A model generated the notes under the pieces. It had not been told where the DNA came from. It searched no databases and saw nothing but the letters and a program-made list of their open reading frames with translations. A DNA stretch of 47,730 nt from Candidatus Omnitrophota bacterium (lineage in GTDB: Bacteria; Omnitrophota; Gorgyraeia; Gygaellales; JAMWCP01). The stretch spans positions 1-47,730 of the forward strand of contig JAMWCN010000001.1 of the NCBI GenBank assembly GCA_023819505.1, read 5' to 3'. The position numbers and the translations under genes were made by a program. Below are positions 1 through 47,730 of the stretch, in pieces; the stretch's first letter is position 1, and every line of letters starts with the position of its first letter.

Positions 1-1414
1 TCTTTAAAAATTCTATAGTTAAACTCGCAATAAAAGTTGCTAACATAACCTTTAAAAAAGAGTTCTTAATTTTAAATCTATCCAATCTACCGATACGCTT
101 CTCTAAAATATAGAAAAGGAGGAAAAAATTTAAACTGGAGGAGATACTACTTGCTAAAGCAAGACCCCCTACCTGTAGAGGCCACATAAGAAGGATATTT
201 AAGATAAGATTTGAAATTAAACACAGACCAGCAACTTTTACCGGTGTTTTTGTATCCTGTAAAGCATAAAAAACTGAAGAGATTAATTTAGTTCCACTGT
301 AAGAGGTAAGTCCAAAACTATAAAAAATTAATGCCCAGGAGGTAATTGCGGTAGAGAGAGAATTAAAATTTCCTCTTTGGAAGAGAACTCTAACTAAGGG
401 TTCTGCCAATAAAAAAAGGAACAAACTAAAAGGAAGCATAATTAGAAAGATAAGACACAAAGAAAATGAAACTGTTTCTTTAAGTTTAGCTATATTATCT
501 GAAACTACCTCTTGCGCCATCACAGGCAGAGTAGCAGTAGATAAAGCTATCCCAAAAATAGCTAAGGGAAATTGAATTAAACGATTAGCATAGTAAATTG
601 CTGCCACTGCTCCATAACCCACGATCTGTGAAAAGGAGGCACAGATAGTATCAAAGAAAACATTTAAGTGGTATATGGCTGAACCAAATATCCTCGGTAT
701 AAGCAGGTGGTAAATTTTAGATATCCCAGGATCTCTAAAATTAAAATCAGGAAATCTGAAGCGAAAACCTTTCCTATAAATAGAAGGAACCTGTACTATC
801 AGTTGAAGAAAACCTCCTACTAAAACTCCTACAGCTAAACTTATCACTGGTTCAGAGCTAAAAAAGTAGCGAGAAAAAAAAGCAAAGAAGATAAGGCTAA
901 CATTTAAAAGTGCAGGACCAAAAGCAGGAAGAGCAAATTCTCTAAATGTATTAAGGATCCCCATACCATAGGCAACTAATCCAATAAATATAAGGTAAGG
1001 GAACATAAGCTGAGTAAGAAAAATAGTTAAATTTAATTTATGGGCATCCTTTATAAAACCAGGAGCAATCAGTCTTACTATCCAACCTGAAGAAGCTATC
1101 CCTAAAATAGCAACTAAACTTAAAAAGAGAAGTAATATATTGAAAGTTATATTTACTAATTTAAATAATTGTTTTCTATCCTTCAGTAGATATTCTGAAA
1201 ATACAGGTACAAAACTAGCATTAGCTGCTCCCTCCCCAAGGAGTTCACGTATAAGGTTGGGGATACGAAAAGCAACTACAAAAGCTTCTATAGAGGATCC
1301 CGTACCGAAAAGATGTGCAATTAAGATATCCCTGAAAAAACCTAAGAGGCGAGAAAGAAAGGTAAAACCCCCGATTATTCCTGTGGAGCGGATTATAGAT
1401 TTGTCTGTTGACAC
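1..1414 (-). CDS. murJ: lipid II flippase MurJ/MviN (C-terminal part cut by window edge)
   Basis: Absent from the ORF track because it has no stop in the window. Reverse complement from 1414 reads (GTG)STDKSIIRSTGIIGGFTFLSRLLGFFRDILIAHLFGTGSSIEAFVVAFRIPNLIRELLGEGAANASFVPVFSEYL..., then ...YYANRLIQFPLAIFGIALSTATLP...FQRGNF...VFYALQDTKTPVK. I translated the frame and it stays open to position 2. An in-frame TAA lies 15 nt upstream of the GTG. Confidence 0.88.
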   Translation of the reverse strand, partial: MSTDKSIIRSTGIIGGFTFLSRLLGFFRDILIAHLFGTGSSIEAFVVAFRIPNLIRELLGEGAANASFVPVFSEYLLKDRKQLFKLVNITFNILLLFLSLVAILGIASSGWIVRLIAPGFIKDAHKLNLTIFLTQLMFPYLIFIGLVAYGMGILNTFREFALPAFGPALLNVSLIFFAFFSRYFFSSEPVISLAVGVLVGGFLQLIVQVPSIYRKGFRFRFPDFNFRDPGISKIYHLLIPRIFGSAIYHLNVFFDTICASFSQIVGYGAVAAIYYANRLIQFPLAIFGIALSTATLPVMAQEVVSDNIAKLKETVSFSLCLIFLIMLPFSLFLFLLAEPLVRVLFQRGNFNSLSTAITSWALIFYSFGLTSYSGTKLISSVFYALQDTKTPVKVAGLCLISNLILNILLMWPLQVGGLALASSISSSLNFFLLFYILEKRIGRLDRFKIKNSFLKVMLATFIASLTIEFLK

Positions 1415-1436
1415 AACAGTCCCCTTATGTTATATT
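1408..1436 (+). promoter_or_regulatory. sigma70-like promoter for rpsT (TTGACA-17-TATATT with TGn extension)
   Basis: ttgaca at 1408..1413, 17-nt spacer, tatatt at 1431..1436 preceded by tgt. It overlaps the murJ GTG start on the other strand, about 30 nt upstream of the rpsT ATG. Confidence 0.5.
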
Positions 1437-1466
1437 AAGCCGAAAATTAAAAAGGAGGAAGAACTT

Positions 1467-1751
1467 ATGGTTCATCGGCACAGTGCCTTGAAGAGTTTAA
1501 AGCAATCTAAAAAAAGATACCTTGCTAATCTTAAAGTAAAAGAAAAAATTAAAAATGCAATTAAGATATTTAAAAATTTATTAAAGGAGAAAAAAATCGC
1601 AGAAGCAAAAAATCAACTAGATAGAATCTACTCTTTACTAGATAAAGCGGCTAAGAAAAAAATAATCCATCCTAATAAAGCAAGCAGAAAAAAAAGTCGT
1701 TTTACAAAACTCCTTTTAAAAACGACACAGGAAAAACAGAAGTCTCTCTAA
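1467..1751 (+). CDS. rpsT: 30S ribosomal protein S20
   Basis: Internal ATG of track ORF 1140..1751, preceded by AAGGAGG (1452..1458). Product MVHRHSALKSLKQSKKRYLANLKVKEKIK...LDKAAKKKIIHPNKASRKKSR is S20-like. The upstream part of the track ORF overlaps murJ antisense. Confidence 0.9.
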   Translation: MVHRHSALKSLKQSKKRYLANLKVKEKIKNAIKIFKNLLKEKKIAEAKNQLDRIYSLLDKAAKKKIIHPNKASRKKSRFTKLLLKTTQEKQKSL

Positions 1752-2366
1752 AGCAAAAATGGGATCTAATCTGCCCGTCTTTATAGAAAGGTCACAATCT
1801 AACAGCAGAGAAAACCTTTTTATTTTTTCCCGATAATTTAAAGGCTCCAGTTGCCAACAGTAACGCAAACCTCCCATAATAATCTCTGGCTCTATCCCTT
1901 CGGAGAGTAAATTATGCAGTACCTTCAAAGAATTAGTTAAATTTTTCTTATCTATTTCTTTCGCCAGTTTAAACGTACTTTGGTTTTCTTTCTGATAGAA
2001 GTAGATTTTCTTTGCGTATCTTTTAATATAATTTATAAAATTATCCTTTTTATCTTCCCTCTCTATATATAAGACGAAATCTATATTGGGATTCTGCTTC
2101 TTAATATATTTACAGAGAAAATTTCTTAAAGGTTCTTTTAAACGGTCTGCTTCTTTTATAAGGATGAGTCTTTTTTTTGCCTTAAAAGGGATCCTTAAGA
2201 TTTCCTCCTGAAGTCTGGTTAGTTCCAATTCATGAGCAGAGAAAATTTCAAAATTGAAATCTTCCCATCTTTTCTCAAAGAGAGAGGATTTTAATTTTTC
2301 TAATTTAATTGTTTTGGAAAAGTAATCCTCACCTATAAATAGATAAAACATCTTACCAATTTTCAA
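1716..2366 (-). CDS. holA: DNA polymerase III delta subunit (HolA)-like, short form (216 aa)
   Basis: N-terminus ...FYLFIGEDYF..., LILIKEADRLKEP, and conserved lptE-holA synteny. The 3' end overlaps the rpsT 3' end by 36 nt (convergent). Confidence 0.6.
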   Translation of the reverse strand: MKIGKMFYLFIGEDYFSKTIKLEKLKSSLFEKRWEDFNFEIFSAHELELTRLQEEILRIPFKAKKRLILIKEADRLKEPLRNFLCKYIKKQNPNIDFVLYIEREDKKDNFINYIKRYAKKIYFYQKENQSTFKLAKEIDKKNLTNSLKVLHNLLSEGIEPEIIMGGLRYCWQLEPLNYREKIKRFSLLLDCDLSIKTGRLDPIFALERLLFFLCRF

Positions 2367-2883
2367 CTATATACTCTACAATCCGACGGGAGACATCGTC
2401 GACTGCTTCTTGGATAGCGGTGGGTTCTGATTTTCTATTTGGACCTAAGACAAAATAAGTAGTATCACCTATAATGGTTGCTTCTTTTAAAATTTTATCA
2501 TCCTTTCTCTCTTTAAGATTAATCTTTACCTCTATACTTATACGGTATTCTTCCACCTCTTCATTATCCAGATACCTTAAGGGATCTCTACGAAAGTCAA
2601 AAAGAACTGCCTCTAAAATCAAATCTGAATCCTCTTTACTCGTAACCCTTAAATTACCATCTCTATTAAAACGCAAGATAACTGCTTCATAGATATCCCT
2701 TTCTAAAAGAGGACGGTAGAGTTTATATCTACGCATTGACTCTGTCTCTTTGGTGATATCGATTTTATTTTCAAAAGGGGCTACATATATAGTTTTATAT
2801 TTTTGAGATATAAATGCTCTTGTTGTATAACCGCACCCTCCTAAAATTAAAAATCCCATTAGATAAAAAATTATCTTTCGCAT
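2353..2883 (-). CDS. lptE: LPS-assembly lipoprotein LptE-like
   Basis: Signal peptide with lipobox ILGGC followed by GY, about 176 aa, located immediately upstream of holA as in the E. coli lptE-holA pair. Confidence 0.6.
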   Translation of the reverse strand: MRKIIFYLMGFLILGGCGYTTRAFISQKYKTIYVAPFENKIDITKETESMRRYKLYRPLLERDIYEAVILRFNRDGNLRVTSKEDSDLILEAVLFDFRRDPLRYLDNEEVEEYRISIEVKINLKERKDDKILKEATIIGDTTYFVLGPNRKSEPTAIQEAVDDVSRRIVEYIVENW

Positions 2884-2891
2884 TTTAAAAA

Positions 2892-3836
2892 TTATTTAGC
2901 CTTTTTCTTCTCCAATGCCTGAAGTCTCTCTAATGACTTTGCTGCCCAGATACTTTTGGGATAATTTTCAATCACGAAATTATAATATAATTTTGCAGAA
3001 TCGTACACTTTTTGTTTTTCATAAAAAAACCCAATATCAAAATTACTCTTTGCTTCCCTCTCTTTTAGGGATTGGATATTTTCCTCTGCCTCTTTAGAGA
3101 GACTTGCCTCAGGATGTTCTTTTAAAAATTCCTCAAAGATCTCCTTGGCTTCCGATGTCCTCTGCTGATCGTAATCAGGACTCCTGGAAAGGGAAGCTTT
3201 ACAACTAGCAATTTGAAATTTAGCTGCTGAAACCCACTGGCTTTCAGGATAATTATCGATTACTTTTTGAAACTCCTCCTCCGCTTCAAAAAAACGTCCT
3301 AAACTCTTAAGAACTAAACCCAATTTATATTGTGCTTCATCTGCTAAAGGACCAAAAGTAGAATTTTCCACAACTTTGCGGAATATCTCAATACTGGGAT
3401 GTTCCATTAAAGTAGATTTTGCCCAACTTATCTTTGCCTTTCCTTCCATAAAAGCTTGCCCAATCTTATATTGACGTTCGATGATCTCTTGAATTCTTTC
3501 TGAAAAAGGATACTTATCTATTACTTTCTGATATTCTAAGAATGCTTCGTATAGATGATTTAACTTCTCTTCAATTAAACCTAAATAGTACTGAGCTTCT
3601 GCTGCCTCTTTAGATTTGGGAAAGTACTTTATGAGTTTTTTAAATTCTTGGTTTGCTTCCTTTAATTTATTTTCTTGATATAATGTTAAAGAAAAATCTA
3701 ACTGTTCTTTAGGCGTAGGTTTTACTAGATACTTTGGGTTTACCCATCTTTTTGTCTTAGGAGTCCATATCCAGTAAGGATATCCAGAGGAAATAGAAAA
3801 AAATAAAATTAATAATATAAAAAATAACTTCTTCAT
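2892..3836 (-). CDS. TPR-repeat outer-membrane assembly factor, BamD/YfiO-like
   Basis: N-terminal signal sequence. Repeated TPR-like units (EAQYYLGL..., EAQYKLGLVL..., SAAKFQIASC, AKLYYNFVIENYPKS). No clear lipobox Cys. Confidence 0.5.
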   Translation of the reverse strand: MKKLFFILLILFFSISSGYPYWIWTPKTKRWVNPKYLVKPTPKEQLDFSLTLYQENKLKEANQEFKKLIKYFPKSKEAAEAQYYLGLIEEKLNHLYEAFLEYQKVIDKYPFSERIQEIIERQYKIGQAFMEGKAKISWAKSTLMEHPSIEIFRKVVENSTFGPLADEAQYKLGLVLKSLGRFFEAEEEFQKVIDNYPESQWVSAAKFQIASCKASLSRSPDYDQQRTSEAKEIFEEFLKEHPEASLSKEAEENIQSLKEREAKSNFDIGFFYEKQKVYDSAKLYYNFVIENYPKSIWAAKSLERLQALEKKKAK

Positions 3837-3845
3837 TTTTATGTT

Positions 3846-3874
3846 AATTTAACATAGCTAATTTACTTTGTCAA
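3846..3874 (-). promoter_or_regulatory. promoter for the bamD-like/lptE/holA unit (TTGACA-17-TAAATT, TGn extended)
   Basis: Minus strand reads tttgaca aagtaaattagctatgt taaatt aacataaaa ATG. Only 9 nt separate the -10 from the ATG and there is no Shine-Dalgarno. Confidence 0.45.
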
Positions 3875-3900
3875 ATAAATAAAATTATTTAAAAATTTTC

Positions 3901-3928
3901 TTGACTAACAAAATTTTTAATGTATATT
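3901..3928 (+). promoter_or_regulatory. promoter for csp (TTGACT-16-TATATT)
   Basis: ttgact at 3901..3906, 16-nt spacer, tatatt at 3923..3928. Divergent from the bamD promoter. Confidence 0.5.
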
Positions 3929-3966
3929 TAAAAGGAAAGGAAGAAGGCAAGATCATCAGGTATTTT

Positions 3967-4015
3967 ACCGCAAGGTAAGAAACGATGATTTTACCTTTGC
4001 GGTTTTTTTATTTTA
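3967..4015 (+). promoter_or_regulatory. terminator-like hairpin plus U-tract inside the csp 5' leader
   Basis: accgcaaggtaa (3967..3978) pairs with ttacctttgcggt (3991..4003). This gives 12 bp with one bulged U and a 12-nt loop, followed by ttttttatttta. It lies between the promoter and the SD (GGAAGGAGG 4019..4027). Confidence 0.5.
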
Positions 4016-4039
4016 TAGAGGAAGGAGGTGAAAAAAGTA

Positions 4040-4240
4040 ATGCGTGGTAAGGTAAAGTGGTTCAGTAATCAAAAAGGTTATGGTTTTATCACTACCGAAG
4101 ATGGCAAAGATATCTTCGTGCATCATACTGCCATTTTAGGAGAAGGTTATAAAACCTTAAATGAGGGTGAAATGGTAGAATTCGATATCACTACCGGTCC
4201 TAAAGGACAACAAGCTGCAAATGTAAAGAAACTGCGCTAA
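4040..4240 (+). CDS. cspA: cold-shock protein, CspA family
   Basis: [29 protein letters not shown] carries RNP1 (KGYGFI) and RNP2 (IFVHH). The ATG at 4040 is preferred over the track GTG at 4028, which abuts the SD. Confidence 0.93.
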
Positions 4241-4241
4241 A

Positions 4242-4260
4242 CCTTCATTATTTTTGAAGG
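4242..4260. terminator. weak hairpin between the convergent csp and V-ATPase D ends
   Basis: ccttca (4242..4247), 7-nt loop ttatttt, tgaagg (4255..4260). It overlaps the atpD stop codon. The stem is only 6 bp. Confidence 0.25.
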
Positions 4261-4862
4261 ATCTCCTTTATCCGCATCAGACGTAGCAGGGAAGCACGTT
4301 CCAACTCCGTAAGCTTCTCTCCAATATAACGGATCGTCTGAATAATTGAAGGGATAAGTATATAGTTGAGGGCATTTACCCTCCGACGGCAGGATTCTAT
4401 CTCTTTAGCTAATATCTGAACTGTTTTTACCTGTTGTACTAAAAGGAAAAGCTGCGGAAGAATCTCTACCAATCTTTTTATCCCTAACTCTATATCTAAA
4501 GAAACTTTTAAGGAGAGAGGATAAACAAAAGAGGGTATCTCTAATTTAAGAGAAGGGATTTTTATATTCATAAAGCTTTGCTCTGTAGCTTTAAAAAAGA
4601 GAGGTATTTTAAATTCTTTTAGATAAGAAATAAGATCAGATCTTTTGGTAAAGATACGACCAATAAATAAATTCCTAAAGACCAAATTAAGTTCAAAATT
4701 TAACTTCTCTTCCAACTCTAATGTTCGCTTCAAGATATCATTAAACCTAATTAAAAGTTCCTGAAGTTTGTCTTCTAAAAGATGAGCTCCTCTTTGAGCA
4801 TAGATAAGTCTTCTTCTTAATTTCAAGATTTCCATACGGTTAGGGTTTACCGCTAATCTCAT
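4248..4862 (-). CDS. atpD: V/A-type ATPase subunit D
   Basis: [36 protein letters not shown] is a typical subunit D N-terminus. The start is moved to the internal ATG at 4862, which forms an ATGA overlap with the subunit B stop. The track start at 4946 would overlap B by 88 nt. Confidence 0.85.
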
Positions 4863-6238
4863 CTTTGAAAAACGTAGAATTCTTCTATATACTCTGGTCT
4901 GATCCGCTTCAATTCTTCTTTGGGAAGAATACTTAATAGTTGCCAACCGAGCTGTAAAGTCTTCAATATAGAACGCTCCTCAAATTCACTCTGTCTTACA
5001 AATTCTCTCTCAAAATTCTCACTGAAATCTAGGTAAAGTCTATCTAAATCTGAAAGGGCAGACTCTCCCAAAATTATAGAGAGTTCCTTTGCCTCTTTTC
5101 CTTTAGCATAGCAAGCAAAGAGTTGATTTAAAAGATCCGCATGGTCTTTACGGGTTTTGGCCTCGCCGATACCTTTATCTTTTAATCGGGAAAGACTAGG
5201 TAAAACATCTATAGGTGGATATATTCCTTTTTTATGGAGTTCCCTGGATAAGATAATTTGCCCTTCAGTGATATAACCAGTTAAGTCTGGGATAGGATGG
5301 GTCTTATCATCCTCTGGCATAGTCAATACTGGGATTAAAGTAATAGAACCTTTATTCTCTTTTATCCTTCCTGCCCGCTCATATATAGTAGCTAAATCTG
5401 TATAGAGGTAACCAGGATAACCCCTTCTTCCTGGAACCTCCTTTCTACTCGCTGCTACCTCCCTTAATGCTTCACAGTAAAAAGTCATATCGATAAGAAT
5501 TACTAAAATATGCATCTGGAGTTTAAAAGCGAAATATTCTGCAGTAGTTAAAGCAAGCCTTGGCAAAGAGAGCCTTTCAATAGCCGGTTCATCTGCTAAA
5601 TTTATAAACATAACTGTCCTCTCAATGGCTCCTGTACGGATGAAATCTTGGATAAAAAATTCCGCTTCTTCGAAAGTAATTCCCATACCAGCAAAGATTA
5701 CCGCGAAACGCTCCTTCTCTTCTCCTAATACTTTTGCCTGACGAACGATCTGAGCAGTTAAACGGCTATGGGGTAGACCAGAACAGGAAAATATAGGAAG
5801 TTTTTGACCCCTTACTAAAGGATTCATTCCATCGATAGCAGAGATACCTGTTTGAATAAATTCTGAAGGATAATCTCTGGCAGTAGGATTTATAGGAAGA
5901 CCATTTATATCTAAAATATCCTTAGGAATAATTTGTGGCCCTCCATCACGAGGCATACCCTTTCCGTCAAATATCCTACCTAACATATCTTCAGATACGC
6001 CTAGTTTTTGAGTTTTACCTAAGAAACGCACCCTAGTATTCTGGATATCTAAACCGCGTGTTCCCTCAAATACCTCTACCACCGCTAAATCTTCACTTAC
6101 ATCTAATACCTTTCCTCTACGTATCTCACCTTGAGAAGTTTCTATTTCAACTAGCTCCGCATATTTTACCTCCTGAATCTTCTCTACAAATATAAGAGGA
6201 CCTGAAATATCTGAAACTGTAAAATAATCTTTAAACAT
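4859..6238 (-). CDS. atpB: V/A-type ATPase subunit B
   Basis: 459 aa, non-catalytic B-type sequence (…[14 protein letters not shown]…[22 protein letters not shown]…). Confidence 0.95.
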
Positions 6239-7967
6239 AATCTTCTATCTTTTTTATCAGTTCCTTAAACTTCTCTAATTCTGATTCCTTTATATATTTC
6301 ATATGCGAAATGCTTTCTTTTAAAGAAGGAGAAATTATTTCTTTTAATAAATTACCTTTTTTTATCTTCTTTAAGTAATTCTGATGAAGTAAAATTATAG
6401 ATTTAAGCATAAGGTACTGCTTCTTTAAAGATGTGTAAGTATCTATCTCATCAAAAGCACTCTGATGCAAAAAATCTTCTCTTATGGATTTGGCGGTTTC
6501 TAAAATTAGTTTATCTGTTTCAGAAAGAGCTTCCTCCCCTACTAAGCGTACAATCTCTAAAAGCTCCTGCTCTTCTTCTAATATCCGCATTGCCTGTTGA
6601 GTAAGAATAATAAAATCATCAGCAATATTTTCTCTAAAATAATCTTTTATATTCTCTAAATACAAAGAATAACTTAAAAGCCAGTTTATAGCAGGGAAGT
6701 GTCTGGCATTAGCAAGCTTATCATCTAATGCCCAGAAAACTTTTACCACCCTTAAAGTTGCCTGTACAACTGGATCAGCTAGATCTCCTCCAGGTGGAGA
6801 GACTGCTCCAATGATACTTAAAGAACCTATCCTTTTTTCCTTCCCTAAACAGATTACCTTTCCTGCCCTTTCATAGAACTCTGCGATACGAGAAGATAAA
6901 TTTGTAGGATATCCTTCCTCGCCAGGCATCTCCTGTAGTCTTCCGGAAATCTCCCTTAATGCCTCAGCCCAACGTGAAGTAGAATCTGCCATTAAAGCGA
7001 CAGAATAACCCATATCTCTAAAGTATTCAGCAATAGTTATCCCTGTGTATATGGAAGCTTCCCTTGCTGCTACAGGCATATTAGAAGTATTAGCTACAAT
7101 GATAGTGCGCTCCATCAATGATCTTTGATTACGCGGGTCCTTTAATTTAGGAAAACTTAAAAGCACATCAGCGGTTTCATTCCCTCTTTCACCACAGGCG
7201 ACATAGACAATGATATCTGCATCTGACCATTTGGCTAACTGATGTTGACAGACAGTTTTTCCACTACCAAAGGGTCCGGGGATACAAGCGGTTCCTCCTT
7301 TACAGATGGGAAAGAATGTATCAATTATCCTTTGACCAGTAATTAGAGGGGAATCAGGAATTAACTTCTCTTTAAAAGGACGTTCTTTTCTTACCGGCCA
7401 CCTCTGAAACATCTTCAACTCAATAATTTTGTTATCAGTTTTAAGTTTAGCAATTGTATCTATAATTCTACAATCTGCTTCTTTTATCTCTAAAATTTCT
7501 CCCTTTAAATGAGGAGGAACCATAATTCTATGTATAACTAAATCGGTTTCTTTAACTTCTCCGATGATATCTCCACCTTCTACAAAATCACCATCTTTTA
7601 CTTTAGGGATAAAATGCCAAATCTTCTCTCTATCTAAACTGGGTAGATCCAAGCCTCTCTTTACAAAATCTCCTTGTTTTAAACGGATAATATCCAATGG
7701 TCTTTGAATCCCATCGTAGATAGAGCCGACTAATCCTGGACCTAACTGTAGACTTAAAGGTTCACCTGTAGAATAAATCGGTTCTCCAGGTCCAATACCT
7801 GTGGTCTCCTCATATACCTGGATAAAGGAGTAATCCTGCTTTAAACCTACAATCTCACCGATAAGTTTTTCTTCTGCAACTCTTACCACATCGTACATCC
7901 TCGCATTACTTAATCCCTTCGCTATTACCAAAGGACCACAGACCCTTACGATTTTTGCCTCATCCAT
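6231..7967 (-). CDS. atpA: V/A-type ATPase catalytic subunit A
   Basis: 578 aa. P-loop [23 protein letters not shown]. Contains the non-homologous insert typical of A subunits. Confidence 0.96.
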
Positions 7968-7969
7968 AT

Positions 7970-8275
7970 TTAGAGCAACTCCTTACCGATTCCTTTTAGA
8001 GAAGCTTTGGATAAAATTCGTTTTATTAAATTTGGCTTCCTTCCATAGATCTGTAAAGGCACAATTATAGGAAAACTTCTTCTGCCGTATAATTCAAAAA
8101 TCTCTTCTTCAACAAAATCCTCTTGAATAAAGATAACTTTATTGTTTTCCTTTATAGCTAAATCTAAAACTTTTTTTAAATCAGCTTTACTATCTATATG
8201 ATAAAAAAAGAAACCAAAAATTTTAAATACCTCAAAGACATCTTCTTTACCAATAAAAGCTACCTTTTCAGACAT
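7970..8275 (-). CDS. atpF: V/A-type ATPase subunit F
   Basis: 101 aa, KVAFIGKEDVFEVFKIFGF...VIFIQEDF pattern. Positioned between C and A. Confidence 0.8.
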   Translation of the reverse strand: MSEKVAFIGKEDVFEVFKIFGFFFYHIDSKADLKKVLDLAIKENNKVIFIQEDFVEEEIFELYGRRSFPIIVPLQIYGRKPNLIKRILSKASLKGIGKELL

Positions 8276-9032
8276 AGGTCTCGATCAATGCCTTGGTTAA
8301 AATTTCCTTATCTAAATAAAATAGTTTACCCAAAAGTATAATCCTTAAAAGGTCAAATTCATTTATTCTGGCTAGATAATAAGAGAAAATGGGTTCGATA
8401 CCAAAGGGGTTGTATTTTTGTATCTTTATAAATTTAATTAGATAACTGCGTATAAGGGTTTCTAAATACAAAAATGTATTTTCTTTTTTATAGTAGGAGA
8501 AACCTTCCTCTATAATTCTGTTATAAGGAGTAGTTTTAAAAATTTTTATAAATTCTGTCTCAGTTCTACCTTCCGATTCTAAAAATATTTTTTTAGGAAT
8601 AAATCCACCATCTAAAAATTCTTTTTCTTTCTTTAAAGAAAAAAACATTCTTATATTGAATAGATCCAGATAACACTTAAAAAAATCTTCTAAAAATTTA
8701 CTCTTTAAAAATGTTACCTTTTTAACCGCCTGTAAAGGATAATCTAAGATCTCCTTTATAAGAAAGAATATTTCCTTTTCAATAAAAAGAGCCTTTGTTA
8801 AATTTTCTAAATCTATTCTCTTACTTTCCAAAAAATCCTCTATATCTTGGGGATTTTCCAATTTAAGTACTTTATCTGTATAGTAACGATTCTTTGCCAA
8901 AAACTCCTTTATTTTATAAAAATCTAAATTGAGAAGCTGTTGAAAATCCTCTCTCTTAAGGAGGGTTGTCTCCAATGCTCTGATTTTACCCACTGCAAAA
9001 GTATAATCAGTTGGTTTAAGTCTCCTTTTCAT
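8268..9032 (-). CDS. atpC: V/A-type ATPase subunit C (d-type), short (254 aa)
   Basis: N-terminus ...YTFAVGKIRALETTLLKREDFQQLL. Operon position between E and F. Confidence 0.7.
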   Translation of the reverse strand: MKRRLKPTDYTFAVGKIRALETTLLKREDFQQLLNLDFYKIKEFLAKNRYYTDKVLKLENPQDIEDFLESKRIDLENLTKALFIEKEIFFLIKEILDYPLQAVKKVTFLKSKFLEDFFKCYLDLFNIRMFFSLKKEKEFLDGGFIPKKIFLESEGRTETEFIKIFKTTPYNRIIEEGFSYYKKENTFLYLETLIRSYLIKFIKIQKYNPFGIEPIFSYYLARINEFDLLRIILLGKLFYLDKEILTKALIETYV

Positions 9033-9444
9033 CTAAAGAGAGAAATATCAGCAAATCCTTTTCAAATTTTTCCTTTAACTCTTTTAAAAAATCATCTCTA
9101 TCTAAAGTTTCCTCTAAAATTTTATCTTTAAAAATTTTTTTTATCTTAGGGATCTTACTATCATCTATTTTATCTAAAAGCTCCCTAAATATATCTTCGA
9201 TTATCTCTCTCTTTGTATCTAAAATAATCATTTTTCTCTCCAGATTTGCTTTGGTAAGTATAAGGTTTATTTCCTCTTTTAATTCTCTTTCTTTTTCTTC
9301 TAAAAGCTCCTGTCTCTTTTGCTGTGCTTTCAGCCTAGATTCCTCCAAAATCTTCTCTTTTTGAATTTTAGCTTCCTCTTTTATCTGCTTAGCTTTCTCT
9401 TCTGCTTCTTTTAGAATAGAATTTATGATTTGATCTATCCCCAT
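9016..9444 (-). CDS. atpE: V/A-type ATPase subunit E (peripheral stalk), short (142 aa)
   Basis: Charged coiled-coil N-terminus IINSILKEAEEKAKQIKEEAK... Position after K. Confidence 0.7.
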   Translation of the reverse strand: MGIDQIINSILKEAEEKAKQIKEEAKIQKEKILEESRLKAQQKRQELLEEKERELKEEINLILTKANLERKMIILDTKREIIEDIFRELLDKIDDSKIPKIKKIFKDKILEETLDRDDFLKELKEKFEKDLLIFLSLDEKET

Positions 9445-9447
9445 ATC

Positions 9448-9918
9448 TTATAACTTTATCCCATTTAAGAGAAAGATAGTAATTACTAAACCTAAAACCG
9501 CATAAGTCTCAACAAGCGCTCCATAGATTAAAGCACGCATACTTGCTTCAGGATGCTTTGCCGCTACAGCTATCCCTGCGGTGCAGACTTTTCCCTGATG
9601 GATCGCAGAGACCAAACCAGAGATAGTGATAGGTAAACATGCACCTAAAATCTGAAGACCCTGCATAAGAGAAGGAAAGACAACCTCTCCTTTTAATAGT
9701 CCCAACTTTAAAATCACCAAGAACCCTGCCAAAAAACCATATACACCTTGTGTTCCAGGTAAAGCTACTAAAAGAAGCATATTACCAAATTTATCCGGAT
9801 CTTCTGATAAAACTCCGTTGGCAGCCTGACCCGCCAGACCCACTCCGATACATGAACCGATTCCACATAAGAATGCTACTATCCCTGCAGCTAATATAGA
9901 GATAAGTAATCCTTCCAT
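9448..9918 (-). CDS. atpK: V/A-type ATPase proteolipid subunit K (4-TM double hairpin)
   Basis: 156 aa. ALPGTQGVYGF, SAIHQGKV and GALVETYAVLG align with the Enterococcus hirae NtpK motifs LLPGTQGLYGF, SGIAQGKV and AAMVETYAILG. Confidence 0.92.
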   Translation of the reverse strand: MEGLLISILAAGIVAFLCGIGSCIGVGLAGQAANGVLSEDPDKFGNMLLLVALPGTQGVYGFLAGFLVILKLGLLKGEVVFPSLMQGLQILGACLPITISGLVSAIHQGKVCTAGIAVAAKHPEASMRALIYGALVETYAVLGLVITIFLLNGIKL

Positions 9919-9921
9919 ATC

Positions 9922-11901
9922 TTAGTCCTCCTTTCCTTTAACTAATTCTGTATAAAAATACTCTTTTCTAAAAGGGTTAAACTCCCTTCCCCCTCCTTCA
10001 AAGAATTTACTGAAATACTCTAAATACTGCAACCTTGATGTATGCACATAAGCACCTAAAAGATTTATTGCCAAATTCAGAATATGACCAAATACAAAAA
10101 ATAATATAGCAAAAAATCCTACAATTATAAAGTTAACTTTTAATGAATTAAGGATATTGACTAATATACTTAAGATCTCATTTATAGCGGTAGCTAAAAG
10201 TCCGGTAGTTAGACCCAAAGCAAAGAGCCGGGTAAAAGAAAGTGTATCTGCTAAAAAATTTCCTGTTACAATACTGTAGAGATCAAATATAGACCAGAAC
10301 AGTTTAGAACCCAATCCCTTCTGAATTTTAAACTGATAAAGAATAATTAAGATTGCAGATAAAATAAATATAAAAAGAGAAAAATTCAAAGTTCCTTTTG
10401 GAATTAATTTCATAAAATTTAAAAATAAAAGAAAAAGACTTATCTGGATTAAGAAAGTAGGTAAGCCCTTAAATAATAAACCAAAATAATCTTTATCTCT
10501 TAATAATTTTAACAATTTTAAAAATATACCAAAACTTATCTGGATATAACCTAAAAGGAGAACTAAAATAAGGAATTTTAAAGGGTCTTTTAAAGGATCG
10601 AAGAATACAAAGCTATCCTTTATTTTCTTAAAAGGCGCAAATTTATCTAAAAGATTCCCAAACCAGCCACCAGTTAAAGCACCAACAAAAATAGTAAATA
10701 TCCCCCCTATAAAGAATAATTGCATAAATCTTTTAATAGATGCACTTAAGCGGAACTTCCTTAAAATATAGAAAGAAACTAAACTCAAGATCAAACCGTA
10801 TCCTGCATCGGTAAGACATAAAGCGAAAGAAAGACTAAAAAATAAAGCTAGATAACTGGTGGGGTCTATCCCCCTATATACAGGTAAACCGTAGAGTTTA
10901 GTGACTACCTCAAAAGGACTAAAAGGTAATTTATTCTCTAAAATTACCGGTACGTCTTCCTGCGGAAGAGGATGATTTAAATATACAGCTACATTAAAAT
11001 TTCTCTCTAAATCCTCTTTTAACTTTAAAGCTTCCTTTCTTTTTACCCATCCCTCTAATATAAATGTGGTTTGTGTATAAGAAAGAATCTGATTAGCTAA
11101 AATTTTTTTCTTTAAATTGAAAAGATAATCAAAGATAATTTCTAAATTCCTTATCTGACTTAGATAATTCTTTAATTTCTCTTTAATAGAAGAGGCTTCT
11201 TCTTCAATCCTTTTTAGCTTTTCTTCTATCTGAACGATTCTTGCCGATATTTTATAATTTTTCAAAAAAACAACCTCTTTTTCAAAACCAACCTCTTTTA
11301 GTAATTCTTCTAAATAGGAGGTATCCTTTTTTAAGAAGATAATTATGGTGAAGAAAAATTTTCTATCTTCAGCTAAATCTTCTAAAAAACAATTTAAATT
11401 TAATCCTTTTATCTTCTTAAGTAGAATAAAAAAATTTTTCTTCTTTATTTTTCCTGTATAGAAATAGACACTCTTTAAAGAAGAAATCTCTTCTAAAGAA
11501 ACATCTAAATTTTTATAATTATAAATTAAGTTATATTCTTCTTTTAGTTTATATTTTAATTGATAGATCTCCTCTAAATTCTTTTTTAAGTAATTAATAT
11601 CTGAAACTATCTTTTTATAATCGTAGCTGGAAGTTATCTTCTGCCATTCCTGCCAATCGATTATATTTCTTTCTTTTAAAAAAAGTTCTCTTTTTCTCTG
11701 TAAGGAGTATAAAAACTTTAGGATAGAGGAAATTAACTTAAGGTAACTATCTATCTCTGAAGAATCTATATTAGAACTTTCTTTCTCTATAGATGTCTTG
11801 ATAAGTTCGATGGAACCTTTCTCTTGAAGATAATCTAAAAGTTTATCTTTTATATTATCTAAACCTAAAATGTATATTTTTAAGATTTTAGCAACTGCCA
11901 T
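9922..11901 (-). CDS. atpI: V/A-type ATPase subunit I (a-type stator)
   Basis: 659 aa. Soluble coiled-coil N-terminal half plus polytopic C-terminal half ending ...YVHTSRLQYLEYFSKFFEGGG (conserved Arg region). Confidence 0.9.
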   Translation of the reverse strand: MAVAKILKIYILGLDNIKDKLLDYLQEKGSIELIKTSIEKESSNIDSSEIDSYLKLISSILKFLYSLQRKRELFLKERNIIDWQEWQKITSSYDYKKIVSDINYLKKNLEEIYQLKYKLKEEYNLIYNYKNLDVSLEEISSLKSVYFYTGKIKKKNFFILLKKIKGLNLNCFLEDLAEDRKFFFTIIIFLKKDTSYLEELLKEVGFEKEVVFLKNYKISARIVQIEEKLKRIEEEASSIKEKLKNYLSQIRNLEIIFDYLFNLKKKILANQILSYTQTTFILEGWVKRKEALKLKEDLERNFNVAVYLNHPLPQEDVPVILENKLPFSPFEVVTKLYGLPVYRGIDPTSYLALFFSLSFALCLTDAGYGLILSLVSFYILRKFRLSASIKRFMQLFFIGGIFTIFVGALTGGWFGNLLDKFAPFKKIKDSFVFFDPLKDPLKFLILVLLLGYIQISFGIFLKLLKLLRDKDYFGLLFKGLPTFLIQISLFLLFLNFMKLIPKGTLNFSLFIFILSAILIILYQFKIQKGLGSKLFWSIFDLYSIVTGNFLADTLSFTRLFALGLTTGLLATAINEILSILVNILNSLKVNFIIVGFFAILFFVFGHILNLAINLLGAYVHTSRLQYLEYFSKFFEGGGREFNPFRKEYFYTELVKGKED

Positions 11902-11903
11902 AA

Positions 11904-12218
11904 TTAGCTTTTAATTTTTTCTAAGAGAAATTCTACCGCTTTCTCTTTCAAAGGTTTGATTCTTTCTTTTAAACTTGTAGAGACTTCTTCTGCATCCTTA
12001 ATAATTCTTTTGGCTTCCTCTTCTGCTTCGGCAAGTTTTTTTTCTCTTAAAATAGAAAATTCTTCTTCTAAATTTTGTTTTACTTCCTCCATCATTTTTA
12101 AAGATAAATTTTCTGCTTCCTTAATAATTCGTTTAGCTTCTCTTTCAGCTTCCTCTATAAGTAAGTCTGCTTTCTTTTCTGCTTCTTTTATCCTTTCTAC
12201 TACTTCTTTTATATTCAT
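11904..12218 (-). CDS. V/A-type ATPase small coiled-coil stalk subunit (H/G-like)
   Basis: 104 aa Glu/Lys-rich coiled coil (VERIKEAEKKADLLIEEAEREAKRII...). First gene of the ATPase block. Its ATG overlaps the pyrF TGA (ATGA at 12215..12218). Confidence 0.65.
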   Translation of the reverse strand: MNIKEVVERIKEAEKKADLLIEEAEREAKRIIKEAENLSLKMMEEVKQNLEEEFSILREKKLAEAEEEAKRIIKDAEEVSTSLKERIKPLKEKAVEFLLEKIKS

Positions 12219-12889
12219 CTTAATTCTCTAAGGATGCACTTTAATTTTTTTAAAGGGTCTTTTGCCTCAAGGATCGGTCTACCTACAACGATGTAATCTA
12301 TACCCTTATCTCTTGCCTCTTTAGGGGTAGCGGTTCTTTTCTGGTCATCAGCTTCGATTTTCTCCATCCTTATGCCTGGACTAACTATAAGAAGATTTTT
12401 TCTTAATTTAAGAGGTAGGAAATCTAGATCTTTAACTGAAATAACTATCCCATCTAAACCTACCTCTTTAGCTACCTTTACCAATCTTATTAACTTAGAA
12501 GTACCATTTTTTCTTTGACTGGTCAGAAGTGTTACACCAAAAATCAAAGGTCTTTTTATTTTTAGTTTTTTGGCTTCTTGAAAAACTATTTTTTTTAGCT
12601 TAATTAAAGCATCTTTCCCTGCTTGGATATGCACGGTAAACATAAAGATATTCATCTTACAGATAAGTTTTGCTGTCTCAACCATGGTATGGGGAATATC
12701 AAATAGTTTTAAATCTAAAAATACTTTAATCCCTTTCTTTACTAACCAATTTACTACCAAAGGGCCTTGGGCAGTAAAGAGCTGTAATCCTACTTTAAAG
12801 ATTTTAACTTTAGGATAAAGAATTTTTACTATCTCTTTTGCTCTTTTAGATGAATCCACATCTAAAGCAACGATAAGTTTTGTCTTCAT
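12215..12889 (-). CDS. pyrF: orotidine 5'-phosphate decarboxylase
   Basis: LIVALDV..., FLDLKLFDIPHTM (DxKxxDIPxT motif), GVTLLTS, VVGRPI. Confidence 0.93.
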   Translation of the reverse strand: MKTKLIVALDVDSSKRAKEIVKILYPKVKIFKVGLQLFTAQGPLVVNWLVKKGIKVFLDLKLFDIPHTMVETAKLICKMNIFMFTVHIQAGKDALIKLKKIVFQEAKKLKIKRPLIFGVTLLTSQRKNGTSKLIRLVKVAKEVGLDGIVISVKDLDFLPLKLRKNLLIVSPGIRMEKIEADDQKRTATPKEARDKGIDYIVVGRPILEAKDPLKKLKCILRELR

Positions 12890-13794
12890 ACCTTTAAAGT
12901 TCCGATCAATTCTTTTATATCCTTAAATCTGTTGGCTTCTAAATAACCCTTTATCCCTTCGATAATCTCTAAAGAAGCTTTTGGATTAACGAAGTTGGCA
13001 GTCCCTATGCCAACAGCAGTTGCTCCGCATAAAATAAATTCAATTGCATCCTTAGCATCCATTATTCCTCCCATACCAATTATGGGAATCTTTACTCTTT
13101 GATAAACTTGCCAAACCGCTCTTAAAGCAATCGGTTTTATCGCTGGACCACTTAATCCACCAGTTACCGTAGAAAGCATCGGTTTTCTTGTTTGGATATC
13201 AACTGCCATCGCTGATACAGTATTAATTAAAGAAACAGAATCTGCGCCTGCTTTCTCTGCTGCTAATGCTATTTCGCTAATATCTGTAACATTGGGAGAA
13301 AGCTTAACAATTAAAGTCTGAGAACTAATCTTACGTAATTTCTTTACTACATTATAAGTAGCATCTTTATCCTGAGAAATTAATTTCTTTATCCTTAAAT
13401 TAGGACAGGATAGATTAACCTCTATCGTTTTTAATTCTTTGATCTTAGCTAACTCTTTAGCCAAAATGAATAGCTCTTCTGGTTCATCTATACTGGTAAT
13501 ACTTACAATAATAGGTACACCCCATTTTAAAAACTTAACTAAATCTCTTTTTAAAAATAGATCTAAGCCAGGGTTCTCTAAACCGATAGAATTAAGTAAA
13601 CCCGATGGTGTCTCACATGTTCTAGGTGGGGGATTGCCCAAATTTGGCTTCAAAGTGATAGTTTTAGTAACAAGAGCACCTATCTTTTTAAAATCTAAAA
13701 AATATTTTAATTCTTCCGAAAATGTCCCTGAACAGAGTATAACTGGATTTTTTAAATTTAGCTTACCTATCTTTACAGATAAATTAACCCTCAT
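12886..13794 (-). CDS. pyrD: dihydroorotate dehydrogenase, class 1B catalytic subunit
   Basis: LKNPVILCSGTF, GLLNSIGLENPG, NLSCPN (class 1 Cys base), GGLSGPAIKPIALR, IGMGGI. Confidence 0.94.
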   Translation of the reverse strand: MRVNLSVKIGKLNLKNPVILCSGTFSEELKYFLDFKKIGALVTKTITLKPNLGNPPPRTCETPSGLLNSIGLENPGLDLFLKRDLVKFLKWGVPIIVSITSIDEPEELFILAKELAKIKELKTIEVNLSCPNLRIKKLISQDKDATYNVVKKLRKISSQTLIVKLSPNVTDISEIALAAEKAGADSVSLINTVSAMAVDIQTRKPMLSTVTGGLSGPAIKPIALRAVWQVYQRVKIPIIGMGGIMDAKDAIEFILCGATAVGIGTANFVNPKASLEIIEGIKGYLEANRFKDIKELIGTLKV

Positions 13795-14150
13795 TTAGTT
13801 AGAATCATCTTTATACTAATAAATAAAAGGTATATCCCAAATAACTGTTTTAAAGTTCTATCAGCCAAATTCTGAATCAGATGTGCTCCTAAAAATCCGC
13901 CGAAGAGAAATCCTAAGCAGATAAAACCTGCAATAGTTAACTTTACATTTCCGCTGTAATAGTATCTTAAAGCAGCCAACAGCCCAATGGGAGGAATCAT
14001 AATTGCTAAAGTAGTGCCTTGAGCTTGATGTTGGGTTAATCCAAATAGATAAACTAAAGCAGGGATAAGAATCGTTCCTCCCCCAATACCAAAACATCCG
14101 CTAAAGATCCCTGCAACCAAACCCAAAATTATATAAGAGATATAAATCAT
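13791..14150 (-). CDS. half-size TSUP (TauE/SafE, DUF81) family membrane protein, 119 aa, about 4 TM
   Basis: GLVAGIFSGCFGIGGGTILIPALVYLFGL and a hydrophobic profile with four segments. Start and stop overlap the neighbouring genes by 4 nt each. Confidence 0.65.
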   Translation of the reverse strand: MIYISYIILGLVAGIFSGCFGIGGGTILIPALVYLFGLTQHQAQGTTLAIMIPPIGLLAALRYYYSGNVKLTIAGFICLGFLFGGFLGAHLIQNLADRTLKQLFGIYLLFISIKMILTK

Positions 14151-15322
14151 GATTCCTCCTTTTTAATTAAAAATAAAAATGGTAAAGAAATAATCTGCGT
14201 TATAATTGTGAATGTGATTATATAATTAAAAGAGAAACGATAAAGAAACCCCATAATACTTAAACTTAAAAAAATCCCTAATCCATAGAGACTATTAAAT
14301 ATTCCATAGGCTAGCCCTCTCTTCTCTATAGATACTAAATCCGCAACCTCTGCACGCATAATTGTTTCCTGAATTCCCATAATTATACCCCACAGTATTA
14401 TTGCAGTCAAAATAAACTTAGGATTAAAGGATAGGCCTAAAAAAACTAAAGGTATATTTAAAAAGGGAATAGATAAAAGAGAGATTAGACCTTTAAGATC
14501 ATAAAGTCTACCTGCAACTAAAGCAGTTAAGGCATCTATGCCCATACCTAGACCAAACCAGATAGAGATTATACTTTCGGAAAGTATATATCTACTTTTT
14601 AGATGGTAAGCAATCAATGGAAAGTTTAAAAATCCCATAACGGTAAACAAAGTGAAAAAACTATACCACCAAAATCTCAAAGGAAGCTTTCTATAAGATG
14701 TATCTTTCTGCCTTACCTCAGAGATAAAAGGTAAAGTATATCTTTTAAAAGCAAAATTTAAGACAAGAAGGCAAATTATTGCAGGTAAAAACAAAAATCC
14801 AAAACTTATCCGGTAATCCCTACTTAGAAAAAACAAAATGCCTACCAGAATCGGACCACTGATTGCACCGATTTGATCAAAAAATTCATGCAATCCGAAT
14901 GCTTTACCTCTACCAAATTCTTCTGTAACTGAGGAAATCAAAAGGTCTCTGGAAGGACTACGGATTGCTTTTCCTAAACGTTCAAAAATAACCAGAATAG
15001 AAGCGGCTTGCAAATTTTTTGTAAAAGCTAATAAAGGAATACTTAAAACTCCCAAACCGTACCCTAAAAAAGTCATCTGCCACCAACATTTAAATCTATC
15101 TGCAAACCAACCAAAAAAAATCCTTAAAGCCCAACCCAAAAACTCTGCAATACCAAAGATAAAACCGGTCATCAGAGAACTTGCTCCTAAATAGAAAAAG
15201 AAGGGACTCAAAACCCCCCTTGCTCCTTCATAAACCATATCCGCAAAAAGACTAACCAATCCTAAAATAATGATAAAATTTAAAGGCTTAAATTTTGCCT
15301 CCATTTTAAAAACTAGGCTCAA
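14147..15322 (-). CDS. MFS transporter
   Basis: 391 aa polytopic protein. ...GWFADRF..., ERLGKAIRSPSRDLLIS, RGKAFGLHEFFDQIGAISGP are MFS loop 2-3-like motifs. Confidence 0.75.
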   Translation of the reverse strand: MSLVFKMEAKFKPLNFIIILGLVSLFADMVYEGARGVLSPFFFYLGASSLMTGFIFGIAEFLGWALRIFFGWFADRFKCWWQMTFLGYGLGVLSIPLLAFTKNLQAASILVIFERLGKAIRSPSRDLLISSVTEEFGRGKAFGLHEFFDQIGAISGPILVGILFFLSRDYRISFGFLFLPAIICLLVLNFAFKRYTLPFISEVRQKDTSYRKLPLRFWWYSFFTLFTVMGFLNFPLIAYHLKSRYILSESIISIWFGLGMGIDALTALVAGRLYDLKGLISLLSIPFLNIPLVFLGLSFNPKFILTAIILWGIIMGIQETIMRAEVADLVSIEKRGLAYGIFNSLYGLGIFLSLSIMGFLYRFSFNYIITFTIITQIISLPFLFLIKKEES

Positions 15323-16445
15323 TACATAAAATTTTATATTTCTTAAAATCCTTTAAACCGCCTTTGATAAAACTTAAGTTTGTCAGATACTTATACTTAC
15401 ACCAAACCAAAAATTTTTTCTTTGGCTCCATACCAAAATTCCATTTTACGAATTGAAAACCAAAATAAATTGCTAAAATCAAAAAGACAAAACTAAATAC
15501 TCTCCAAAACAAAGTTTTTATAAATAAACTTAAAATTGCTAAAAAACCAAATATATGTAAAAGATGAAAATCTCCAATATAAATAAAACCTCTCAAGGGG
15601 AAAACAATAAATATAGAAGGTTTCTTTTTAAATATCTGTAAAACTATCTCCAAACCTCTCTTCTCTACATATTTTTTAATCAAGGGAGCGTGTGCCTGAC
15701 CGTAAGTCACCCAGACCTTTCTTAGCGATTTTAGATCTGCTCTGTGCATATGATCTACTTTAGCTAAAGGAGCAAAGTAGAACTTAAAACCCGCTTTTCT
15801 ATGTTGAAAACTTAAATCCATATCCTCTCCTGTAGGTAAATCCCAAAATTTTGCCTTAATTTTTTCCATAGCTGATTTACGGTAGGAAACATTACAGGTA
15901 CCAAAAAAATATGCACGGTGTCCAGCGATATCTACAGGACGAGGTTCTTTGGGAAAGGAGGGAAAGTATCCCTCTTGGATAAATCCATAACGCGGAGATA
16001 CCATATTGAATCTGAAATGTTGACACCAAGCCTCAACCAAATTATCTGGATCTACTTTTAAAGTAAAAACTTCTCCTCCTACTGCAGCGATCTGGGGATC
16101 ACGCTGGAAATGTTTAATCATCTCTTTGATCCAATTTTTAGCCGGTGCACAATCAGCATCAGTAAAGAATAAAAATTCTCCTTTTGCTACCTCTAAAGCT
16201 TTATTCCTTGCATATCCTGGAGATGGACAGTTTGGAATCTCTACCAATTTTATGAAAGGATAATTCTTCTGCCATTCTTTAATTATAGGTACTGTTCTAT
16301 CATTAGAACCTCCATCAGCAATTATCCATTCCCAAAATTCATGTGGCCAATCTACATCCAAAAGATATTTAAAAGTCTTTTCGATCGTGCGTTCAAAATT
16401 TTTCACCGGAACAATTATAGAAACAAAAGGTAACTTTTCTACCAT
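15306..16445 (-). CDS. family 2 glycosyltransferase with C-terminal TM segments
   Basis: VSIIVPVKN, IIADGGSNDRT, FFTDADC (DxD), GEDMDLS, then hydrophobic C-terminal helices. Confidence 0.8.
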   Translation of the reverse strand: MVEKLPFVSIIVPVKNFERTIEKTFKYLLDVDWPHEFWEWIIADGGSNDRTVPIIKEWQKNYPFIKLVEIPNCPSPGYARNKALEVAKGEFLFFTDADCAPAKNWIKEMIKHFQRDPQIAAVGGEVFTLKVDPDNLVEAWCQHFRFNMVSPRYGFIQEGYFPSFPKEPRPVDIAGHRAYFFGTCNVSYRKSAMEKIKAKFWDLPTGEDMDLSFQHRKAGFKFYFAPLAKVDHMHRADLKSLRKVWVTYGQAHAPLIKKYVEKRGLEIVLQIFKKKPSIFIVFPLRGFIYIGDFHLLHIFGFLAILSLFIKTLFWRVFSFVFLILAIYFGFQFVKWNFGMEPKKKFLVWCKYKYLTNLSFIKGGLKDFKKYKILCIEPSF

Positions 16446-17254
16446 ACCAATTCCTCCGCTTTAAATACAGGTCCATCTTTACAGACCCTTTTATAACCAG
16501 TTTTTGTATTTACCACACAACCAAGGCATACTCCAATTCCGCAGGCCATATGTCCTTCTAAAGAAACTTCTGTGGGGATACTGTAGCTTTTGGAAATATC
16601 AATAACCTCTTTTAGCATAGGACCTGGACCACAGGCATAAATAGTTGATATTTGAGAGTTGATAGTTGATAGTAAATATTTTAATAAATCTGTAACCTTT
16701 CCTTTAAAACCATAAGAGCCATCATCGGTAGAGACCTCTACTTTACATCCCAACCTTTTAAAATCCTTTTCACATAAGAGCTCATTTTTTGTCTTTGCAC
16801 CCAATAAAACGAGGGGTTTATTTTGAATTTTGAATTTTGAATTTTGAAATAATTCTTCTGCCAGAAAAACAAAAGGAGCCACCCCTATCCCACCAGAAAC
16901 TAATATGGGGATTTGAAATTTAGATATTATTTCCTGATAAAAAAAGCCGTTTCCTAAAGGACCAATTACATCTATAGATTCATCTGTTTTTCTCCGGGAT
17001 AGAATCTCTGTACCTTTACCTATAACTTCGTAGAGGATCTCTATATTTTTCCCTTGAACACGATGGATACTAAAAGGTCTTCTTAATAGGGGCTGATAAT
17101 TATCCACAATTTTTATACTTACAAACTGACCAGGCAAAGCGTATTTAGCAATGGGAGGACAAAAGATAACCATTTTAAAATATTTATTTTTAATTTTTTT
17201 ATTTTCTACAACTCTGGAATTTGGAATTTGGAATTTGGAATTTATTTCTGACAT
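16439..17254 (-). CDS. pyrK: dihydroorotate dehydrogenase electron-transfer subunit (FAD/[2Fe-2S])
   Basis: PGQFVSIKI, RRPFSI, GGIGVAPF, STDDGSYGFKGKVTD, and the C-terminal cluster CGIGVCLGC...VCKDGPVF. Confidence 0.9.
   Translation of the reverse strand: MSEINSKFQIPNSRVVENKKIKNKYFKMVIFCPPIAKYALPGQFVSIKIVDNYQPLLRRPFSIHRVQGKNIEILYEVIGKGTEILSRRKTDESIDVIGPLGNGFFYQEIISKFQIPILVSGGIGVAPFVFLAEELFQNSKFKIQNKPLVLLGAKTKNELLCEKDFKRLGCKVEVSTDDGSYGFKGKVTDLLKYLLSTINSQISTIYACGPGPMLKEVIDISKSYSIPTEVSLEGHMACGIGVCLGCVVNTKTGYKRVCKDGPVFKAEELVW
16643..16677. repeat. heptanucleotide tandem repeat AGTTGAT, 3 perfect plus 2 degenerate copies, inside pyrK
   Basis: agttgat atttgag agttgat agttgat agtaaat read directly. 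Encodes LLSTINSQISTI on the minus strand. Confidence 0.85.
16821..16848. repeat. perfect heptanucleotide tandem repeat (TTTTGAA)x4 inside pyrK
   Basis: ttttgaa x4 read directly. Encodes QNSKFKIQNK on the minus strand. Confidence 0.95.
17215..17243. repeat. perfect heptanucleotide tandem repeat (TGGAATT)x4 plus 1 nt at the pyrK 5' end / mutM stop
   Basis: tggaatt x4 read directly. On the coding strand this is AATTCCA x4, covering pyrK codons 4-13 (INSKFQIPNS). The mutM TAA (17244..17242) sits on the tract edge. Confidence 0.95.
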
Positions 17255-18042
17255 TTTGGACAGAAATAAGTGCCTCTGCCACCTAAGGAAATTCTTTTAA
17301 TAGGAGTGTTGCAGATAAAACAGGGTTGATTTTCTCGACCATAGACTTTATGATAACGGATGTAATCTCCGGGTTGGCCTGATAATTGTACATACTGATC
17401 TACAGAAGAACCTTTATACTGAAGAGCCTCTTTTAAAGTAGCAACTATCTCTTTAAAAAGGAGTTCTTTCTCTTTATCAGATAAGGTATCTGTTTTTCTT
17501 AAAGGGTGGATCTTAGCTCTAAAAAGTGCCTCTGCTGCATAGAGATTACCTATCCCAGAGATGAAACTCTGATCCATAAGGAGAACTTTAATTTTTGTTT
17601 TTTTATTTTTAATAAGCTCCTTAAATTTATCTACAGTTAGTTCAAATGGTTCAGGCCCTAATTCCTTAATAAATTTTAACTGATGCCAATCATCAACTAA
17701 TCTTATTTCTCCTAATAATCTTTTATCTCGGTAATCCAAAAATTTTCCATCAGATAATTTAAAACTTATACGGGATAGTTCCGGTCTCCCAGGATAGATG
17801 AGTTGTCCTGTTAACTTAAGATGGATGCATAAAGATTTCTTATTAGATAATTCTAAGATAATAAGTTTACCTTTTCTTAAGATATTTTTTATACTAACAC
17901 CACTAAGCCCTTTAATAAAATCTTCCCTTTTTGGTTCTTTAATTACCTTAGGATTATTTACAATTATTTCTAAAATCTTTTTATTTAAGACTTTTTCTTC
18001 CAACTGCTTCCTTATAGTCTCTACCTCAGGTAATTCAGGCAT
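17242..18042 (-). CDS. mutM: formamidopyrimidine-DNA glycosylase (Fpg/MutM)
   Basis: MPELPEVETIRKQL N-terminus, RKGK, H2TH region, C-terminal zinc finger CFICNTPI...YFCPKCQK. Confidence 0.93.
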   Translation of the reverse strand: MPELPEVETIRKQLEEKVLNKKILEIIVNNPKVIKEPKREDFIKGLSGVSIKNILRKGKLIILELSNKKSLCIHLKLTGQLIYPGRPELSRISFKLSDGKFLDYRDKRLLGEIRLVDDWHQLKFIKELGPEPFELTVDKFKELIKNKKTKIKVLLMDQSFISGIGNLYAAEALFRAKIHPLRKTDTLSDKEKELLFKEIVATLKEALQYKGSSVDQYVQLSGQPGDYIRYHKVYGRENQPCFICNTPIKRISLGGRGTYFCPKCQK

Positions 18043-18070
18043 ATAATTTCCTCTCCTTAAAGCAACTTAA

Positions 18071-18099
18071 ATTATATCATCGAAACTTACCTCTGTATA
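18071..18099 (-). promoter_or_regulatory. possible internal promoter upstream of mutM (TATACA-17-TATAAT with TGn)
   Basis: Minus strand reads tataca gaggtaagtttcgatga tataat. It lies in the only sizeable gap (62 nt) of the gene string. AAGGAGAGG SD follows. Confidence 0.3.
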
Positions 18100-18104
18100 T
18101 AATA

Positions 18105-18503
18105 TTATTCTTCAGGAATTATCTTTACCCAGACTTCTCTTGTGCGTGGTCCATCACCTTCACACAAAAAAATTCCCTGCCAGCTCCCAAAACAGAGCTT
18201 GCCATCTTCAACAAATATAATCAAAGATGAACCAAAGATACTTGATTTTATATGACTGTCAGCATTTCCTTCAGTATGAGAATAACTTTTATCAGGTGGA
18301 ACTAATTTAGTCAGTGTCTGGGCGATATCTTCTCTTACTGAAGGATCGTAGTTCTCATTGATGGTAAGTCCAGCAGTTGTATGTGGGCAGAATAAAAAAC
18401 AGATCCCTTCTTTAATCTTACTCTTAGAGACTACTTCTTCAACCTTAGAGGTTATATCTATAAGCTCAATCCTTTTATTTGTTCTTAAGCTTATCCTTTC
18501 CAT
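18105..18503 (-). CDS. YjbQ/UPF0047 family protein (secondary thiamine-phosphate synthase-like)
   Basis: 132 aa. [32 protein letters not shown]. Confidence 0.8.
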
Positions 18504-21500
18504 ATCCTTTATTTTTAATTTTGTAGTGATAATTCTGTAAAGAATTTATCTTTAGATCTTTCTTAAGCAAACTCTCAATACCTTTTACTGTTGCTTGAGC
18601 TCCTGAGATAGTAGTGGTATAAGGGATATTGTATAAAATTACCTGCGATCTTATCTTAACTTCATCCTGGCGGGGAATTCTTCCTGAAGGAGTATTTATA
18701 ACTAATTGGATTTTACCATCCTTCATCAGATCTAAAACATTTGGTCTTCCTTCAGCAATCTTGGGTAAGACCTTCGCCTTTATACCATTTTCTTCTAATA
18801 CTTTGGCAGTTCCTGAAGTAGCAAAGAGATTAAAACCTAACTTTCTTAATTTTTGAGCTACTGGAACAATTTTCTCTTTATCACTATCCCTTACCGAAAT
18901 AAATACATTTCCCTTTTTAGGTAAGTTCTGTCCGGCAGCAAGTTGACTCTTTATATAGGCAGAACTAAAATCTTTATCTATACCCATCACCTCACCAGTA
19001 GACTTCATCTCTGGACCCAAAATTATATCTACTCCTGGAAAACGATTAAAGGGAAATACTGATTCTTTCACACTTGTATGTTCAGGAATGATCTCACAAG
19101 TAAAACCCAAATCCTTTAATTTTTTACCCAGCATCACCTTGGTAGCTAACTTTGCTAAAGGAACTCCTATTGCCTTAGAAACAAAAGGGATGGTTCTAGA
19201 GGCACGCGGATTAACCTCTAAGACATAGACCTCATTATCCTTTACTGCATATTGAACATTCATAAGACCCACAATATTTAACTCCTTTGCTAATTTATAG
19301 GTTGCCTGACGGATCTTTTCTAATATCACTTTAGATAAACTATAAGGTGGTAAAGCCATAGCTGAGTCTCCGGAATGAATCCCTGCATACTCAATATGTT
19401 CCATAATTCCACCAACAACAAAGGTTTCTCCATCTCCAATCATATCCACATCTACCTCAATAGCCTCCTCTAAGAATTTATCAATTAAAATCGGATGTTC
19501 TCCAGAAAATTCTTTTGCTTCTTTAATAAATCTTTCTAAAGTTTCTTCATCATAAACAATCTCCATTGCTCTTCCACCTAAAACATAGGAAGGTCTGACT
19601 AAAACCGGATAGCCAACTTCGTTAGCAATCTTTTTTGCCTCTTTGAATGTAAAGGCAGTATCATTTTGGGGTTGTAGAAGGCCTAATTTATGTAAGATCT
19701 GTTTAAAACGCTGGCGATCCTCAGCAATATCAATATCTTCCGCAGTAGTACCTAAAAGCTTTACCCCTGCCTTCTTTAATGGTAAAGCCAAATTTATAGG
19801 GGTCTGGCCTCCAAATTGTACAATTACACCAAGAGGTTTTTCTACCTCTACCACATTTAAGATATCCTCTAAGGTTAAGGGTTCAAAATATAATCTATCT
19901 GATGTATCGTAATCCGTAGAGACAGTTTCAGGATTGCAGTTTATCATAATACTTTCAATTCCTTCTTCTTTTAAAGCATAAGCAGCATGACAACAGCAGT
20001 AATCAAACTCTATCCCTTGGCCAATGCGGTTTGGGCCTCCTCCTAAGATAATTACTTTTTTATTCTTTGTCGCTCTTGATTCTTGTTTGGTTTCATAGGT
20101 AGAATAAAAATAGGGTCTTTCCGCAAGGAATTCTCCGGAACAGGTATCCACAGGTTTAAAGACAGGGATAATTTTATGTTTTTTACGAAAAGCCCGAATA
20201 TCGTTTTCTGTAGAATTAAGTAAATAAGACAGCTGTCTATCTGAAAAACCATCCTGCTTTGCTTTTTTAAGGAGCTCTAAAGGAATCCTTATCTTATCTT
20301 CTTGCTCTTTGTTTTTGAATTTCTTTATCTCTTCTTCCAATTCTACCAACTGTTTTATATTATCAATAAACCATCTATCAATCTTAGAAAGTCTGTAGAT
20401 CTCCTCTGTCGATAAGCCTGCCTTTAATCCATAACGGATATAAAAGATCCTTTCATCATTAGGGATGCGAATTTTATCTTTAATTATCTTTAAAAGGCCA
20501 TTATCAGGATTCTTTAACATCTCATCAGTAATCTTATCTTTACCATCACATCCTAAACCAAAACGTCCGATCTCTTGAGAACGTATCCCTTTTTGCAGTG
20601 CCTCCTTAAAATTTCTACCAATAGACATCGCCTCTCCTACTGCCTTCATGGAGGTGTTGATTATCCGCTCTGCAGAAGGAAATTTCTCAAAGGTAAATCT
20701 ACAGATTTTAAATACACAGTAATCTACTGTGGGCTCAAAAAAAGCAAAAGTTTTGCCTGTAACCTGATTTAAGACCTCAGGAAGAGTTAAACCTACTGCT
20801 AATTTTGTAGCTATCCTGGCAATAGGAAAACCTGTCGCTTTTGAGGCTAAAGCAGAAGAACGACTTAAGCGCGGATTTACTTCAATAATCACTATCTCTC
20901 CATTCTCTGGATTTTGGGCAAACTGGATATTTGCACCTCCTCCAGTTATACCAACTTTACGGATTATTCTTTTACAGAGATTAACAAAATTATTATATTC
21001 TTCTTTGGTTAAAGTTTGAGATGGAGCAACTACCATACTATCTCCAGTATGAACTCCCATAGGATCAACATTTTCCATAGAAGTAACGATAATTACATTA
21101 TCAACGCAGTCCCGCATCACCTCAAATTCAATCTCCTTCCAACCTAAAACTGACTGCTCCACCAATACCTGATGGACAGGTGAGGTCTCCAGACCCTTAA
21201 TGAGAAATTTTTCTAATTCCTCTCTATTGTAGGCAATCGAACCTCCGCTTCCACCTAAACAGTAGGCTGGTCTTAAAATTAAAGGAAAACCAATCTTTAA
21301 ACCTATATTCATACCTTCCTCTACACTATGCGCGATCCCACTTTTAGGAACCTCTATTCCAATCTCCTGCATTGCCTTTTTAAAAAGTTCTCTATCTTCA
21401 GCACAGGAGATAGCAGATACAGATGCACCGATAGATTCTACTCCATATTTTTTTAAGATACCTTCTTTCATTAAGAAGAAGGCTAAGTTTAAACCTGTCT

Positions 21501-21777
21501 GACCACCCAAAGTAGGTAAGATTGCATCAGGACGCTCTTTCTTAATAATCTTGGAAACAAACTCTACAGTTAAAGGTTCAATATAGGTAACATCAGCCAT
21601 CCCTGGATCAGTCATAATCGTAGCAGGATTGGAATTTACCAAAATCGTAAAATAACCTTCTTCTTTTAAGGCCTTGCAGGCCTGAGATCCTGAATAATCA
21701 AACTCGCAGGCCTGGCCAATAATAATAGGACCAGAACCGATTATAAGGATCTTTTTGATATCTTTACGCTTGGGCAT
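18475..21777 (-). CDS. carB: carbamoyl-phosphate synthase large subunit
   Basis: 1100 aa. Duplicated ATP-grasp halves ([21 protein letters not shown]... and [21 protein letters not shown]...), plus a C-terminal MGS-like domain. Confidence 0.97.
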
Positions 21778-21784
21778 AGAGAAT

Positions 21785-22849
21785 TTAACTCCTTTCTATT
21801 TCTTTAACAAACCTCTCAAAAACAGGATGTGTTTCTTCAAATCCTGGACTTAAAGGCAGATACTGAACACCAATAAATTTATATTTTTTACTTTCTATCT
21901 CTTCAGCTGTATTATCGTTTAGATTAAAGGCAGTTATCTTTATATCTTTATCTAAAGAATCCTTATCAATAGTATAGCTATGATTCTGGGTGGTAATTTC
22001 TCCTTTTAATGAATCAATTCTTTTTATGGGATAATTTAGGCCATGATGACCTAATTTCATCCTTAATAATTTTGCTCCTGAAGCCCTTGCTAAAACCTGA
22101 CAACCAGTAGAGATACCCATTAGAGGAATTTTTCCTAAAAGAGATTTTAAATTTTCGATTACTTTTTCTAAGCCTATATCTTCCTCTGGACCTGAAGAAA
22201 TAATTAAACCCTGGGGTTTTAATTTTAAAATTTCTTGTGGTTTAGTATCAAAAGGTAGAATCACCAAAGAAAATCCTAATTTTTTCAATTGATTTAAAAT
22301 ACCATTGGTTATTCCTAAATCTAAGATGGCTATTTTCCCAGACCCTCCTTTAATAATCTTTGGTTTCTTTACTGAAATCTCAGGTAGAATACTTCTTTTG
22401 GGTTTCTTGCGAAATTCTTTAATTTTAGAAACTAGATACTTTTTATTAAAACTATCTGTAGAGATAATCCCCCAAAGAGTACCTTTTTCTCTTAGATGAA
22501 CTATCAGTGAACGCGTATCCACGCTTGTTAAGATAAAAAATTTATTTCTTTTTGCGAATTCCTCTAAGCTTAAATTTGCCTGCCAGTTAGAATATATCCG
22601 TGAAAGTTCCTTAATCACCAGGGCCTTAACCCAAACCCTGCTTGACTCATTAAACTTATCATTACAGCCATAATTACCAATCAAAGGATAGGTTAAAACC
22701 AGAATTTTATCTGCATTAGCAGGATCCGTGATAAATTCCTGATAACCTACTACCCCTGTATTAAAGACTAATTCACCCACAGTTTCTATCTTACTTTTTG
22801 CCTCGCCAAAGAAGTAGTTGCCGTCTTCTAACACCAGAATTGCTTTCAA
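21785..22849 (-). CDS. carA: carbamoyl-phosphate synthase small subunit homologue with degenerate glutaminase active site
   Basis: TTG start 5 nt after AGGAGG. N-terminal domain is canonical ([32 protein letters not shown]). The amidotransferase motifs read GISTGCQ and VQYLPLSPG instead of GICLGHQ and FQGHPEASPG. Confidence 0.88.
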
Positions 22850-23309
22850 AATTACCTCCTTTTAAAATCTGTTTTATTTTTATAATTAGCTCTTCAAGGG
22901 AATTTACTTTAATTACTCCCTTTATATCCCAGGATCTAAAACTAATTACAGGAATACCAAATTGTAAACAATAAGCAATCTCAGAAAGAGTTCCATATTC
23001 ACCAGGAAGAGCTACCACCACATCCGCAGTCTTTACTACCAAGACATTTCTTGCCAAACCCAATCCAGAAGGAATTACAATATCTACATAAGGATTGGCA
23101 TCATTTTTATCATAACCTGGTATAATTCCTATAGTTACACCACCTTTAGATTTAAATCCTTTACAAACCGCCTTCATTACTCCACCTAAACCGCCGCAAA
23201 CTAAAAAATCCGCCACTTTTGCCAAATTTTTGCCTAATTCTTGAGCTAATTTCTCCACTTCTTTTGAACAATTTCTTCCTCCTACTATCCCCACAATCCA
23301 CTTACGCAT
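22791..23309 (-). CDS. TIGR00725 / LOG-like (SLOG Rossmann) family protein
   Basis: IVGIVGG..., LVCGGLGGVMKAVCKG, LPGEYGTLSEI (PGGxGTxxE-like). The 3' end overlaps carA by 59 nt. Confidence 0.65.
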   Translation of the reverse strand: MRKWIVGIVGGRNCSKEVEKLAQELGKNLAKVADFLVCGGLGGVMKAVCKGFKSKGGVTIGIIPGYDKNDANPYVDIVIPSGLGLARNVLVVKTADVVVALPGEYGTLSEIAYCLQFGIPVISFRSWDIKGVIKVNSLEELIIKIKQILKGGNFESNSGVRRRQLLLWRGKK

Positions 23310-23348
23310 AATCTTTCTTTTTGTTCGCCTCCTCTAAGATTTATTCTC

Positions 23349-23421
23349 ATGCGCCTGGCAGGAGTTGAACCTGCACACATGGCTCCGGAGGCCATTGCGC
23401 TATCCATTGCGCTACAGGCGC
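23349..23421 (-). tRNA. tRNA-Arg (anticodon CCG), no encoded CCA
   Basis: Reverse complement folds as GCGCCTG/TA/GCGC-loop-GCGC/A/ATGGC-CTCCGGA-GCCAT/GTGT/GCAGG-TTCAACT-CCTGC/CAGGCGC/A. Confidence 0.9.
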
Positions 23422-23444
23422 CTATTTGAAAACTTTTTGTCTTT

Positions 23445-24683
23445 CTAAAACAAACTCAATTGCTTATCCTCTTTTGTGTCTTTCTCTTCATCACCAAATA
23501 TAGAAATTCTCCCATATTCACCATCAAAACCAGGCTTTATATTTATTTTTCCTTTACGCATCCTAATAATTCCTTCTGCTATTTTCGAAGGTAAACTTTT
23601 AATTAAATCTTCTTCTGAAACCTTAATTAAAATTTCAAATTCGCTGCCAAACTTCGCTACAAAACTTCGATAATCCCTTTCTACCGAAAGAGCACCTTTG
23701 GCAATACCTTTTGCTTCAGCAATAATCTCATCTAGAGGAATTAAATTTTTAAATGGTATAGCATCTTGGGGAACAAAACCTTGGGGTCTATCCGCAAGCT
23801 GTTCTACTCTATTCATCACTCCCACAGTTACAGGCCTATTACATTTTGGGCATATACCTTTATGCTCCTTAGTCTCTTGAGGTGACCACCTTATCCCACA
23901 AAGTCTATGTCCATCAAAATGGTATTTTCCTTCTTCAGGGAAAAATTCAATTGTATATAAAAATCTCTCTCTGTCCTTTGTCTTTAGAACCTGGAGGATA
24001 GTTTTATAATCCAATTCACAGTTAAAAACATTTGCTTCTCTACCAATCCTCTGTGGAGAATGACTATCAGAGTTTGAGATTAAAGTAATTCTATCTAAAC
24101 TACTTAAACGCCAATTCATTTTAGGATCGCTAGATAGACCTGTTTCACAGGCAAATATTTTAGAACTCTGCTCTTCAAAACAATCCTCTAATTTATCAAA
24201 TCCCGACATAGAACCGAATAGACTAAACCAAGGAGTCCAGATATGGCTGGGTATCAAAATACAATTCTCATCGATATCAAAAATAATCCTAGCTAATTCT
24301 GATGAATCTATACCTAAAATTGGTCTACCGTCGGAGGAGAGATTTCCATAGCGTGATAAAGTATCATTTATTCTATCTACAGTTTTAAAAGAAGGAGAAA
24401 ATATAATGTTGTGTATACGATAGGTTCTTCCTTTTTTAGAATAGATACTGGAAATTTCCGCAGTCAAAATAAAATAGGTATCTTTAAATTTAAAAAGACC
24501 GTTTCCTAAATCCTCTAAATTCTTCTTTAACTCTTCCAACCAAAGATGGTGGGTAAAATCTCCTGTTCCTACAAGCGCGATCCCTTTAAGGTATGCCCAT
24601 TCAGCGATGTGGTTCAAATCCATATCAGGTGATGTTGCTCGACTGTATTTTGAATGGATATGAAAATCAGCGATAAATTCCAT
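23445..24683 (-). CDS. endonuclease Q-like PHP phosphoesterase with Zn ribbon (COG1379/TIGR00375)
   Basis: FIADFHIHSKYSRA, VGTGDFTHHLW, IPSHIWTPW, SNSDSHSPQRIGREANVF, Zn ribbon CPKCNRPVTVGVMNRVEQL. Confidence 0.7.
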   Translation of the reverse strand: MEFIADFHIHSKYSRATSPDMDLNHIAEWAYLKGIALVGTGDFTHHLWLEELKKNLEDLGNGLFKFKDTYFILTAEISSIYSKKGRTYRIHNIIFSPSFKTVDRINDTLSRYGNLSSDGRPILGIDSSELARIIFDIDENCILIPSHIWTPWFSLFGSMSGFDKLEDCFEEQSSKIFACETGLSSDPKMNWRLSSLDRITLISNSDSHSPQRIGREANVFNCELDYKTILQVLKTKDRERFLYTIEFFPEEGKYHFDGHRLCGIRWSPQETKEHKGICPKCNRPVTVGVMNRVEQLADRPQGFVPQDAIPFKNLIPLDEIIAEAKGIAKGALSVERDYRSFVAKFGSEFEILIKVSEEDLIKSLPSKIAEGIIRMRKGKINIKPGFDGEYGRISIFGDEEKDTKEDKQLSLF

Positions 24684-25133
24684 CTATATACCTATCTCCT
24701 CTAAGATCTTAGTAACATTTCCCCAATGCGTTCCCTGCCAGTAGGTCCTACCACAACTTTTACAGGTATAAAAATTATTCTGTGTCTGAAATACATACTC
24801 AGGGACTTTTCCTTTTACTTTCTCTTTCTCAATATGATCCAATTCTAAATTACAGATCACACATCTACTAAACATCTTCTCCTCATCTATCTTAAATAAC
24901 TCCAAAACTTCCCGCAGTTGTCCTTTCAGATTATCACTTTTTATATTTATTATCCTTGGACCTCTTATTTTAGCCAAACGCTGATTACGGGTTAAAATTA
25001 TGCGCTCCTCCCTTAAACTGGTAAGTAAAAGCAAACCTTTATTTTCTTCTTTAAAATAAATTGTATCAAAACCTAATATCCTTAACCACTTGGCAAGTCT
25101 ACCCAGTTCTTTTGTAAGAATAAATTTTATCAC
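24684..25133 (-). CDS. Mut7-C (DUF82, PIN-like plus Zn ribbon) domain protein
   Basis: ELGRLAKWLRILGFDT, IILTRNQRL, C-terminal ribbon RCVICN...YTCKSCGRTYWQGTHW. The stop TAG directly abuts the EndoQ ATG. Confidence 0.7.
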   Translation of the reverse strand: MIKFILTKELGRLAKWLRILGFDTIYFKEENKGLLLLTSLREERIILTRNQRLAKIRGPRIINIKSDNLKGQLREVLELFKIDEEKMFSRCVICNLELDHIEKEKVKGKVPEYVFQTQNNFYTCKSCGRTYWQGTHWGNVTKILEEIGI

Positions 25134-25137
25134 TTAC

Positions 25138-26395
25138 TTAAAAAGGATAAATAATTTTACCTTTATAGATTGTATACTCAACCTTTCCTTTTAAACGCAT
25201 CCCTAAAAATGCAGAATTTTTAGAAAGGCTTAAAAAATCATCTTTTTTTACCACCCATTCTTTGGAAGGATCCAATATTATCAATTCCGCAGGCTTACCT
25301 ATTGCCAAAGTTCCTTTATCTATTTTTAAAATCTTACTAGGATTGATACAGAAAAGTTCTACTAATTTACACCAGTCAATCAGACCAGGTTCTACTAGAT
25401 ATGTGATTGCTACTGCCAGTTCTGTCTCTAACCCAATTGTTCCGAATTCAGCATTTTCAAACTCAACCTCTTTCTCATGTTCGGTATGGGGTGCATGGTC
25501 TGAAGCGATACAGTCAATGATACCTTCTTTTAAAGCCTCTTTAATAGCTAAAAGATCCTCTTTTTTTCTCAAAGGAGGATTTACTTTTTTGTTAGTATCG
25601 AAATTTAAAAGTTCTTCCTCCGTCAAAGAGAAATAATGGGGAGCGGTATCGCAGGTAACTCTTATACCTTCTTTTTTAGCTTTAGCGATCAGATCCACCG
25701 ATTCTTTACAACTTACATGGGTGATATGGATAGGTGCATTTATCTTCTTAGATAATTTTATATCCCTCTCTACCCTTCTATACTCTGCTTCCTTAGGAAT
25801 ACCTCTTAACCCTAAACGTGTAGAGATAACCCCTAAATTTACCATCCCTTTTGAAGAGAGACTTTTATCTTCACAATGAAGGAGCAAAAGTAGATCTTTT
25901 TCTTTTGCCTCCTGCATCGCTTTAAGAAGCAAATTTTCATCATCTACAGATGAACCATCATCGGTGATGGCTACAACCCCTTCTTTTTTTAAAGCTTCAA
26001 AATCTACTAAAACTTTTCCTTCTCTTCTTAAAGTAATAGTAGAGGCGATTAATACATCTATTCGGGCTGTCCTTTTAATCCTTTCTTTTAATAATCTTAC
26101 CGCTTCTGGAGAATCTATGGCAGGATCAGTATTAGGCATAACTAAGATTGTGGTTATTCCCCCTTTGCTGGCAGCTTCTGTTCCAGTAAGAATTGTCTCT
26201 TTGTCTTCTCTACCCGGCTCTCTTAGATGCACATGTAAATCTATTAGAGCAGGCATAACTATTCTATCTTTGGCGGAAATAATATTATCTACATTTTCTT
26301 CTATTTTTTTATTTATTTTTTTAATGATGCCTTCCTCAATTAAAATATCTGCTTCTCCTATCAAATTATTAACTGGATCAACGATATAACCTTCT

Positions 26396-26412
<17 letters not shown>
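25138..26412 (-). CDS. pyrC: dihydroorotase
   Basis: [27 protein letters not shown]. Confidence 0.94.
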
Positions 26413-27882
<1,470 letters not shown>

Positions 27883-27884
27883 TT

Positions 27885-27916
27885 AAAAAAAATCCCAACC
27901 TTACTTATAGGTTGGG
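27885..27916 (-). terminator. intrinsic terminator of the pyrR leader (attenuator)
   Basis: RNA reads cccaaccu-auaagua-agguuggg followed by auuuuuuuu, ending 8 nt before the pyrR ATG. Confidence 0.75.
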
Positions 27917-27959
27917 CATTTATTTTTAATAATTATTGTATTCATCTTCTTTTACCTTT

Positions 27960-27978
27960 CTGGCCTCTCCTGGACCAG
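27960..27978 (-). promoter_or_regulatory. PyrR-binding-loop-like hairpin
   Basis: RNA CUGGUCCAGGAGAGGCCAG resembles the PyrR box consensus ARUCCAGAGAGGYU, with one extra G. It forms a 6-bp stem with a purine-rich loop. Confidence 0.6.
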
Positions 27979-27995
27979 TTTAAAGGTTCTTTTAA

Positions 27996-28024
27996 AAAAT
28001 ACCATATAGATATAATTTTGTCAA
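27996..28024 (-). promoter_or_regulatory. pyr operon promoter (TTGACA-17-TATTTT with TGn)
   Basis: Minus strand reads ttgaca aaattatatctatatgg tatttt. The -35 overlaps the stop codon of the upstream methyltransferase gene. Confidence 0.45.
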
Positions 28025-28815
28025 GATAAAGTTATCTTTTTAGGAATAGCTAATATCGATCCCCATACACCATTTTTTTCTGGCCAACCCTTTTCTATAT
28101 TTAAAATAGGAGGTAAGTTTTCATTAATCCTTTGGAGGTGATAGCCTCTTTCACTAAACCATTTACCTACAGATAAATCTTCTTCTGGTGTATGCAAATC
28201 TACAATAAAATAGGGCCTAAAATTTCTTACAGTTTGTTCTGCACCTTTTAATATCTTGGCTTCTGCACCTTCTGTATCTATCTTTATTAAAGAAACTTTT
28301 TCCAATTTTAATTCCCTTATAAGGGAATCTAATGTTTTTATTAAGATTTTATTTCCCTTATATGAAGATAAATTTTCTTTAATATATTCAAAAAGAATAC
28401 CATGGGGATGATGAGGTTTACTTAAAATTATTCCCTCTCCATCCGTATCACCTACAGCGATATTTAAAGTTATCACGTTCTTACAGTAATTCTTTTGGAG
28501 ATGCCATTTTAATTCCTCAAAAGCTAAATTGTAAGGTTCAATGGCTATGACTTTACCCTGATTGCCTACAATTCGAGAAAAATATAAAGTATGTACACCC
28601 CAATTAGCTCCTACATCAATTACTACATCCCCTTCTTTTAGAATTTCTCTAAATCTTTTCTGGTGCCAGCGCTCAACATCAGAATAGATTGCCATCAATT
28701 GGGTAAAAATACTTACCCTAAATTGCATCCCCTTCAAAGGACCAAAAAGGATCCGGTGTATAGAACCTTCTCTATAATACCATTTAATTATTTTCTTAAA
28801 TAAATTATCTCTCAT
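28021..28815 (-). CDS. FkbM-family SAM-dependent methyltransferase
   Basis: VIDVGANWGVHTLYFS, VIAIEP, IKIDTEGAEAKILKGA. Confidence 0.75.
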   Translation of the reverse strand: MRDNLFKKIIKWYYREGSIHRILFGPLKGMQFRVSIFTQLMAIYSDVERWHQKRFREILKEGDVVIDVGANWGVHTLYFSRIVGNQGKVIAIEPYNLAFEELKWHLQKNYCKNVITLNIAVGDTDGEGIILSKPHHPHGILFEYIKENLSSYKGNKILIKTLDSLIRELKLEKVSLIKIDTEGAEAKILKGAEQTVRNFRPYFIVDLHTPEEDLSVGKWFSERGYHLQRINENLPPILNIEKGWPEKNGVWGSILAIPKKITLS

Positions 28816-28816
28816 T

Positions 28817-29470
28817 TCAAATTACTACCACAAATTCGCCCTTTGGTTTCTTCAAAGAAAAATCTTCGATGAGCTTACTTACGTAGTTCCTTTTTATCTC
28901 CTCAAATTTTTTAGTCAATTCCCTTAGCACCACAATCTCTTTCTCACCAAATATCTCTTCTATATCTTTTAAGGTAGCCAATATCCGGTGGCAGGATTCA
29001 TAAAAAACAACCGTAGAATCCAAATCTTTTATTTTTATCAGATAATTTCTTCTGGCAATTTTTTTGCGGGGCAGAAATCCTGCAAAGAAAAATTTATGCG
29101 TTGGCTTCCCGGATAAAACTAAAGCAGAAATCAAGGCAACCGGCCCAGGAATGGCAGTAATAGGGATATTATTTTTTATAGCTAAATTTATTAAGTTATA
29201 ACCTGGATCTAGTATCCCAGGAGTTCCTGCATCAGAAACTAAAGCGATATCCTTTCCTTCCTTCAAAAGTCTAATTAGATAATCTGCCTTTACAAACCTG
29301 TTATGCTGATAGAAACTACAGGTCTGTGTTTTAATTCCATAATGGTCTAATAAAATCTTTGTATGTCTGGTGTCCTCACAGGCGATTAAATTTACACTCT
29401 TTAAAACCTCCAAAGCGCGTAAGGAAATATCCTTTAAATTACCGATGGGAGTAGAAACTATATAAAGCAT
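28817..29470 (-). CDS. rsmI: 16S rRNA (cytidine1402-2'-O)-methyltransferase
   Basis: MLYIVSTPIGNLKDISLRALEVL, IACEDTRHT, SDAGTPGILDPG. Confidence 0.88.
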   Translation of the reverse strand: MLYIVSTPIGNLKDISLRALEVLKSVNLIACEDTRHTKILLDHYGIKTQTCSFYQHNRFVKADYLIRLLKEGKDIALVSDAGTPGILDPGYNLINLAIKNNIPITAIPGPVALISALVLSGKPTHKFFFAGFLPRKKIARRNYLIKIKDLDSTVVFYESCHRILATLKDIEEIFGEKEIVVLRELTKKFEEIKRNYVSKLIEDFSLKKPKGEFVVVI

Positions 29471-31302
29471 TATTCTACAGTCACTGATTTAGCTAAATTG
29501 CGCGGTTGATCCACATCACAGCCTCTTTTTACCGCAATATGATAGGCTAAAAGTTGTAGAGGTAAAGCTACTAACAATGGAGAGAGAAATTCATCTATCT
29601 TAGGAATATAGATAATCTCTTTAGTAAATTCTTCTATTCTCTCATCTCCTTGTGTAGCTATAGCGATGATTTTACCTTGCCGACTTTTAATCTCTTGGAT
29701 ATTAGAGATCATCTTCTCATAAACTTTTGATTCCACACAGATACAGACTACTGCTCGATACTCATCTATTAAAGCGATCGGTCCATGTTTCATTTCTCCT
29801 GCAGGATAACCTTCCGCAGGTATATAAGAGATCTCTTTTAATTTTAAAGCACCTTCCAATGCGGAAGGATAGTTTATATTTCTGCCTAAGTAAAGGAAAG
29901 AGCCAAAATGAGAATGCCTTTTAGCAATCTTTATAACTGTATTTAAATTAGAAAGTATCTGATTTTGTTTTTCAGGAACCCCTTTTAATGCCTCCAGATA
30001 AAATTTTATCTCCTCTTTACTTATAAGACCTCTAAGACTTGCTAAATAAAAAGAGAAAAGATAAAGTATAGCTAACTGCGCAGTATAGGCTTTTGTAGAA
30101 GCAACACTTATCTCCGGACCTGCATGGGTATAGATAACCCCATCAGATTCTCTGGTTAGACTAGAACCTAAGACATTACATACGGAGAGAATCTTTGCTC
30201 CTTTTGCCTTTGCCTCTCTTATACTAGCAATGGTATCAGCTGTCTCTCCAGATTGACTTATCGCAACAACTAATGTCTCTTTATCGATAAGATGCCTGCG
30301 ATAACGAAATTCACTAGAAACCTCTACAGATGTGGGTAGATTACATAAAGCTTCTAAAATATATTTACCAACCAAACCTGCATGGTAAGCGGTTCCGCAG
30401 GCAACGATATAGATACTTTTTATCTTTAAGAAATCTTGCTCTTTTATCCTTAACTCTTCAAAAAATATATCTAGTTCTTTTACCCTACGATTCAAAATTC
30501 CCTCTAAAATCTTTGGTTGCTCATAAATCTCCTTCAACATAAAATGCTTAAAACCAAGCTTCTTTGCCTCTTCTGTTGTCCAATTGATCCGGATGGGTTG
30601 CCTCTCTATTATCTTTCCCTCAAAATCTGTAATTTTAATCTTATCCTTCTTTAAAACAACAATCTCATTTTCCTCTAAAAATATAACCTCCTTTGTATAA
30701 TCTAAAAGAGCAGGTATATCTGAAGCTAAAAAATTCTCTCTTTCGCCTAAACCTACAATCAAAGGACTTTGGAATCTTGCACCAATTAACTTATCCGGTT
30801 CTTTCTCCGAGATCACAGCAATGGCAAATGAACCTTTAAGTCTTTTTACCGCCCTTCTTGTTGCCTCTTCTAAAGAAGAATCCTTATGAAACTTTTCAAT
30901 TAGATGCACAATCACCTCTGTATCTGTCTGACTTCTAAACTGATGAGCTTCCTTTATAAGTTCATCTTTTAATTCTTTATAATTCTCAATTATTCCGTTA
31001 TGAACCAAAACGATTTCTTCTTTACAGTCTAAATGTGGATGGGCATTTATCCTATTTGGCTCACCATGGGTTGCCCAACGGGTATGAGCGATCCCTAAAG
31101 AACCAAAGAGTGGTTTCTTTTCTAAAAGGGATTCTAAACTCTTCACTTTACCTGAAATTTTTCTTATGGAAATTGCTTTTTTATGCTCTAAGTAAGTAGC
31201 CATCCCACTTGAATCGTAACCGCGGTACTCTAAACGTCTTAAACCATCAAGAAGGATCTTTTGGGCAGGCTTTTGACCGATATAACCGATTATTCCGCAC
31301 AT
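29470..31302 (-). CDS. glmS: glutamine--fructose-6-phosphate aminotransferase
   Basis: MCGIIGYIG (Cys2 nucleophile intact), two SIS domains, C-terminal NLAKSVTVE. Confidence 0.97.
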   Translation of the reverse strand: MCGIIGYIGQKPAQKILLDGLRRLEYRGYDSSGMATYLEHKKAISIRKISGKVKSLESLLEKKPLFGSLGIAHTRWATHGEPNRINAHPHLDCKEEIVLVHNGIIENYKELKDELIKEAHQFRSQTDTEVIVHLIEKFHKDSSLEEATRRAVKRLKGSFAIAVISEKEPDKLIGARFQSPLIVGLGERENFLASDIPALLDYTKEVIFLEENEIVVLKKDKIKITDFEGKIIERQPIRINWTTEEAKKLGFKHFMLKEIYEQPKILEGILNRRVKELDIFFEELRIKEQDFLKIKSIYIVACGTAYHAGLVGKYILEALCNLPTSVEVSSEFRYRRHLIDKETLVVAISQSGETADTIASIREAKAKGAKILSVCNVLGSSLTRESDGVIYTHAGPEISVASTKAYTAQLAILYLFSFYLASLRGLISKEEIKFYLEALKGVPEKQNQILSNLNTVIKIAKRHSHFGSFLYLGRNINYPSALEGALKLKEISYIPAEGYPAGEMKHGPIALIDEYRAVVCICVESKVYEKMISNIQEIKSRQGKIIAIATQGDERIEEFTKEIIYIPKIDEFLSPLLVALPLQLLAYHIAVKRGCDVDQPRNLAKSVTVE

Positions 31303-31310
31303 TTTAAAAA

Positions 31311-32249
31311 TTATACATATTCAATAGTACTTGGTGGTTTTGGGGTGATATCGTAAAGAACTTTTACTACCGAAGGTATCTCAGTGGTAATTCTTTTCTG
31401 TATCCGCATCAATTTATTAAAATTGATTCTAGAAGGTTTTGCTCTCAAAGCATCCTCTGAATCTACACATCTTATCGCAATTATATCTCCAAAGGACCTT
31501 TTTCCTTTAGATAAACCTGTAGCTTTATCAGAAAACAAGACTGCAAAAGCTTGAAATTTCTTTATATTTTTTAGTTCCTCCTCTACGATTTTAGTTGCTT
31601 TTCTAATTATCTCTACCTTTTGGGGGGTTACTTCCCCGATTATCCTTGTAGCTAAACCCGGGCCAGGAAAAGGCATACGAGCATAGATAGAAGGAGGCAG
31701 ACCCAGTTCCTTTGCTACCTTTCTTACCTGAGGCTTAAATAGATCCTTTAAAGGTTCAATGATCTTTAGCCCAAATTTTTCCGGTAAAATCCCAATCTGC
31801 TCTAAAACATTATGTTGAGTCTTTATACCTTTTTTTGTCTCAATAATATCTGCAGCGATCGTTCCTTGGATAAGAAATTTTGCTCTGTATTTTTTTACTG
31901 CTTCTCCTAAAACTTCATAAAAGGTCTGACGGAATTTTTTTCTTTTCTCTTCAGGATCAATTATCCCTTTTAAATTTTTAAAAAAATATTTTGCCTTATT
32001 TAAAATAATCAGATCTATCCCTAAATTTTTTAAGATATCACGCACAAACTGAGATTCATCCTGACGCATCAGGCCATCATCGATAAAAATAACCTTTAGC
32101 TTATCTCTTAAAACCCGATGCACTAAAACCGTAGCAGTAGTAGAATCTACCCCTCCAGAGGTAGCAGAGATAGCTTTTTGACCATTAAGGATGGGTTTTA
32201 ATTCTCTTATCTTTTCTTCTATAAATTTTTTAACATTAAATTTTTTCAT
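31311..32249 (-). CDS. guaA: GMP synthase ATP-pyrophosphatase subunit only (GuaA C-terminal half / archaeal GuaAB-like)
   Basis: 312 aa. SATSGGVDSTTA PP-loop, FLIQGTIAADIIE, PFPGPGLATRIIGEVT, C-terminal ...DITPKPPSTIEYV. No N-terminal class I amidotransferase domain. Confidence 0.85.
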   Translation of the reverse strand: MKKFNVKKFIEEKIRELKPILNGQKAISATSGGVDSTTATVLVHRVLRDKLKVIFIDDGLMRQDESQFVRDILKNLGIDLIILNKAKYFFKNLKGIIDPEEKRKKFRQTFYEVLGEAVKKYRAKFLIQGTIAADIIETKKGIKTQHNVLEQIGILPEKFGLKIIEPLKDLFKPQVRKVAKELGLPPSIYARMPFPGPGLATRIIGEVTPQKVEIIRKATKIVEEELKNIKKFQAFAVLFSDKATGLSKGKRSFGDIIAIRCVDSEDALRAKPSRINFNKLMRIQKRITTEIPSVVKVLYDITPKPPSTIEYV

Positions 32250-32274
32250 ATTTTTATCATCCCTCCTTCTTTAT

Positions 32275-32347
32275 CGTCCCCAACCGGATTCGAACCGGTG
32301 CCGAGGGCTCGAAAGGCCCTTGTCCTAGGCCTCTAGACGATGGGGAC
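32275..32347 (-). tRNA. tRNA-Glu (anticodon UUC), no encoded CCA
   Basis: Reverse complement GTCCCCATCGTCTAGAGGCCTAGGACAAGGGCCTTTCGAGCCCTCGGCACCGGTTCGAATCCGGTTGGGGACG. Anticodon loop CTTTCGA. Confidence 0.92.
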
Positions 32348-32353
32348 GAGAAT

Positions 32354-34783
32354 TCAATCTTCCTCTTTTACTACATGAGCTAAGGAAGCAACTTTATCTT
32401 TGGGCTCCAATCTTATAACCCTTACTCCTTGCGCAGATCTACTTGTAAGCCGTATATCTTTTACCAAACAACGCAAAAATATTCCCTTTTGAGTAATTAC
32501 CATAATCTCATCTTTATCTATAACCGCTTTTATCCCTACAACCTTACCATTCTTTGAAGTAATTTTCATATTAATTATTCCTCTGCCTGCCCTTCTCTGT
32601 AAGCGGTATTCTTTTACAGGAGTACGTTTAGCAAAACCAAACTCAGAGATAGTTAATATATCCTTATCTTTACTGACAACTTCCATACCTACTACTTGAT
32701 CATTTTTAGCTAAGTTGATTGCTCTTACTCCCTTAGCAGTCCTGCCCATGGGACGGATTTGACTCTCAGAAAATCTAATTGCTTTACCTAAAGAAGAGGC
32801 AACTAAAATTTCCTGTTTGCCATCTGTTAATTCTACACCGATTAATTCATCATTCTTTTCTAAACTTAGAGCTATTATCCCTGTGCGTCGAGGATTGGAG
32901 AATTCTTTAAGGGAAGTTTTCTTTATTAAACCTGATTTGGTTACCATAACGATAAATTTATCTTCTGAGAATTCCTTAACTGGCATTGTAGCACTTACCT
33001 TTTCATCTGCTGAGATCTGAATAAGATTAATTATAGGCTTGCCTCTTGCAGTCCTACCTGCCTGAGGGATCTCATAAACTTTTAACCAATAAAGTCTTCC
33101 TTTATCAGTAAAGACAAGTAGATAATCTTTTGTAGAAGCAATAAAGAGATGTTCAATAAAATCCTCCTCTTTAAGTTCTGCAGCAGTAACACCCTTTCCG
33201 CCCCTTCTCTGTCGGCGATAACTGGAGACAGCTAACCTTTTAATATAACCGCAATGACTTATAGTTACCACTACATCTTCTTCCGCAATAAGGTCTTCGA
33301 TCTCAAGTTCTTCTACCTCTCTAGCTATCTCTGTAATACGCTGATCAGCGTATCTCTGTTTTAATTGTTGAAGCTCTTCTTTAATAATTTGTTCTATCTT
33401 TTTCTCTGAACCCAATATTGATTGGTAAATTTGAATATTTTTAATCAACTCTAAATACTCCTTATCAATTTTTTCCCTCTCCAAATTGGTAAGCCTTTGC
33501 AGTTGCATCTCTAAGATTGCCTTTGCTTGCACTTCACTCAAAGAGAAATTCTTCATTAAGGCTACCTTAGCAATCTCTGCATCTTTACTGGTCTTAATTA
33601 TCTTTATTACCTTATCTAAATTTTTAAGACAGATTTTAAGCCCCTCTAAAATATGGGCGCGCTGTTTTGCTTTTCCCAAATCAAAAATTGTTCTTCTACG
33701 AATAATCTCTTTTCTATGCAAAACATAACTCTCCAAAAGTTGCTTGAGGTTTAAAATTTTTGGTCTGCCTTCTACCAAAGCTAAATTGATAATCCCATAA
33801 GTTATCTCTAGTTGTGTGTGCTTAAATAACTGATTTATCACAATCTGGGGTTCGGTATCTCTTTTTAGTTCTATTACAATCCTTAATCCCTCTTTATCTG
33901 ATTCATCCCTTATATCAGAGATCCCTTCGATTTTTTTTGTCTCTACTAAATTAGCAATATCTTCGATAAGGGAGGCTTTACTTACCTGAAATGGGATCTG
34001 ACTAATTATAATTAAGTCTTTTGCCTGTTTCTGATGCTCTACAGAAACTTTTGCTCTTAAAGTAATCTTCCCTTTTCCTGTAGAGTAAGCTTCTTTTATC
34101 CCCTCTGTACCACAGATAATACCTCCGGTAGGAAAATCAGGGCCTTTTATATAACGCAAAAGTTCATTTATCTGACAATCAGGATGGTCTAAATAATAGA
34201 GAAGCCCATCTACAACTTCTCCTAAATTATGGGGAGGCATATTTGTAGCCATACCCACAGCAATTCCTGAAGAACCATTTACCAAAAGATTAGGTAGAAG
34301 ACTGGGTAGAACCTGAGGTTCTCTTAAAGAATTATCAAAATTGGGCATAAAATCTACAGTATCCTTTTCAATATCTACTAGCATCTCCTCAGCAATAGGA
34401 AAAAGCCTTGCTTCTGTATAGCGCATCGCTGCAGGAGCATCTCCATCGATTGAACCGAAATTGCCTTGACCTTCAATTAAAGGATAGCGTAGGGAAAAAT
34501 CTTGAGCCATCCTTACTAAACTATCATATACCGCCATATCTCCATGAGGATGGTATCTTCCTAAACAATCTCCTACTATACGGGCGCACTTTTTATAAGG
34601 TTTGTTATGTTCTAAGTTTAATTCCTTCATTGTGTAGAGGATCCTTCTCTGAACTGGCTTTAATCCATCCCGCACATCAGGAAGGGCTCTGCCTACGATT
34701 ACACTCATAGCATAGTTCAGGTAAGAATCCTTTACCTCTTCTTCAATATACCGATTAATTATTTTCTCATTCCTTGCATACAT
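32354..34783 (-). CDS. gyrA: DNA gyrase subunit A
   Basis: [10 protein letters not shown] (catalytic Tyr), HPHGD, GyrA box QRRGGKG, beta-pinwheel C-terminal domain. Confidence 0.97.
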
Positions 34784-34787
34784 ATTT

Positions 34788-37187
<2,400 letters not shown>

Positions 37188-37448
37188 TTAACCTTTAAGA
37201 CAGAACTTTACATCTTTTAATCCTAAATCTTCTAAAATTTTTTCTTTTTTCTGATGTAGATGATAAAGCCATGCTGAAGAATCTATCCCAATAGATAATA
37301 TACCATTATAGAATGAGAGAAATTTTATATGCCTGTATTCTGTCTTTGTCAAGATTTTTTTTAACTGTTTACTGTAAAAAGATAATTTTTTCCTCTTATT
37401 TAAAGAAAGCTCTCCTATAACTTCTTTAACTATATTTTTACATTCCAT
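37188..37448 (-). CDS. DUF721 (DciA-like) protein
   Basis: 86 aa. Sits in the conserved slot between dnaN and gyrB. ...GILSIGIDSSAWLYHL... resembles the DUF721 core. Confidence 0.55.
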   Translation of the reverse strand: MECKNIVKEVIGELSLNKRKKLSFYSKQLKKILTKTEYRHIKFLSFYNGILSIGIDSSAWLYHLHQKKEKILEDLGLKDVKFCLKG

Positions 37449-37451
37449 AGT

Positions 37452-38543
37452 TTAGCTTAAACGCATAGGTAGAACTATATAGAGGTAATCTGGTTTTCTA
37501 ATTACTGCGGGCTTTTCCGATTCAGTAAATTCTATTTCAACTTTTTCATCTTTTAATACCTTTAAAACATCGATTAAAAAATCAGGGTTAAAACCAATTA
37601 CCAAATCTTTTCCGGTATAATCTATTCCTACCTCCTCCCTTAGCTCACCAATATCAGGAGTAGATTTAGAAATAACTAGTTTATTTTTAGTAAGCTCTAA
37701 TTTTACCGCCTGATAATCCGGAGTTGCCAAAAGATTTGCCCTTCTTATCCCTCCTAAAAAAGCTTCTCTTGAAATGAGCATTTTACAATTAGATACAGCA
37801 GGAATTACCTGTTGGTAATCAGGGAATTCTCCCTCTATAAGCCGAGAAATAATAGTTAAGCCATCCAATTCAAACATTACCTGATTTTTGTCCAAAATAA
37901 GTTTTAATTGTTTTCCCTCCTCTAAATTACGATTCAATTCATGGATAGCTTTTATAGGAATAATAATTTTTATCTCTTTATTTATAGGATTGGTTAGTTT
38001 TCTTTTAGCAATTGCTAACCTTCTTCCATCTGTAGCTACCACATTTAAAGAATTATTCTTTATCTCAAAGAGAATACCATTAAGGATGTATCTTGTCTCT
38101 TCTGTTGATACAGCAAAAGAGGTTAATTCTAACATTTCTTTTAAAATTCCTTGTTCTAAAATAATTACCTCTTTATTTTTAAATTCAGGTAATTTTGGAA
38201 ATTCTTCTTTAGGAAGACCGGTTATCTTAAATTCACAGAAATCTGTTTTAATAATTAGGGTATTGTTTTTTTTAGTAGTTATCTCTACATCCTCTGTAGG
38301 TAACTCCCTAATAATATCACTGAATCTTTTTGCAGGTACACTTATACCTCCAGATTCAGTTACCTCTGTAGTTAAATTTACAATTATTCCTATATCTAAA
38401 TCTGTAGCGCTAAGTATAATACTTTCCTGTTGGGTTTGTAATAAAATATAAGAAAGAATTGGTAGGGTAGATTTTGTAGTAATTACTCCTTGAATTTTTT
38501 GAATTCCAGAGATTAAATTTTGTTTTTTAATCTTTATCCACAT
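37452..38543 (-). CDS. dnaN: DNA polymerase III beta sliding clamp
   Basis: 363 aa with three-domain clamp pattern (TKSTLPILSYILL..., TDGRRLA..., ...YLYIVLPMRL). Confidence 0.95.
   Translation of the reverse strand: MWIKIKKQNLISGIQKIQGVITTKSTLPILSYILLQTQQESIILSATDLDIGIIVNLTTEVTESGGISVPAKRFSDIIRELPTEDVEITTKKNNTLIIKTDFCEFKITGLPKEEFPKLPEFKNKEVIILEQGILKEMLELTSFAVSTEETRYILNGILFEIKNNSLNVVATDGRRLAIAKRKLTNPINKEIKIIIPIKAIHELNRNLEEGKQLKLILDKNQVMFELDGLTIISRLIEGEFPDYQQVIPAVSNCKMLISREAFLGGIRRANLLATPDYQAVKLELTKNKLVISKSTPDIGELREEVGIDYTGKDLVIGFNPDFLIDVLKVLKDEKVEIEFTESEKPAVIRKPDYLYIVLPMRLS
38534..38542 (+). promoter_or_regulatory. perfect consensus DnaA box TTATCCACA
   Basis: ttatccaca read directly. It overlaps the first codons of dnaN (ATG TGG ATA A on the minus strand) at the edge of the AT-rich dnaA-dnaN spacer. 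Confidence 0.6.
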
Positions 38544-38655
38544 ATATACCTCCTGTTATTATTTTTAAATTTCATAGTAATATTAGTTAATTGTTAATAT
38601 TTTTAAAAAACCAATTTTAAATATAAAATAACTAATAAGATCTGTTAATTATCTG
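38544..38655. other. extremely AT-rich dnaA-dnaN spacer, candidate DNA-unwinding part of a bipartite oriC
   Basis: 112 nt with very few G/C. Contains TAGTAATATTAG (38575..38586) and the direct repeat ATCTGTTAAT x2 (38640..38660). Flanked by a perfect DnaA box. Confidence 0.35.
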
Positions 38656-39993
38656 TTAATAAGATTTTATAATTTTAATAATCTCCTCTATTTTATTCTG
38701 TAATTGAGGATTTAAATTTAATTCTGATTTTATTTTATTATAAGCATGCAAAACTGTAGTATGGTCTTTTCCCCCTAAATATTCTCCAATTTCAGGTAGT
38801 GATAATTCTGTTAATTCTCTACATAGATACATAGCTAATTGACGGCAAAATACGATATTTTTATTTCTCTTTTTACTTTTTAATTCCACCAAAGATAGAC
38901 CAAAAAAAGAAGCTACACAATTTAATATCTGTTCTATAGTTATAAGTTTCTGAGGTTCTTTTATAAGGTCTCTTAAAACCTCTTTTGTTAAATCTAAAGT
39001 TATAGGTTTATTTTCTAACATCGCATAAGCAATTACTCTAATTAAGGCTCCCTCTAACTCTCTGATATTAGTTTTTATAAGTTGAGCGATGAAGTATATT
39101 ACCTCATCATCCATCTTTATAGGTTCATTCTCTATCTTTTTTTTTAGAATAGCGATGCGCGTTTCTAAATCTGGTGGTTGGATATCGGTAATTAGACCCC
39201 AACCAAAACGCGAAACAAGCCTTTCCTCTAAATGAGGTATCTCTTTAGGTGATCTATCAGAAGAGATAATTATCTGTTTATGTGCGTCATAGAGAGTATT
39301 GAAGGTATGAAAGAACTCTTCCTGGGTTGATTCTTTACCTGCAATAAAATGAATATCATCAATCACTAATACATCAACATTCCTATATCTCTGACGGAAA
39401 GTTGAGGTAGTCTGGTGTCTTATTGCTTCAATAAGTTCATTAGTAAATTTTTCTGAAGGGATATAAAGGACCTTTAAGGTATCTTTGTAAATCTGTTTTA
39501 CCCGATAACAGATCGCTTGCATAAGGTGAGTTTTTCCAAGGCCCACTCCTCCATAGATAAATAAAGGATTGTAGGATTTACCTGGGGATTCTGCCACTGC
39601 TAAGGAGCAGGCATGGGCAAAACGGTTAGAAGGTCCAACTACGAAATTTTCAAAAGTATACCTCGGATTTAAAATCGAAGTCGTGCTTTGTTCTCTTATT
39701 CTATTTTCAAATTCCTTATGTTTTTTTTCTAAATCTTTGTTTCTCAAATTTGGGTTTATAACTAACTCTACAGATAATTCTTTTTGGAGATTATTTTTAA
39801 TTATTTTCTTAATCAATTCTAAATAATGTTCTCTTATCCATCCTTTAAAGAATTCATCAGGAACTTCTAAGATAATCTCTTTATCAGTTATTTCTTTAAA
39901 ATTTAAAGGTTTAATCCAGGCCTCAAAAAGAGTCTCTCCTAATTCGCTCTTTAAGGCTTCCTTAATTTTTTCCCAATTCTGTTTTATTCCCAT
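38656..39993 (-). CDS. dnaA: chromosomal replication initiator DnaA
   Basis: GGVGLGKTHL Walker A, VIDDIHFIAGK, C-terminal HTH ...GGKDHTTVLHAYNKI. Confidence 0.97.
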   Translation of the reverse strand: MGIKQNWEKIKEALKSELGETLFEAWIKPLNFKEITDKEIILEVPDEFFKGWIREHYLELIKKIIKNNLQKELSVELVINPNLRNKDLEKKHKEFENRIREQSTTSILNPRYTFENFVVGPSNRFAHACSLAVAESPGKSYNPLFIYGGVGLGKTHLMQAICYRVKQIYKDTLKVLYIPSEKFTNELIEAIRHQTTSTFRQRYRNVDVLVIDDIHFIAGKESTQEEFFHTFNTLYDAHKQIIISSDRSPKEIPHLEERLVSRFGWGLITDIQPPDLETRIAILKKKIENEPIKMDDEVIYFIAQLIKTNIRELEGALIRVIAYAMLENKPITLDLTKEVLRDLIKEPQKLITIEQILNCVASFFGLSLVELKSKKRNKNIVFCRQLAMYLCRELTELSLPEIGEYLGGKDHTTVLHAYNKIKSELNLNPQLQNKIEEIIKIIKSY

Positions 39994-39996
39994 GAT

Positions 39997-40025
39997 TTTT
40001 GCACAATTTCCACAACTTATTCACA
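39997..40025 (+). promoter_or_regulatory. three head-to-tail DnaA-box-like 9-mers between dnaA and rpmH
   Basis: TTTTGCACA (39997..40005, 7/9), ATTTCCACA (40006..40014, 7/9), TTATTCACA (40017..40025, fits TTATNCACA). Confidence 0.5.
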
Positions 40026-40093
40026 AAAATAATTCTTCTGTAGAAATCTTATTATAACAGGAATATGGGTATTTTCAAGCTTTTTCTTTTTTC

Positions 40094-40121
40094 TTGACTG
40101 GATATTTTTTTATGTTATAAT
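40094..40121 (+). promoter_or_regulatory. rpmH promoter (TTGACT-16-TATAAT with TGn)
   Basis: ttgact at 40094..40099, tataat at 40116..40121 preceded by tgt. 16 nt upstream of the rpmH ATG. Confidence 0.55.
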
Positions 40122-40137
40122 TTTTTTACTTTTAAAA

Positions 40138-40278
40138 ATGAAAAAACATCTTAAGACTCCCACAAATATTAGAGGTAAGCGCAGGCACGGTTTTTTAAGA
40201 CGGATGCGCACCTCTGCAGGAAGAAAAATTCTTAGTCGGAGAAGACATAAAGGAAGGAAAAGACTTATTCCCTTATGA
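40138..40278 (+). CDS. rpmH: 50S ribosomal protein L34
   Basis: Too short for the ORF track. My translation is [46 protein letters not shown]. The TGA overlaps the yidD ATG (ATGA). Confidence 0.93.
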
Positions 40279-40490
40279 TAAAGAAATTTTTATTAGCAGT
40301 TCTCTCCTTCTATCAAAATTATATCTCCGGGCTCCTTCCGAAGAGTTGTTATTTTGAGCCTTCTTGTTCACAATACAGTCGTGAAGTTATATTAAAGGAA
40401 GGAGTATTTTTAGGTCTTCTGAAAAGTTTTTTGCGTCTTCTCAGATGCCAAGGATTTTCAAAAATAGTTTTTAGAAAAAACTCCTCTTAA
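40275..40490 (+). CDS. yidD: membrane protein insertion efficiency factor YidD
   Basis: [27 protein letters not shown]...LRLLRC matches the YidD pattern FYQ..IS....C.F.P.CS.Y. Confidence 0.85.
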
Positions 40491-40491
40491 G

Positions 40492-41904
40492 ATGGAAGAG
40501 AGAAGATTTTTTTTAGCTTTAATTCTTTCTTTATTAGTAATCTTTAGTTGGTATAGATGGGTTTCTAAATTCTATCATATTGAAAAACAAGAACTTACAG
40601 AAATAAATCCTTCTTTTACCCTTTCTTTATCCGAACCTGAAAAAGAAGAGAAAATCAATTGGTTTAAAAATGAGATAATTTTTGAACCTTCTTTAGGTAC
40701 AATTAATAAAATTATCTTTAAAGAATTTCAAAATTATGAATTTATTCTCAAAGAGGGGTTTTTATTAAGATTAAATAATCTTAATTTAAAAAATTTTTAT
40801 GAAGATAAAGAAAAAAAGATAATTAAAGAGTTTAATTTTTCTAACCATAATTATTGCATAGACTTAAGAATAAAATTTCAAAATTTAACCTCCTCTCCTT
40901 TATTAATTAAACCAGAATTAGTGCTTCTTACTTTACCATCTACAGGTTCTTTAGAGACACGGTTTTGGGAAGTGGCTTTAAAACAAGAATTAAATATTTT
41001 TCGTACTTCTCCTTCTAAAAACTTTTTATTAAAAGAGGTAGAAATCTTAGCTTTTCGCAATCAATATTTTTGTATGATTATTGAATCCAAAGACTTACAA
41101 AAATTTACTGCTTTTATAAATAAAGCTAATAAAGAAATCGGGATTATTCCCCAAATAGAAATTCCTGAAAATCAAGAAAAAGAATTAAATTTTCTTATCT
41201 ATATAGGACCTCAAGACTTAGAAAAAATTACTTCTTTAAATAAAGAATGGAATTTTGTTTTATATTATGGATTTTTTAATAGTATCTCTAAAGGAATTCT
41301 TTATTTATTAAGATTTTTTTATAAAATTTTTCAAAATTGGGGTATTGCTTTAATCATTTTAAGTATATTTATTTATTTCTTACTCTATCCTTTGACTTTT
41401 AAACAAATCTCTTCATTAAAAAAGATTCAGAAGTTACAGCCACAAATAGAAGAATTAAAAAGAAATTATAAAAATAATCCTCAAAGATTAAATAAAGAAA
41501 TCTTAGAATTATATAAAAAAGAAGGGATAAATCCTTTTGGAGGTTGTTTACCTTTAATTTTACAAATTCCTATATTCTTTGCTCTTTATCAAGCTTTAAT
41601 GCGGGCTTGGGAATTAAAAGGAAAAAGTTTCTTATGGATTAAAGATCTTTCTAAGCCAGATGAGATAATTATTTTTGGTAAGAGTATTCATCTTTTACCT
41701 CTAATTTTAATATTGGTAATGTTTATACAGCAAAAACGTTCTCAAATAATTACTTCTTCTGAAAGAGAACAGCAAAAATTAATCACTTTAATTTTCCCCT
41801 TTTTAATTGGGATAATTTTTTATTCTCTTCCTTCAGGATTAGTTCTTTATTGGCTAATAAATACTCTTTTATTAACTCTATTTCAATCTGGTTTGAAAAA
41901 ATGA
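40492..41904 (+). CDS. yidC: membrane protein insertase YidC
   Basis: N-terminal TM, periplasmic domain, then the 60-kDa insertase core (NWGIALIILSIFIYFLLYPL, MQKLQP-like KIQKLQPQIEELK, GGCLPLILQIPIFFALY, LVLYWLINTLL). Confidence 0.93.
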   Translation: MEERRFFLALILSLLVIFSWYRWVSKFYHIEKQELTEINPSFTLSLSEPEKEEKINWFKNEIIFEPSLGTINKIIFKEFQNYEFILKEGFLLRLNNLNLKNFYEDKEKKIIKEFNFSNHNYCIDLRIKFQNLTSSPLLIKPELVLLTLPSTGSLETRFWEVALKQELNIFRTSPSKNFLLKEVEILAFRNQYFCMIIESKDLQKFTAFINKANKEIGIIPQIEIPENQEKELNFLIYIGPQDLEKITSLNKEWNFVLYYGFFNSISKGILYLLRFFYKIFQNWGIALIILSIFIYFLLYPLTFKQISSLKKIQKLQPQIEELKRNYKNNPQRLNKEILELYKKEGINPFGGCLPLILQIPIFFALYQALMRAWELKGKSFLWIKDLSKPDEIIIFGKSIHLLPLILILVMFIQQKRSQIITSSEREQQKLITLIFPFLIGIIFYSLPSGLVLYWLINTLLLTLFQSGLKK

Positions 41905-42083
41905 GCAGAACAAGAGTAATAGAAATAGAAGGTAAAACAATTAAAGAAGCAATTCAGAAAGCATTAAAAGAGATAAAACTTCCTTTAAACCGCATTAAGA
42001 TTCAAATTTTAAGAGAGGAAGAAAAAGGATTATTTAAATTATCTGGAGCAAAATCTGCAAAAATAAGAATTTTGATAAAATAA
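41901..42083 (+). CDS. Jag/KhpB N-terminal domain-only protein (60 aa)
   Basis: MSRTRVIEIEGKTIKEAIQKALKEIKLPLNRIKIQILREEEKGLF... matches Jag_N. The ATG overlaps the yidC TGA (ATGA). No KH or R3H region follows. The track start at 41850 lies inside yidC. Confidence 0.6.
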   Translation: MSRTRVIEIEGKTIKEAIQKALKEIKLPLNRIKIQILREEEKGLFKLSGAKSAKIRILIK

Positions 42084-42089
42084 TTTCTC

Positions 42090-42117
42090 TTGACAAATTT
42101 TAATTTTAAGTTAAAAT
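42090..42117 (+). promoter_or_regulatory. promoter upstream of parA (TTGACA-16-TAAAAT)
   Basis: ttgaca at 42090..42095, taaaat at 42112..42117. Confidence 0.45.
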
Positions 42118-42120
42118 AAA

Positions 42121-42140
42121 AATGTTTCTTGAGGAACATT
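42121..42140. promoter_or_regulatory. 8-4-8 imperfect palindrome AATGTTTC-TTGA-GGAACATT (operator or degenerate parS-like site)
   Basis: Read directly, with one arm mismatch. The core TGTTTCTTGAGGAACA matches parS TGTTTCACGTGAAACA at 12/16. It lies just downstream of the -10. Confidence 0.4.
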
Positions 42141-42160
42141 TTGTAAGTATATAATTTACA

Positions 42161-42991
42161 ATGGGTAAGATAATTGCAATCTGTAATCAAAAAGGAGGAA
42201 CAGGAAAGACTACCAGTGCAATAAATTTAGCCAGTTATATAGCTCTGGAAGGAAAGAAAGTTTTATTAATTGACCTTGATCCCCAGGCAAATGCTACTAG
42301 TGGTTTAGGAATAAATAAATATAAAGTAGAAAAAAGTACCTATCATGTAATATTAGAAGAAACTCCTTTAAAAGAAATTCTTCAATCTACCCCTATAGAA
42401 AATCTTTGGCTTGCTCCTGCAAATATAGATCTTACAGGAGCAGAAATAGAATTGGTAGGAATATGGGGAAGAGAGAATTGCTTAAAAAGAAAATTATTTC
42501 CTTTAAAAGAAGAATTTGATTTTATTTTTATTGATTCTCCTCCTTCTTTAGGTCTCTTAACTATAAATGCCTTATGCGCAGCTGAATCTATACTTATTCC
42601 TGTACAATGTGAATATTATGCTTTAGAGGGGCTGACTCAACTTCTTAAAACAATTGCACTTGTAAGAGAAAATCTCAATTCCAATTTAACGATTGAAGGT
42701 GTGTTCTTAACTATGGCAGATTTTCGTACCAATTTAACCCACGAAGTTATCGCAGAAGTAAAACGTTTTTTTTCTGGAAATCCTCAATTGGGTTCATATT
42801 TTTGTGCTCCGGTATTTGAAACAATTATACCCCGGAGTATCCGTTTAAGTGAAGCTCCTAGTTTTGGCAAACCCATTGTTTTATACGATAAGGATTCCAC
42901 AGGAGCACAAAAATATGCAGAATTAGCTAAAGAATTAATAATGAATAATCAAAAAAAGGAGCAAGGAGATGGAAAAGAAAAGTTTAGGTAG
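42161..42991 (+). CDS. parA: chromosome partitioning ATPase ParA/Soj
   Basis: IAICNQKGGTGKTT deviant Walker A, LLIDLDPQANAT, IFIDSPPSLG. Confidence 0.94.
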   Translation: MGKIIAICNQKGGTGKTTSAINLASYIALEGKKVLLIDLDPQANATSGLGINKYKVEKSTYHVILEETPLKEILQSTPIENLWLAPANIDLTGAEIELVGIWGRENCLKRKLFPLKEEFDFIFIDSPPSLGLLTINALCAAESILIPVQCEYYALEGLTQLLKTIALVRENLNSNLTIEGVFLTMADFRTNLTHEVIAEVKRFFSGNPQLGSYFCAPVFETIIPRSIRLSEAPSFGKPIVLYDKDSTGAQKYAELAKELIMNNQKKEQGDGKEKFR

Positions 42992-43802
42992 AGGAATTGA
43001 GGCATTAATTCCTACTTCTGAGAAATGTGAAAAAGCGATTTATATTAGATTAGAAGAAATAAAACCTAATCCTTATCAAGCACGTCAAGAATTTGATGAG
43101 GAAAGTCTTCAAGAATTATGCCAATCTATTCAGGAGAAGGGCTTACTTCAACCTGTAATTGTACGTAAGAAAGCAGATGGTTATGAATTAATTGCTGGGG
43201 AGAGGAGATGGCGCGCAGCTAAGTTATTGAATATCAAAGAGATACCAGCAATTATTCGTGAAGCAGATGAAAAGGAAACTTTAGAGCTTTCCTTAATTGA
43301 AAATTTACAAAGAAAGGATTTAAATCCTATTGAGGAAGCAAAAGCTTTTCAATATTTAATAGAAAAATTTGGTTTAACCCAAGAAGAAATAAGTCGTTTA
43401 GTAGGGAAATCGCGCGTTTCTATAACTAATCTTTTAAGATTATTAAAATTACCTCTGGAAATTCAAGAAGAGATAAGAAAAGGAAGAATCTCTTTTACCC
43501 ATGGGCGCTTGCTTTTAGAAGTAGAAGAACCGAATCAGCAAAGGTTACTTGCTCAGAAAATTATCTCTAAGTCATTGTCAATAAAAGACTTAGAAAATTT
43601 AATCCGAAAAGTCTCTCCTAAGAAGCCAAAAACTAAAAAACCCCTTGATCCTTATTTGTTAGCATGGCAACAAGAACTACAAAGAATTTTTGGCACTAAA
43701 GTTAATATCTTTAAAGGTAAAAAACATGGATTTATTAAAATTGAATTCTACTCTTCAGAAGAGTTAGAAAGGTTATTAGAACTCTTAAGGAGGTTAAGTT
43801 AA
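42969..43802 (+). CDS. parB: chromosome partitioning protein ParB/Spo0J
   Basis: LGRGIEALIP, PNPYQARQEFDEESLQEL, IAGERRWRAAK (CTP/arginine patch), HTH region. Confidence 0.94.
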   Translation: MEKKSLGRGIEALIPTSEKCEKAIYIRLEEIKPNPYQARQEFDEESLQELCQSIQEKGLLQPVIVRKKADGYELIAGERRWRAAKLLNIKEIPAIIREADEKETLELSLIENLQRKDLNPIEEAKAFQYLIEKFGLTQEEISRLVGKSRVSITNLLRLLKLPLEIQEEIRKGRISFTHGRLLLEVEEPNQQRLLAQKIISKSLSIKDLENLIRKVSPKKPKTKKPLDPYLLAWQQELQRIFGTKVNIFKGKKHGFIKIEFYSSEELERLLELLRRLS

Positions 43803-43804
43803 AT

Positions 43805-44311
43805 ATGGCAATTCAGGCAACTTTAATCTTAATTAAACCTGATGGATTAAAAAAGTCTCTGACTGGCAATATCTTAACCCGACTTTCAGAAACAAAACTG
43901 GAGATAGTGGGTGCTAAAATTGTGAGGGTATCCAGAGAATTAGCTGAGGAACATTATAAGCATTTAAAGGATAAGCCTTTTTTTGAAGATTTAATTAAGT
44001 ATATCCAAGGAGAATTTCATGGGCGTAGGAAAGTGATGGCTTTAGTCTATTGGGGAGAAGATGCAATTTCTAAATGCCGAACTTTAGCAGGAGCAACTAA
44101 TCCTGAAGAAGCAGACCCCACCACTATCAGAGGTGCTTATGGAAGGATAACTACTTCCGGAGTATATGAGAATGTAATCCATGTCTCAGCAAATGAGAAA
44201 GAGGCAGAAAGGGAAATAAAACTTTGGTTTAAACCTGACGAAATAATTGTAAATATTTATCCTACTAAAGAAATAATTGAGAAAGAAAAGAAGGTACGTA
44301 TCTGGGCTTAA
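43805..44311 (+). CDS. ndk: nucleoside-diphosphate kinase (divergent, with C-terminal extension)
   Basis: LILIKPDG, EEHYKHLKDKPFF, GATNPEEADPTTIRGAYG, NVIHVSANEKEAEREIKLWF. The Lys, Tyr, Arg, Asn, His, Ser and Glu catalytic positions are retained, but HGSDS reads HVSAN. Confidence 0.8.
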   Translation: MAIQATLILIKPDGLKKSLTGNILTRLSETKLEIVGAKIVRVSRELAEEHYKHLKDKPFFEDLIKYIQGEFHGRRKVMALVYWGEDAISKCRTLAGATNPEEADPTTIRGAYGRITTSGVYENVIHVSANEKEAEREIKLWFKPDEIIVNIYPTKEIIEKEKKVRIWA

Positions 44312-44328
44312 AAAGAAAGGATAAAGGT

Positions 44329-45150
44329 ATGCTTAAGAGTATGACTGGGTATGGAAAGAAAACTTTAAAAGATAACTTCTTAGGAGAGATAGAGTTAGAG
44401 ATAAAGAGTAGCAATCACCGTTATCTGGAGATAGTATTTGATATTCCTGAAAGTTTTACTTACTTAGAAGAATTTTTTAGAAAAGAGATAAAAAGAAAGG
44501 TTAAGCGCGGAAGGCTCAATCTTTCTTTAAAGGTTGAAACTTTCCTCCTGCCAGATATAAGTTTAAATAAAGCTCTTTTAAAAAAATACTATTTTATCTT
44601 TCAGGAACTAAGAGATTCATTCCCTTTAAAGGAGGAACTGAATTTGGATACTCTGTTGAATCTGCCAGGGATAATAGATATAAAAAATAAATACTCTTTT
44701 AAAAAAAATTCTTTAATAAAAAGAATATTTAAGGATTCTCTTAAGATTTTTCTGGAGAGTAGAAAGAAAGCAGGAAAATTTATCTATGAGGATTTAAATA
44801 AAAGGATTAAGTTCTTAAAGGAGAATATAAAAACAATCCAGAAGATAAAACCTAAGTTATTGAAGGAAAAATTAGATTTAATAGAAGAAGAGGAAGAAAA
44901 GATTAATTTTCTTAAAAATACTGATATCACTGAGGAGCTTAATCTCTTAAAATTTTATATCCGGAATTTTGAAAGTAAACTAAGACTTGCTTCTAGTATT
45001 GGTAAGGAATTAGATTTTATTCTTCAGGAGATGCAGAGGGAAATAAATACTATGGGAGCAAAAGTTTTTCATCCCAATTTGGCAAATCAAGTTTTAAAGA
45101 TGAAAGTAGAACTGGAGAAGATGCGGGAAGAGGTTCAGAATGTGGAATAA
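44329..45150 (+). CDS. yicC: YicC family stress-induced protein
   Basis: MLKSMTGYGK N-terminus, SSNHRYLE, C-terminal EMQREINTMGAK motif. Confidence 0.85.
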   Translation: MLKSMTGYGKKTLKDNFLGEIELEIKSSNHRYLEIVFDIPESFTYLEEFFRKEIKRKVKRGRLNLSLKVETFLLPDISLNKALLKKYYFIFQELRDSFPLKEELNLDTLLNLPGIIDIKNKYSFKKNSLIKRIFKDSLKIFLESRKKAGKFIYEDLNKRIKFLKENIKTIQKIKPKLLKEKLDLIEEEEEKINFLKNTDITEELNLLKFYIRNFESKLRLASSIGKELDFILQEMQREINTMGAKVFHPNLANQVLKMKVELEKMREEVQNVE

Positions 45151-45760
45151 AAATTTAATATTTGTAATCTCTGGTCCTTCTGGTTCAGGAAAGACAACCC
45201 TTATAAAGGCGATCTTAAAAGATAAAGAACTGAAGAAAAATTTGCTCCGTTCAGTTTCCTTTACTACTCGCGCTAAGAGAAAAGGAGAGATAGATGGCAG
45301 AGATTACTTCTTTATTAGTGAAGAAGAATTTAAAGAGAAATTAAAGAGAAAAAAAATACTTGAATGGACGCGTTTTTTAGATTACTATTATGGAACATCT
45401 CTAGATTATTTTAAAGCTCTTTTAAAGAAGAAAAAACCTATCCTTCTCTGTTTGGACGAGAAGGGTGCTTTAAAAATAAAAAGAATCTTTGGTAAAAAAA
45501 GAGTAGTTACTATATTTGTGATTCCTCCGAAATTAAAAGAATTAGCAGAGAGGATAGCTTTGCGTCACCAAGGTTTAGATGAGGAAGAAATTAACAGAAG
45601 GCTATTTTTAGCAAAAGAGCAGATAAAAAATGCTTACCTTTACGATTATCAATTGATAAATGATAATTTTAAAAAAGCTTTAAAAGAATTAAAAGGTATA
45701 ATTTTAAAAGAGATAGAGGCTAAATATGGGCTATGTTCCTTTAGAGAAACTTTTAGATAA
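45140..45760 (+). CDS. gmk: guanylate kinase
   Basis: ISGPSGSGKTTL, SFTTRAKRKGEIDGRDYFFIS. Confidence 0.92.
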   Translation: MWNKNLIFVISGPSGSGKTTLIKAILKDKELKKNLLRSVSFTTRAKRKGEIDGRDYFFISEEEFKEKLKRKKILEWTRFLDYYYGTSLDYFKALLKKKKPILLCLDEKGALKIKRIFGKKRVVTIFVIPPKLKELAERIALRHQGLDEEEINRRLFLAKEQIKNAYLYDYQLINDNFKKALKELKGIILKEIEAKYGLCSFRETFR

Positions 45761-45926
45761 AGCGGATAATTCAGTTTATAAATTAGTAGTGATGGCTTCT
45801 AAAAGGGCAATTGAGATCGCTGAAGGTCAACCCCCTTTAGTGAAAGAAACTGATTCTTTACAGCCATCTACGATAGCATTAGAAGAGATCGCTAGAGCTA
45901 AAGTGAAATTAAAAAAGAATAAATGA
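45726..45926 (+). CDS. rpoZ: DNA-directed RNA polymerase subunit omega
   Basis: 66 aa. NSVYKLVVMASKRAIEI. Canonical gmk-rpoZ synteny. Confidence 0.85.
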   Translation: MGYVPLEKLLDKADNSVYKLVVMASKRAIEIAEGQPPLVKETDSLQPSTIALEEIARAKVKLKKNK

Positions 45927-46459
45927 AGAAAAAAGAAATAATTTTGGGGGTAACTGCTAGTATCGCTATATATAAAGCCTGCGAGCTTATCCGTAGACTA
46001 AGAGAGATAGGATTTAATGTTACAGTGGTGATGACTAAAGAGGCAAAGAGATTAATTTTACCTTTACTTTTTGAGAATCTTTCTGGAAATAGAGTTTACA
46101 GTGAACTTTTTAAAAAAGATGATTTTGATATAAAACATATAAGTTTAGCAGAGAGGGCAGATTTAGTTTTGATTGCTCCTGCTACCGCTAATATCATTGG
46201 CAAAATTGCTTCTGGTATTGCTGATGATCTTTTAAGTTGTATAATTTTAGCTACAAGAGCAAAGGTAATTTTCTGCCCTGCTATGGATGAAAATATGTAC
46301 AATAATAAAGTTGTGCAGGAAAATATAAGAAAACTTAAGTCCTACGGATATAAATTTATCGGTCCAGAAAAAGGTAAACTTGCTTCAGGCAAAATAGGTA
46401 GAGGTCGTTTAGCAGACCTTGATAATATTATTAAGGAGGTAAAAACCACTTTAAGTTAA
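45923..46459 (+). CDS. HFCD-family flavoprotein, CoaC (phosphopantothenoylcysteine decarboxylase)-like, stand-alone
   Basis: ILGVTASIAIYKACELIRRL, KHISLAE (His retained), IAPATANIIGKIASGIADDLL. However PAMDENMY and KLASGKIGRGR replace PAMNxxM(W/Y) and ACGxxGxGR. No CoaB domain. Confidence 0.65.
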   Translation: MKKKEIILGVTASIAIYKACELIRRLREIGFNVTVVMTKEAKRLILPLLFENLSGNRVYSELFKKDDFDIKHISLAERADLVLIAPATANIIGKIASGIADDLLSCIILATRAKVIFCPAMDENMYNNKVVQENIRKLKSYGYKFIGPEKGKLASGKIGRGRLADLDNIIKEVKTTLS

Positions 46460-46460
46460 T

Positions 46461-46532
46461 GGCGTGGTAGCCAAGTGGAAAGGCAGCGGTCTGCAAAACC
46501 GCTATTCACCGGTTCGAATCCGGTCCACGCCT
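46461..46532 (+). tRNA. tRNA-Cys (anticodon GCA), no encoded CCA
   Basis: GGCGTGG/TA/GCCA...AGGC/A/GCGGT-CTGCAAA-ACCGC/TATTC/ACCGG-TTCGAAT-CCGGT/CCACGCC/T. Starts 1 nt after the coaC-like stop codon. Confidence 0.9.
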
Positions 46533-46544
46533 TCTATAATAAAA

Positions 46545-46629
46545 GGGCAAGTGGCGGAATGGCATACGCACAGGACTTAAAATCCTGGGTCCTTTAAAGG
46601 ACGTGAGGGTTCGACTCCCTCCTTGCCCA
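46545..46629 (+). tRNA. tRNA-Leu (anticodon UAA), long variable arm, no encoded CCA
   Basis: GGGCAAG...CAGGA-CTTAAAA-TCCTG, variable arm GGTCCTTTAAAGGACGT, GAGGG-TTCGACT-CCCTC, CTTGCCC-A. Confidence 0.9.
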
Positions 46630-46649
46630 TAAAACAAAAAGAAAAATTT

Positions 46650-46723
46650 GGGCGGTTGGCGCAGTTGGTTAGCGCGTTAGTTTGACATACTAAAGGTCAC
46701 AGGTTCGAGTCCTGTACCGCCCA
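46650..46723 (+). tRNA. tRNA-Val (anticodon GAC), no encoded CCA
   Basis: GGGCGGT/TG/GCGC-AGTTGGTT-AGCGC/G/TTAGT-TTGACAT-ACTAA/AGGTC/ACAGG-TTCGAGT-CCTGT/ACCGCCC/A. Confidence 0.9.
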
Positions 46724-46735
46724 ATTAAAGCAAAA

Positions 46736-47730
46736 ATGGATCTGGAGACCTTAAGACATTCCTGCTCACATATAATGGCACAGGCAGTAAAAGAGATTTG
46801 GCCTAAGACGAAACTAGGTATTGGTCCAGCGATTGAGGATGGTTTTTATTACGATTTTGATAAAAAGGAACCCTTTTTACCCCAGGATCTAACGAAGATA
46901 GAGGAGAAGATGAAAAAGATCATCGAAGAGGACCTCCCCTTTATAAAAGAGGAAGTTTCTAAAGAGGAGGCAAAGAAATTATTTAAGAAATTGAATGAAG
47001 ACTATAAACTCCTACTGATTGAAGAGATCCCTGATAAAAAGGTAACTGTATATAAAACAGGAGAAAGATTTATAGATCTATGTAAAGGACCCCATGTGGA
47101 ATCTACAGGTAAGATAAAATATTTTAAACTCCTTTCCATCGCAGGTGCATACTGGCATGGGATAGAAACAAATCCCATGCTTTCTCGTATATATGGGACA
47201 TGCTTTGAGACAAAAGAAGAGCTAAATAATTACCTTAAAAATTTAGAAGAGGCAAAGAAACGTGACCACCGTAAGTTAGGTCCTAATTTAGGTTATTTTG
47301 ATATCTATTATCAAGAAGCAGGTGCAGGGCTTGTCTTTTATCATCCTAAAGGGGCTATTTTAAGAAATATCATAGAGGATTTTTTAAAGAAAGTTCATAT
47401 AGAAAAAGGTTATCAATTAGTTAATACTCCTCATATTATGCAGGCAGAACTTTGGAAGATCTCAGGGCACCTAGATTATTATCGAGAGAATATGTATACA
47501 TTTAAAAGTGAAGGAAAAGATTTTGTTTTAAAACCGATGAATTGCCCTGGGCATATCCTTATCTATAAATCTAAGATAAGAAGCTATAAAGACCTACCTT
47601 TAAGATTATTTGAATTGGGGACAGTTTACCGCAATGAGAAAGCAGGTGTCTTACATGGTCTTCTACGTGTAAAAGGATTTACTCAAGACGATGCTCATAT
47701 ATTCTGTCTTCCCGAACAATTAAAAGGAGA
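46736..47730 (+). CDS. thrS: threonine--tRNA ligase, starting in the editing domain (no TGS domain), 3' end beyond window
   Basis: Not in the ORF track because there is no stop. My translation is [23 protein letters not shown]...DLCKGPHV...RDHRKLG...MNCPGH...FTQDDAHIF, which carries ThrRS editing, class II and Zn-site motifs. Confidence 0.93.

What the first reader, a model, noticed from the sequence alone, without database searches (positions are those of the whole stretch)
21785..22849. CarA has lost the entire Cys-His-Glu glutaminase triad: predicted glutaminase-dead small subunit and ammonia-dependent CPSase
Seen in sequence: the ORF aligns end to end with CarA and its N-terminal CarB-docking domain looks normal. 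The class I amidotransferase nucleophile elbow reads [13 protein letters not shown], where E. coli CarA (as I recall it) has PVFGICLGHQLLA. That is Cys269 -> Ser247, codon TCT at 22111..22109. The C-terminal motif reads [12 protein letters not shown] where E. coli has FSFQGHPEASPG. That is His353 -> Leu331 (CTG at 21859..21857) and Glu355 -> Leu333. NGPGDP is also eroded to SGPEED. I re-read the DNA at both sites and the frame is continuous, so this is not a frameshift artefact within the window. Established knowledge: the triad is required for glutamine hydrolysis. E. coli C269S CPS keeps only NH3-dependent activity, and the same Cys->Ser change marks ammonia-dependent vertebrate CPS I. Inference: the small subunit is kept as a structural or allosteric partner, and this CPSase uses free ammonia. 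The GATase-less GMP synthase at 31311..32249 fits the same theme, whereas glmS keeps its Cys2 nucleophile.
Basis: partly seen in the sequence, partly recalled or inferred. Interest (0 to 1): 0.7.

Follow-up and report, generated by a model that had tools for sequence, protein, structure and literature searches.

The report
Glutaminase-dead CarA, likely ammonia-dependent CPS
This Omnitrophota bacterium's carbamoyl-phosphate synthetase has a small subunit that has lost its glutamine-splitting active site while its large subunit has matching changes in the internal ammonia tunnel, which points to an unrecognised bacterial class of this enzyme that probably uses free ammonia, as human CPS1 does.

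Summary
ORF 21785..22849(-) is a full-length CarA. It scores 346.5 bits on TIGR01368 (cut-off 307) and its model superposes on E. coli CarA with TM 0.90. Cys269 is Ser247, His353 is Leu331, and Glu355 is removed by a one-residue deletion. The glutamine-binding loop NGPGDP reads SGPEED.

It is not an artefact. An independent NCBI Omnitrophica fragment is 100% identical over the region, and 118 of the 120 closest homologues (57-67% identity) lack the Cys.

The losses concentrate on residues I recall as glutamine-site and tunnel residues. The rest of the pseudo-glutaminase domain stays strongly conserved, and many of the replacement residues are nearly invariant.

The gene sits 7 nt upstream of carB, at the position a canonical Omnitrophota carA occupies in the same pyr operon.

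The partner CarB changes too. The invariant tunnel-gate Cys232 is Thr, and T249, D258, Q262, R265 and P360 are also replaced. This held in 12/12 CarB proteins paired with Cys-less CarA and 0/43 canonical ones.

C269S, L270T and a bulky residue at G293 parallel human CPS1.

Best reading: a bacterial, two-subunit, CPS-I-like ammonia-dependent CPS. [quoted passage not shown]

The parts
21785..22849 (-). carA*: CPS small subunit with an intact N-terminal CarB-docking domain and a class I GATase-fold domain lacking the Cys-His-Glu triad
   Evidence: AlphaFold model pLDDT 88.2, TM 0.90 to E. coli CarA 1a9x_B.
22854..22860 (-). Shine-Dalgarno AGGAGGT, 4 nt upstream of the TTG start of carA*
   Evidence: Read directly from the sequence. 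The N-terminus [10 protein letters not shown] aligns with homologue N-termini.
22109..22111 (-). Ser247 codon (TCT) at the nucleophile-elbow position of E. coli Cys269. The next residue, Thr248, replaces Leu270.
   Evidence: In the clade, column 269 is S100/A17/C2/G1 and column 270 is T98/C12/S4/A4.
22178..22195 (-). SGPEED loop replacing NGPGDP, the loop I recall as forming the oxyanion hole and glutamine-binding site. Gly243 is Glu222 and Pro245 is Asp224.
   Evidence: E243 is in 119/120 and D245 in 120/120 of the clade. G243 and P245 are in 73/73 canonical CarAs.
21842..21865 (-). QYLPLSPG loop. His353 is Leu331 (CTG 21857..21859). A one-residue deletion removes Glu355. Pro358 and Gly359 are kept.
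22037..22039 (-). Leu271 at the position of E. coli Gly293, the position where Gln318 blocks the ancestral tunnel in human CPS1
   Evidence: canonical G/A/S/C in 70/73, clade V/L in 116/120. PMC4655335 gives the human Gln318 equivalence.
21839..21841 (-). Phe337 at the position of E. coli Pro360, which I recall as part of the tunnel wall at the small/large subunit interface
   Evidence: P in 73/73 canonical, F in 109/120 of the clade.
18475..21777 (-). carB, full-length large subunit (1100 aa), starting 7 nt after the carA* stop. It carries the variant tunnel and interface signature C173-T232-V249-K258-N262-V265-C(=Ec360).
21082..21084 (-). CarB Thr232 codon (ACT) replacing the invariant ammonia-tunnel gate Cys232
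   Evidence: C in 43/43 CarBs next to canonical CarA, T in 12/12 next to Cys-less CarA. PMC4655335 names the gate as human Cys648/Ala667/Ala729.
20983..20985 (-). CarB Val265 codon (GTT) replacing Arg265, on the 258-265 stretch. I recall Arg265 as part of the tunnel wall facing the small subunit.
   Evidence: R in 76/77 of C232-type CarBs, never R in 43 T/V232-type CarBs.
22791..23309 (-). LDcluster4/TIGR00725 (SLOG/LOG-like Rossmann) gene overlapping the carA* start by 59 nt. Tightly linked to carA*-carB in the core clade. Role unknown.
   Evidence: Contexts.
25138..27876 (-). pyrR-pyrB-pyrC upstream part of the same pyrimidine gene cluster
   Evidence: Same order in L016 (canonical carA) and L081/L084/L085.
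12215..17254 (-). Downstream pyrimidine genes pyrK (16439..17254), pyrD (12886..13794) and pyrF (12215..12889), with unrelated genes between them

Best explanation
carA* encodes a pseudo-glutaminase. It is a CPS small subunit that still folds like CarA and, by inference, still docks on CarB, but probably cannot hydrolyse glutamine.

The CarA*-CarB enzyme therefore most likely makes carbamoyl phosphate from free ammonia, bicarbonate and 2 ATP. That would make it a two-subunit bacterial counterpart of vertebrate CPS I.

The small subunit is retained because it stabilises or activates CarB and forms part of the ammonia path. That path has been rebuilt:
- The old glutamine pocket is filled or re-wired (GPGDP to GPEED, S47A, K202T, G313S).
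- The small-subunit tunnel is narrowed (G293 to V/L).
- The interface wall (small-subunit P360F; CarB D258, Q262, R265) and the CarB gate (C232T, T249V) have changed together.

Shown here: loss of the triad and glutamine-site residues; clade-wide fixation with strong conservation of the rest; operon position; co-variation in CarB.

Inferred: loss of glutaminase activity (very likely); use of free NH3 as the physiological nitrogen donor (likely); the route by which NH3 enters (speculative).
For: 1. The triad is absent and the sequence is verified by an independent assembly.
2. Of 81 positions at least 95% conserved in 73 canonical CarAs, the clade keeps 59 and loses 22. The lost set includes C269, H353 and E355, plus S47, K202, G243-D244-P245, G313, M36 and P360, which I recall as glutamine-site or tunnel residues.
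3. Columns 269 (S/A/G/C) and 353 (Y/I/L/C/N...) vary within the clade, so they are not catalytic. Many replacement residues are about 100% conserved (E243, D245, N48, K51, F69, Y295, E339). Mean pairwise identity is 0.70 in the GATase-like domain and 0.75 in the N-domain. The domain is constrained, not decaying.
4. The fold is intact: pLDDT 88, TM 0.90 to 1a9x_B.
5. carA* lies 7 nt upstream of a full-length carB. It sits in the same pyrR-pyrB-pyrC-...-carA-carB position as the canonical carA of Omnitrophota locus L016.
6. CarB co-variation: C232T in 12/12 CarBs paired with Cys-less CarA and 0/43 paired with canonical CarA. Database CarBs split into TCTDQRP (74/77 of the C232 type) and a T/V232-V249 type with non-D258, non-Q262 and non-R265 in all 43 and non-P360 in 42 of 43.
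7. Parallel with human CPS1: C269S, L270T and a bulky residue at G293 (human Ser294, Thr295, Gln318; PMC4655335).
8. The loss is specific to CarA. glmS keeps Cys2 (MCGI...). In L002, guaA and purF keep their nucleophiles.
9. From established knowledge: E. coli C269S (PDB 1C30 was the best PDB hit) and isolated CarB retain NH3-dependent synthesis. PMC8121099 cites Trotta 1971 for isolated CarB.
Against: - No enzyme assay was done.
- The rest of the genome is unseen, so a second canonical carA (or a carAB pair) could exist.
- E. coli-type CPS has poor affinity for NH3, so physiological NH3 dependence requires adaptations that I can only suggest.
- Gln273, Asn311 and His312 are retained, and new invariant acidic residues line the old pocket. 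That could mean the pocket still binds something.
- Residue roles for S47, K202, R265 and P360 rest partly on my recollection of the Raushel/Holden papers, which the library did not hold.
Confidence: 0.7

Rival explanations
1. Specialised paralogue. The genome also carries a canonical glutamine-dependent carA (or carAB) elsewhere. This pair would then be an auxiliary, high-ammonium or pyrimidine-specific isozyme, analogous to CarAB versus CarB2 in Bacteroides thetaiotaomicron.
For: B. thetaiotaomicron appears to switch between CarAB and an orphan CarB2 according to ammonium supply (PMC8121099). Some Omnitrophota and Planctomycetia loci carry two carB genes (L024, L014). Other Omnitrophota have canonical carA.
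Against: carA* occupies exactly the operon slot of the canonical carA in L016. No second carA lies within +/-10 kb in any of the 12 loci. No WGS prefix appears in both the triad-less and the canonical Omnitrophota hits, although the scan was truncated at 600 rows. Even if this reading were true, this CarA would still be glutaminase-dead.
Confidence: 0.12
2. Neofunctionalised pocket. The former glutamine site, now lined by invariant Glu243, Glu/Asp244, Asp245, Glu339, Lys51, Asn48, Tyr295, His312 and Gln273, binds a new ligand. It would act either as an allosteric sensor, or as an ammonium-capture or alternative-amide-hydrolysing site that still feeds the tunnel.
For: The replacement residues are about 100% conserved while the old catalytic columns drift. 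Gln273, Asn311, His312, Pro358 and Gly359 are retained.
Against: No nucleophile is conserved. Gly293 becomes Val/Leu, which suggests the old tunnel segment is narrowed. More distant members of the class (L086, L088, L089, L090) lack the GPEED signature and even the SPG loop, yet have the same CarB changes. The acidic pocket is therefore not needed for the class as a whole. Salt bridges that simply plug the pocket would explain the conservation equally well.
Confidence: 0.1
3. Third-subunit model. The LDcluster4/TIGR00725 protein encoded immediately upstream works with CarA*-CarB as a regulator or ligand carrier, or as the supplier of the nitrogen donor.
For: The gene overlaps the carA* start by 59 nt. 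It is directly upstream in 6/6 core-clade loci, including L083 where the flanking synteny is otherwise broken, and it is absent from the other 75 carA loci scanned at that point.
Against: Relatives are LOG-type nucleotide phosphoribohydrolases and a molybdenum-cofactor carrier protein, not amidases. Triad-less lineages L002, L003, L086, L088, L089 and L090 lack it (for L002/L003; gene calls in 66, 68, 77, 78 for the rest). A role in nucleotide metabolism would also explain its presence in a pyr cluster.
Confidence: 0.05
4. Decaying pseudogene or assembly artefact.
For: None beyond the missing catalytic residues.
Against: The ORF is uninterrupted with a good Shine-Dalgarno sequence. An independent assembly gives an identical sequence. 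There are at least 120 homologues with the same features. Pairwise identity in the domain is 70%. The structure model is confident.
Confidence: 0.02

Closest known systems
Vertebrate CPS I (human CPS1, PDB 5DOU/5DOT)
   Same: The glutaminase-like domain is retained but inactive. Cys269 is Ser and Leu270 is Thr (human Ser294-Thr295; here Ser247-Thr248). A bulky residue sits at the E. coli Gly293 position (human Gln318; here Leu271, Val in the clade). The nitrogen donor is, or here is predicted to be, free ammonia (PMC4655335).
   Different: CPS1 is one polypeptide and needs N-acetylglutamate. Here there are two genes, and any activator requirement is unknown. According to PMC4655335, only the catalytic Cys is replaced in CPS1 (the paper calls the triad 'incomplete'); here the Cys, His and Glu are all gone. 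CPS1 keeps the gate Cys (Cys648), whereas here it is Thr232. The origin is independent and bacterial: 31-32% identity to CPS1 in the structural alignment, against 34% to E. coli CarA.
E. coli CarAB (CPS II) and its C269S mutant (PDB 1C30)
   Same: Same two-subunit architecture and fold (TM 0.90). The CarB N-terminal half aligns end to end with E. coli CarB (543 bits). The C269S mutant was the best-scoring PDB sequence hit.
   Different: The wild-type E. coli enzyme is glutamine-dependent. The natural protein here also lacks His353, Glu355, S47, K202, G243 and G313, and its CarB differs at C232, T249, D258, Q262, R265 and P360.
Orphan CarB2 of Bacteroides thetaiotaomicron (proposed NH4+-dependent CPS)
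   Same: A bacterial CPS proposed to use ammonium directly (PMC8121099).
   Different: CarB2 has no small subunit at all. Here a pseudo-glutaminase small subunit is kept and conserved. Whether CarB2 shares the T232 signature was not tested.
Archaeal ammonia-dependent carbamoyl-phosphate synthesis (Pyrococcus carbamate-kinase-like CPS; Methanobrevibacter smithii minimal CPS)
   Same: Prokaryotic carbamoyl-phosphate synthesis from free ammonia (cited in PMC8121099 and PMC6022934).
   Different: Those are a different fold (amino-acid kinase) or a single ATP-grasp unit with no CarA. Here the full CarA+CarB architecture is present.
Pseudo-amidotransferases in general (for example viral pseudo-GATs)
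   Same: A class I GATase fold kept without its catalytic cysteine (PMC7605207, listed; abstract only, not read).
   Different: Those act in deamidation signalling with a cellular partner. Here the domain remains within its ancestral synthetase complex.

Membership tests
CarA / CPS small subunit (TIGR01368; PF00988 + PF00117) | N-terminal CPSase_sm_chain (CarB-docking) domain | tested here: met
   PF00988, E 2.1e-41, residues 5-129 covering profile 1-126/126.
CarA / CPS small subunit (TIGR01368; PF00988 + PF00117) | C-terminal class I GATase fold and a full-length score above the curated cut-off | tested here: met
   PF00117, E 2.3e-34. TIGR01368 346.5 bits against 307.35. TM 0.90 to 1a9x_B.
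CarA / CPS small subunit (TIGR01368; PF00988 + PF00117) | Encoded next to and upstream of carB | tested here: met
   carB starts 7 nt after the carA* stop. Same arrangement in L001-L004, L081 and L083-L090 (in L087 only a 46-aa downstream fragment is seen, identity not checked).
Glutamine-hydrolysing class I amidotransferase (functional class named in the NCBIfam annotation) | Nucleophile Cys in the G-x-C-x-G elbow (E. coli Cys269) | tested here: not met
   Ser247 (TCT). The clade has S/A/G in 118/120.
Glutamine-hydrolysing class I amidotransferase (functional class named in the NCBIfam annotation) | His-Glu of the triad (E. coli His353, Glu355) | tested here: not met
   Leu331, plus a one-residue deletion. 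Column 353 is variable in the clade.
Glutamine-hydrolysing class I amidotransferase (functional class named in the NCBIfam annotation) | Intact residues at positions recalled as oxyanion-hole and glutamine-binding (G241-P-G243, S47, G313, K202) | tested here: not met
   G243E, S47A, G313S and K202T. All are invariant or nearly so in 73 canonical CarAs. Their structural roles are from memory of the Thoden/Raushel papers.
Glutamine-hydrolysing class I amidotransferase (functional class named in the NCBIfam annotation) | Glutaminase activity | not testable with these tools
   Needs an enzyme assay.
CPS I (ammonia-dependent, vertebrate type) | Catalytic Cys replaced; glutaminase-like domain retained | tested here: met
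   Human Ser294 per PMC4655335.
CPS I (ammonia-dependent, vertebrate type) | Single polypeptide fusing the small and large moieties | tested here: not met
   Two separate ORFs.
CPS I (ammonia-dependent, vertebrate type) | Obligatory N-acetylglutamate activation | not testable with these tools
   The allosteric-domain ligand cannot be inferred here.
CPS I (ammonia-dependent, vertebrate type) | Common descent with the metazoan CPS I/III lineage | tested here: not met
   The protein matches E. coli CarA better (E 1.8e-60) than CPS1 (E 2.6e-45). In the NJ tree its CarB groups with bacterial CarBs (CPS1 itself was not included). It works like CPS I but is not a member.
Canonical CarB (large subunit) | Two ATP-grasp synthetase halves plus oligomerisation and MGS-like allosteric domains | tested here: met
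   1100 aa. The N-terminal half aligns with E. coli CarB residues 1-401 and also with 558-931.
Canonical CarB (large subunit) | Conserved signature T173-C232-T249-D258-Q262-R265-P360 (C232 is a documented ammonia-tunnel gate residue) | tested here: not met
   The window has C-T-V-K-N-V-C. 74/77 C232-type database CarBs have TCTDQRP.
Orphan CarB2-type CPS (B. thetaiotaomicron) | No associated small subunit | tested here: not met
   carA* is present and conserved.

The most novel reading that the evidence does not exclude
CarA*-CarB belongs to a coherent, previously unrecognised class of bacterial CPS. The class is defined by a T232-type CarB paired with a Cys-less CarA. It is found in MAGs labelled Omnitrophota, Planctomycetota, Saganbacteria and Margulisiibacteriota. 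In it, the vestigial glutaminase pocket has been put to a new use rather than merely disabled. Possible new uses are an ammonium-capture or entry port, a site that releases NH3 from a donor other than glutamine, or a metabolite sensor. In the Omnitrophota core clade it may work together with the tightly linked LDcluster4 protein as a third component.
Probability: 0.12. Interest if true: 0.85.

Novelty: new variant of a known kind. Interest (0 to 1): 0.7.

Why it matters
A 2021 functional-genetics paper states that all bacterial CPSs examined so far are glutamine-dependent, and that prokaryotic ammonia-dependent CPS is confined to Archaea (PMC8121099).

This locus, and the class it belongs to, would be a natural bacterial counterpart of vertebrate CPS I that arose independently. 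It would provide:
- a second, independent case for studying how an amidotransferase gives up glutamine;
- a set of co-varying small- and large-subunit residues that mark the ammonia path;
- a correction for genome annotation and metabolic models. These proteins pass the TIGR01368 cut-off and are named 'glutamine-hydrolyzing', so nitrogen budgets for Omnitrophota, for some MAGs labelled Planctomycetota or Margulisiibacteriota, and for some Akkermansia-like MAGs are probably wrong at this step.

It also suggests these anaerobes live where free ammonium is plentiful.

Tried and rejected
- Exact-sequence look-up of the window's CarA in the contig index found nothing, so the source genome could not be identified or walked.
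It returned only four core-type loci plus many canonical ones, so co-occurrence of canonical and triad-less carA in one genome could not be tested.
- The supplement of the preprint reporting 176 complete Omnitrophota genomes holds no carA/carB (K01956/K01955) table.
- The Fan et al. 2009 tunnel paper (PMC2748306) is not held, and a search for the P360A/H361A/R265A mutant names found nothing. The 'perforation' residues are therefore cited from memory only.
- Alternative nucleophile: rejected, because column 269 is Ala or Gly in 18/120. I judge the neighbouring Thr/Cys270 side chain unlikely to face the pocket, from general knowledge of nucleophile elbows.
- General loss of glutamine amidotransfer in the lineage: rejected. 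glmS, and guaA and purF in L002, keep their nucleophiles.
- Pseudogene or frameshift: rejected.
- The Rfam scan of the window found only tRNAs and no PyrR-binding element at gathering threshold.
- dN/dS was not attempted, because the closest full-length relative is only 67% identical and synonymous sites would be saturated.
- The AlphaFold model confirms the fold, but the tools return no coordinates, so pocket and tunnel geometry could not be measured.
Full report
**1. What is in the sequence**

The ORF 21785..22849 on the minus strand encodes 354 aa. It starts at TTG (22849..22847), 4 nt downstream of AGGAGGT, and its N-terminus [10 protein letters not shown] matches homologue N-termini.

It is a CarA from end to end. 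Pfam gives CPSase_sm_chain (E 2e-41) and GATase (E 2e-34). NCBIfam TIGR01368 scores 346.5 bits against a cut-off of 307.35. The best PDB sequence match is the E. coli CPS small subunit. The top entry happens to be the C269S mutant 1C30.

An AlphaFold model (pLDDT 88.2, pTM 0.89) superposes on E. coli CarA with TM 0.90.

**2. The triad**

Alignment to E. coli CarA and to 73 canonical CarAs gives the following.
- Cys269 is Ser247 (TCT, 22109..22111).
- The canonical consensus VQYHPEASPGP aligns to [10 protein letters not shown]. His353 is therefore Leu331 (CTG, 21857..21859).
- A one-residue deletion removes Glu355.
- NGPGDP has become SGPEED (22178..22195).

An NCBI Omnitrophica fragment (P0024) is 100% identical across both motifs, so this is not an assembly error. 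The organism is a member of Candidatus Omnitrophota, judged from the source names of the nearest hits.

**3. The change is fixed in a lineage and the domain is still constrained**

All 120 closest database homologues (57-67% identity) lack the triad. Column 269 is S100/A17/G1/C2. Column 353 is a mix of Y/I/L/C/N. Glu355 is always deleted.

Of 81 positions that are at least 95% conserved in canonical CarA, the clade keeps 59 and loses 22. The lost set includes the triad itself, invariant positions I recall as glutamine-site residues, and positions I recall as tunnel or wall residues:

| Group | Changes |
|---|---|
| Triad | C269S/A, H353 variable, E355 deleted |
| Recalled glutamine site | S47A, K202T, G243E, D244E, P245D, G313S |
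| Recalled tunnel or wall | M36V, P360F |
| Role not assigned | Y48N, Q51K, D69F, G339E, D362E and others |

The two old catalytic columns drift, which argues against any replacement nucleophile. Many of the replacement residues, in contrast, are nearly invariant: E243 in 119/120, D245 in 120/120, K51 in 120/120, F69 in 120/120, Y295 in 119/120 and E339 in 119/120.

Mean pairwise identity inside the clade is 0.70 for the GATase-like domain and 0.75 for the N-domain. The ratio is 0.94, against 1.02 in canonical CarAs. So the domain is a conserved, remodelled module and not a decaying one.

Gln273, Asn311, His312, Pro358 and Gly359 are retained.

**4. Genomic position**

carB (18475..21777, 1100 aa) starts 7 nt after carA*.

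The neighbourhood reads rsmI, fkbM, pyrR, pyrB, pyrC, Mut7-C, a TIGR00375-type gene, tRNA-Arg, an LDcluster4 gene, carA*, carB, yjbQ, fpg, pyrK..., pyrD, pyrF.

The canonical-triad Omnitrophota locus L016 has the order rsmI, pyrR, pyrB, pyrC, TIGR00375-type gene, carA, carB. carA* is therefore the positional orthologue of an ordinary carA.

The same order, with carA*, recurs in L081, L084 and L085.

**5. The large subunit changes with it**

I compared the first 401 residues of CarB, where the ammonia-tunnel gate residues lie. The sample was 8 CarBs next to triad-less CarAs and 43 next to canonical CarAs.

Positions at least 90% conserved in the canonical set but consistently replaced in the triad-less set included C232T (43/43 C versus 8/8 T), R265V, D258, Q262, T173C and P360C.

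Cys232 belongs to the Cys232/Ala251/Ala314 gate at the end of the ammonia tunnel. PMC4655335 names the human equivalents as Cys648/Ala667/Ala729.

Four more pairs from much more distant Cys-less CarAs show the same CarB changes. These are about 41-42% identical to the query for the two that came from the representatives search (L086 and L088). The other two are L089, labelled Saganbacteria, and L090, Planctomycetes SM23_65.

That makes 12/12 against 0/43, about 2e-12 ignoring phylogeny.

A database search with the CarB N-half splits the 120 best hits cleanly.
- 77 have C232, and 74 of them carry exactly T173-C232-T249-D258-Q262-R265-P360.
- 43 have T/V232 and V249. None has D258, Q262 or R265, and 42 of 43 lack P360.
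- The second group is 73-89% identical to the query. It is labelled Omnitrophota, Planctomycetota, Saganbacteria and Margulisiibacteriota, among others.

In a neighbour-joining tree the CarBs paired with triad-less CarAs form one clade.

From memory of Kim & Raushel 2004, small-subunit P360 and H361 and large-subunit R265 form the tunnel wall at the subunit interface, and mutating them to Ala lets ammonia leak. Only the paper's title was confirmed here. In this clade P360 is Phe and R265 is Val.

**6. Parallels with vertebrate CPS I**

PMC4655335 attributes the glutamine-blindness of human CPS1 to Ser294 replacing the Cys. It notes that the residue corresponding to Thr295 matters in frog CPS1, and that Gln318, replacing E. 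coli Gly293, blocks the old tunnel.

Here the same three positions read as follows.
- Ser247 replaces the Cys.
- Thr248 replaces Leu270. It is T in 98/120 of the clade, and L/F/M in 73/73 canonical CarAs.
- Leu271 replaces Gly293. It is V/L in 116/120 of the clade, and a small residue in 70/73 canonical CarAs.

The resemblance is convergent. The protein is closer to bacterial CarA than to CPS1, and the two subunits are separate genes.

**7. Interpretation**

The most economical reading is a glutaminase-dead small subunit, kept as a structural and tunnel-forming partner of a CPS that takes free ammonia. The ammonia route has been re-engineered in both subunits.

Loss of glutaminase activity is close to certain on sequence grounds. 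Ammonia as the physiological donor is likely but unmeasured. The entry route is speculation.

The loss is specific to CPS. glmS keeps Cys2. A related triad-less lineage (L002) keeps intact guaA and purF nucleophiles.

- The 312-aa GuaA (31311..32249) has only the ATP-pyrophosphatase part.
- L090 shows the same GATase-less guaA directly upstream of a Cys-less carA.
- L002 does not show this pairing.

**8. How common, and is it known?**

Among the 150 nearest 50%-identity cluster representatives, 66 lack Cys269.

In a search seeded with an Akkermansia-like degenerate CarA, about half of the 120 hits had degenerate triads, and they are annotated as 'glutamine-hydrolyzing'. Loss of the triad in CarA is therefore recurrent and is mis-annotated.

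Nine literature searches found no description of a bacterial triad-less CarA. PMC8121099 states that all bacterial CPSs so far are glutamine-dependent.

**9. Limits**

- The rest of the genome is unseen, so a second canonical carA cannot be excluded.
- There are no coordinates for tunnel geometry and no activity data.
- Some residue roles rest on my memory of papers not held in the library.

**Verdict**

The finding is broader than reported: it is a distinct CarA*/CarB class rather than a single odd gene.

It is a new variant of a known kind. It works like CPS I but is not a member of that family. It is a member of the CarA family by sequence but fails the defining features of a glutamine-hydrolysing amidotransferase.

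Noticed in passing
window 22791..23309 (-); also L001 9417..9935, L081 9472..9933, L083 499..1017, L084 6589..7107, L085 9467..9922: An LDcluster4/TIGR00725 (SLOG/LOG-like) gene sits directly upstream of carA*. It overlaps the carA* start by 59 nt in the window, L083 and L084. It is present in 6/6 core-clade loci, even where other synteny is broken, and in none of the other 75 carA loci scanned at that point. The nearest solved relatives are Thermotoga 1RCU and the Chlamydomonas molybdenum-cofactor carrier protein.
   Followed up: partly
window 31311..32249 (-); L090 3947..4882: guaA encodes only the ATP-pyrophosphatase half of GMP synthase (312 aa; TIGR00884 337.5 bits, just under the 338.75 cut-off). 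It is preceded by tRNA-Glu, with stop codons in the upstream frame. A Planctomycetes SM23_65 contig has the same 311-aa gene immediately upstream of a Cys-less carA. No separate GATase subunit is in the window.
   Followed up: partly
window about 37450..43800: Chromosomal origin region. dnaA (38656..39993), dnaN, gyrB and gyrA are on the minus strand; yidC, parA and parB are on the plus strand. GC skew changes sign and GC content drops to 26% around 40-42 kb.
   Followed up: no
window 4248..12218 (-): A V/A-type ATPase operon (subunits D, B, A, C/AC39, K/c, I, G-like) lies next to pyrF and pyrD. The same linkage is seen in L081, L084 and L085.
   Followed up: no
L081 1..615 and 6822..9299; L085 6175..8652; compare window 23445..24683 and 32354..34783: Relatives carry inteins in gyrA (1263 aa against 809 aa here) and in the TIGR00375/MJ0043_C gene (825 aa against 412 aa here). 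The window's copies are intein-free.
   Followed up: no
L024 8194..11460 and 11642..14854; L014 8164.. and 11438..: A canonical-triad Omnitrophota locus and a Planctomycetia locus each carry a second full-length carB in tandem. The two second copies cluster together on a separate branch of the CarB tree.
   Followed up: no
L080 9956..11158, and proteins P0271-P0389: Akkermansia-like CarAs fall into a canonical C-H-E set (60 of 120) and several degenerate sets (G/S at 269; Q/I/L at 353). In L080 the degenerate carA is not next to carB; purA follows it. All named ones are annotated as 'glutamine-hydrolyzing'.
   Followed up: partly
proteins P0390-P0509: One CarB has an intermediate signature, C173-C232-V249-A258-A262-I265-P360. 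It keeps the gate Cys but has the variant residues on the 258-265 stretch. It may be a transitional form between the two CarB classes.
   Followed up: no
window 1140..1751 (+): The ORF containing ribosomal protein S20 is 203 aa from its first TTG, but the S20 domain covers only residues 114-191. The true start is probably much further downstream.
   Followed up: no
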